Shown here: positions 1-32,000 of the stretch, in pieces | Layout: every line of letters starts with the position of its first letter | Numbering within the stretch: the first letter of the stretch is position 1 | From: Thermosulfurimonas dismutans | GTDB lineage: Bacteria > Desulfobacterota > Thermodesulfobacteria > Thermodesulfobacteriales > Thermodesulfobacteriaceae | DNA length: 32,000 nt | Assembly (NCBI RefSeq): GCF_001652585.1 | Contig: NZ_LWLG01000002.1 | Span: 150,001-182,000, forward strand | Direction of reading: 5' to 3' | The notes under the pieces: generated by a model | The model's database searches: none | What the model saw: the letters and a program-made list of their open reading frames with translations, nothing else | What the model was told of the DNA's origin: nothing | Position numbers and translations under genes: made by a program

Positions 1-1042
<1,042 letters not shown>

Positions 1043-1046
<4 letters not shown>

Positions 1047-2386
1047 GCCTCACCAATCTCGCCAAGCCATTCGTAAAACCTTGTAAGGGCCCTTTCAGCC
1101 ATAAGACGGTAGCGTTCCCGTTTGGGAAAGCGTTTCCGTTCTCGGCGTGGAAGGTCGAGAGGAGGGAAGAGTCCCCAGTTTATGTTCATGGGCTGGAAGT
1201 GATGAGGGTCGGCCTCCATGAGATAACGAATAAGAGCCCCGTGACCGGTTTCCGGCGGGGGAACCACCAGGGCCTTACCGTGAATGATACGGGCGGCGTT
1301 GATGCCAGCGATAAGGCCCATAGCCGTAGATTCAACGTAGCCTTCAACCCCGGTAATCTGGCCGGCGAGAAAGATACGGGCCTCGGCCCGAAGCTGCAGC
1401 GTCGGCTTTAGCACCTTCGGAGCGCAGACGAAGGTATTCCGATGAATGGAGCCGTAGCGGGCGAATTCCGCCTTCTCAAGACCGGGAATCATCCGGAAGA
1501 CTCGCTCTTGCTCCGGATACTTGAGCTTGGTCTGAAAGCCCACCAGGTTGTATAGGGTGCCATCCCGGTTCTCCGGACGGAGTTGAACCACGGCGTAAGG
1601 CTCTTTACCGGTGCGGGGGTCAATAAGCCCCACCGGCTTCATGGGGCCGAAACGTAGGGTATCTTCCCCTCGCTCGGCCATGACCTCTATGGGAAGACAA
1701 CCTTCAAAATATCTGGGTTTTTCAAATTCTTTAAGCGGCACCTTTTCCGCAGCAAGAAGTTCCTTGACAAATCTCCGGTATTCCTCCTCGGACAGAGGGC
1801 AGTTCACATAACTCCCTTCCCCTTTACCGTAACGGTCGGCCTTGAAGACCTTGTCCCAATTTATAGACTCGGCGTAGACGATAGGAGCAATGGCATCGTA
1901 GAAATGAAAATAATCCTCTCCGGTAAAGCGCTTGAGATCCTCGGCCAGGGCCTCAGAGGTAAGCGGACCGGTGGCCACAATTACAAGACCTTCTCTTGGT
2001 ATCTCAGTTATTTCCCGGCGTTCAATGGTAATCAGGGGATGTCCCTCGAGTTTCCGAGTGATGTGGTCTGCAAAAAGTTCCCGATCAACCGCAAGCGCTT
2101 TTCCGGCCTTAACCTCACTGGCTAGAGCCGCCTCCATGATAAGGGAATTTAGTCGGCGCATCTCTTCCTTGAGTAATCCCACCGCACTAGTAATCTCCTT
2201 TGAACGCAGGGAATTTGAACAAACCAGTTCTCCGAGCTTTCCGGTACGGTGAGCGGGAGTCAACTTCCGGGGACGCATCTCAAAGAGTCTCACCCGTACG
2301 CCTCGACGGGCAAGTTGCCAAGCGGCCTCCGAGCCCGCAAGTCCTCCGCCGATAACGATCACTTCCTTAGCCATGGGCTTCACCAT
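1043..2386 (-). CDS. trmFO: Methylenetetrahydrofolate--tRNA-(uracil54-C5)-methyltransferase TrmFO (Gid)
   Basis: 447 aa with an N-terminal FAD motif [16 protein letters not shown]. Also carries CSNSLRS and [12 protein letters not shown], and the length is right for TrmFO. The start could instead be the ATG at 2374. Confidence 0.9.
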
Positions 2387-2483
2387 CCCTACGGAAAAAG
2401 CGAATCTGAATAAAAGATTGTAATGGACTCAAAACTCCCGATTTAAAGAGGCTTGCCTTTGTACTCCCAAAATAACCTAAGAT

Positions 2484-4259
2484 TTAGAACAGATCTACTA
2501 CATCCGAGGTCACAATCCGAGGAGTAATAAAGACAATCAATTCATTTTTAGAAAATGAGCGCAAACGATTCTTGAAAAGTTCTCCTGCTCCTGGAATATC
2601 GGAAAGCCCTGGCACCTTATCGTTGCTACGAGAAAAATCGCGCTCGATGATACCTCCTATGACCACAGTCTCCCCATTCTGCACAAAAACTCTGGTTTTA
2701 GCATATCTTGTAACAATAGAAGGCACTCCATTCACCTGCCGTCCGAAATCCGGAGCATTCTTCTCTATTTCGAGTTCTAGGTTTATACGATTATCAGGAG
2801 TTACGTGGGGGGTCACCTTAAGCCGCAAAGCAGCATCCACAAACTCGGTAGAAATTCCATCCTGAGTCTGTCTTAAATAAGGAATCCGAAAACCCTGTTT
2901 AATTTCAGCCTCCTGATGATCTTCCGTAATAACCCTAGGGGCCGAAATGATACGGGCAACCCCTTCGCTTTCCAAGGCCGAAAGCTGGGCATCCAGCAGA
3001 AGGACCGAATCTTTGCTCACATGTCCAAAAGTAAAGCCCAAGCGAGAAGTACCGGCCACCCCTAGATCTACAATAGCCCCTGGATCGATACCAATAACAA
3101 TATCTCCCGGATTAGTGCCCGAACCGTCCTTTATAGAAAAATCAGAGCTAGGCGTGATCCCGGTAAAGGTATGTTGACTTAAACGCCAACCGGCCCCAGA
3201 CCAGCGAATACCTAACTTATGCTCATAGCTATCTTGGACTTCTATAATCCTGGCCTCTATCAAGACCTGTTTAGTAGGCTGATCAAGTTTCCGTATTAAT
3301 TCTTTGGCTTCTTTAATGACCTTGTGCACATCTTTAAGAATAATCTGGTTAGTCCTCTCTTCGTAAGTAACTTCACCACGGGGAGAAAGAATTTTTTCAA
3401 TCTGTTTGGATATGTTTTCAGCTTTGGAATAGTTCACCTGCAGATAAACCGTCTCAAGAGGGCCTTGTTCCTCTTCTCTAGCTTGTTCGCGCAAAATATC
3501 TGCAATTTTTTGGGCCTGACTATAAAGCTCATCTAAAGGGGCTACTCTTACAATATTGCCCATCCTTATCATCCCCAAGCCTTTGGTAGATAACACCATA
3601 TCCAACACCTGATCCCAGGGCACATTCTCGAGCTTCAAAGTGATAGTGCCTTTGACACTATCACTTACTACGACATTAAAACCACCAATTTTGGCCAAAA
3701 GCCTAAGAACCGCATGAATATCTGCGTTTTGAAAATCCACTGAAATAGGGGTTCCATTATATTGTCCTCGAGTCAAAGGCACTTCGATTTGATTCTCTAA
3801 AGAGGGAAGTTTAATATTTTTATACCAAACATTGCCTTCTTTTTTCTTAAATGGAGTTTTTTGGACAGCATTCTTTTTCGAAACCACAAGAGTTAAGTAT
3901 AATTCTTTTTTTTTCTTTTTTTCTTTATATTGTATAGGCTCCTCGGTAACAAAATCCATTTTAATGTTTGATCCTTCAACTCCAACATCTATACTTTTAA
4001 TTATGGTTTTTTGAATTTTTCTAATCCAATCTGTACTATCAATTCGAGTATTATTAAATTCTATAATCAAACCTTTTCCGTCTTTTTTAAGCTGTAACGT
4101 ATATATAGGTAAAATATCTTTGAATTTAAAAATTACAACAGAGCCTTTATCTATCGAAAAAATTCTGACATCTTCAAGAAGATTATATTCGGCTAAAGCG
4201 AAAGAAGAGAACAAAAAAAGAAAAAAAATACAAAAGAGTTTATATTTAAGGCACTTCAT
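2484..4259 (-). CDS. pilQ: Type IV pilus secretin PilQ
   Basis: 591 aa with a signal peptide (FLFSSFALA). The C-terminal secretin domain ends in VPGLSDIPGAGELFKNR...LIVFITPRIV. It is the last gene of a pilMNOPQ-ordered operon. Confidence 0.85.
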   Translation of the reverse strand: MKCLKYKLFCIFFLFLFSSFALAEYNLLEDVRIFSIDKGSVVIFKFKDILPIYTLQLKKDGKGLIIEFNNTRIDSTDWIRKIQKTIIKSIDVGVEGSNIKMDFVTEEPIQYKEKKKKKELYLTLVVSKKNAVQKTPFKKKEGNVWYKNIKLPSLENQIEVPLTRGQYNGTPISVDFQNADIHAVLRLLAKIGGFNVVVSDSVKGTITLKLENVPWDQVLDMVLSTKGLGMIRMGNIVRVAPLDELYSQAQKIADILREQAREEEQGPLETVYLQVNYSKAENISKQIEKILSPRGEVTYEERTNQIILKDVHKVIKEAKELIRKLDQPTKQVLIEARIIEVQDSYEHKLGIRWSGAGWRLSQHTFTGITPSSDFSIKDGSGTNPGDIVIGIDPGAIVDLGVAGTSRLGFTFGHVSKDSVLLLDAQLSALESEGVARIISAPRVITEDHQEAEIKQGFRIPYLRQTQDGISTEFVDAALRLKVTPHVTPDNRINLELEIEKNAPDFGRQVNGVPSIVTRYAKTRVFVQNGETVVIGGIIERDFSRSNDKVPGLSDIPGAGELFKNRLRSFSKNELIVFITPRIVTSDVVDLF

Positions 4260-4776
4260 GATTTTCCTCCGTAGGCCTCAATTTTATAACAATTTCTCTT
4301 ATAATTTCATTCCCCAGAAAATCAGTAGACTTTTCCTTAACGAGGATATAATCATTACCAATCTTAGCAAGATAACCTTCATTTTGACCTATCTTAGTGC
4401 CTACAGAAACCATATATCCTTTGCCAGAAGGGTCTTCTATAAGAGCCCATCTCCTCTTACCTTTCTGGACGATTCCCGTAAGCTTGAGTTCTTTTAAACT
4501 CCATCTTTCAAGAGGAGACAAAGGCTTTCGAGGTTCCTCTCTAGGCTTTTCCTTAAAAAAGGGAGCAAAAGGATTCCCATATCCCACAAGTCTGGTATGA
4601 TACGTTTCAGCCTTTAAAATATTTTTCCATTTCTCAAGGTCCTCATCTATAATTTTCACTTCTTTCTTAGGTTTAACTGTTGAACTTATAGTAATCTTTT
4701 CTTCTTTTTTACAACTAACCAAAAAGATCACGCTCATTAGCAAAAACCACACCAAAAAGACAGATTGTTTTCTCAT
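4246..4776 (-). CDS. pilP: Type IV pilus assembly lipoprotein PilP
   Basis: 176 aa with a lipobox-like signal (IFLVSC). Size and position between pilO and pilQ fit PilP. Start and stop overlap the neighbouring genes. Confidence 0.6.
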   Translation of the reverse strand: MRKQSVFLVWFLLMSVIFLVSCKKEEKITISSTVKPKKEVKIIDEDLEKWKNILKAETYHTRLVGYGNPFAPFFKEKPREEPRKPLSPLERWSLKELKLTGIVQKGKRRWALIEDPSGKGYMVSVGTKIGQNEGYLAKIGNDYILVKEKSTDFLGNEIIREIVIKLRPTEENHEVP

Positions 4777-5405
4777 TTTTTCTTTCGCCCAGAACTTGAA
4801 GTTACAACCTTACCTGTATATCTATAAGTATAAAAAGTACATTTACTATATAAATTAATATTGTTTTTAACTTCACCAATGTTGACATAAATATTATTTA
4901 GTGTAATTATCCGTAAAAGACGCTCAACTTTATCTAGAAACAAAACCAATTGTTGAAAATCCCCCTTAACCTCGATGTCAAAAGGAATAATATTATAGTA
5001 ATCTTGAGGTATCTCTCGTCTAGGAGTAAAAGAAATCACTTCCAAACCCGATCTTTTAGCTTGTTCGGAAACATTACTTAATAACTCCGGAATCTCTTTT
5101 TCACTGGGCAAGGTAACTATTATCTTTTTCAAAAATATCTTCCTTCTTTGTAACTTTTTCTCTAACAACGTCTTTTGTAGAGCCAGCTTTTTATATTTAG
5201 AAATCTCCTCCTTTAATTGGATAATTTCCCTACGCAATCCTTTGATATTTTTATACTTTGGGACAAAATACCAATAACCGTACAAGAAACTCGGCAGTAA
5301 TAAAGAAAGAATAGCTAACAAACATTTCTGTTGAAAACTGAGGGATTCTAATTGCTTACCAAACCACATCTTGAGAACTAAGACTTTTTCCTTCAACATC
5401 AACAT
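4773..5405 (-). CDS. pilO: Type IV pilus assembly protein PilO
   Basis: 210 aa with one N-terminal TM, then a coiled-coil region and a C-terminal alpha/beta domain. It sits between pilN and pilP. The call rests mostly on synteny. Confidence 0.6.
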   Translation of the reverse strand: MLMLKEKVLVLKMWFGKQLESLSFQQKCLLAILSLLLPSFLYGYWYFVPKYKNIKGLRREIIQLKEEISKYKKLALQKTLLEKKLQRRKIFLKKIIVTLPSEKEIPELLSNVSEQAKRSGLEVISFTPRREIPQDYYNIIPFDIEVKGDFQQLVLFLDKVERLLRIITLNNIYVNIGEVKNNINLYSKCTFYTYRYTGKVVTSSSGRKKK

Positions 5406-5406
5406 T

Positions 5407-5949
5407 TCAATACTTAATCCATATCCTAAATTCTACAAGATTATAACCCTTAACGTTTTTTTGTTTGGTATATTGTAGATTAACTTCTTTAAACAAATCT
5501 CCGGTACTTTCCAGCTTTTTAAGAAAAATAGCCACATTCTCGTAATCAACAGCAAAACCAACTATAGTTACCATTGAATTACTCAATTCCAAACGGGTTA
5601 AATATATTTTTCCCAAAGGCACAGCCAATAAGACGTCGTCTAACACTTTAATATTATGTCCTTTTTTCTTTTTAAGATTTATAATCGCTTCTATCCTATT
5701 TTTAATTTCCTGATTTTCCTTTTTAAGTTGCCCGATCTTTCTTATCACTTTTCGATATCTATTTCTCTCTTGTTGAAGAAAACTTTTTTCTCTTTCCAGC
5801 AATGCAAGCTCCCTATTAATCCAAATAAATGAAAACAATATAGTTACCAATAAAATCAACAAAACAGAAATATATAAATTAAGCCAACTCACACGAAAAA
5901 CAAACCTCTTTCTCTCTTCTCTAGGAATGAAGTTCAACTTAATAATCAT
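5407..5949 (-). CDS. pilN: Type IV pilus assembly protein PilN
   Basis: 180 aa. The N-terminal LNFIPREERKRF resembles the conserved PilN INLLPWR motif. It has a single TM and a coiled coil, and overlaps the pilM stop by 4 nt. Confidence 0.65.
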   Translation of the reverse strand: MIIKLNFIPREERKRFVFRVSWLNLYISVLLILLVTILFSFIWINRELALLEREKSFLQQERNRYRKVIRKIGQLKKENQEIKNRIEAIINLKKKKGHNIKVLDDVLLAVPLGKIYLTRLELSNSMVTIVGFAVDYENVAIFLKKLESTGDLFKEVNLQYTKQKNVKGYNLVEFRIWIKY

Positions 5950-6983
5950 GCCACGAACTCTCTAACAGCTTGAGAAATGGCAATTACCCCAATCTTATTC
6001 AACTCCAAAATATAATCTTCATCAAAATCATTACAAAAGATGATTTTATCTGAAATATTCAAATCTTTAACAGGAATTTCGAATTTTTCTTGCAAAAATT
6101 CAGACATTCCAGATATTAAAGCCCCCCCTCCAATAACAAAAACTTCCTCTGGATGAGAATAATATTTTGCCTTAAAAATATTTAAACTATTTTCCAATTC
6201 TCCCACCAAAGACCGAAAAAATTCAGTATATATCTCCTTTATTGCATAACCTCTCTCGTCATCGGGGATTTCAAATTTTATATTCTCAGCCTCTTCAAAA
6301 CTTAAATCTAATTCTTGAGCAATATTTTCAGTAATATTAGAAAGCCCCAAGGCAATTTCTCTAGAAAATAATGGTCCATTTTTATCAACAAAAATAGCTA
6401 ATGTTTTAGAAGCTCCAATATCTATAATCATTCTTGCCGAAGGTCCATACAAATACTCTAACAGATTAGAAATACCAAACACATCGATATCAATAGCATT
6501 AACATTCAAGCCTATTTTAGAAAAAATTTCTATAAATTTATTAACATATTCTTTCTTGGATACTGCAAAGATAATTTCATATTCATTATCTTTTATAATA
6601 GGGAAATAATCATAATAAACCTCATTAATATCGAAAGGAATAAAAGCTTCTATTTCTTCTTTTACAGCGGCAGAAAGATCGCTTCCTTCTCGCAAAGAAA
6701 CCGGAATACGATCATAGAGAGCAGTATAGGCATACAAACCCATGTTTAAATTTCGAGTTTTAGTTTTCAAATTTTCTAACAAGCTTTTCAAGCTTTTTAA
6801 AAAAATTTCCTCATTTTGGACAAGACCATCAACCACAACTCCTTTTGGCAATCTTATTTGAGCGAATCCCGTAATAACTATTTTAGAGCCTTTGAGAGTA
6901 GCCTCAGCAAGTTTTAAAGAATAAGTTCCTATATCAAGACCCAAAAAAGATTTTTGGCCCGTCAGTCTCGCAAGAAATTGCAT
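5946..6983 (-). CDS. pilM: Type IV pilus assembly ATPase-like protein PilM (actin/FtsA fold)
   Basis: An FtsA-like fold is indicated by LGLDIGTYSLKLAE and VFVIGGGALISG. I chose the ATG at 6983, preceded by GAGGGGG, over the longer ORF start at 7052. Confidence 0.8.
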   Translation of the reverse strand: MQFLARLTGQKSFLGLDIGTYSLKLAEATLKGSKIVITGFAQIRLPKGVVVDGLVQNEEIFLKSLKSLLENLKTKTRNLNMGLYAYTALYDRIPVSLREGSDLSAAVKEEIEAFIPFDINEVYYDYFPIIKDNEYEIIFAVSKKEYVNKFIEIFSKIGLNVNAIDIDVFGISNLLEYLYGPSARMIIDIGASKTLAIFVDKNGPLFSREIALGLSNITENIAQELDLSFEEAENIKFEIPDDERGYAIKEIYTEFFRSLVGELENSLNIFKAKYYSHPEEVFVIGGGALISGMSEFLQEKFEIPVKDLNISDKIIFCNDFDEDYILELNKIGVIAISQAVREFVA

Positions 6984-7098
6984 TATGCCCCCTCTTTCCC
7001 TTTCATAGCCTAAATGAATTGCTCTTGTCAAGTAGCCAAAGTAATTTATCATTTATAGATACTTTAAAACTAAACATTTCGTATGGATCTAAATTAAG

Positions 7099-8898
7099 AT
7101 GAAAATTTTCCCCCAGGAAAGAATAAGAAATTTTAGTATTATTGCTCACGTAGATCACGGAAAATCTACACTGGCAGACCGTTTGCTTGAGGCTACCGGT
7201 GCAGTCTCGGAAAGGGAAATGCGGGATCAGTTCTTAGATCGCCTGGATCTCGAAAGAGAAAGAGGAATCACCATAAAGGCCCAGGCGGTGCGTCTTTATT
7301 ACAAAGCTCAAGATGGTGAGGTTTACCAACTCAATCTCATTGATACCCCCGGGCACGTAGATTTCTCTTATGAGGTCTCGCGGGCCCTTTCGGCCTGCGA
7401 GGGAGCCCTTCTGGTGGTGGACGCCTCCCAGGGGGTCGAGGCCCAGACCCTAGCTAATGTCTACTTGGCTCTGGAAAACGATCTTGAGATCATTCCGGTC
7501 TTAAACAAGATTGATCTTCCTCAAGCGGACCCCGAACGGGTAAAACGTGAAATCGAAGAAATTATAGGACTTCCAACGGATGAGGCCATCCTAGCCAGTG
7601 CCAAACACGGCATCGGAACCAAAGAAATACTTGAAGCCATCGTCAAAAAGATTCCTCCTCCCCAAGGAGATCGAAAAAAACCTTTAAGGGCCCTTATTTT
7701 TGACTCTTGGTATGATCCCTATTTGGGGGTAGTGGTCCTTATTCGAGTGGTGGAGGGCAAGATCTATCCTGGCCAAAGAATTCGGTTGGTTTCCACCGGA
7801 AAGGTTTACGAAGTGACTAAGGTAGGCGTTTTCGCCCCCAACCCCTCCAGTGTGGACGCCCTTTATGCCGGAGAAGTAGGTTTCTTCGCCGCCAGTATCA
7901 AAGAAGTCCGGGAAACCCGCATTGGAGACACGGTAACAGAAGCCGAAGCCGAAGTAGAACCGCTTCCCGGATTCAGGGAAGTAAAACCCATGGTCTTTGC
8001 CGGGATCTTTCCGGTAGTAAGCGATGACTATGAAGATTTACGGGAGGCCATCGAAAAGCTTTGGCTTAACGATCCGGCCTTTTCTTACGAACCTGAAACC
8101 TCGGCGGCTTTGGGGCATGGTTTCCGGTGTGGATTCCAAGGGTTGTTGCACATGGAAATCGTGCAAGAGAGGCTCGAAAGGGAGTTCGGTCTAAATCTCA
8201 TCACTACGGCCCCTTCGGTGAAGTATAGAGTAGAGCTCACTGACGGACAAGAAATGGAAATAGAAAACCCGGCTCAGTGGCCGGATCCTGCCCGAATCAA
8301 GGTCGTCAAAGAACCTTATATCCGGGCGGAGATCTATACCCCCAAGGATTATATCGGCCCCATTCTCCGTCTTTGCGAGGAGAAGCGTGGCCTTCAAAAA
8401 GAAATTCGTTATCTTACCCCAGAAAGGGTCCTTATCATTTACGAGCTTCCTTTTGCGGAAGTAGTTCTTGATTTCTTTGATCGGCTAAAATCAGTCTCTC
8501 GAGGCTACGCCTCTATGGACTATCAGCTTTTGGAATATCGGCCCGGAGATCTAGTCAAAATGGACATTCTAATCAATAAACAGCCGGTAGACGCTCTATC
8601 GGTCATCGTCCATCGGGATAAGGCTTATTACCGCGGCCGAGAATTGGTAGCCAAGCTCAAGGAAGTCATCCCACGGCAACTCTTCGAGGTCGTCATTCAG
8701 GCGGCCATCGGATCCAAAATCATCGCCCGAGAAAGGATCCCACCGCTACGCAAAGACGTGCTTGCCAAGTGTTACGGTGGCGACGTCACGCGAAAGAAAA
8801 AATTGCTTGAAAAACAAAAAGAAGGTAAGAAGCGCATGAAGGCCTTGGGGCAGGTAGAAATTCCTCAGGAGGCCTTCCTGGCAGTCTTAAAAATTTAA
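7099..8898 (+). CDS. lepA: Translation elongation factor 4 (LepA)
   Basis: 599 aa with GTPase motifs [17 protein letters not shown] and NKID. It also has the LepA-specific C-terminal domain ([18 protein letters not shown]). Confidence 0.95.
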
Positions 8899-8919
8899 AA
8901 AAGTTTAAAGGAGCCTTTA

Positions 8920-9540
8920 GTGTCACAAAAAAAGGATTTTTGGGACAAGGTTTGGGAATGGGTAAAGAGTATTGTCCTTGCTCTCATCCTGGCCCTTTTT
9001 ATCCGGACCTTTTTCGTACAGGCCTACAAGATCCCATCCGGCTCCATGATACCCACCCTTCTTATCGGGGATCACATCCTAGTTAACAAATTCGTTTATG
9101 GGGTAAGAAATCCATTTAACAGAGACCTCTGGATAAAGGGACGCCTTCCGAAACGCCAGGAGATCATCGTTTTCATCTATCCCAAAAATCGAAAACTCGA
9201 CTTCATCAAAAGAGTCATCGGCCTTCCTGGCGACGTGATCGAGATCCGAAACAAGCAGGTTTGGGTCAATGGCCAGCCCTTAAATGAGCCCTATGTCCAG
9301 CACACCGATCCCAAGATCCTACCTCCGGAATTGAGTCCCCGGGATAATTTCGGCCCGGTAAAAGTTCCTCCTGGGCATCTTTTCGTGATGGGAGACAATC
9401 GGGATGAGAGTTACGACAGTCGCTTTTGGGGGTTTGTGCCCATTAGGGATGTCAAGGGTAAGGCCTTCATCATCTATTTCTCTTGGGATCCCAAAAACTT
9501 TCACATCCGTTTTCGGAGGATCGGACGACTCATCCATTGA
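8920..9540 (+). CDS. lepB: Signal peptidase I
   Basis: 206 aa with a GTG start and one TM. It has the catalytic Ser box IPSGSMIPTL, the Lys box IKRVIGLPGD and GDNRDESYDSRFWG. lepA-lepB synteny supports the call. Confidence 0.9.
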   Translation: MSQKKDFWDKVWEWVKSIVLALILALFIRTFFVQAYKIPSGSMIPTLLIGDHILVNKFVYGVRNPFNRDLWIKGRLPKRQEIIVFIYPKNRKLDFIKRVIGLPGDVIEIRNKQVWVNGQPLNEPYVQHTDPKILPPELSPRDNFGPVKVPPGHLFVMGDNRDESYDSRFWGFVPIRDVKGKAFIIYFSWDPKNFHIRFRRIGRLIH

Positions 9541-10791
9541 TTAGCGAATATTACTCCAGGAAGCGAAACTAATATTGTCTCCAGGAAGATACAACCTATG
9601 GACAGCCCCGTTAGCCAAAAAGAGATATAGTCCCCGCCCTTCAGGCCCACGACCAGAAGCTAAAATAAAGTTCCCGTTGGGACCAAAAACGGGGGCCTCA
9701 TAAGAGCCCTCCTCGCTTATGGCTACCGGTAAGCCTCCCTCGGGATCAAGAGTAAAGAGTACAAAACGTCCCTTGACGTTTCCAGCATAGACGATTCGAT
9801 CCCCCCTAGGTGACCAAGAAGGTGAAACATTGTATTTTCCTGAAAATGTTAGGCGTCGTGTCCCACCGGTTAAAAAATCATAAATGTAGATCTGAGGGCT
9901 TCCAGTACGATCAGATACAAAGGCCAGATATTTACCATCCGGGGAGAAACTACCGCCGGTGCTTACTCCTTGTCCATAGGTCAGACGTCGCAAAATCCTT
10001 CCTTTAAGGTCGATCAAATAAAGGTCTGGGGCCCCGTCCTTGCTCAAGGTTACCACCAGGCGTTTCTCGTCCGGATGCCAGACCGGAGACGAATTCAACC
10101 CCGGATAGGCCGAGACCCTGCGTATTCTACCTGAAGACAATTCAAGGACCATGACTTCCGGGCGGCCCCTTTCATAAGAAACGAAAGCCAGAAGCCTGCC
10201 GGAAGGGGAAAGACGCGGAGTCAAAATAATGGGAGCTTTATAAACCACACGTAAGCCATAGTGGTCGTAATCCATCACGCATAGTTCGTCCCCTTGAGGG
10301 GTTCGTCTCACAAAGGCCACTCGAGAATAGGCCACTCCCGGGAAACCGGCCATCTTCTCTACTGCTTGATCCACAAACCGATGGATCATATAACGGCCGG
10401 CCTCTATGGGCCCTTGGAAGGCTTTATAGAGGAGGATCTCTTCGGTAAATAGATCCTCCAGTTTTAAGGATACCTTAAAAGCAGGGGATAAGGAGAGAAT
10501 CTCTCCGGAAATGAAATATTCTTTCAAATGGGCCCCTCTTACCGGCGGTTCCCTGAGAACATCGAAGACCAGGTGGAGTTTGAGATCTTGCTCAAGTACA
10601 GTGACCAGACGGTGAGAGACCTCTCGCGGTCCTTTTATACCCGAGAATCTTACGGGAATGGGTGAGAAAGTGGGTTTGTCGATGACAACTGTAATCTCTT
10701 CGGCCTTCAAAAGAGAGGCCCAAAAAATAGCGAAACAAAGCGCCCAAAACCAAAGCCCCTTTTTGACTCTCTGAAAGTTCAGGTTTATCAT
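9541..10791 (-). CDS. TolB-like periplasmic beta-propeller protein
   Basis: A signal peptide is followed by a TolB N-domain. Repeated propeller blades include SPSGRLLAFVS, SPVWHPDEKRLV, SFSPDGKYLAFVSDRTGSPQIY and SPSWSPRGDRIVY. I chose the ATG at 10791 (MINLNF...) over 10827. Confidence 0.8.
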   Translation of the reverse strand: MINLNFQRVKKGLWFWALCFAIFWASLLKAEEITVVIDKPTFSPIPVRFSGIKGPREVSHRLVTVLEQDLKLHLVFDVLREPPVRGAHLKEYFISGEILSLSPAFKVSLKLEDLFTEEILLYKAFQGPIEAGRYMIHRFVDQAVEKMAGFPGVAYSRVAFVRRTPQGDELCVMDYDHYGLRVVYKAPIILTPRLSPSGRLLAFVSYERGRPEVMVLELSSGRIRRVSAYPGLNSSPVWHPDEKRLVVTLSKDGAPDLYLIDLKGRILRRLTYGQGVSTGGSFSPDGKYLAFVSDRTGSPQIYIYDFLTGGTRRLTFSGKYNVSPSWSPRGDRIVYAGNVKGRFVLFTLDPEGGLPVAISEEGSYEAPVFGPNGNFILASGRGPEGRGLYLFLANGAVHRLYLPGDNISFASWSNIR

Positions 10792-10827
10792 TGTCTTTGA
10801 ATATAGGCAAAAGAGAGGGGAAGTCAA

Positions 10828-12000
10828 ATGATCATCATCCTCAAGCCCGATATCGATCCCTCCGGACCAGAGGTCAAACAGATCCTAAACACCCTACATT
10901 ATTATCAAGGTGTCCAAACGCGCATTTCCGGGGTCACAGGTAAAGAAAGGAAGGTCATCGAAATCTACGTCATTGGTGACACTTCCCGTATCCCTGATGA
11001 AGAGGTAGAAAGGCTACCGGGAGTAGAGAAAGTGGTCCGGGTCTCCAAAAAGTATCGCCTTATTGGACGCCATAGGGAAGATTTAGAAAGTCTAGGATTT
11101 GAATACAACGGTCTTTATTTCGATCAGGATTCCTTTCATATTTTTGCGGGCCTATGCGCCGTGGATACTCCCCAGAATGTAGAAAAAATGTTTAAGGCCT
11201 TGAGAGAAGTCGGTATTACCACCTCTCGTATGGGGGCCTATAAACCCCGCACCAACCCTTATTCCTTCCAGGGACATGGACGTAAATGTCTACCTTGGCT
11301 TTTTGAACTCGCAGGGAAATACGGCGTCAAATGTATAGCTATGGAAGTCACCAAGGAAATACATATTGAAGAGATTTATGAAGAACTGGAGCGGGCTGGA
11401 CGCCCTACCGGGGTAATGCTTCAAATCGGAACTCGAAACGCTCAGAACTTCGAACTTCTTAAAGCCGTAGGCAGTCAAAAGGAGTTTCCTGTACTTTATA
11501 AGCGCGGCATGGGCATAACGTTAGAAGAATCACTCAATGCCTGTGAATACATAGCCAGCGAAGGCAATCGTAACATTATATTTTGTCTTAGAGGAGTCAA
11601 AACCAATCTTGGAGACCCTCATCGCAACCTGGTGGATTTCGCCCATGTACCGGTAGTCAAAAGTCTTACCCGTCTTCCCGTTTGTGTGGATCCTACCCAT
11701 TCCGTAGGCCGAAGACACTTCGCCCCCGACGGTATTCAGGAAATATTTCATATCGCTGCTCAAGGGGTCATCGCCGGGGCCAACGCCATCCTGGTGGAAT
11801 TTCATCCCAACCCGGAAGAGGCCCTTTGCGACGGTCCTCAGGCCCTAACCCTTGAGGAATTGCCTCATTTTGTGGAGGATATGCGACTAGTGCGTGAGGC
11901 CTATCTGGCTAGAAAGGCCTTGGCTCAAAAGTATGCCCATAGAATTATATCCCGGGAGGCTCACAATGGTTTGTCACTACCTTCAGCATGTGCCTTTTGA
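10828..12000 (+). CDS. 3-deoxy-7-phosphoheptulonate (DAHP) synthase, class I-beta with an N-terminal ferredoxin-like regulatory domain
   Basis: The N-terminal MIIILKPD...EKVVRVSKKYRLIGRH resembles the Thermotoga-type regulatory domain. Catalytic-barrel motifs are KPRTNPYSFQG, VDPTHS and ILVEFHPNPEEALCDGPQ. The roughly 25-aa C-terminal tail overlaps the next gene. Confidence 0.85.
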   Translation: MIIILKPDIDPSGPEVKQILNTLHYYQGVQTRISGVTGKERKVIEIYVIGDTSRIPDEEVERLPGVEKVVRVSKKYRLIGRHREDLESLGFEYNGLYFDQDSFHIFAGLCAVDTPQNVEKMFKALREVGITTSRMGAYKPRTNPYSFQGHGRKCLPWLFELAGKYGVKCIAMEVTKEIHIEEIYEELERAGRPTGVMLQIGTRNAQNFELLKAVGSQKEFPVLYKRGMGITLEESLNACEYIASEGNRNIIFCLRGVKTNLGDPHRNLVDFAHVPVVKSLTRLPVCVDPTHSVGRRHFAPDGIQEIFHIAAQGVIAGANAILVEFHPNPEEALCDGPQALTLEELPHFVEDMRLVREAYLARKALAQKYAHRIISREAHNGLSLPSACAF

Positions 12001-12655
12001 AACTCCTAGAGCCATCTTCGAGTGGGCAAGGGATAGAGGCCTACAGATCTCCGGGACTCGTCTTTTTTTGAACGAATCCCTTCCCGAGTCCTTGCCAGAT
12101 TTTCTCATCATCATGGGCGGCCCCATGGGAGTTCACGATGAAGATCGCTATCCATGGATGCCTGAAGAAAAGGCCTATATCAAAAAAAGTATTGAAAATG
12201 GGATCAAGATCCTGGGGATCTGCTTAGGAGCTCAACTTTTAGCCGAACTTTTAGGCGCAGAAGTCACCAAAAACCCTTACAAAGAAATCGGATGGTTCCC
12301 GGTACGCTTAACCAAAGAAGCCCTGGCTCATCCTCTTTTTGAGGGTTTCCCCGAAGAATTTCAGGCCTTTCATTGGCATGGGGAGACCTTTGCCATCCCA
12401 AAAGGGGCTATTCCCCTAGCCTATTCCGAAGCTTGTCGCAATCAGGCCTTCCTCTATCAGGAGCGTATTTTGGGGCTTCAATTCCATCTAGAAATGACCC
12501 CTGAAGGAGCAGCCGAGCTCTTAGAAAACTCCAAGGAAGATCTTGAACCCGGCCCTTATGTCCAGAACCAGGAAGAAATTCTTGGCGAGCCCTCTCTCTA
12601 TCACGAGACGCGTGAGCTTTTATTCAAGCTCCTTGATCGTTTTATAAGACTCTAG
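11966..12655 (+). CDS. Class I glutamine amidotransferase (GMP-synthase-like GATase domain protein)
   Basis: It has the nucleophile elbow GICLGAQLL and an HWH ... FHLE His/Glu pair. I chose the ATG at 11966, with GGGAGG 7 nt upstream, over the ORF start at 11894. Confidence 0.75.
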   Translation: MVCHYLQHVPFETPRAIFEWARDRGLQISGTRLFLNESLPESLPDFLIIMGGPMGVHDEDRYPWMPEEKAYIKKSIENGIKILGICLGAQLLAELLGAEVTKNPYKEIGWFPVRLTKEALAHPLFEGFPEEFQAFHWHGETFAIPKGAIPLAYSEACRNQAFLYQERILGLQFHLEMTPEGAAELLENSKEDLEPGPYVQNQEEILGEPSLYHETRELLFKLLDRFIRL

Positions 12656-13498
12656 CCTTCGAGCTAACAACAGATACTTCTCAGGAGGCAAGGCTTCTGC
12701 CCTTATATCAAGAGGAATATCTAGCTCTCGGAAGATAACTTCTAAAAGACCGGGCTCAACCTTGAGAAGAGAAAGGTTGCGTATAAGTTTCTTTCGTCTG
12801 CGAGAAAAAGCCGTCTTTATAAGACGGAAAAGATCAAAGGGGCAATCTACGTCCCTAAATCTTAACTTTATCACCGCCGAGGCCACTTCCGGTGGAGGAT
12901 AAAACTGAGCTGGTGAGAGGTTCATAAGCCTTTTGGCCTCGGTAAGAAGTGCGGTGAGTACCGAAAGGATGCCATAGAGTTTGGTTCCAGGAGGCGAGAG
13001 CAGGCGGTCAACCACCTCCTTTTGAAACATGAAAACGCAAAGCGCTATGGCCTCGTGACGCTCGTAAAGCTCGAAAAGCAAACGACTCGAAAGGTAATAG
13101 GGAAGATTCCCAAAAAGAACAAGCCTTTGGCCCACTTCTCTGGAAAGCTCCAGATAATCCAGCTTCAGGATATCTCCTCTACGCACCTCCACGTTTGAAG
13201 GCAAAAAGGCTTCCCTTTCAAGGATGGCCATAAGTTGGGGATCAATCTCATAGGCGATGACCCGTCGAACTCTCTGGGCGAGAGCATGGGTAAGGATCCC
13301 CAATCCGGCACCGAGCTCAACTACGGTGGCCTCTTTGTCTACTCCCGAAAGCTCCACTATCCTTTCAGCCACCTCATAGCGGGCCAGAAAATGTTGCCCC
13401 AGGGACTTTCGAGGACGAAGGCCATGACGGGCAAGTAATTCTTTCGGGCCCGGCGGTTTAGCCCGGATATCTAGGAAACTGGCTTCGGGCATAGACAT
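12620..13498 (-). CDS. rsmA: 16S rRNA (adenine1518/1519-N6)-dimethyltransferase RsmA/KsgA
   Basis: Motifs are KSLGQHFL, the SAM motif VVELGAGLGILT, and GNLPYY. The start is taken at the internal Met (13498 or 13492). The longer ORF would run deep into tsaD. Confidence 0.85.
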   Translation of the reverse strand: MSMPEASFLDIRAKPPGPKELLARHGLRPRKSLGQHFLARYEVAERIVELSGVDKEATVVELGAGLGILTHALAQRVRRVIAYEIDPQLMAILEREAFLPSNVEVRRGDILKLDYLELSREVGQRLVLFGNLPYYLSSRLLFELYERHEAIALCVFMFQKEVVDRLLSPPGTKLYGILSVLTALLTEAKRLMNLSPAQFYPPPEVASAVIKLRFRDVDCPFDLFRLIKTAFSRRRKKLIRNLSLLKVEPGLLEVIFRELDIPLDIRAEALPPEKYLLLARRLESYKTIKELE

Positions 13499-14468
13499 CG
13501 AGTTTGAGATCCGCGGTATTGCCGGCCATAAACTCATAATAACCGGCAATGGCCACCATAGCGGCGTTATCCGTGCAGTAAACCGGAGGTGGAAAGTAAA
13601 CCTCAAGGCCCTCGGTTTCGGCCAGCTTTGCGAAACTTTCTCTGAGTCTACGGTTGGCGGCTACTCCTCCTGAGACCACTAACCTTTTAAGGCCTAGTTG
13701 TTTAAGAGCCCTTCGGGACTTTTCCATCAGGACTTCGCAGACCGCAGTCTCAAAGGCCGCACATAGATCGTGTACCATAAAGGCTCGGCCGCTTCGAACC
13801 AGATTCAAAACCGCGGTTTTAAGTCCTGAAAAGCTGAAATCCAGATCCGGACTGTCCAGCATGGGGCGAGGAAGGTCGATCTTGGAAGCTTCTCCAGTTT
13901 CCGCCAAACGACTGATAAGTGGTCCTCCGGGATACCCCAAATCGAGGAGCTTAGCCACTTTATCGAAGGCCTCCCCCGCAGCGTCATCGCGGGTCTGTCC
14001 CAGGAGATAATGCTCGGTCGGAGATTTTACTAGGAAAAGGGCTGTGTGCCCCCCGGAAACCACAAGACTTATAAAGGGAAATTCTATCGGCTTCTCAAGA
14101 AAGATAGCCAGGCTGTGGGCCTTCACGTGGTCTACCGGAGAAAGGGATTTGTTGAGACCATAGGCCAGGGCCTTCGCAAAGGAAACCCCGACGACGAGGG
14201 AGCCTACTAGCCCCGGACCGTTAGTCACTGCCAGTAAATCTATGGCGGAAAGCTCTACCCTGGCTTCGCGCAAAGCCTCCTGACATAAAGCATAGATGAC
14301 CTCCACATGCTTACGGGAAGCAATTTCAGGCACTATGCCTCCAAAAGGCCGGTGGAAAGCCACCTGCGAGGCCACCAGGCTCGAACGGACAGATAAGCCT
14401 TTTTTCCCCACTTCCACCACCGCGACGGCGGTCTCATCACAGGAACTCTCTATACCAAGTACTAACAT
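13458..14468 (-). CDS. tsaD: tRNA N6-adenosine threonylcarbamoyltransferase TsaD (Kae1/Gcp)
   Basis: 336 aa. Motifs are LVLGIESSCDETAVAVV, HVKAH, SGGHT and VSGGVAANRRLR. Confidence 0.92.
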   Translation of the reverse strand: MLVLGIESSCDETAVAVVEVGKKGLSVRSSLVASQVAFHRPFGGIVPEIASRKHVEVIYALCQEALREARVELSAIDLLAVTNGPGLVGSLVVGVSFAKALAYGLNKSLSPVDHVKAHSLAIFLEKPIEFPFISLVVSGGHTALFLVKSPTEHYLLGQTRDDAAGEAFDKVAKLLDLGYPGGPLISRLAETGEASKIDLPRPMLDSPDLDFSFSGLKTAVLNLVRSGRAFMVHDLCAAFETAVCEVLMEKSRRALKQLGLKRLVVSGGVAANRRLRESFAKLAETEGLEVYFPPPVYCTDNAAMVAIAGYYEFMAGNTADLKLDVYARSQFPRYPG

Positions 14469-14522
14469 GACGTATAATATAGCATCTTGAGAAAGGGTTT
14501 CAGCCGACGACCTTAAAAGCTT

Positions 14523-15251
14523 ATGAAAAGTTTAGATGAATTTCGAAAACGGGTAACCGGACATCGGGAAAGGCTGAGGCGCCGTTTCCTGGAATACGGA
14601 CTCTCGGCCTTTACGGATGAAGATATCCTAGAGATGTTACTGGCCTTTGGCACTCCGCGAAAAGACACCCGAGGGCTGGCCCGAGAACTGCTTCGTCGTT
14701 TCGGAAGCCTTCCGGAGGTCCTTGAGACCCCTTTGGAGAAACTCACCGAGGTCCCGGGAATCGGAACCAAAAACGTTTTGCCTTTGAAATTCGTACACGA
14801 AGTTGCCCGGAGATATCTTCGACGTCGCATAGAGAATCGGGAATACATTCGGAGTGCCAGAGAAGTCTACGAATATCTGGCACACGAGCTTGCCGACCGC
14901 CCGCAAGAAATTTTCAAGGTCCTTTTTCTTGATTCGCGAGGGAGGATCCTTGCGGTAGAGGAACTCTTTAGAGGAACCCTTAATGAAAGCGCAGTCTATC
15001 CGCGGGAAATATTCTCCAGAGCCTTAAACTTCAAAGCCGCTTCCTTAGTGCTGGTTCATAACCATCCCAGCGGCGACCCCTCACCTTCCTCCGAAGACGT
15101 CTCCCTAACTCGCAGACTCATTTTGGCGGCTCAGGTCCTTGGTCTCCAAATTCTAGACCATGTTATTATAGGTCGTGAGGGTTATTTCAGTTTCGCGGAA
15201 GAAGGACTCATCCACACCATCAAGCAAGAACTTGCTAGGGTGAAACTATGA
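14523..15251 (+). CDS. radC: RadC-family JAB/MPN domain protein
   Basis: The N-terminal HhH-like region contains LLAFGTPRKD and LTEVPGIGTK. The C-terminal JAB motif is HNHPSGDPSPSSEDVSLT. Confidence 0.85.
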   Translation: MKSLDEFRKRVTGHRERLRRRFLEYGLSAFTDEDILEMLLAFGTPRKDTRGLARELLRRFGSLPEVLETPLEKLTEVPGIGTKNVLPLKFVHEVARRYLRRRIENREYIRSAREVYEYLAHELADRPQEIFKVLFLDSRGRILAVEELFRGTLNESAVYPREIFSRALNFKAASLVLVHNHPSGDPSPSSEDVSLTRRLILAAQVLGLQILDHVIIGREGYFSFAEEGLIHTIKQELARVKL

Positions 15252-16903
15252 AAGTTCAAATTGCAAGGAAGGCTGGTTTTTGTATGGGGGTAAGACGGGC
15301 CATGCGCCTGGCCCTCAAGGCTGCCGAGACCTCGGGGAAACCGGTTTACACCTATGGCCCTCTCATCCATAATCCCCAAGCCTTGGAGCTTCTGGAAAAA
15401 CTCGGCATCCGAGATCTCAAAAAAGTGGCTAGGGCCGAAGGGGGTATCGTTATCATCAGAGCGCATGGTATTCCCCCTGAAGAAAAAGAAGAACTCCTCC
15501 ATTCAGGCTTTGAGGTCGTTGATGGCACCTGCCCCAGGGTGGCCAAAGTTCAGGCCCTGGCCCGAAAGTACACTCAAGATGGGTATCAGGTCGTTATCAT
15601 AGGAGACAAGGATCATGCCGAAGTAAAAGGCATTCTGGGCTATACCTCCGGAAAAGGTATAGTAGTAAGCAACTTCCAAGACCTCGAAAGTCTTCCGCCC
15701 CTAAAAAAATACGTCATTCTCTCTCAAACCACCCAGGACGAAGAAATCTTTGAACTCCTTTCCCAAGAGATCCTCTCAAAATATTCCGGAGGTCGGGTCA
15801 TAAACACCATCTGTCATGCTACTCACGTAAGACAAGAAAGTATCCGAGAGCTAGCCCGAGAATGCGAAGCCATCGTAGTAGTAGGAGGCCGAGGAAGTGC
15901 CAACACCAATCGCCTAGTGCAGATAGCTCGGGAGGAAAATCGAACAGCCTACTTAGTAGAAACCCCGGAAGAACTTCCATTGGAGGAACTCTCTAAATTT
16001 CAAAAAATAGGGGTCAGCGCAGGCGCTTCCACCCCGAACTGGCTTATAAACGGGGTGGTAGAAAAACTGGCGGCGGCCGGAAACCCTTTGCGGAAGCTAT
16101 TATGGATCCTCCTCAACTCCCACCTGATCCTTGCCGGTGGCCTCTCGGCCTTATATGCTGGAACGAGCCTATGGTTGGGGTCTGGACCTAAAGTGCCCCT
16201 TTTATTGGCCGCCTTTTTTCTGGCCTTTTTTGCCCATACCTGGAACTCTCTGGTAGCCATAGGTCCCCTTTCGCTGTGCAATCCTTACAAGGCCCGGCTA
16301 TTCAAAGAACACGAGCGCCTTTTGGTGATCTTGACTTTACTTTCCCTTGCGGGGGCCCTGATCTGTACTTTTCGTGCCGGACCGGGTTACTTGATATTAA
16401 CCGCTATTTTAGGGGGATTATGTGCTCCTTATAGCATTTCTCCTTTAAGAAGGATGTTTCTCGGGAATCGAACCATCTTCATCGCTCTCTTTTGGACCAC
16501 CGTAGCTCTCCTATTTGCTTTGAACTTTCCTGTGCCTATCCAAAACCTCTTGATCTTTGGCGTTCTCACCTTAACGCTTTCGGCCTTTCGTGCCCTCTAT
16601 ATTGACCTCATGGATCTCTTTGAAGACGGTTTTCTGGGACAAGAATCCTTGGCGGCTTCATTGGGAGAAAAAAGAGCTATTTATACTCTTGGCTTTCTCA
16701 TCCTCATTGGTGCAACCTCCACTTTAGGAGCTATAAAGGCCTATGGCCTCAAAGCTCTTGGTCTTTTACCTCTATGGTTATACGGGATCTTCCTGGTATT
16801 TGTTCTCCGAAAAAAACCCCTTGGCCAGCGATTAAAGCTTGAATACCTCGGAGAAGGCTTGATCTATTGGTATTTAATACTGAGCCTTCTTGCGACAAAA
16901 TAA
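15248..16903 (+). CDS. ispH: 4-hydroxy-3-methylbut-2-enyl diphosphate reductase (IspH/LytB) fused to a C-terminal polytopic membrane domain (UbiA-like)
   Basis: Residues 1-280 are IspH, with the three cluster cysteines (GFCMGV, DGTCP, NTICHAT) and SAGASTP. Residues 280-551 are about eight hydrophobic helices with a UbiA-type second motif YIDLMDLFEDGFLGQESLAASLGEKRA. There is an ATGA overlap with radC. Confidence 0.85.
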   Translation: MKVQIARKAGFCMGVRRAMRLALKAAETSGKPVYTYGPLIHNPQALELLEKLGIRDLKKVARAEGGIVIIRAHGIPPEEKEELLHSGFEVVDGTCPRVAKVQALARKYTQDGYQVVIIGDKDHAEVKGILGYTSGKGIVVSNFQDLESLPPLKKYVILSQTTQDEEIFELLSQEILSKYSGGRVINTICHATHVRQESIRELARECEAIVVVGGRGSANTNRLVQIAREENRTAYLVETPEELPLEELSKFQKIGVSAGASTPNWLINGVVEKLAAAGNPLRKLLWILLNSHLILAGGLSALYAGTSLWLGSGPKVPLLLAAFFLAFFAHTWNSLVAIGPLSLCNPYKARLFKEHERLLVILTLLSLAGALICTFRAGPGYLILTAILGGLCAPYSISPLRRMFLGNRTIFIALFWTTVALLFALNFPVPIQNLLIFGVLTLTLSAFRALYIDLMDLFEDGFLGQESLAASLGEKRAIYTLGFLILIGATSTLGAIKAYGLKALGLLPLWLYGIFLVFVLRKKPLGQRLKLEYLGEGLIYWYLILSLLATK

Positions 16904-17365
16904 ATGGTCTTTTCCGAAAGGGACCTATACTTCATGCGAGAGGCCCTGCGAGAGGCTGAAGCTGCAGCCCGGAAGGGAGAGGTCCCCGTAGGCGCGATCC
17001 TGGTTTCAGAAGAAGGAGACATTCTTGCTCGTGCCCACAACCAACCTATTTCCCTCTGTGATCCTACCGCTCATGCTGAGATCTTGGCCCTAAGGGAAGG
17101 AGCCAAACGGCTGGGAAATTACCGCCTCCTCGGTACTACGCTTTACGTCACCCTTGAGCCCTGTCCCATGTGCGCAGGCGCGCTGGTTTATGCTAGAGTA
17201 AAAAGATTGGTCTTCGGAGCCAGGGATGCAAAATCCGGGGCCTGTGGTACTATATATAACATCGTAAATGATGAGCGTTTAAACCATAGGCTTGAGGTTA
17301 TTTCGGGGCTATTAGCGGAAGAAGCTGCGAGGCTTCTGCGAGATTTCTTCAAAATCCGGCGGTAA
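16904..17365 (+). CDS. tadA: tRNA adenosine(34) deaminase TadA
   Basis: 153 aa with the CDA zinc motifs HAE and PCPMCAGA. The start abuts the ispH stop (TAAATG). Confidence 0.9.
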   Translation: MVFSERDLYFMREALREAEAAARKGEVPVGAILVSEEGDILARAHNQPISLCDPTAHAEILALREGAKRLGNYRLLGTTLYVTLEPCPMCAGALVYARVKRLVFGARDAKSGACGTIYNIVNDERLNHRLEVISGLLAEEAARLLRDFFKIRR

Positions 17366-17366
17366 C

Positions 17367-17460
17367 GGAGGGGTGCCCGAGTGGTCGAAGGGGGCCGACT
17401 CGAAATCGGCTGTGCGGGCTAAAACCCGCACCGGGGGTTCGAATCCCTCCCCCTCCGCCA
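17367..17460 (+). tRNA. tRNA-Ser (anticodon CGA), class II with a long variable arm and a genomically encoded CCA
   Basis: I folded it by hand. The acceptor stem is GGAGGGG/CCCCTCC. The anticodon stem-loop is GCCGA-CTCGAAA-TCGGC. The variable arm is TGTGCGGGCTAAAACCCGCACC and the T-loop is TTCGAAT. It ends in GCCA. Confidence 0.9.
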
Positions 17461-17474
17461 AAGCCATACCTACC

Positions 17475-17777
17475 TCAGGAGCAAAGTTTTTCTTTTACGC
17501 TTTTTATTTTGGTTCCTAGATGGACTTCCTTATCTCGCCTATCGTCTATTTTTAAAACCGTGTAAACTCGCTGGACCCCAGCCTTAAAGGGAACCTCGTG
17601 AAGCTTTTTGGCTATATCCAAAAGCTTAGCAATCTCGCCCTCGATAATGGTCCCCATATCGGTTAAAGTGTAAGGAATACCTTTTTCCTTTAAATATTTC
17701 TCCATTTCTGCTATGTATTTACTCAAACTCGTAGATCCTGTGCCCAAGGGAACGACACTAATTTCCATAAGGGCCAT
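17475..17777 (-). CDS. MTH1187/YkoF-family (UPF0045, DUF77) small thiamine/HMP-binding-like protein
   Basis: 100 aa. The pattern MEISVVPLGTGSTSLSKYIAE...TLTDMGTIIEG...YTVLKIDDRRDK is typical of the family. A GGAGG SD precedes the ATG. Confidence 0.75.
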   Translation of the reverse strand: MALMEISVVPLGTGSTSLSKYIAEMEKYLKEKGIPYTLTDMGTIIEGEIAKLLDIAKKLHEVPFKAGVQRVYTVLKIDDRRDKEVHLGTKIKSVKEKLCS

Positions 17778-17942
17778 GACTACCTCCTTATAGAGTAATC
17801 TTAGACTTTATTATCTCAGACTTATCGCTGAACTTTAAGTCGTAGCACCGAGAGACTTCAGCTACGGTTGCTACATACAACCTGTTCAGTCCTTGAGAGG
17901 GACCGCTTCGGCAAAAATTTTTAGATATTTTATCCACCTATT

Positions 17943-17972
17943 TTGCATTCCGTGAACTTATAAGGCTATTAA
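17943..17972 (+). promoter_or_regulatory. Candidate sigma70-type promoter for cooS
   Basis: TTGCAT (17943-17948) is followed by an 18-nt spacer and TATTAA (17967-17972), about 70 nt upstream of the cooS ATG. This is sequence resemblance only. Confidence 0.25.
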
Positions 17973-18044
17973 TCAATTTTTACCTCTCCACTTCATAGAT
18001 CTCCGGATATATAGAGTCCAATAACCCGTATAAGGAGGTTCATC

Positions 18045-19952
18045 ATGAAAAAAGTCAAAGAGAAAAAAATCGAAGAAATGAGTATCGATCCAGCCGTTCA
18101 GGAAATTTTACAATTAGCCTCGGAAAAAGGCTATGAAACGGTTTGGGATAGACTGAATTCCCAATCTCCCCACTGTAAGTTCGGTCTGAATGGTCTCTGC
18201 TGCAAAAACTGCATTATGGGGCCATGTAGAATTACGCCAAAAACTACGACCGGGGTCTGCGGGGCCGAAGCGGACACCATTGTTGCCCGCAATATAGTGC
18301 GTGGTATTGCCGCAGGAGTGGCGGCCCATTCTGATCACGGTAGAGCGGTAGCCATTCTCCTAAAAGAAGTAGCCTGCCAAGAAAACAAAGATTACACAAT
18401 ATTTGATACCGAAAAACTTAAAGCCGTGGCCACCAAACTGGGAGTTGATACTGATAGAGATATTCATGAAATCGCCAAGGATGTAGCTGAGATTGCTCTT
18501 AAGGATTTTGGAAAGCAGGACGATAAACCGCTCAAATTCCTTGCCTCTTATGCCCCGAAAAAAAGACTAGAACGGTGGCTGGATTTAGAGAAAAAACTTT
18601 ACTCTGAGACCGACAAGAAAACGGGGGTTATTCCGCGAAATATTGACCGAGAAGTGGCTGACAGTATGCACCGCACCACTATGGGAGTCGATCACGATCC
18701 TCTTTCTTTGTTGATTCAAGGCGTAAGAGCCTCTCTTGCCGATGGATGGGGAGGATCTTTAATCGCTACCGAACTTCAGGACATCCTTTTTGGCACTCCT
18801 CGGATCAGAACTATCATGGCTAACCTTGGAGTAATCTCTCCAGATCATATCAACATCGTGATCCACGGACACGAGCCCATCCTATCTGAAAAAGTAGTTG
18901 AAATCGCAAATACTCCCGACATGCAGAAGTTGGCCCAGGAATATGGAGCTAAAGGAATCAATGTCGTAGGTATGTGCTGCACAGGAAATGAAATCCTAAT
19001 GAGACAGGGAGTACCAGTAGCGGGAAATGAACTCCATCAGGAACTGGCCATCCTGACCGGAGCCGTAGAAGCTATAGTAGTAGATGTCCAGTGTATCTAT
19101 CCTGCTCTAGGCAAGTTGGCCAAATGTTTCCATACGAAGTTCATTTCGACCAGCGATCGAGCCAAATTTCCGGGATCGCTTCACATACAGTTTGAAGAAG
19201 AACACGCCAACGAGGTGGCCAAAAAGATCGTTAAAACCGCTATCGAAGCCTTTCCGAAAAGAGATAAAAGAAAAGTACACATACCATCTTTCAAATCTGA
19301 AGCCGTAGTGGGTTTCAGTAATGAACAACTCCTAAAAATTCTTGGTGGCAGTCTAAAACCCCTTGTCGATGCTATACTGGCCGGAGACATCAAAGGAATA
19401 GCGGGTATCGTAGGATGCAATAATCCTAAAGTAAAACACGACTATTACCATGTTACTTTAACCAAAGAATTAATTAAACGAGATATCCTTGTTATCGGAA
19501 CAGGATGTTGGGCCATCGCAGCCGCAAAGGCCGGATTAATGCGTATTGAAACTCAAGAACTGGCCGGAGAAAGGCTAAGAAAAGTCTGCAAAGCTTTGAA
19601 TATTCCGCCGGTCATTCACATGGGCTCGTGCGTAGATTGTTCCCGAATGCTTACCCTAGCAGGTGCTATTGCAGATTATCTTGAGGCCGATATATCAGAC
19701 CTTCCATTGGTTGGATCGGCACCTGAATGGACTACCGAAAAGGCGGTCTCTATTGGAACCTATTTTGTAGCTTCTGGAGTCCCTGTTCATCTTTGGCCTG
19801 CTCCTCCTATTTCGGGTAGCCCCAAAGTGGTAAGCCTTTTGACCCAAGAAATTAAAAATCTCTTAGGCGGTTACTTTTTTGTAGAAGAGGACCCGATCAA
19901 AACTGTGGACATCATGGAAGCGATAATTCAGGAAAAAAGAAAAGCCTTATGA
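18045..19952 (+). CDS. cooS: Anaerobic Ni,Fe carbon monoxide dehydrogenase catalytic subunit
   Basis: 635 aa. The N-terminal B/D-cluster motif is CKFGLNGLCCKNCIMGPCRI. C-cluster ligand contexts are HGHEP, GMCCTGNE, DVQC, GCNNP, GTGCW and MGSCVDCSR. A strong AAGGAGG SD is present. Confidence 0.92.
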   Translation: MKKVKEKKIEEMSIDPAVQEILQLASEKGYETVWDRLNSQSPHCKFGLNGLCCKNCIMGPCRITPKTTTGVCGAEADTIVARNIVRGIAAGVAAHSDHGRAVAILLKEVACQENKDYTIFDTEKLKAVATKLGVDTDRDIHEIAKDVAEIALKDFGKQDDKPLKFLASYAPKKRLERWLDLEKKLYSETDKKTGVIPRNIDREVADSMHRTTMGVDHDPLSLLIQGVRASLADGWGGSLIATELQDILFGTPRIRTIMANLGVISPDHINIVIHGHEPILSEKVVEIANTPDMQKLAQEYGAKGINVVGMCCTGNEILMRQGVPVAGNELHQELAILTGAVEAIVVDVQCIYPALGKLAKCFHTKFISTSDRAKFPGSLHIQFEEEHANEVAKKIVKTAIEAFPKRDKRKVHIPSFKSEAVVGFSNEQLLKILGGSLKPLVDAILAGDIKGIAGIVGCNNPKVKHDYYHVTLTKELIKRDILVIGTGCWAIAAAKAGLMRIETQELAGERLRKVCKALNIPPVIHMGSCVDCSRMLTLAGAIADYLEADISDLPLVGSAPEWTTEKAVSIGTYFVASGVPVHLWPAPPISGSPKVVSLLTQEIKNLLGGYFFVEEDPIKTVDIMEAIIQEKRKAL

Positions 19953-19979
19953 AAAGGCTTAATCTGCATATAGAATTTA

Positions 19980-20025
19980 GACAGGGCAGATGCTATAATT
20001 TAAAAAATATCTGCCCTGTCTTTTT
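19980..20025 (+). terminator. Rho-independent terminator downstream of cooS
   Basis: A perfect 12-bp stem pairs GACAGGGCAGAT (19980-19991) with ATCTGCCCTGTC (20009-20020). The loop is 17 nt and is followed by TTTTT (20021-20025). Confidence 0.7.
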
Positions 20026-20030
20026 AAAAA

Positions 20031-20729
20031 ATGTTTTCTGTAATATTGAATTATTTGCGCCATAGTTTTAATGTAGGAATAGTTATTTTCGACGAAAAAT
20101 TTAATATTCTTTGTACTAATGAAACCATAGGAAAAATCGTAGACTTCCATTTTAGTCATGACAATTTGATAAACCTTTTTGATATCCATTCAGAGGAAGC
20201 CTTCAAAAAAATAAAACAAATGGTAAAAGAAGCCAGAAATGATCGCAGAAGCGATAATTATGTTTTAAAAATCTTTTCCAAAAAAGGAGAACGAGATACA
20301 ATTTTACTCGGAAAAGTCTTTCTCCTTGACAGTCAATGTCAAAACCAATTTATCGCTTTGCTTTATGATGTCACAGATCTAGTAATGGAAGGGCACAAAA
20401 CTATCGTAAAATTACCTGCCTATGAAGGCAATGATCTTCTCCTTTTAAATGTAGAAAATATACATTTTTTGAAAGCTGCAGGGAATTATACTGAGATTTT
20501 TTGTGATAACAAGATATATTTGAGTCCTCTTTCTATGGCTAAAATAGAAAAAAAGTTAGATCCTCGTCAATTCATCAGAATTCATAGGAGCTTCATTGTA
20601 AACATTGACAAAGTGAAAAAACTCATCAAAGCAGATGGCAAATATCGCGTTTTATTACAAAACGATCACAACTTACCTCTAAGCCGAAATAAAACTGATA
20701 CTTTTCTAGAAATGTTTGGTTTGAAATAG
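20031..20729 (+). CDS. Single-component PAS-LytTR transcriptional regulator, RcoM-like (candidate CO-responsive regulator)
   Basis: The C-terminal LytTR domain is LLLLNVENIHFLKAAGNYTEIF...FIRIHRSFIVNIDKV. The N-terminal 120 aa or so is PAS-like (VGIVIFDEKFNILCTNET...). There is no receiver domain. It lies immediately downstream of cooS. Confidence 0.65.
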   Translation: MFSVILNYLRHSFNVGIVIFDEKFNILCTNETIGKIVDFHFSHDNLINLFDIHSEEAFKKIKQMVKEARNDRRSDNYVLKIFSKKGERDTILLGKVFLLDSQCQNQFIALLYDVTDLVMEGHKTIVKLPAYEGNDLLLLNVENIHFLKAAGNYTEIFCDNKIYLSPLSMAKIEKKLDPRQFIRIHRSFIVNIDKVKKLIKADGKYRVLLQNDHNLPLSRNKTDTFLEMFGLK

Positions 20730-20827
20730 TATATCTCTTTGGCGTAGGCTAGATTAACAAACTGGAAGGCTATATGATTTCGAAATACCCTTGCCTTCCT
20801 TCACAAAGAAAGCTATTTTAAACAAAA

Positions 20828-22351
20828 ATGGCGCCCTTTAGGCTTTCTCTCCCCTGCAAAGGACTGGCTTGTAAAATTCTTTGCGGAAGTGGATTGGCAA
20901 TTCTAATCCCTTTTATTTTCTTTTTCGTCTTTCTGAGATATCACGACCAAAAATGGATGGAATATGAACTTCGATCACAAGCCAGGGCTATTTATAGGTT
21001 GATAACTGTTACTAGACAATGGATATCATGGCATGGAGGTATTTATATTAAAAATGATGACAATTTTCAACTTTTAACTCCTTCGCACTTTGTAAGAGAT
21101 CTTTCTTTGTTTTCCAAAAACAATCTACCTTATACTATAAAAATAGCCGTAGAAAATCCCAAAAATCCAGCTCATGAACCGGATGAGTTTGAAAAAAAAG
21201 CTATAGAAATTTTCAAAAATAGAGGACGTGAATATTGGAAACTAGAAAAAAATCTTTATAGATATGCAGCTCCCCTTACGTTTAAAACCGAATGTTTAAG
21301 TTGTCACCGATGGTCCAAAGAAAAGACTATTGCAGGCTGCATAAGCATTTTATTATCTACAGATAAAATCAAGCAACATTTAATTGAAAGACGGCGCATA
21401 ATAAATACTTTCTTTATTTTAACGTTTGCTTCAATGATAATTAGCCTGTCATTACTTATTAGAAAGTGGGTTTTAAATCCTCTAAATAAATTCAAAGTCG
21501 CAACTCAAAAAATAAAAGAAAGAAAATATATACAGGTAGAAATAAAAACAGAAGACGAATGGCATGAACTAGCAGAAACGTTCAACGATATGATCAATAA
21601 AATTAGGAACCATCAAGAAGAATTAGAAGCAAAGATCAGAGAAGCTACAGAAAAGTTGAGGACTGCGTACGAAGAGCTAAAGAAAACCGATCAATTTAAG
21701 AGTGAATTTTTTTCAAACATTTCCCATGACCTAAAAACTCCTTTAAGTGCCATCAAAGGCACTATTGACTTTCTCCTCCGAAAAAATCCCCATGATCAGC
21801 ATTTATTGATTGCTCAAAAGAATGTTCACAAACTACTCCAAATGATTAACACCATCCTAGACATTACAAGATTAGAGCACGGACAACTGGAATTAAATAA
21901 GGAGCTTTTCGATTTGCGGGAACTTGTTGAGGAGGCCTGCGTAGCCCATCAGCCTTTGGCCTGGGAAAAAGACATCAAAATCTCCTGGGAAATACCTCCT
22001 CATCCTTTGTGGGTTGAGATTGATCCTGAAAGGATGTACGGTGTAATTTCAAACCTTATCGATAATGCCGTCCGATTTTCTCCCCCCAATACTGAAGTCA
22101 TAGTTAGAGCTTTCAAGGAAAACGATAACCGTGTTCTTTTAGAGGTGGAAGATTACGGTCCTGGAATAAACTCGGAAGAAAAAAATCGTATCTTTGAAAA
22201 ATTTTATCATAAACGTTCGGGAGGATTGGGTTTGGGATTAGCCATAAGTTATGGTATTATAAAGGCCCACGGAGGAGATATTTGGGTAAAGGACCCGGAA
22301 GGCCACAAAGGAAGTATTTTTGTTATAACTTTACCCCTAAAAAATGCCTAA
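20828..22351 (+). CDS. Sensor histidine kinase with a periplasmic c-haem (CXXCH) DUF3365/Tll0287-like sensor domain, HAMP, HisKA and HATPase_c
   Basis: Two TMs flank a 155-aa or so periplasmic domain containing YRYAAPLTFKTECLSCH (CXXCH at nt 21293-21307). It also has the H-box FFSNISHDLKTPL, the N-box NLIDNAVRFSP and the G-box GGLGLGLAISYG. Confidence 0.85.
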   Translation: MAPFRLSLPCKGLACKILCGSGLAILIPFIFFFVFLRYHDQKWMEYELRSQARAIYRLITVTRQWISWHGGIYIKNDDNFQLLTPSHFVRDLSLFSKNNLPYTIKIAVENPKNPAHEPDEFEKKAIEIFKNRGREYWKLEKNLYRYAAPLTFKTECLSCHRWSKEKTIAGCISILLSTDKIKQHLIERRRIINTFFILTFASMIISLSLLIRKWVLNPLNKFKVATQKIKERKYIQVEIKTEDEWHELAETFNDMINKIRNHQEELEAKIREATEKLRTAYEELKKTDQFKSEFFSNISHDLKTPLSAIKGTIDFLLRKNPHDQHLLIAQKNVHKLLQMINTILDITRLEHGQLELNKELFDLRELVEEACVAHQPLAWEKDIKISWEIPPHPLWVEIDPERMYGVISNLIDNAVRFSPPNTEVIVRAFKENDNRVLLEVEDYGPGINSEEKNRIFEKFYHKRSGGLGLGLAISYGIIKAHGGDIWVKDPEGHKGSIFVITLPLKNA

Positions 22352-23030
22352 AGAACGCATCCTTCTCATAGAAGACGATCCGGACTTGCAGAAAATACTG
22401 AGTTCCCAATTTGAACTCGATAATTATACGGTAGAAGTAGCTGGCAGTGGCAAAGAAGCCCTTGAAAAAATAAAAGACTTTCAACCCGAACTTATTATTC
22501 TGGATCTCAACCTTCCCGACACCGATGGTCTCAAACTCTGTAAAAGTTTGCGCTCTATCACCAAGGCCCCTATTATCATCCTTACGGTAAGGGATAACCT
22601 TTCGGACAAACTAAAAGGGTTTGAAATGGGGGCCGACGACTACCTCACCAAGCCCTTCGAATATCTTGAACTGGAGGCCAGGGTCCGTGCCTGCCTGCGC
22701 CGGGCGAGGCTCATAAGTCCCCAAAAAGAAGAACTTGACTTCGGGCACTTTAAGGTCATCCCCGCTAAACGGGAGGTATGGGTAAAGGACCAAAAGGTTC
22801 ACCTTACCAGGAAAGAGTATGATCTATTAGAACTATTCATCTCCCATCCTGGCGAGGTCTTAAGTCGCGACTTTATCAAGCAGGAAATCTGGCCCAATAA
22901 AGAGATTTATCCCTGGAGCCGCACTTTAGATGTCCATATCAAAAGACTACGAGAAAAGATCGAACCCGACCCCGAAAATCCTAGATATATCATTACTCAC
23001 CCTGGAGTGGGTTATCGTTTTGAACCTTAG
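22344..23030 (+). CDS. OmpR/PhoB-family response regulator
   Basis: The receiver has the LIILDLNLPDTDG acceptor Asp and a KPF motif. The winged-helix output contains LTRKEYDLLELF and GVGYRF. It overlaps the kinase stop by 8 nt. Confidence 0.9.
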   Translation: MPKERILLIEDDPDLQKILSSQFELDNYTVEVAGSGKEALEKIKDFQPELIILDLNLPDTDGLKLCKSLRSITKAPIIILTVRDNLSDKLKGFEMGADDYLTKPFEYLELEARVRACLRRARLISPQKEELDFGHFKVIPAKREVWVKDQKVHLTRKEYDLLELFISHPGEVLSRDFIKQEIWPNKEIYPWSRTLDVHIKRLREKIEPDPENPRYIITHPGVGYRFEP

Positions 23031-23880
23031 AATTTCCAGTTTTAGATTTTTCATTTAAGGGTTTTAAATAATAATTTCTTTTCCAGTAGAAACTCAAAGC
23101 TCCAGTAGGACAGTAATCCACACATTCCCCACAATTCCAGCAATAAGGACTATAAGAACCTCCTCGATTGACGGGTAATCCCATAGGGCACACCTTTTCG
23201 CATATTCCACATTGGGTACATTTCTTACTTCTCAGTCTAACTTTCAACTTTCTTTTATGTCCAATGAAGGATAGCAACCCTCCTAAGGGACAAAAATATC
23301 GGCAATAAAAACGACGGGTAAAAAGATGTAAAAAAAGGATGAGCAGTACTATGAGACCTTCCAGAGCTAAAGAATGAAAAATAATACCCAACATGAGTTC
23401 TCGACCGACAAGACCAGGAGGAGAAATAAAAACAAAAATAGGGAAACCCAATATCATAGAAAGAACAAACTCTCCAATCAAAGCAAACCAAATAATTTTC
23501 AAGGCAAGAACAATCTTATCCTTCCACGTAAGAGGATTAAAATTAAAAAATTTTTTTCTTATTAAATCAATAGTTTCATGCAGAAAACTAATTGGACAAA
23601 TCCAAGAACAAAAGACACGCCCTAAATAGAAAGCTACTATAATAGGTATAGATATTCCAATAAGGGAGGGCAAATAAACATACTTAGAAATCAACAAACT
23701 CTCCAAACCTTCGAGAGGAGAAACAATCCATAACCTGCCTATCCCAAGAGATTGATACCATCCTTGAACGAAAGTGAAGTGAAAATACAAGTTAAGAATA
23801 GGAGTCAATAAGATCAACAAAAAAGCTGCACTTAAAGAAAGGTAACGCCATTTACGATATTTTGTCCGTTTTCTAGGCAT
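22993..23880 (-). CDS. napH: NapH-type membrane quinol dehydrogenase subunit (polytopic, 2x[4Fe-4S])
   Basis: It has four TMs with CSWICP and CRYFCPLGG motifs. The C-terminal ferredoxin motifs are CTQCGICEKVCP and CWNCGECVDYCP. It follows napG with a TAATG overlap. Confidence 0.8.
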   Translation of the reverse strand: MPRKRTKYRKWRYLSLSAAFLLILLTPILNLYFHFTFVQGWYQSLGIGRLWIVSPLEGLESLLISKYVYLPSLIGISIPIIVAFYLGRVFCSWICPISFLHETIDLIRKKFFNFNPLTWKDKIVLALKIIWFALIGEFVLSMILGFPIFVFISPPGLVGRELMLGIIFHSLALEGLIVLLILFLHLFTRRFYCRYFCPLGGLLSFIGHKRKLKVRLRSKKCTQCGICEKVCPMGLPVNRGGSYSPYCWNCGECVDYCPTGALSFYWKRNYYLKPLNEKSKTGNSKVQNDNPLQGE

Positions 23881-24443
23881 TATTTTGAAGCCTTAAAGGC
23901 ATAAATTGGCTCTATAACTATAGCCTTTGGTTTTACAGGACAAGAATAGGTACAAAGACCACAGCCCACACAGGCCTCTGGAACAACTATCGGACGCAAA
24001 CGGTCCAACTTAATAGCCTGTTCTTTAAAAGGACAAGCGTTATAACAAGATCGACATATACCCGTTCCGTTCCAGGTTACACATAAGCGTCTGTTCACTC
24101 GAGCAAGTCCCATACGGACTTCTTTCTGAGAGACCTTTTGTAAAGTTCCTGTGGGACACACCTTTACACATCGCATGCACAAATAACAGGGGATCTTTTC
24201 GGCATAGATTACGGGAGTACCGGCATAAAATCCATGCTTGATATCCAAAATCTTTATGCTCCTATAAGGACAACTCTCGGCACAGCGCCCACATCGAATA
24301 CAACGAGAAGCAAAAAAATCCTCGGGGATGGCTCCTGGAGGCCTTAACACGTTAGTTTTAATCGGAGAAGATGTAAATTCTCCCGGAGCACATCCTACTA
24401 AAATTCCCGTGGCCAAAAATTTTAAAAACAATCTCCGATCCAT
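23880..24443 (-). CDS. napG: NapG-type periplasmic ferredoxin (Tat signal, 4x[4Fe-4S])
   Basis: It has the twin-arginine leader MDRRLFLKF. The four Cys clusters are CIRCGRCAESCP, CYLCMRCVKVCP, CRSCYNACP and CVGCGLCTYSCP. Confidence 0.8.
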   Translation of the reverse strand: MDRRLFLKFLATGILVGCAPGEFTSSPIKTNVLRPPGAIPEDFFASRCIRCGRCAESCPYRSIKILDIKHGFYAGTPVIYAEKIPCYLCMRCVKVCPTGTLQKVSQKEVRMGLARVNRRLCVTWNGTGICRSCYNACPFKEQAIKLDRLRPIVVPEACVGCGLCTYSCPVKPKAIVIEPIYAFKASK

Positions 24444-24731
24444 TTACTCCTTCCAAGGCCTCTCTGGGACGTATTCTCCTTTCTCTATTCGTTCAACCTC
24501 GTCTTCCACATTGAAATAAGCTACATTAACCGAAAGCACCCCTTCTATCTTTTTAGGCCATTCCTTTACTTCTTTTTCCATTTCCTCAAAAGTATCCCCT
24601 TCATAAACCACTACCATTTCTCCCTTATCGTTCCAGCCGTGTATCTCCAATCCGGAAACTTTAGAAAGGGAAGATTTTACTTCTTCCAATTTCTCAGGAA
24701 TGAAACAGATCACCAAACCGGCAACAGGCAT
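24444..24731 (-). CDS. napD: NapD-like Tat-proofreading chaperone for NapA
   Basis: About 95 aa with the pattern VAGLVICF...VSGLEIHGWNDKGEMVVVYEG...IEGVLSVNVAYF, as in the NapD ferredoxin-like fold. I chose the ATG at 24731, preceded by GAGGTGAGGTG. The longer GTG start at 24776 would lie inside a terminator hairpin. Confidence 0.65.
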   Translation of the reverse strand: MPVAGLVICFIPEKLEEVKSSLSKVSGLEIHGWNDKGEMVVVYEGDTFEEMEKEVKEWPKKIEGVLSVNVAYFNVEDEVERIEKGEYVPERPWKE

Positions 24732-24747
24732 TTTCACCTCACCTCTC

Positions 24748-24773
24748 AAAAAAAGCCGGGCATAAAGCCCGGC
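24748..24773 (-). terminator. Canonical intrinsic terminator between napA and napD (minus strand)
   Basis: The minus strand reads GCCGGGC-TTTAT-GCCCGGC followed by TTTTTTT. The napD SD and ATG come immediately after it. Confidence 0.6.
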
Positions 24774-24784
24774 CACGCATCCAA

Positions 24785-24810
24785 AAGGGCGGGGGACATC
24801 CCCCGCCCTT
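24785..24810 (-). promoter_or_regulatory. GC-rich stem-loop immediately 3' of the napA stop
   Basis: An 11-bp perfect stem pairs AAGGGCGGGGG with CCCCCGCCCTT around a 4-nt loop. It starts 3 nt after the napA stop codon. Confidence 0.5.
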
Positions 24811-24813
24811 GGC

Positions 24814-27216
24814 CTACATTTTATGACCTACCACATAGGGTCTGAGCGGTTTGGGGCCGGATACCTTCCGAATTCGGCAGGCACAGATCTTGAATTCCGG
24901 TTCTTTCGAGCCAGGATCGAAGGCGTCTTTGGTAACCCGATTGGCCATACGCTCTTCATGCATATCATGCCAGTAAATGAACACCATGCCCTCAATCGGC
25001 CCCTCATAAACCTTTGCCGGAAGCACGATCTTGCCACGGCGGGTTTCAATTTCGACCATGTCGTTGGGATTAATACCCAGCCTTCTGGCGTCCTTGGGAT
25101 TGATCTCTACGTAAGCATAAGGGTTGGCCCGTAAGAGTTCCGGAATACGGCCAGTCATACTGCTGGTGTGCCAGTGATCAATAACCCGTCCGGTGGACAG
25201 GAAGAACGGATATTCAGCATCCGGCTCCTCAGCCGCACCCTTGTAAGGCCTAAGCCAGATATAGAGTTTGTGATCCTTGTGGGCCGGACCATAAAAGACA
25301 TAAGGATCATCGCCCTTAGCATGCTTGTCTGCCAGAGGATCGATACCCCTGACGAACTTTTTATAGGTTCCTCCCTTGAGGGCGTGTTCCTTAGTAGGCG
25401 CCGGCCATTGCACCCCGTCCGGACGCTGTTTAAGCACCTCATAGGTGACTGCGGAAAGGTCATTGTCCCGACCTTTAGTTAGTTTCTGACTGTATTCTTC
25501 CCAAATGGCCTTCGGAAGTTCATACCCCTCCTCAAGGCCTATAAAGGGTTCTACACACTTCTTAATCACAGGGTCGTTAAGTTCCTTGGCCAGCCGAAGA
25601 GCCCACTCCCTTACGATCCAGACCTCGGGCTTGGCCTCTCCGGGAGGATCTATCACTTTGACCGTAAGCTGTGAACGACGCTCGGTGCATCCGTAAACAC
25701 CGGTCTTTTCAAAATGAAACGCTGTAGGGAGAACCAAATTGGCAACTTCCGTGGTCTTGGTAGGGAAGATGTCTGTAACCACTATAAAAACATCATCGCG
25801 CCGAAGACCTTTACGATAGAAATCACAATTAGGAAGACTCTGGGCCGGACTAGTACAGTTGATCCACATAGCCTTGATTTTGCCCTCATTCACCGCCCGG
25901 AACATGGCAATGGTATGATATCCAGGCTTGGCCGGAATACGACCACGGGGTACACCCCAGAGATCCTCTACCTCGTGACGAAGTTTATCGATCTTAACCG
26001 GTCGGTGAGCTGGAAGGATATGACAAAGTCCGCCCCCTTCACGCACACCTCCACAGGCATTGGGCTGCCCAGTAAGAGAGAAACTGTCCGCTCCAGGTTT
26101 ACACAACTGCCCGGTTAAAAGATGGAGGTTGTGAATCAGATTGTTGGCCCATACTCCTCGGACACGCTGATTGATCCCCATGGTCCAAAGAGACATAGTA
26201 GCCTTGGACTTGGCAAACCAGCGGGCCGCAGTGCGAATCTTTTCCGGAGTAATGTTTCCACCACAAATCTCAGCCGCCCTTTCCGGGGTGTACTGTTTCA
26301 GAAATTCCTTGTATTCCTCAAAGGATACATCTTTGGGAGGTTTACCTAATTTAAATTTGCAATACTTTTTAATAAAGGTTTCATCGTAAAGCCCTTCCTC
26401 AACAATCACGTAGGCCATAGCATTTAGAAGAGCCAAATCCGTCCCCGGACGGAACTGGAGATGGAGGTCCGCAATTCGGGAAGTAGGCGAAACCCGTGGA
26501 TCGGCGTTGATGACCTTGACCTCGTCGGGCTTGGATAACTTGCGGTTCATCACCCGCCGGAAGAGAACAGGATGACACTCCGCCATGTTGCTTCCAATGA
26601 TGAAGAAACAATAGGCCTTCTCGATGTCGGCGTAAGATCCGATAGGTTCATCGGCCCCGAAAGAAGTTAGGTAACCTCCAACGGCACTGGCCATGCAAAG
26701 CCGGGGATTACCCTCTACGTTGTTAGTCCTTAGACCGGCACGCATCACCTTTTGAAAGATATAGGTTTCCTCCGTGAGGGCCTGACCGGAACCGTAATAA
26801 GCTACCGAATTGGGACCGTGGTTTTTGACGGCTTCGGCAAACTTTTTAGCAGCAATATCTAAGGCCTCTTCCCAAGAGATTTCACGAAAGGGTTGATCCT
26901 TGCGCTCACGATAGAGAGGTTTCTTGAGTCTTTCAGGATGGTGAATTATTTTATAAAAAAGCATACCTTTCATGCAAACATAACCTTTATTGGTTGCAGA
27001 CTCGGGGATACCTTTAATAGCTACAGGTTTTCCTCCCTTGAGACCTAAGTAAACCCGGCACCCTACTCCGCAAAAACGGCACACACCGGGTTTCCAACTA
27101 TCTACATCCGCAGCCTGGGCTGCGTCTTTCATGCTTTTAGGAAGCTCTATACCAACCAGGGAAGCCGCTGTTAATGCGGCCGTCCTTTTAATAAATTGTC
27201 TTCTACTAAGCTTCAT
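24814..27216 (-). CDS. napA: Periplasmic nitrate reductase catalytic subunit NapA (Mo-bisMGD, [4Fe-4S], Tat signal)
   Basis: 800 aa with the Tat leader MKLSRRQFIKRTAALTAAS. The N-terminal FeS motif is CRFCGVGCRVYLGLKGGKPVAIKG. It has molybdopterin oxidoreductase architecture and is followed by napD, napG and napH. Confidence 0.9.
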   Translation of the reverse strand: MKLSRRQFIKRTAALTAASLVGIELPKSMKDAAQAADVDSWKPGVCRFCGVGCRVYLGLKGGKPVAIKGIPESATNKGYVCMKGMLFYKIIHHPERLKKPLYRERKDQPFREISWEEALDIAAKKFAEAVKNHGPNSVAYYGSGQALTEETYIFQKVMRAGLRTNNVEGNPRLCMASAVGGYLTSFGADEPIGSYADIEKAYCFFIIGSNMAECHPVLFRRVMNRKLSKPDEVKVINADPRVSPTSRIADLHLQFRPGTDLALLNAMAYVIVEEGLYDETFIKKYCKFKLGKPPKDVSFEEYKEFLKQYTPERAAEICGGNITPEKIRTAARWFAKSKATMSLWTMGINQRVRGVWANNLIHNLHLLTGQLCKPGADSFSLTGQPNACGGVREGGGLCHILPAHRPVKIDKLRHEVEDLWGVPRGRIPAKPGYHTIAMFRAVNEGKIKAMWINCTSPAQSLPNCDFYRKGLRRDDVFIVVTDIFPTKTTEVANLVLPTAFHFEKTGVYGCTERRSQLTVKVIDPPGEAKPEVWIVREWALRLAKELNDPVIKKCVEPFIGLEEGYELPKAIWEEYSQKLTKGRDNDLSAVTYEVLKQRPDGVQWPAPTKEHALKGGTYKKFVRGIDPLADKHAKGDDPYVFYGPAHKDHKLYIWLRPYKGAAEEPDAEYPFFLSTGRVIDHWHTSSMTGRIPELLRANPYAYVEINPKDARRLGINPNDMVEIETRRGKIVLPAKVYEGPIEGMVFIYWHDMHEERMANRVTKDAFDPGSKEPEFKICACRIRKVSGPKPLRPYVVGHKM

Positions 27217-27237
27217 AAAACACCTCCTTACGATGAA

Positions 27238-27612
27238 TTATTCAGCATGCTTTTTGAAAAAATGGGGACTATGGCACTCCCAACAAGCTTTATCCTTAGG
27301 ACAATTGTCGTAGGCATTGGAATGACAGGTACGACAAGTCTCCCGAGTAGGCTCATGAAAGGTCTCAAAGGTTCCATGACACTGGAAACATTTGACCATA
27401 GCAAGACCATGACGAGACTTAAACCATTCTTCATAAACCTCAGGGGTAGCCTCCTTGTGGCATTCACTACAGGCGATCAACTTTTCATCCTCCGAGAGCT
27501 CAGGATGAGCAACCGCTGGCTTTTCCGCAGAAGGTGCCGGCGCTTTCTGAGGAGCACAGGCAAAAACAAGAGCCGTTAAACCTAACAAAAGTATCCCCAA
27601 CCTTGTCTTCAT
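27238..27612 (-). CDS. napM: Small tetrahaem c-type cytochrome, probable lipoprotein (NapM-like)
   Basis: It has four CXXCH motifs (CSECH, CFQCH, CRTCH, CWECH) in a mature protein of about 105 aa. The signal ends in LVFAC. I chose the ATG at 27612, preceded by AAGGAGGG. It lies 21 nt upstream of napA. Confidence 0.7.
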   Translation of the reverse strand: MKTRLGILLLGLTALVFACAPQKAPAPSAEKPAVAHPELSEDEKLIACSECHKEATPEVYEEWFKSRHGLAMVKCFQCHGTFETFHEPTRETCRTCHSNAYDNCPKDKACWECHSPHFFKKHAE

Positions 27613-27640
27613 CACTACCCTCCTTAAAAAAGAAGATTTA

Positions 27641-27663
27641 GGGGGAGGCAAAATACCTCCCCC
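27641..27663 (-). terminator. GC-rich hairpin with a U-rich tail between the porin gene and napM (weak or partial terminator)
   Basis: The minus strand reads GGGGGAGG-TATTTTG-CCTCCCCC followed by TAAATCTTCTTTTTT. It sits 12 nt after the porin stop. Confidence 0.4.
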
Positions 27664-27675
27664 CTGTCAATTAGC

Positions 27676-29160
27676 TTAGAAAGTGAAACGCAGTTCGGCG
27701 TAGAAGAAAGTTAGATCCTCGTCTTTGGCGTAATTATCCTCGACAACATCATCCCCCCAGATATGGCTGAGATAGAAATCAAGCCCGACCTTAACACCAT
27801 TGTATTGATAAATGTCCTTAATAAATACCGAGAGATCCCACATGGTAAGAAGATCGTCGCTCTTTCCAAGGTGAGCTCCCTTGGTGGCGTAACTCAGCAC
27901 ATCGGGACGCATCATACCGGAGCCGAGGTACCAGTAGTCTTCCTTTTCGGTAAGATCCACAAAGTGGACATCCGAACGCACCACCACCTTCTTATGGGGT
28001 TTGAGAATAACCTGAGCCATCCAGTAATTGGTGTTCATAAAGGTGTAAGAGGGGGTAAGGGAGTATATCCTCAAAGTGGGAATCATCATGAAGAAGGTCT
28101 CATGATCGCCATCATTAGGATCATCGTCGCCAGTACCATAGAAATAACCCACACGGAACCAGGGCTGCCAGGGGAGATTCTTAAACTTGTAACCGGCCTC
28201 AATGGCTATGGCATAAGCATCATGATCCAAAGTAGGATTGCGTCCCCAAACTCCCCACTGGTAGCCTCCCCAGAGGAGGAAGTCGGCAGTGCCAGGCCCA
28301 ATATCATAGGCATAGATAAGATGACCTCCGATCATATTGACTTCACAATCACCAAGGCCGTCTCCACCGGCAAGCTTCCTCTCATCGTTGTAGTAGTAAT
28401 AGAAAACCTGAGCATCCAGGTTGGGAATATAAGGATTGGTGTCTTTAAGGCTCAGGACCGCAGTAATAATGTCAATGTCGTGAGTGGACTCCCCGTTCAT
28501 TTCTGGATCATCCCGACGGAGATAAAAACCACCCGGAGTGGGATGCATGTAAGAGATGGTAAGATTCCAAGGATTAAAATCGTAAGAGAGCACACCACCG
28601 TCAAAAGCCCGGCCCACACGCGACCAATCAAAGGGACCGATCATGCGCTGAGAAACGCGAACCTTTTTCACCCACTTGAGGGTTCCATTTTTGGGAAGAC
28701 CACCTTCTAAGCCAGATAGATAGAAGAAACGTCCGAGCTTGACACTTAGGCCCGGAACCATTGGCGGTTTAACCCGGACCCAGGCCTGAGAAATGGCCCC
28801 ATAACCAATATCCGTAGCCTTATTCGGATCCGTACCAAAAGCACCATTGAATTGATAATAAAGCGCCCCCAATCCGAACTGCCCATCATCAGGAAGATTA
28901 AAGAATTGGGTCCAATGTAACTGCGCGTAAGCATCCACTACCGAAGAAGTAAAACCGGCACCGAAACGCATCTTGCTCGAAACGAAGGAATAATCCTCAT
29001 CTTTTCCCGCAGCACCACTATCGAAAGTCTCCCAGTACTCATACCTGATCTCTTCCTTAAAATCCAACCTAGCTTTAATCTTGCCCTCGACCGTATAGGC
29101 CAGGGCCCCAGAGACCCAAACAAGAAATCCTACCAATGCCAACCATGTCCATCTCTTCAT
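27676..29160 (-). CDS. Outer-membrane beta-barrel protein (porin-like; possibly of the alginate-export/AlgE-like or anion-porin type)
   Basis: 494 aa with the signal peptide WLALVGFLVWVSGALA. It shows an alternating amphipathic beta-strand pattern rich in Y/G/W/D. The C-terminal OMP signature AELRFTF ends in Phe. Confidence 0.7.
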   Translation of the reverse strand: MKRWTWLALVGFLVWVSGALAYTVEGKIKARLDFKEEIRYEYWETFDSGAAGKDEDYSFVSSKMRFGAGFTSSVVDAYAQLHWTQFFNLPDDGQFGLGALYYQFNGAFGTDPNKATDIGYGAISQAWVRVKPPMVPGLSVKLGRFFYLSGLEGGLPKNGTLKWVKKVRVSQRMIGPFDWSRVGRAFDGGVLSYDFNPWNLTISYMHPTPGGFYLRRDDPEMNGESTHDIDIITAVLSLKDTNPYIPNLDAQVFYYYYNDERKLAGGDGLGDCEVNMIGGHLIYAYDIGPGTADFLLWGGYQWGVWGRNPTLDHDAYAIAIEAGYKFKNLPWQPWFRVGYFYGTGDDDPNDGDHETFFMMIPTLRIYSLTPSYTFMNTNYWMAQVILKPHKKVVVRSDVHFVDLTEKEDYWYLGSGMMRPDVLSYATKGAHLGKSDDLLTMWDLSVFIKDIYQYNGVKVGLDFYLSHIWGDDVVEDNYAKDEDLTFFYAELRFTF

Positions 29161-29191
29161 GACTTAAACCTCCTTATTTTTTTAATTTTTT

Positions 29192-29764
29192 CTAAAGCCA
29201 TGCCTGCATAATTTTGCGAATTAACAAAGGAGAATAAAAAGTGACGTAAACCTTAGCTCGGGCCTTGGGATCTTTCTGATTAGCAAACTCTACTATTTTG
29301 TGGTCGCAATACAGCTTTACTATAGCCAAAATTTTGGGCTCTTCGCCCTTTTCAACTATACGGTTGAAGGTTTCTGAGGAAATTTTTCCCTTGGGAGAAA
29401 AATACCAGAAGAGTATCTTGTCATGGGCCTCAAAAGTGGGCTCCCCCAAAAGCCCCATAAGTTCCCCCACCAACCTCTGCAACTCTTGGGGAGCGATACG
29501 TGGGAACTCATCATAAAGTGCTAAAATTCGCCGACTCTTCTCTTCTATCGCCACTACCAGAGAACCATTTTTAAATCGGAGGGTTCCCGGAAGAGCCCCT
29601 TTTAAAGGCCTAAGATCTTTCGCCCCCTCTAACTTGTCACCAAGACGAAAATCTTTATAAACAAGATTCAACTGTTGAATCTTCTCTAAGTCGGAAGCCA
29701 GCACTACCGTTCCAAAAAACAAGCACAGGATCAGAACAAGTCCCACCGCCTCAAGAACTTTCAT
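29192..29764 (-). CDS. Hypothetical secreted/periplasmic protein, about 190 aa, no family recognised
   Basis: I chose the ATG at 29764 (MKVLEAVGLVLILCLFFGTVVLA signal), preceded by GGTAGAGGA. The ORF is clean and runs in the same direction as its neighbours. I recognise no motifs. Confidence 0.5.
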   Translation of the reverse strand: MKVLEAVGLVLILCLFFGTVVLASDLEKIQQLNLVYKDFRLGDKLEGAKDLRPLKGALPGTLRFKNGSLVVAIEEKSRRILALYDEFPRIAPQELQRLVGELMGLLGEPTFEAHDKILFWYFSPKGKISSETFNRIVEKGEEPKILAIVKLYCDHKIVEFANQKDPKARAKVYVTFYSPLLIRKIMQAWL

Positions 29765-29782
29765 TCCTCTACCCCGAATTAA

Positions 29783-29810
29783 AGCGGGGGAGGATATGCC
29801 CTCCCCCGCT
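29783..29810 (-). promoter_or_regulatory. GC-rich stem-loop 3' of the octahaem cytochrome gene
   Basis: An 11-bp perfect stem pairs AGCGGGGGAGG with CCTCCCCCGCT around a 6-nt loop. It lies 6 nt after the stop. Only a short TT follows, so it is not a canonical terminator. Confidence 0.45.
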
Positions 29811-29816
29811 TCACCT

Positions 29817-31451
29817 TTACTGACCCTTTCCATAGCGTTCTTTGTATTCCTCCTCTACCTGCTTCATGAGCGCTCCAAAACCCTTTATTCGCCAGCTATG
29901 CTCAGGAGTGTTCAGGATCTCATTGATGAGCTTCTGGTACTTCTCAAGTTTGCCGTGCTCCTTAGCCACCTCGAGGACCTCGGGGATGTACTCGTAGTAG
30001 AAGTGATTGGCAACTTCATAGAGCCCATGCCAGTGGGTGTAGTCCGGACCGAGCATAGCGGCTCCGTGACGGGCACGACGACCTTCATGATGCCAGATCT
30101 CAAACCAGATCCAACCCACCTTGGACATGAAGGGGGACTTGGGCACCAGACCGTCCTTGACCAGCTCGGAGAAGATGCGCTTGGCGGGCTTAGCAAACTT
30201 CTCGTTATAAGTGACCACCAGGGCATCAAACTGCTCATAGAAGTTATCCACTTGCTGCATGCTGTGACAGCTCTTACAGACCTCTTTCATCTCGGCCCGG
30301 CGCTCCTTCCAGCTGATCACCTCCTTCACCTGTTTCTTAGTCTTCACCTTCACTAGCTTGTCACCCTTGCGCACGTAGTCGTAGACCTGCACAAATTGCC
30401 CGGGAAGAGGCGGAATGTCTCCGGGAATGTCGTAAACCTTGCCGTCCGTAGTGATCACCCGGTTCAGCTTCACCGAGATCGGCGGACGTAGATTCCAAGA
30501 GATACGGTCTCCCACATTGTGGGTGTTTGGCGCGATAGAACCGTTGGATTTCACATAAGCCCCCATATGACAGGTAGAGCAGGTAGGAGCGAAGTGATAA
30601 TCCTTACCCAAGACCCAGCTACCGGTCTTAAGGATGTTCATCCCCATAAGCCCCCGCTCTCTGACCGCAGAAAGATAAGCAATTCCGTGCTTGGATTCTT
30701 CATAAACCTCCTTCTGGGGATGATCCGGACCCAGGTGACACTTACCACAAGCAAAGGGCTGACGAGCCACACTCGCCCGAAAAGCGTGCTTGGAGTGACA
30801 GGCATTACATGAACCCTTAGTGCCGTCAGGATTGATCCGCCCCATACCACTGTTAGGCCAGGTGGAAGGATCAAACTGAGGCGCTCCAGTTTTATTGCGA
30901 ATAATGTTTCCTTTCTCGTCTTTCAGAACCTTGACCACCGATCCGTGACACTGCCAGCAAGCATTCTGAGCATCAGCCTTGGCCGCGTAAGCCGGAAGTC
31001 CCCACTTCTTCACCGACTCCGCCGGAGCACTACAGATCACCTCTCCAAGGATATTATCCAAGGATGCCATGATCTGTCCGGCCGTAGCATGATGGGAATT
31101 CTCAAACTCTTTAAATTCTCGGGAATGACAATAAGAGCAATCCTTGGGACTAATTAGGGTCTTAATAAAGGCCCCTTCGTGGTTATAACCCAAGGGATCC
31201 CCGGCATCAGCCGCGTGACAGGTGTAACAACCCACCGGGCCTTCTTTGGCTGCCGCATGGGGAGATTCCTGCCACTGAAACACCAAAGACTTGTTCTCCT
31301 TAAGGTGACACATCATACACTTCTTGTTCAATTCTTTAACTTTAGGATTAGTGACATCCTTAGAAAACTCCGTAGTAGCCCAACCAACTCCTCCCAACCA
31401 AAAAACACTTGCTACCATTACACCTAACAATCTCAAAAACCTCCATCTCAT
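29817..31451 (-). CDS. Octahaem c-type cytochrome of the hydroxylamine oxidoreductase (HAO) family, probable reductive type
   Basis: It has eight CXXCH motifs. The block CNACHSKHAFRASVARQPFACGKCHLGPDHPQKEVYEESKHG closely parallels the HAO core, and APTCSTCHM also matches. It has a Sec signal. I chose the ATG at 31451, preceded by GAGGAGGTG, over the TTG at 31466. Confidence 0.85.
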   Translation of the reverse strand: MRWRFLRLLGVMVASVFWLGGVGWATTEFSKDVTNPKVKELNKKCMMCHLKENKSLVFQWQESPHAAAKEGPVGCYTCHAADAGDPLGYNHEGAFIKTLISPKDCSYCHSREFKEFENSHHATAGQIMASLDNILGEVICSAPAESVKKWGLPAYAAKADAQNACWQCHGSVVKVLKDEKGNIIRNKTGAPQFDPSTWPNSGMGRINPDGTKGSCNACHSKHAFRASVARQPFACGKCHLGPDHPQKEVYEESKHGIAYLSAVRERGLMGMNILKTGSWVLGKDYHFAPTCSTCHMGAYVKSNGSIAPNTHNVGDRISWNLRPPISVKLNRVITTDGKVYDIPGDIPPLPGQFVQVYDYVRKGDKLVKVKTKKQVKEVISWKERRAEMKEVCKSCHSMQQVDNFYEQFDALVVTYNEKFAKPAKRIFSELVKDGLVPKSPFMSKVGWIWFEIWHHEGRRARHGAAMLGPDYTHWHGLYEVANHFYYEYIPEVLEVAKEHGKLEKYQKLINEILNTPEHSWRIKGFGALMKQVEEEYKERYGKGQ

Positions 31452-31466
31452 ACAGCACCTCCTCAA

Positions 31467-32000
31467 CTATTTTTTATAGGTTTTAACCTCTTCCGTTCCA
31501 AGCCATAATGGAAAAATTTTGGAAAGAACAAACAATATAATTATAGGGGCAATAAGAATAATAATGGTAGGCAAAATACCTTCTTTCTCGAAGAACTCGG
31601 GATGATAAAACACAAAGCCTCTACCACTCTTAGACATCATTTGACCACCCACTACCACATTCCAACGCATGCAGTAAACCTGAATAAGGAGCATAATTGA
31701 AGAAATCGCAGACAGATATTGCAAGGCCTTACCTCTCACATTTGCTAAAGATAATACTCCAAGAACTACCAGAGGAATGAACGAGAAAATAAAAACTTGC
31801 ATTACCCAAAAACTAACATAAAGAGGACCAAATAGCAGTTCATGCAAATGATGCCAACTTTCTTTCCTTAAATAGGCATGAACTCCGACTTCAAGAAGCT
31901 CAAAAACTACGTCGATAATAAGAAATCCCCACAAGTATTTTACCAAAGAAGAAAGACACTCTTCGTCTACAGCGCGACCTTTAACCCAGTGAACAAACAA
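31467..32000 (-). CDS. NrfD/PsrC-family polytopic membrane (quinol-interacting) subunit; C-terminal part only, the gene continues past the window edge
   Basis: It is open to the window end, so the apparent Met is an edge artefact (TTG). It has several TMs and MRWNVVVGGQ, which is typical of NrfD-like proteins. The stop lies 15 nt before the cytochrome ATG. Confidence 0.7.
   Translation of the reverse strand: MFVHWVKGRAVDEECLSSLVKYLWGFLIIDVVFELLEVGVHAYLRKESWHHLHELLFGPLYVSFWVMQVFIFSFIPLVVLGVLSLANVRGKALQYLSAISSIMLLIQVYCMRWNVVVGGQMMSKSGRGFVFYHPEFFEKEGILPTIIILIAPIIILFVLSKIFPLWLGTEEVKTYKK

Follow-up and report, generated by a model that had tools for sequence, protein, structure and literature searches.

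Gene Organization of the Locus

The window analyzed in this study is the whole 32,000-nucleotide stretch of Thermosulfurimonas dismutans DNA. On its minus strand, the gene for an octaheme Hao is followed by those for a 190-amino acid (aa) secreted protein and a 494-aa beta-barrel and then by napMADGH. Thus, the two co-directional genes that a preliminary description had placed between the octaheme cytochrome and napM are both present. The octaheme gene (29817..31466, minus strand) encodes a Hao-family cytochrome c of 549 aa with eight CxxCH motifs, which is the neighbor with which the small protein most likely belongs. On its upstream side lies the gene for an NrfD-family membrane subunit (31467..32000, minus strand), which is cut by the window edge so that only the C-terminal part is included; it is a member of an operon with the order cytochrome c-FeS-NrfD-Hao-small. 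The small gene (29192..29764, minus strand) runs from an ATG at 29764 to a stop codon at 29192. The barrel gene (27676..29160, minus strand) starts with an ATG at 29160, 8 nt upstream of which is the ribosome-binding site AAGGAGG, and its stop codon is at 27676. Next comes napM (27238..27612, minus strand), whose product, 124 aa from the likely start ATG at 27612, is a tetraheme lipoprotein with four CxxCH motifs and the lipobox LVFAC. Both cytochromes next to the gene pair are therefore of the types named before. The identities of napA (24814-27216), napD (24444-24776), napG (23880-24443) and napH (22993-23880), all on the minus strand, were confirmed by HMM families. Convergent to nap, a two-component system on the plus strand (20828..23030) consists of a histidine kinase and an OmpR-type response regulator. 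The kinase possesses a Tll0287-like periplasmic domain with one CLSCH heme motif. In most related loci this pair is next to nap, and it is a possible regulator of the locus. The literature (Slobodkina et al.) carries the barrel gene and the small gene alike as "unknown function," and the earlier view of an undescribed accessory module is partly right.

Two RNA hairpins were found on the minus strand next to these genes. The first (29780..29813) is a stable, GC-rich hairpin of 14 bp with the core GGGGGAGG...CCTCCCCC, located between the hao stop codon and the start of the small gene and followed only by TTTAATT. Its free energy was -29.5 kcal/mol when a 66-nt stretch was folded (centroid of the hairpin alone, -28.5 kcal/mol), with a z-score of -4.2, and its equivalents were found in two related loci (L081 and L082). 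The second (27625..27664; GGGGGGAGG...CCTCCCCC) is terminator-like, has a T-rich tail and lies between the barrel stop codon and the ribosome-binding site of napM (-21.2 kcal/mol, z = -3.4). Of 23 related loci, 21 likewise have a hairpin and T-rich tail at this place. A sigma-70 promoter scan gave no more matches than shuffled sequence did and none within the intergenic gaps.

Sequence and Structural Features of the Barrel Protein

The barrel protein has a Sec signal peptide (...SGALA/YTVEG) and ends with ...FFYAELRFTF, in agreement with the C-terminus reported for it earlier. It matched Pfam Alginate_exp (PF13372) with an E-value of 1.8e-21 (76.8 bits, cut-off 25.2) over residues 38-439, and the same family was present in 65 of 65 barrel homologs. 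At E<=0.1, the only other Pfam match was a sub-threshold one to BBP2; there was no MtrB/PioB-type or OprD-family match, and Porin_O_P matched in neither Pfam nor NCBIfam. Similarly, no Nap accessory family (NapB, C, E, F, K, or L) matched the barrel or the small protein, for both of which NCBIfam returned no families at all. In the AlphaFold2 model (pLDDT 88.4, pTM 0.86), the barrel is formed by 18 long strands. Foldseek with this model identified AlgE as the top match (E = 5e-16, TM 0.61/0.73) and the OprD/Occ substrate channels as the second. The top 17 matches were all AlgE, with TM values of 0.57-0.74. As modeled, the protein is thus shown to be an AlgE-like, 18-stranded outer-membrane protein.

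AlgE, by which Pseudomonas aeruginosa exports alginate (PDB 3RBH and 4AFK; PF13372), shares the Pfam family with the barrel, and both are of the monomer type with 18 strands. These likenesses would suit an exopolysaccharide export pore that works as AlgE does. However, the barrel is only 12-14% identical to AlgE, and a profile of the barrel family found none of the PDB sequences even at E<=10, AlgE included. Moreover, neither a polysaccharide synthase (Alg8/Alg44), an AlgK-like TPR lipoprotein nor polysaccharide modification genes are encoded in the 32-kb window, and none of these is found among the recurrent neighbors of the 80 barrel loci described below. Instead of alginate or other polysaccharide genes, the partners of the barrel are nitrate/nitrite enzymes and transporters. 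Export of a polysaccharide is, in our judgment, extremely improbable. The cargo of AlgE is a polymer that moves outward, whereas that proposed for the barrel is a small inorganic anion that moves inward.

The pore of AlgE is electropositive, lined with arginines and about 10 Å wide; it binds citrate and passes iodide (PMC4118822). In the barrel family, ten arginines and no lysines were invariant or nearly invariant among 31 barrel sequences with identities down to 32%. Three of the ten are on the long loop that joins strands 5 and 6. Because the family profile has no match in PDB, these arginines are not mappable to residues of AlgE. They would build an electropositive constriction akin to the arginine ring of AlgE. 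The mature barrel as a whole is net acidic (62 D+E vs. 43 R+K), and the charge of its lumen was ambiguous by a strand-periodicity proxy, which is a weak way to assign pore-lining residues.

Other anion and substrate channels were also compared. OprP and OprO, which select for phosphate and polyphosphate, are similar in concept to the proposed channel, as they are anion-specific outer-membrane channels co-regulated with a matching uptake system of the periplasm or inner membrane and owe their selectivity to arginines. However, they are 16-stranded trimers of the Porin_O_P family. The OprD/Occ channels are 18-stranded and substrate-specific, although their Pfam family does not include the barrel. 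One of them, OpdQ, is regulated by nitrate and NarXL (PMC4694141), and a channel of such architecture can thus be under nitrate control. Different from the barrel gene, OpdQ is encoded outside nitrate-reductase clusters, and nitrate is not known to be its substrate.

Genomic Contexts of the Barrel Homologs

The comparison set consisted of 80 loci, of which 33 encode a barrel at least 50% identical to that of the window and 47 a distant one. In 27 of the 33 close loci, which come from species-level genomes, the barrel gene is directly upstream of napM-napA(-x)-napD-napG-napH. The cluster extends to napH in 25 of these 27, and the contigs of the other two stop earlier. In four other close loci (L001-L004), the barrel gene is placed after a chemoreceptor gene with a PilJ domain and no cytochromes are encoded nearby. 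In McpN, nitrate is bound by a domain of the PilJ type (PMC6381276). In the last two (L016 and L030), the contig stops at the barrel gene or just beyond it, before any complete napA. The nap synteny within Thermodesulfobacteriota is in part inherited and to that extent not independent.

About 20 of the 27 nap-linked loci have the octaheme gene directly upstream of the barrel gene, which is thereby sandwiched between genes for an octaheme cytochrome and a tetraheme lipoprotein. This recurrent arrangement resembles the MtrB/PioB/Pcc conduits, whose barrel genes are beside multiheme cytochrome genes, one of them for a lipoprotein. For the window, an interaction of the tetraheme lipoprotein and/or the octaheme cytochrome with the barrel had been suggested before; the barrel would then sheathe or dock NapM and/or the octaheme cytochrome so that electrons cross the outer membrane as in Mtr/Pcc. 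Several results speak against such a conduit. Those conduits have a different number of strands (>20) and belong to a different family, while the barrel has 18 strands, an AlgE/Occ-like fold and no match to the MtrB/PioB-type families. The window locus also lacks an outer-surface cytochrome. In L005-L011, the barrel gene is not directly preceded by an octaheme gene; any such gene in the vicinity is found beyond nap on its downstream side or on the opposite strand at a distance of several kb. Moreover, the chemoreceptor-linked relatives have no cytochromes near them, and many of the systems adjoining the distant relatives, such as NarK, NasA, NirB and ABC transporters, are without cytochromes. 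Finally, the reduction of a soluble substrate such as nitrate by the periplasmic Nap does not call for extracellular electron transfer. We therefore consider a conduit role highly unlikely.

Distant barrel relatives (31-38% identity) from five phyla adjoin NarK, NasA, NirB, a cyanase-containing ABC cluster or NrfA. For instance, the neighbors are NrtABC-NirB-NasA in L052, NarK-NasA-NirB in L068 and L080, and NarK in L060. L041 contains NarK-NasA together with a cyanase-containing ABC cluster and L039 the cyanase cluster only, while NrfA adjoins the barrel relative in L036, L043, L051, L056, and L070. In seven Binatia loci, the barrel relative is beside Amt and an NtrBC-like pair. The clusters formed by the barrel sequences track these genomic contexts. 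The NMT1_2 binding proteins near some distant barrels could be taken for NrtA; by NCBIfam, however, the clusters of L050, L054, L059, and L061 look sulfonate-like, and these four loci were left out of the nitrate tally. In these four loci, which are from methanotrophs and Nitrosomonas, the barrel relative is beside a cluster with SsuA-like, acyl-CoA-dehydrogenase-like and OsmC-like genes that resembles sulfonate uptake. In addition, nitrogen genes are missing from about 22 of the 47 distant loci. The sulfonate-like loci and these approximately 22 loci indicate that the barrel family is not uniformly nitrate-specific. With the exception of the four sulfonate-like loci and these approximately 22 uninformative ones, the barrel was found adjacent to nitrate/nitrite enzymes or transporters in independent lineages.

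The same exceptions are consistent with a generic channel, or one specific for sulfur oxyanions, polysulfide, sulfonates or other small anions, that is merely carried with nap and has neither nitrate nor nitrite as its substrate. The terminator-like hairpin between barrel and napM would also fit this explanation, as would the metabolism of T. dismutans, which oxidizes or disproportionates sulfur compounds (PMC5276818, PMC4911364) and couples nitrate reduction to sulfur oxidation, making a sulfur oxyanion or polysulfide conceivable as the substrate. However, the barrel gene is immediately upstream of napM in 27/27 close loci with enough flank, whatever gene precedes it, and it was juxtaposed independently with genes for NarK, NasA, NirB, NrfA, cyanase and the PilJ chemoreceptor in five phyla. 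Moreover, no sulfur-metabolism genes adjoin the barrel gene in the Nap clade. A substrate other than nitrate or nitrite is accordingly an unlikely, though not a negligible, alternative.

The nap synteny, the PilJ chemoreceptor and the NarK, NasA, NirB, cyanase, and NrfA neighbors together support an anion channel of the nitrate/nitrite type that is tied to the reductases, which is the best-supported reading of the barrel from these comparative data. Of the two roles offered for the barrel in the preliminary description, this is the one that the fold, the 27 nap loci and the neighbors elsewhere favor. Nothing relevant on a nitrate porin, or on a connection of Alginate_exp with nitrate, was found in our literature searches. 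As proposed here, the barrel would most likely be a substrate-selective small-anion channel that lets nitrate, and perhaps nitrite, through the outer membrane to NapA and the octaheme nitrite-reducing module in the periplasm. The barrel gene would form a unit with napMADGH and yet be split from napM by the terminator-like hairpin. This conserved hairpin could reflect separate transcription of the barrel and nap; it probably gives the barrel, an abundant protein, a transcript level different from that of the enzyme genes.

The Small Protein and Its Genomic Association with Hao

The 190-aa protein had been noted as a signal-peptide protein of about this length without a recognized motif. Its N-terminal sequence, MKVLEAVGLVLILCLFFGTVVLA/SD, is a hydrophobic signal or anchor, suggesting that the protein is secreted or membrane-anchored, and no Pfam or NCBIfam family matched it. 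Its model (pLDDT 94.6) also did not match any solved fold. A hypothetical protein of T. dismutans has the identical sequence (100%), and orthologs with identities of 45-54% are encoded at the equivalent place in Thermosulfurimonas F29 and in two further assemblies. These orthologs do not support a longer, 213-aa version of the gene, which starts at 29833 and overlaps the last part of hao. The protein initially appeared to be an orphan, as a word-indexed search returned only two homologs; this was overturned by an exhaustive phmmer search, which identified 111 representative homologs of about 200 aa each. Given these homologs and the positional orthologs, the small gene is real, contrary to the possibility raised before that it might have no homologs.

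A metagenome scan with a profile built from an alignment of an 11-sequence subset identified 80 loci with the small protein. A window-type Hao (58-66% identity) was immediately upstream of it in 61 of these loci. In 17 of the remaining 19, the available sequence does not extend upstream of the small gene, so that the proportion is 61 of 63 informative loci. The gene order around the small protein, cytochrome c-FeS-NrfD-Hao-small, was conserved, with only 2-3 nt between hao and the small gene in L164 and L165. The small protein thus represents an unmodeled family conserved downstream of NrfCD-linked octaheme hao genes. We suggest that it is the fifth conserved gene product of this operon and most likely serves the Hao-type cytochrome, rather than the barrel, as a periplasmic subunit, tether or maturation partner.

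By position alone, the small protein can be compared with HaoB/orf2-type proteins, which are also encoded by small genes of unknown function immediately downstream of octaheme hao and are N-terminally anchored or secreted. However, the small family goes with a quinol module of the NrfCD type and not with c554/cM552, and HaoB of AOB is considerably larger.

The small protein had also been proposed to be a plug or assembly factor for the barrel; with a chaperone as a further option, the two genes would then be one module. In Thermosulfurimonas, the two genes are only 12-31 nt apart, no hairpin lies between them and similar hairpins lie on either side, so that they are probably on one transcript in this genus. 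Elsewhere, the two were separate. The barrel was found in none of the 80 metagenome loci with the small protein. Conversely, a genus-level profile of the small protein found no homolog in the 80 barrel loci, nor any near barrel relatives outside Thermosulfurimonas, and the small gene directly follows hao in nearly all informative loci. A joint function with the barrel is therefore very improbable. Taken together, we think it likely, with some reservation, that the locus holds two abutting but functionally separate genes, one for a nitrate-type anion channel and the other for a partner of the Hao operon.

Implications

Passage of nitrate and nitrite over the outer membrane is usually credited to general porins, and no specific protein is assumed to be needed. 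If true, a dedicated anion channel linked to Nap, Nas and Nrf would add an extra step to models of micromolar nitrate scavenging and would be relevant to vent thermophiles, methanotrophs, Binatia, and Armatimonadota. The barrel would then also be a marker gene for metagenomic nitrogen-cycle annotation, and its public label, "alginate export family protein," probably misleads on its function.

A wider reading is offered more tentatively, as we hold it to be possible but short of probable. The branch of the family to which the barrel belongs might be a dedicated outer-membrane entry for nitrate, nitrite and cyanate that serves respiratory (Nap, NrfA/Hao) as well as assimilatory (Nas/Nrt/NarK) systems in at least five phyla. 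Independently, the 190-aa protein might be an obligate new subunit, with a fold absent from solved structures, in a widespread NrfCD-coupled octaheme Hao complex for NrfA-independent nitrite ammonification.

The small protein defines an unmodeled family that marks a specific NrfCD-linked octaheme Hao operon, and it is worth including in any reconstitution or structural study of the enzyme. In T. dismutans, as in many bacteria of sediments and vents, this operon is the candidate for an NrfA-independent route from nitrite to ammonium.

Gene Organization

Two genes are located between those for the octaheme Hao-family cytochrome and NapM on the minus strand, where the preliminary description had placed them. 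The first (29192–29764) encodes a protein of 190 aa that begins with a hydrophobic signal or anchor (the small protein). It matches a hypothetical protein of Thermosulfurimonas dismutans at 100% identity, which assigns the window to that species. The second (27676–29160) encodes a 494-aa outer-membrane beta-barrel with a Sec signal peptide and the C-terminus ...AELRFTF (the barrel). On the same strand, they are preceded by an NrfD-family gene truncated by the window edge (31467–32000) and the octaheme gene (29817–31466; 549 aa, eight CxxCH motifs), and followed by napM, which encodes a tetraheme protein with the lipobox LVFAC and most likely starts at ATG 27612, and then by napA, napD, napG, and napH in that order. 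The small protein and barrel genes are part of the "11-gene cluster" of T. dismutans and Dissulfuribacter thermophilus (Slobodkina et al., 2017; PMC5276818). Our literature search found no paper assigning a role to either protein or connecting the Pfam family Alginate_exp (PF13372) with nitrate.

Convergent to napH are the genes of a two-component pair, a histidine kinase and a response regulator. In the kinase (20828–22351, plus strand), the periplasmic domain is Tll0287-like and carries one CLSCH heme c motif; the partner regulator is at 22344–23030. In most related loci, this pair also adjoins nap/hao genes. Given this placement, the pair may act as a heme-based sensor of nitrate, nitrite, or NO and control the cluster. 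Just upstream of the kinase are genes for a 635-aa Prismane/CO-dehydrogenase-family protein (18045–19952, plus strand) and a LytTR-type regulator (20031–20729, plus strand). In addition, a 551-aa ORF (15248–16903, plus strand) has a LytB (IspH) domain and, C-terminal to it, a region weakly resembling UbiA prenyltransferases; if real, this fusion is unusual. Three stretches are markedly low in GC (0.31–0.36 versus about 0.48): 4001–7000, with pilM-pilN-pilO-pilP and the 5' portion of the secretin gene; 20001–22000, with the genes for the LytTR regulator and the histidine kinase; and 23001–24000, with napH.

A pair of similar, highly stable hairpins flanks the small gene and the barrel gene exactly. 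The one between hao and the small gene (29780–29813) had a folding energy of −29.5 kcal/mol over a 66-nt stretch (z = −4.2), and the one between the barrel gene and napM (27640–27664, followed by a T-rich tail) −21.2 kcal/mol (z = −3.4). Their common core, GGGGGAGG-N-CCTCCCCC (27641–27663 and 29786–29807), occurs only twice in 32 kb, with no occurrence expected by chance; it could be a repeated terminator/stabilizer element or a trace of module joining. No structure was found in the 31-nt gap between the two genes. Equivalent hairpins are present in Thermosulfurimonas sp. F29 and in locus L082. Moreover, in 21 of 23 Nap-clade loci, the stop codon of the barrel gene is followed by a GC-rich hairpin and a T-rich tail; the sequences differ, and the element is conserved as a structure. 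This hairpin probably ends or attenuates transcription ahead of napM, or stabilizes the 3' end of the barrel transcript. Thus, co-transcription of the barrel and nap genes is putative. Their co-regulation, for instance via the adjacent candidate heme-sensor kinase pair, is plausible.

Small Protein and the Hao/NrfCD Genes

A word-indexed search alone made the small protein appear to be an orphan, which was ruled out by orthologs in the genus and an exhaustive phmmer search. In Thermosulfurimonas sp. F29 and in two further assemblies, orthologs with 45–54% identity to the small protein occupy this position. The phmmer search identified 111 representative homologs (66 at E ≤ 1e-10), nearly all of about 190–220 aa. 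Their common motifs are PGT.KF, GEPT..AHDK.IYWAY..GKIS, ILATVK, and Y.IISS.PLL, and P109, H114, W120, and K150 are invariant. None of 49 family members examined had a Pfam match, and all source names found read "hypothetical protein." The AF2 model, of very high confidence (pLDDT 94.6, pTM 0.85), consists of an N-terminal helix and an alpha/beta domain.

A metagenome scan for the small protein yielded 80 loci. In 61 of them, an octaheme 58–66% identical to that of the window was encoded immediately upstream, itself preceded by an NrfD gene wherever the sequence extended far enough. Among the other 19, 17 lacked upstream sequence, leaving two real exceptions. The recurrent gene order was cytochrome c (~180 aa), 4Fe-4S protein (~270), NrfD (~395), octaheme (~530), and small protein (~200), and the octaheme and small genes were only 2–3 nt apart in two long contigs (L164 and L165). 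Directly after the small gene, these contigs also encode a 377–410-aa protein in which a PEGA domain is combined with a cytochrome c7-like region (L164:10713–11846; L165:10608–11840); the protein may be a further operon member in some lineages. No barrel was found in any of the 80 loci, nap genes were found in just one, and a small-protein profile found nothing in 80 barrel loci. Given this linkage to Hao and the mutual absence, the small protein is the fifth gene of a Hao/NrfCD module. The small gene abuts the barrel only in Thermosulfurimonas; what had been taken for a gene pair is instead the junction of two modules. Going by its obligate synteny, the small protein most likely serves the octaheme in the periplasm, as a subunit, as a membrane tether, or in maturation. 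Its predicted fold is apparently new.

Genomic Contexts of the Barrel Homologs

Barrel homologs were collected from one genome per GTDB species. The best 80 of at least 568 were kept, of which 33 had an identity of 50% or more to the window barrel and 47 had 31–38%. In 27 of the 33 close loci, the barrel is directly upstream of napM-napA-(226-aa protein)-napD-napG-napH. These are all the close loci with sufficient downstream sequence; 25 reach napH and two contigs stop earlier. The contigs of L016 and L030 stop at or just past the barrel, short of a complete napA. The gene inserted between napA and napD, whose product of about 226 aa carries a signal peptide and has no Pfam or NCBIfam match, is found in about 20 related loci (L012–L031, L038, and L040; e.g., L019:11470–12117) and is absent from the window and L005–L011.

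Upstream of the barrel, about 20 close loci encode an NrfH-type tetraheme and a 454-aa octaheme that shares about 30% identity with the window Hao and belongs to another branch of the Hao family. In L005–L011, the gene directly upstream is not an octaheme, which is usually beyond nap on the far side. In four of the other six close loci (L001–L004), the barrel directly follows a methyl-accepting chemoreceptor with a PilJ sensor domain; in McpN, a domain of this type binds nitrate (PMC6381276). As the upstream side is variable, the invariant adjacency is that of barrel and nap.

Barrel sequence clusters track genomic contexts. The distant homologs include NrtABC-barrel-NirB-NasA in Methylomicrobium (L052), NarK-NasA-NirB-x-barrel in Abditibacteriaceae and a related MAG (L068 and L080), NarK-barrel in a planctomycete (L060), and, in Binatia, NasA, NarK, and barrel with a cyanase-containing ABC cluster (L041) or barrel with the cyanase cluster only (L039). 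NrfA-(Usp)-barrel was found in Armatimonadota/Fervidibacter, and NrfA adjoins the barrel in a Thermoanaerobaculia MAG (L036, L043, L051, L056, and L070). In seven Binatia loci (L062, L066, L071, L072, L075, L078, and L079), the barrel is preceded by a fixed block of Amt, NtrB-like kinase, NtrC-like regulator, and Na+/H+ exchanger-PTS EIIA fusion on the opposite strand. Five of the seven encode downstream a circularly permuted ATP-grasp protein, a transglutaminase, and, in four, PFK. This block is nitrogen-regulated in appearance, yet contains no nitrate enzyme. A counter-example to the nitrate link comes from Methylobacter, Methylomonas, and Nitrosomonas (L050, L054, L059, and L061), where the barrel homolog heads a cluster of SsuA-like TAT-signal binding protein, permease, OsmC-like, acyl-CoA-dehydrogenase/SfnB-like, and ATPase genes. 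These clusters look like organosulfonate uptake systems, suggesting a sulfonate-type anion channel branch within the family. About 22 distant loci were uninformative. By its gene neighborhoods, the family reads as small-anion channels recruited by various uptake systems, and the clade of the window barrel as dedicated to the Nap nitrate reductase.

Predicted Fold and Function of the Barrel

The HMM search proposed in the preliminary description assigned the barrel to Alginate_exp (E = 1.8e-21, far over the gathering score), and the AlphaFold2 model (31-sequence alignment; pLDDT 88.4, pTM 0.86) has 18 long strands. No match was found to the MtrB/PioB, OprO/P, or OprD families of Pfam or in NCBIfam. 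In Foldseek searches of the PDB, AlgE, the alginate export porin of Pseudomonas aeruginosa, ranked first (E = 5e-16, TM 0.61/0.73, 12–14% identity), followed by 18-stranded Occ/OprD substrate channels. A profile built from the barrel family did not detect the AlgE sequence, so within the superfamily this branch is a remote one. Close homologs are named "alginate export family protein" at NCBI. However, neither the window nor the recurrent barrel neighbors include synthase, AlgK-type, or polysaccharide-modification genes, which argues against export of alginate or another exopolysaccharide.

The AlgE pore is electropositive, about 10 Å across, citrate-binding, and iodide-conducting (PMC4118822). 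Across the 31 barrel sequences, with identities down to 32%, ten arginines (R39, R65, R144, R168, R172, R184, R261, R336, R364, and R395) and no lysines are invariant or nearly so. Three of them are in the loop of 40 residues that links strands 5 and 6 and that by position would be extracellular loop 3. This loop shapes the constriction in many porins, and we infer an electropositive constriction in the barrel pore.

The preliminary description had offered two roles for the barrel. As a porin-cytochrome conduit, it would work with the neighboring cytochromes. However, the model has 18 strands and a substrate-channel fold, there is no MtrB/PioB signature, the closest relatives can lack cytochrome neighbors, distant relatives work with nitrate assimilation systems that are cytoplasmic or ABC/MFS-based, and the substrate of Nap is soluble and periplasmic; the conduit is thus not supported. 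The other role, a predicted anion channel serving the nitrate/nitrite system, is the best-supported mechanism and, in our judgment, a moderately probable one.

The barrel is a candidate dedicated outer-membrane nitrate/nitrite channel that is widespread, and its current annotation is probably misleading. The small protein is an uncharacterized, apparently new-fold, putative partner of an environmentally common octaheme Hao operon.

Follow-up and report, generated by a model that had tools for sequence, protein, structure and literature searches.

The octahaem c-type cytochrome TDIS_0606 of Thermosulfurimonas dismutans is, judging by its sequence, a member of the HAO family and of its IhOCC subclade. 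It is encoded next to an NrfCD-type electron-transfer chain and beside the nap genes, and we give a probability of about 0.5 to the reading in which the whole module would reduce nitrite (or hydroxylamine) in the periplasm with electrons that this chain draws from menaquinol. The cytochrome gene lies close to the end of the analyzed window (the whole stretch of 32,000 nt), and module genes located beyond the window were studied in orthologous loci.

The TDIS_0606 open reading frame (29817..31451, minus strand; exact match to WP_068669165.1) encodes a protein of 544 aa, whose N-terminus is that of an exported protein, being hydrophobic and followed by a conserved cleavage context of the A-x-A type. 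The original gene model, of 488 aa, lacks the signal peptide and haem 1. The CXXCH motifs are at residues 45, 75, 105, 165, 215, 235, 291 and 392, and both their number, exactly eight, and the motifs themselves are those given in the earlier note; a motif scan of the 544 aa yielded no CXXCK or CX3-4CH motifs. The haem 4 motif is CWQCH, with His as the proximal ligand. The motif spacing parallels that of IhOCC, and the 20-residue spacing between haems 5 and 6 is also common to NeHAO. A G+C-rich 14-bp hairpin (29780..29813, minus strand; free energy -29.5 kcal/mol, z -3.4 relative to shuffles) begins 3 nt past the stop codon; as its U-tract is weak, it may play a role in transcription attenuation or mRNA stabilisation.

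TDIS_0606 matches PF13447 with E 2.4e-21 and 76.7 bits (cutoff 21.9). All matches of its family profile in PDB are HAO-family structures, that is, IhOCC (4qo5, 7e-76, full length), HAOr (6h5l, 6e-28), NeHAO (1fgj, 1e-24), HOX and HDH, with no match to MccA, Otr, ONR or NrfA at E below 0.01, so that the earlier assignment to the HAO family rather than to MccA, Otr or ONR is borne out. In the HAO family, the trimer interface is made by long C-terminal helices. The monomeric AlphaFold model, built from a shallow alignment (A2), is poor (mean pLDDT 59.7), with helices 398-432, 444-465 and 469-498 predicted at moderate to high pLDDT, and only a coarse Foldseek ranking was drawn from it; this ranking is the same as in the profile search (IhOCC 6e-12, ONR E 0.05 or worse). 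The identity between TDIS_0606 and IhOCC is just 26%, and therefore they should be regarded as distant sister groups. Residues 215-256 of TDIS_0606 are colinear with residues 239-280 of 1FGJ, and the 42-residue Nitrosomonas HAO block given in the earlier note is correct, being the one printed for this segment. In particular, Asp243-His244 align with the distal pair Asp267-His268 of NeHAO, and the motif CHxGPDH is kept in 79/79 examined relatives. At 90% identity, the protein family splits into at least 7,965 clusters, and relatives are found in 405 species-representative genomes.

The residue that forms the Tyr-haem crosslink in NeHAO, with haem 4 of the neighbouring subunit, is Tyr467, located in the 1FGJ segment GLAHVNPGGWTYTEGWG, which the earlier note had quoted and which is indeed present in 1FGJ. 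The note had placed Trp of the T. dismutans protein in this column. Two of the three MAFFT modes (L-INS-i and G-INS-i) agree, aligning Trp474 with Tyr467 together with Phe of IhOCC and Trp of HAOr, but E-INS-i puts His473 there, and global hhalign puts Tyr471. For these alignments, an AOB HAO sequence was stitched from the frameshifted haoA-haoB-cycA-cycB loci L084 and L085, and the segments of 1FGJ, 6T5E and 6HIF were taken from the PDB search; a search for HAO sequences with a 102-aa NeHAO fragment returned short fragments alone, and a 34-aa HAOr fragment used as a query matched only itself. The ungapped register A-[H/M]-x6-x-[Y/F/W] fits NeHAO, HOX, HDH, IhOCC (with Phe) and HAOr (with Trp), and favours Trp474. 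Thus, the crosslink column of TDIS_0606 most likely holds Trp474, the competing candidate being the invariant Tyr471, three residues N-terminal to it (the residue in the Tyr471 position is Trp in IhOCC and Val in HAOr).

HAO-family proteins lacking the crosslink are reductases (PMC8042395), and the crystals of IhOCC and HAOr contain no Tyr-haem crosslink. Since the T. dismutans octahaem most likely lacks it as well, the reductive direction is expected. A crosslinked oxidative HAO, with the crosslink formed by Tyr471, agrees with the hhalign result, but in the three other alignments Tyr471 is kept out of the crosslink column, the crystals of both closest structures are crosslink-free, and no genes of the amo or hydrazine synthase type have been observed near the loci examined. 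We consider this variant improbable, together with its companion, in which the octahaem would be a non-enzymatic periplasmic electron hub in a cytochrome:menaquinone oxidoreductase of the Nhc/Hmc/Qrc kind, possibly running towards the quinone pool (e.g. in sulfur oxidation). The combination of a multihaem cytochrome with NrfC-like and NrfD-like subunits does match the architecture of NhcABCD and of ACIII-type complexes, and an electron-relay role has been proposed in the literature for Igni_0955 of Ignicoccus hospitalis, which is reduced by the hydrogenase of this archaeon; still, the Asp-His pair of the catalytic pocket is conserved here.

The gene upstream of the octahaem gene, TDIS_0607 (31467..32000, minus strand), runs past the window end, and the window contains the C-terminal 177 residues of its product, an NrfD-like membrane subunit. 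This fragment is below the cutoff of the Pfam NrfD family (PF03916; 21.1 bits, E 2.7e-4, cutoff 25.8 bits). Full-length orthologues share 72-76% identity with it over their residues 214-389. A full-length orthologue, with about 8-9 hydrophobic segments, scores 129.3 bits (E 3e-37), well above the cutoff, in line with the original NrfD/PsrC-like annotation, and the orthologue from locus L081 is likewise called NrfD. The TAG stop codon of TDIS_0607 (31469-31467) is separated from the ATG of TDIS_0606 (31451) by the spacer TTGAGGAGGTGCTGT (31452..31466, minus strand). The 15-nt gap is as it had been described, but the Shine-Dalgarno motif GAGGAGG, read from the sequence, lies after the stop codon and not across it.

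Comparison of related loci reveals a conserved five-gene unit encoding a membrane-anchored tetrahaem cytochrome, the NrfC-like subunit, the NrfD-like subunit, the octahaem cytochrome and an accessory protein of about 190 aa. All close relatives that could be tested have this unit. Wherever upstream DNA is available, the tetrahaem, NrfC-like and NrfD-like genes precede the octahaem gene in this order, in 28/34, 30/34 and 32/34 clade-A loci, respectively, and all missing genes are explained by contig ends. The NrfC-like 4Fe-4S subunit, predicted beforehand to be encoded past base 32000, has been found in L001, L081 and 30 clade-A loci; in T. dismutans it has been reported as TDIS_0608 (PMC5276818, PMC4911364). 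Its orthologue carries the Tat motif RRKFLG and four cluster motifs with 16 Cys in total. The orthologous loci also encode the tetrahaem cytochrome, which had not been foreseen; it has one transmembrane segment and no match to the NapC/NirT, NrfH or PF03264 models.

Which way electrons flow, what is reduced and what is formed we infer as follows. The haem-free NrfD-like membrane subunit would oxidise menaquinol and pass electrons to the four [4Fe-4S] clusters of the Tat-exported NrfC-like subunit, from where they would proceed to the tetrahaem cytochrome, anchored by its single N-terminal helix, and then to the haem chain of the secreted HAO-family octahaem. The catalytic haem 4 would reduce nitrite supplied by the neighbouring NapMADGH system, the product being probably ammonium, possibly hydroxylamine or NO.

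From the octahaem gene down to napH, all genes are on the minus strand. The exported accessory protein of about 190 aa, whose family is unassigned, is encoded at 29192..29764 (TDIS_0605, if locus tags are consecutive). In nearly all close relatives, its gene is found 3' of the octahaem gene; it is present in 32/32 testable clade-A loci and absent in L083. The protein has the motif GEPTxxAHDKxIYWAY (alignment A3) and no match in Pfam, NCBIfam or PDB; two relatives were identified by a word-based search and 111 clusters by an exhaustive one, and the single-sequence AF2 model (pLDDT 41) is useless. We infer that it is a dedicated subunit or a maturation factor. It is followed by an outer-membrane beta-barrel of the alginate-export family (27676..29160, 494 aa; PF13372, E 1.8e-21; exact match to OAQ21383.1), TDIS_0604 under the same assumption about locus tags. 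Barrels of this type adjoin the module only in loci from Thermosulfurimonas and Thermodesulfatator.

The nap genes start with a small tetrahaem cytochrome (27238..27651; four CXXCH, Pfam matches of the c7/c3 type), called NapM in the literature (PMC5276818). Its true start is probably an internal ATG yielding about 124 aa, since the NapM orthologue is 124 aa long. Then follow the gene of NapA, the periplasmic nitrate reductase catalytic subunit (24814..27216; best NCBIfam match NapA, 1.5e-210, Tat signal, exact match to OAQ21381.1), napD (24444-24776; Pfam NapD 2.7e-15), napG (23880-24443; NCBIfam NapG 1.4e-36) and napH (22993-23880; NCBIfam NapH 2.3e-37). Hence, nap belongs to the same cluster as the cytochrome, as had been stated, but it is not directly downstream, the accessory and barrel genes being in between. 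Convergent with nap, there is a two-component system on the plus strand (20828..23030) comprised of a sensor kinase and an OmpR-type response regulator (domains HisKA, HATPase_c, Response_reg, Trans_reg_C). The kinase contains a Tll0287-like domain (PF11845, 1.6e-16) with one CXXCH motif (CLSCH, residue 156), and homologous sensor domains adjoin the module in 10 related loci, some of them lacking nap. A Prismane-family gene at 18045-19952 was considered as hcp and rejected, as it scores 746 bits with CooS (CO dehydrogenase catalytic subunit) vs 56 bits with Hcp.

The genomic context of relatives bears on the substrate. In about 10 clade-A loci, with at least four different arrangements, nap is located within 10 kb of the module, and NapA also adjoins distant relatives of TDIS_0606 in Gemmatimonadota and Planctomycetota. 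Such linkage, recurring outside the lineage of T. dismutans, speaks for a nitrogen oxide as the substrate. The same complex could instead reduce a sulfur compound (tetrathionate, polysulfide, thiosulfate or sulfite) analogously to MccACD, with the proximity of nap reflecting co-regulated anaerobic respiration or chance, an alternative given by Slobodkina 2017 (PMC5276818). Most hosts of the module disproportionate sulfur or reduce sulfate, and about 13 clade-A loci with at least 8 kb on both sides, which is over half of the well-flanked ones, have no nap. Moreover, the best match of the NrfC-like subunit is TtrB (8e-66), followed by PsrB (2e-47), and multihaem enzymes are promiscuous between nitrogen and sulfur substrates according to the literature. 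On the other hand, the TtrB score, 222 bits, is far under the model cutoff of 416 bits, the octahaem matches neither MccA nor Otr with E under 0.01 and keeps the HAO Asp-His distal pair, the linkage to nap recurs across independent arrangements and phyla, and in one locus the module adjoins Hcp. Overall, we regard a sulfur substrate as unlikely, albeit the strongest of the alternatives to nitrite or hydroxylamine reduction.

A somewhat less probable option is that the octahaem forms or removes NO or hydroxylamine and does not carry the six-electron reduction to its end, being an HAOr-like, NO-forming nitrite reductase or a periplasmic detoxifier of NO or hydroxylamine, with cytoplasmic Hcp or another enzyme finishing the reduction to ammonium in a reverse-HURM-like manner. 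Epsilonproteobacterial Hao-type enzymes, in contrast, release ammonium, and a dedicated three-subunit quinol module would suggest a high-flux respiratory enzyme. In L086, a true Hcp gene immediately precedes the module, in agreement with this option, though such adjacency is seen in just one of about 88 loci. HAOr, the second-closest solved structure, reduces nitrite to NO, but epsilonproteobacterial Hao lacking the critical Tyr reduces nitrite and hydroxylamine in vitro (PMC8042395). In T. dismutans itself, Hcp is encoded at another site of the genome (PMC5276818), which is also compatible with a two-enzyme route.

The idea that this module serves nitrate or nitrite reduction is not new, having been put forward in the genome papers Mardanov 2016 and Slobodkina 2017. 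TDIS_0606 and TDIS_0607 are members of the published "11-gene cluster" of T. dismutans. According to Mardanov 2016, TDIS_0606-0609 form an oxidoreductase with a probable coupling to nitrate reduction (PMC4911364). Slobodkina 2017 included TDIS_0606 as homologous to HaoA and suggested nitrite reduction as the role of the four genes (PMC5276818), and Allioux 2022, another genome paper, made the same proposal for further Thermosulfurimonas strains. Novelty is thus not supported. It still holds, as the earlier note had it, that no characterised NrfD-coupled HAO-type enzyme is known: none is in the 2021 catalogue of NrfD complexes. The literature that could be searched yielded no expression or enzymology of TDIS_0606. 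T. dismutans, which lacks nrfA, can grow by S0-dependent nitrate ammonification (PMC5276818); its other nitrite reductase candidates are Otr, a second Hao homologue, TDIS_1483, and a separate NrfHDC-like cluster, TDIS_1141-1144 (PMC5276818, PMC4911364). Several published systems were set aside as different enzymes. These are MccSep, which is a pentahaem selenoprotein, an octahaem nitrite reductase of the CXXCK type from Desulfurivibrio, an NrfA homologue that is reported to be membrane-anchored in D. alkaliphilus, and NrfD clusters found in Deferrivibrio and in MAGs of Planctomycetota.

With the locus and the hypothesis in print since 2016-2017, the discovery value is limited; what our analysis adds is the conserved five-gene unit, the recurrent nap linkage, the alternative partners and the corrected gene model. 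The partners differ in distant relatives, where a NapC/NirT-type protein or a cytochrome b is found instead; in particular, in relatives from Shewanella and Photobacterium (40-47% identical) the partner matches the NapC/NirT model (3e-49 and 2e-54). Several sulfur-oxidising or sulfur-disproportionating bacteria, T. dismutans among them, ammonify nitrate without NrfA. Only tentatively, nrfA-less Thermodesulfobacteriota and some Campylobacterota could rely on the five-gene module as their principal nitrite reductase, one that yields ammonium and conserves energy; with its NapC- or cytochrome-b-coupled relatives from Gammaproteobacteria, Gemmatimonadota and Planctomycetota, the module would form a large and widespread DNRA class missed by nrfA/onr surveys. 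If true, this would be the third type of electron input for HAO-family reductases, beside NapC/NrfH-type and dihaem partners, and a large protein family would become a marker by which nitrate ammonification can be recognised in groundwater, sediments and vents.

Among the known systems, IhOCC (Igni_0955 of Ignicoccus hospitalis, 4QO5) is the best match of TDIS_0606 in both sequence and fold. It has eight CXXCH motifs with similar spacing, and the two proteins share an insert of about 40-50 residues with PNxGxGRxNPDG between the haem 4 and haem 5 motifs, the spacing of these motifs being 50 residues in TDIS_0606 and 48 in IhOCC vs 10 in HAO. In the crosslink column, both have an aromatic residue other than Tyr (for TDIS_0606, according to the majority alignment), and IhOCC has been described as a nitrite reductase lacking the P460 haem. 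Unlike TDIS_0606, it is archaeal and has Asp-Val where the TDIS_0606 family keeps Asp-His. HAOr of Kuenenia stuttgartiensis (Kustc0458/0457, 6H5L) also has no crosslink and has Trp in the same column, being a proven reductase (PMC8042395), but it differs in its soluble dihaem partner, dodecameric structure, NO as the product and location in the anammoxosome. Epsilonproteobacterial Hao, likened here by description and not by sequence, is an HAO-family octahaem that works reductively and lacks the crosslinking Tyr, as is most likely the case for TDIS_0606, and is used beside Nap by nrfA-less ammonifiers; its partner is of the NapC/NrfH type, while the module studied here has NrfD-like and NrfC-like subunits and a tetrahaem cytochrome that is not of the NapC/NrfH type.

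The predicted electron-transfer chain resembles that of NrfABCD from Escherichia coli, where electrons pass from quinol via NrfD, NrfC (four [4Fe-4S]) and the multihaem NrfB to a catalytic multihaem subunit facing the periplasm. The catalytic subunit there is the pentahaem NrfA with CXXCK, and the intermediate is the soluble pentahaem NrfB, whereas here they are the HAO-family octahaem with His-ligated haem 4 and the membrane-anchored tetrahaem, respectively. The scores of the NrfC-like and NrfD-like subunits are far under the NCBIfam NrfC and NrfD cutoffs. As in the case of MccACD, an octahaem cytochrome c is coupled to a quinol dehydrogenase of the NrfC/NrfD type, but MccA has no detectable sequence similarity to TDIS_0606, and its catalytic haem is in the N-terminal module, in contrast to the C-terminal, HAO-like location here. 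Finally, NhcABCD, Hmc and alternative complex III share the subunit pattern, in which a multihaem cytochrome is joined by an FeS protein with four clusters and an NrfD-like membrane subunit; their cytochromes, of the c3 or ActA type, serve as electron carriers, unlike the HAO-family cytochrome with its catalytic pocket described here.

The octahaem cytochrome TDIS_0606 is encoded on the reverse strand, from position 31451 to 29817 of the window, by an open reading frame of 544 residues. A motif scan of the whole protein finds exactly eight CXXCH motifs, as the earlier note had counted (residues 45, 75, 105, 165, 215, 235, 291 and 392), and no CXXCK or longer haem motif. The N-terminus is predicted to be a cleaved Sec signal peptide, since a basic segment is followed by a hydrophobic stretch up to ...GWA/TTEF, and an A-x-A-type context directly precedes the conserved TT(E/K) at the equivalent site of 25 aligned relatives. 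The protein exactly matches WP_068669165.1, and the RefSeq model is now 544 aa long. The original GenBank model, OAQ21385.1, has 488 aa and starts at Val57, so that it includes neither the signal peptide nor the first haem motif, which is invariant among the 25 aligned sequences. This shorter model probably explains why the 2016 genome paper inferred a cytoplasm-facing complex from absent signal peptides (PMC4911364).

The gene located 15 bases upstream (TDIS_0607; 31467-32000, reverse strand) runs off the end of the window, and its 177-residue fragment scores below the Pfam NrfD cutoff on its own (21.1 vs 25.8 bits). Still, the fragment is 72-76% identical to full-length NrfD-like orthologues, one of which matches Pfam NrfD at 3e-37, while the orthologue in contig L081 is also called NrfD; the proposed NrfD-family membership is thus correct. 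The Shine-Dalgarno sequence was thought to span the NrfD-like stop codon, but the ribosome-binding site is situated in the spacer TTGAGGAGGTGCTGT, after this codon. In the two closest contigs, L001 and L081 (octahaems 87% and 92% identical, respectively), the region corresponding to the one past base 32000 encodes a 255-aa NrfC-like protein, the 4Fe-4S subunit expected there, and a 191-aa tetrahaem cytochrome with a single N-terminal transmembrane segment. The NrfC-like protein has the RRKFLG Tat motif and 16 cysteines across four cluster motifs; it is similar to TtrB, PsrB, DsrO and NrfC, all below the curated cutoffs. In a profile search, the tetrahaem cytochrome matches neither the NapC/NirT nor the NrfH model. 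The Tat motif of the FeS subunit, the 544-aa reading frame, the invariant first CXXCH and the c-type haems point to a periplasmic location of the complex. Farther upstream in L001 (24-2915) and L081 (1-2802), about 5 kb from the module, past nrdD and nrdG and outside the window, a Psr/Ttr-like molybdopterin oxidoreductase is encoded together with an FeS subunit that has four clusters.

The assignment of the octahaem to the HAO family, suggested in the earlier note, is right. Pfam assigns the protein to the HAO-type multihaem family PF13447 (2.4e-21), and a search of all PDB sequences with the single sequence ranks the Ignicoccus octahaem IhOCC (4QO5) first (6e-44), followed by the Kuenenia reductase HAOr (6H5L), HDH, Nitrosomonas HAO and HOX. 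The profile built from 25 relatives matches IhOCC over the full length at 7e-76, HAOr at 6e-28 and Nitrosomonas HAO at about 1e-24, with no match to MccA, Otr, ONR or NrfA among PDB sequences. Foldseek, queried with a poor AlphaFold model (mean pLDDT 59.7), retrieves the same proteins in the same ranking, with ONR reached only at E values of at least 0.05. The best match is thus not MccA, Otr or ONR, the outcome that the earlier note would have counted against its proposal. As the identity to IhOCC is only 26%, the octahaem group is its distant sister. The two have a common insert of about 40-50 residues with invariant PNxGxGRxNxDG between the haem-4 and haem-5 motifs, where HAO has 10 residues. 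On the other hand, IhOCC has Asp-Val where the octahaem family retains the distal Asp-His pair of HAO: Asp267-His268 of the Nitrosomonas enzyme (NeHAO, 1FGJ) aligns with Asp243-His244, and CHxGPDH is present in 79 of 79 relatives. The column of NeHAO Tyr334 is occupied by invariant Arg322.

The crosslinking residue of NeHAO is Tyr467, the Tyr of ...AHVNPGGWTYTEGWG... in the 1FGJ sequence, and the register A-H-x6-T-Y-x2-G is common to the oxidative enzymes NeHAO, Brocadia HOX (...AHMSMYNQTYGNG) and HDH (...AHGSWNDATYSDG). Written without gaps in this register, the IhOCC segment is A-M-NGQDWT-T-F, that of HAOr A-H-AQQDVS-W-W, and that of the octahaem A-M-LGPDYT-H-W, which places Trp474 in the Tyr column, as had been proposed from alignment by eye. 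MAFFT L-INS-i and G-INS-i also place Trp474 there, whereas E-INS-i shifts by one residue (His473), and global hhalign pairs Tyr471 with Tyr467 through a three-residue gap. Both Tyr471 and Trp474 are invariant in the 25-sequence alignment, which covers both clades described below. Most likely, judging from these registers, the octahaem would lack the Tyr-haem crosslink; HAO-family proteins without it are reductases (PMC8042395). That the octahaem is a non-catalytic electron hub or, alternatively, an oxidative enzyme is improbable: the hhalign pairing would suit the latter, the ungapped register would not. In two nitrifier assemblies (L084, 3104-4810; L085, 2303-3781) frameshifts, probably assembly errors, break haoA into 3-5 called fragments; these genes served only to rebuild an HAO sequence.

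The octahaem protein search yielded at least 7,965 clusters, and a scan of species-representative genomes, 405 relatives. Those with at least 58% identity (clade A) come from Thermodesulfobacteriota, including Desulfobulbaceae, Desulfocapsaceae and Desulfurivibrionaceae, and a few Campylobacterota. Their gene order is constant, tetrahaem, NrfC-like, NrfD-like, octahaem, with the partners found in 28, 30 and 32 of 34 loci, respectively, and all gaps caused by contig ends. Downstream of the octahaem, the window encodes on the same strand (29192-29764) an exported protein of about 190 aa of no known family (no Pfam, NCBIfam or PDB match). Its homologue is 3' of the octahaem in 32 of 32 testable clade-A loci and in nearly all close relatives, Desulfobacula phenolica being one exception; besides the window, the gene is found in L001 (10648-11232), L081 (11685-12266) and about 35 further loci. 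The protein is rare (111 clusters at 50% identity among 1.84 billion proteins), has the motif GEPTxxAHDKxIYWAY and invariant Pro109, Thr110, Ala113, His114, Trp120, Gly126 and Lys150, and may be a dedicated subunit or maturation factor. In L088 (9001-13657) and L010 the octahaem and accessory genes are tandemly duplicated as a pair behind one tetrahaem/NrfC/NrfD set.

The nap genes, described earlier as directly downstream, do belong to the same cluster, but two genes intervene, the accessory gene and that of a 494-aa alginate-export-family outer-membrane barrel (27676-29160, reverse strand). Beyond the latter, on the same strand, are napM, napA (the product exactly matching OAQ21381.1), napD, napG and napH. 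The barrel was found only in Thermosulfurimonas and Thermodesulfatator loci; speculatively, it may serve as an anion channel through which nitrate or nitrite passes. The reverse strand also has two G-rich hairpins that resemble each other (GGGGGAGG...CCTCCCCC), one 3 nt past the octahaem stop (29780-29813; -29.5 kcal/mol, z -3.4) and the other between the barrel gene and napM (27640-27664); they may be attenuators or mRNA stabilisers subdividing the cluster. Beside napH, a sensor kinase with an OmpR-type regulator (20828-23030, forward strand) has one CXXCH (CLSCH, residue 156) in its Tll0287-like domain. Among related loci, 10 have a homologue of this domain adjoining the module, immediately 3' of the accessory gene in L003, L005, L011 and L012; no nap is seen in four of these 10 (L003, L005, L011 and L013). 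The kinase may be a haem-based sensor by which the module is controlled. Genes pilM, pilN, pilO, pilP and pilQ (secretin) for type IV pilus assembly (2484-7052, reverse strand) are unrelated to the octahaem.

In clade A, nap is located within 10 kb of the module in about 10 loci, in at least four arrangements, and is absent near it in about 13 well-flanked loci. In clade B (40-47% identity), loci lack NrfCD. Shewanella and Photobacterium have a NapC/NirT-family tetrahaem gene 3' of the octahaem, and Planctomycetota relatives adjoin napA, napG and napH. In Gemmatimonadota (L056 8762-13906; also L058, L064, L068 and L072) the relative is membrane-anchored, with a b6/ExtP-like cytochrome b 5', a third type of electron-input partner of the family, and bona fide NapA 3' (945 bits vs the 904-bit cutoff). 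The strongest argument for the family acting on a product of nitrate reduction is the nap linkage, repeated in independent arrangements across phyla and electron-input modules.

A role in handling NO or hydroxylamine to feed Hcp is doubtful. A true hcp (4492-6135; hydroxylamine reductase model, 839 bits) directly precedes the module in L086, from a Desulfobacterota-like genome, and only there among about 88 loci. In the window, the Prismane-family gene at 18045-19952 (forward strand), considered as Hcp, is in fact CooS, anaerobic CO dehydrogenase (746 bits), followed by a LytTR-type regulator (20031-20729, forward strand).

The sequences show directly which subunits occur together, their topology signals, the protein family of each and their synteny; what is reduced and to what product, which way the electrons run and what the accessory protein does are inferred. 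With a probability of about one half, the complex would be a periplasmic menaquinol:nitrite (or hydroxylamine) reductase. Electrons would leave the NrfD-like subunit, cross four FeS clusters, reach the membrane-anchored tetrahaem and from there enter the octahaem and its haem 4. The nitrite/hydroxylamine-reduction idea is plausible and somewhat strengthened. It is reasonable but not new, because both locus and proposal are already in print for T. dismutans. In Mardanov 2016, TDIS_0606-0609 is an oxidoreductase, and its location next to nap is taken to indicate that it is coupled to nitrate reduction (PMC4911364). According to Slobodkina 2017, T. dismutans ammonifies nitrate with S0, without nrfA, and has an "11-gene cluster"; the paper identifies TDIS_0606 as homologous to HaoA, and its hypothesis for TDIS_0606-0609 is the reduction of nitrite or, as the other option, of sulfur compounds (PMC5276818). 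A sulfur-compound reductase, to which the TtrB- and PsrB-like features of the FeS subunit would be suited and the nap linkage less so, seems unlikely, albeit the foremost alternative to nitrite reduction. The literature searched holds no report on expression or enzymology of TDIS_0606-0609. The NrfD-complex catalogue of 2021 has no HAO-type enzyme, and a putative HAO-family reductase on an NrfCD-type module would be new relative to the characterised systems.
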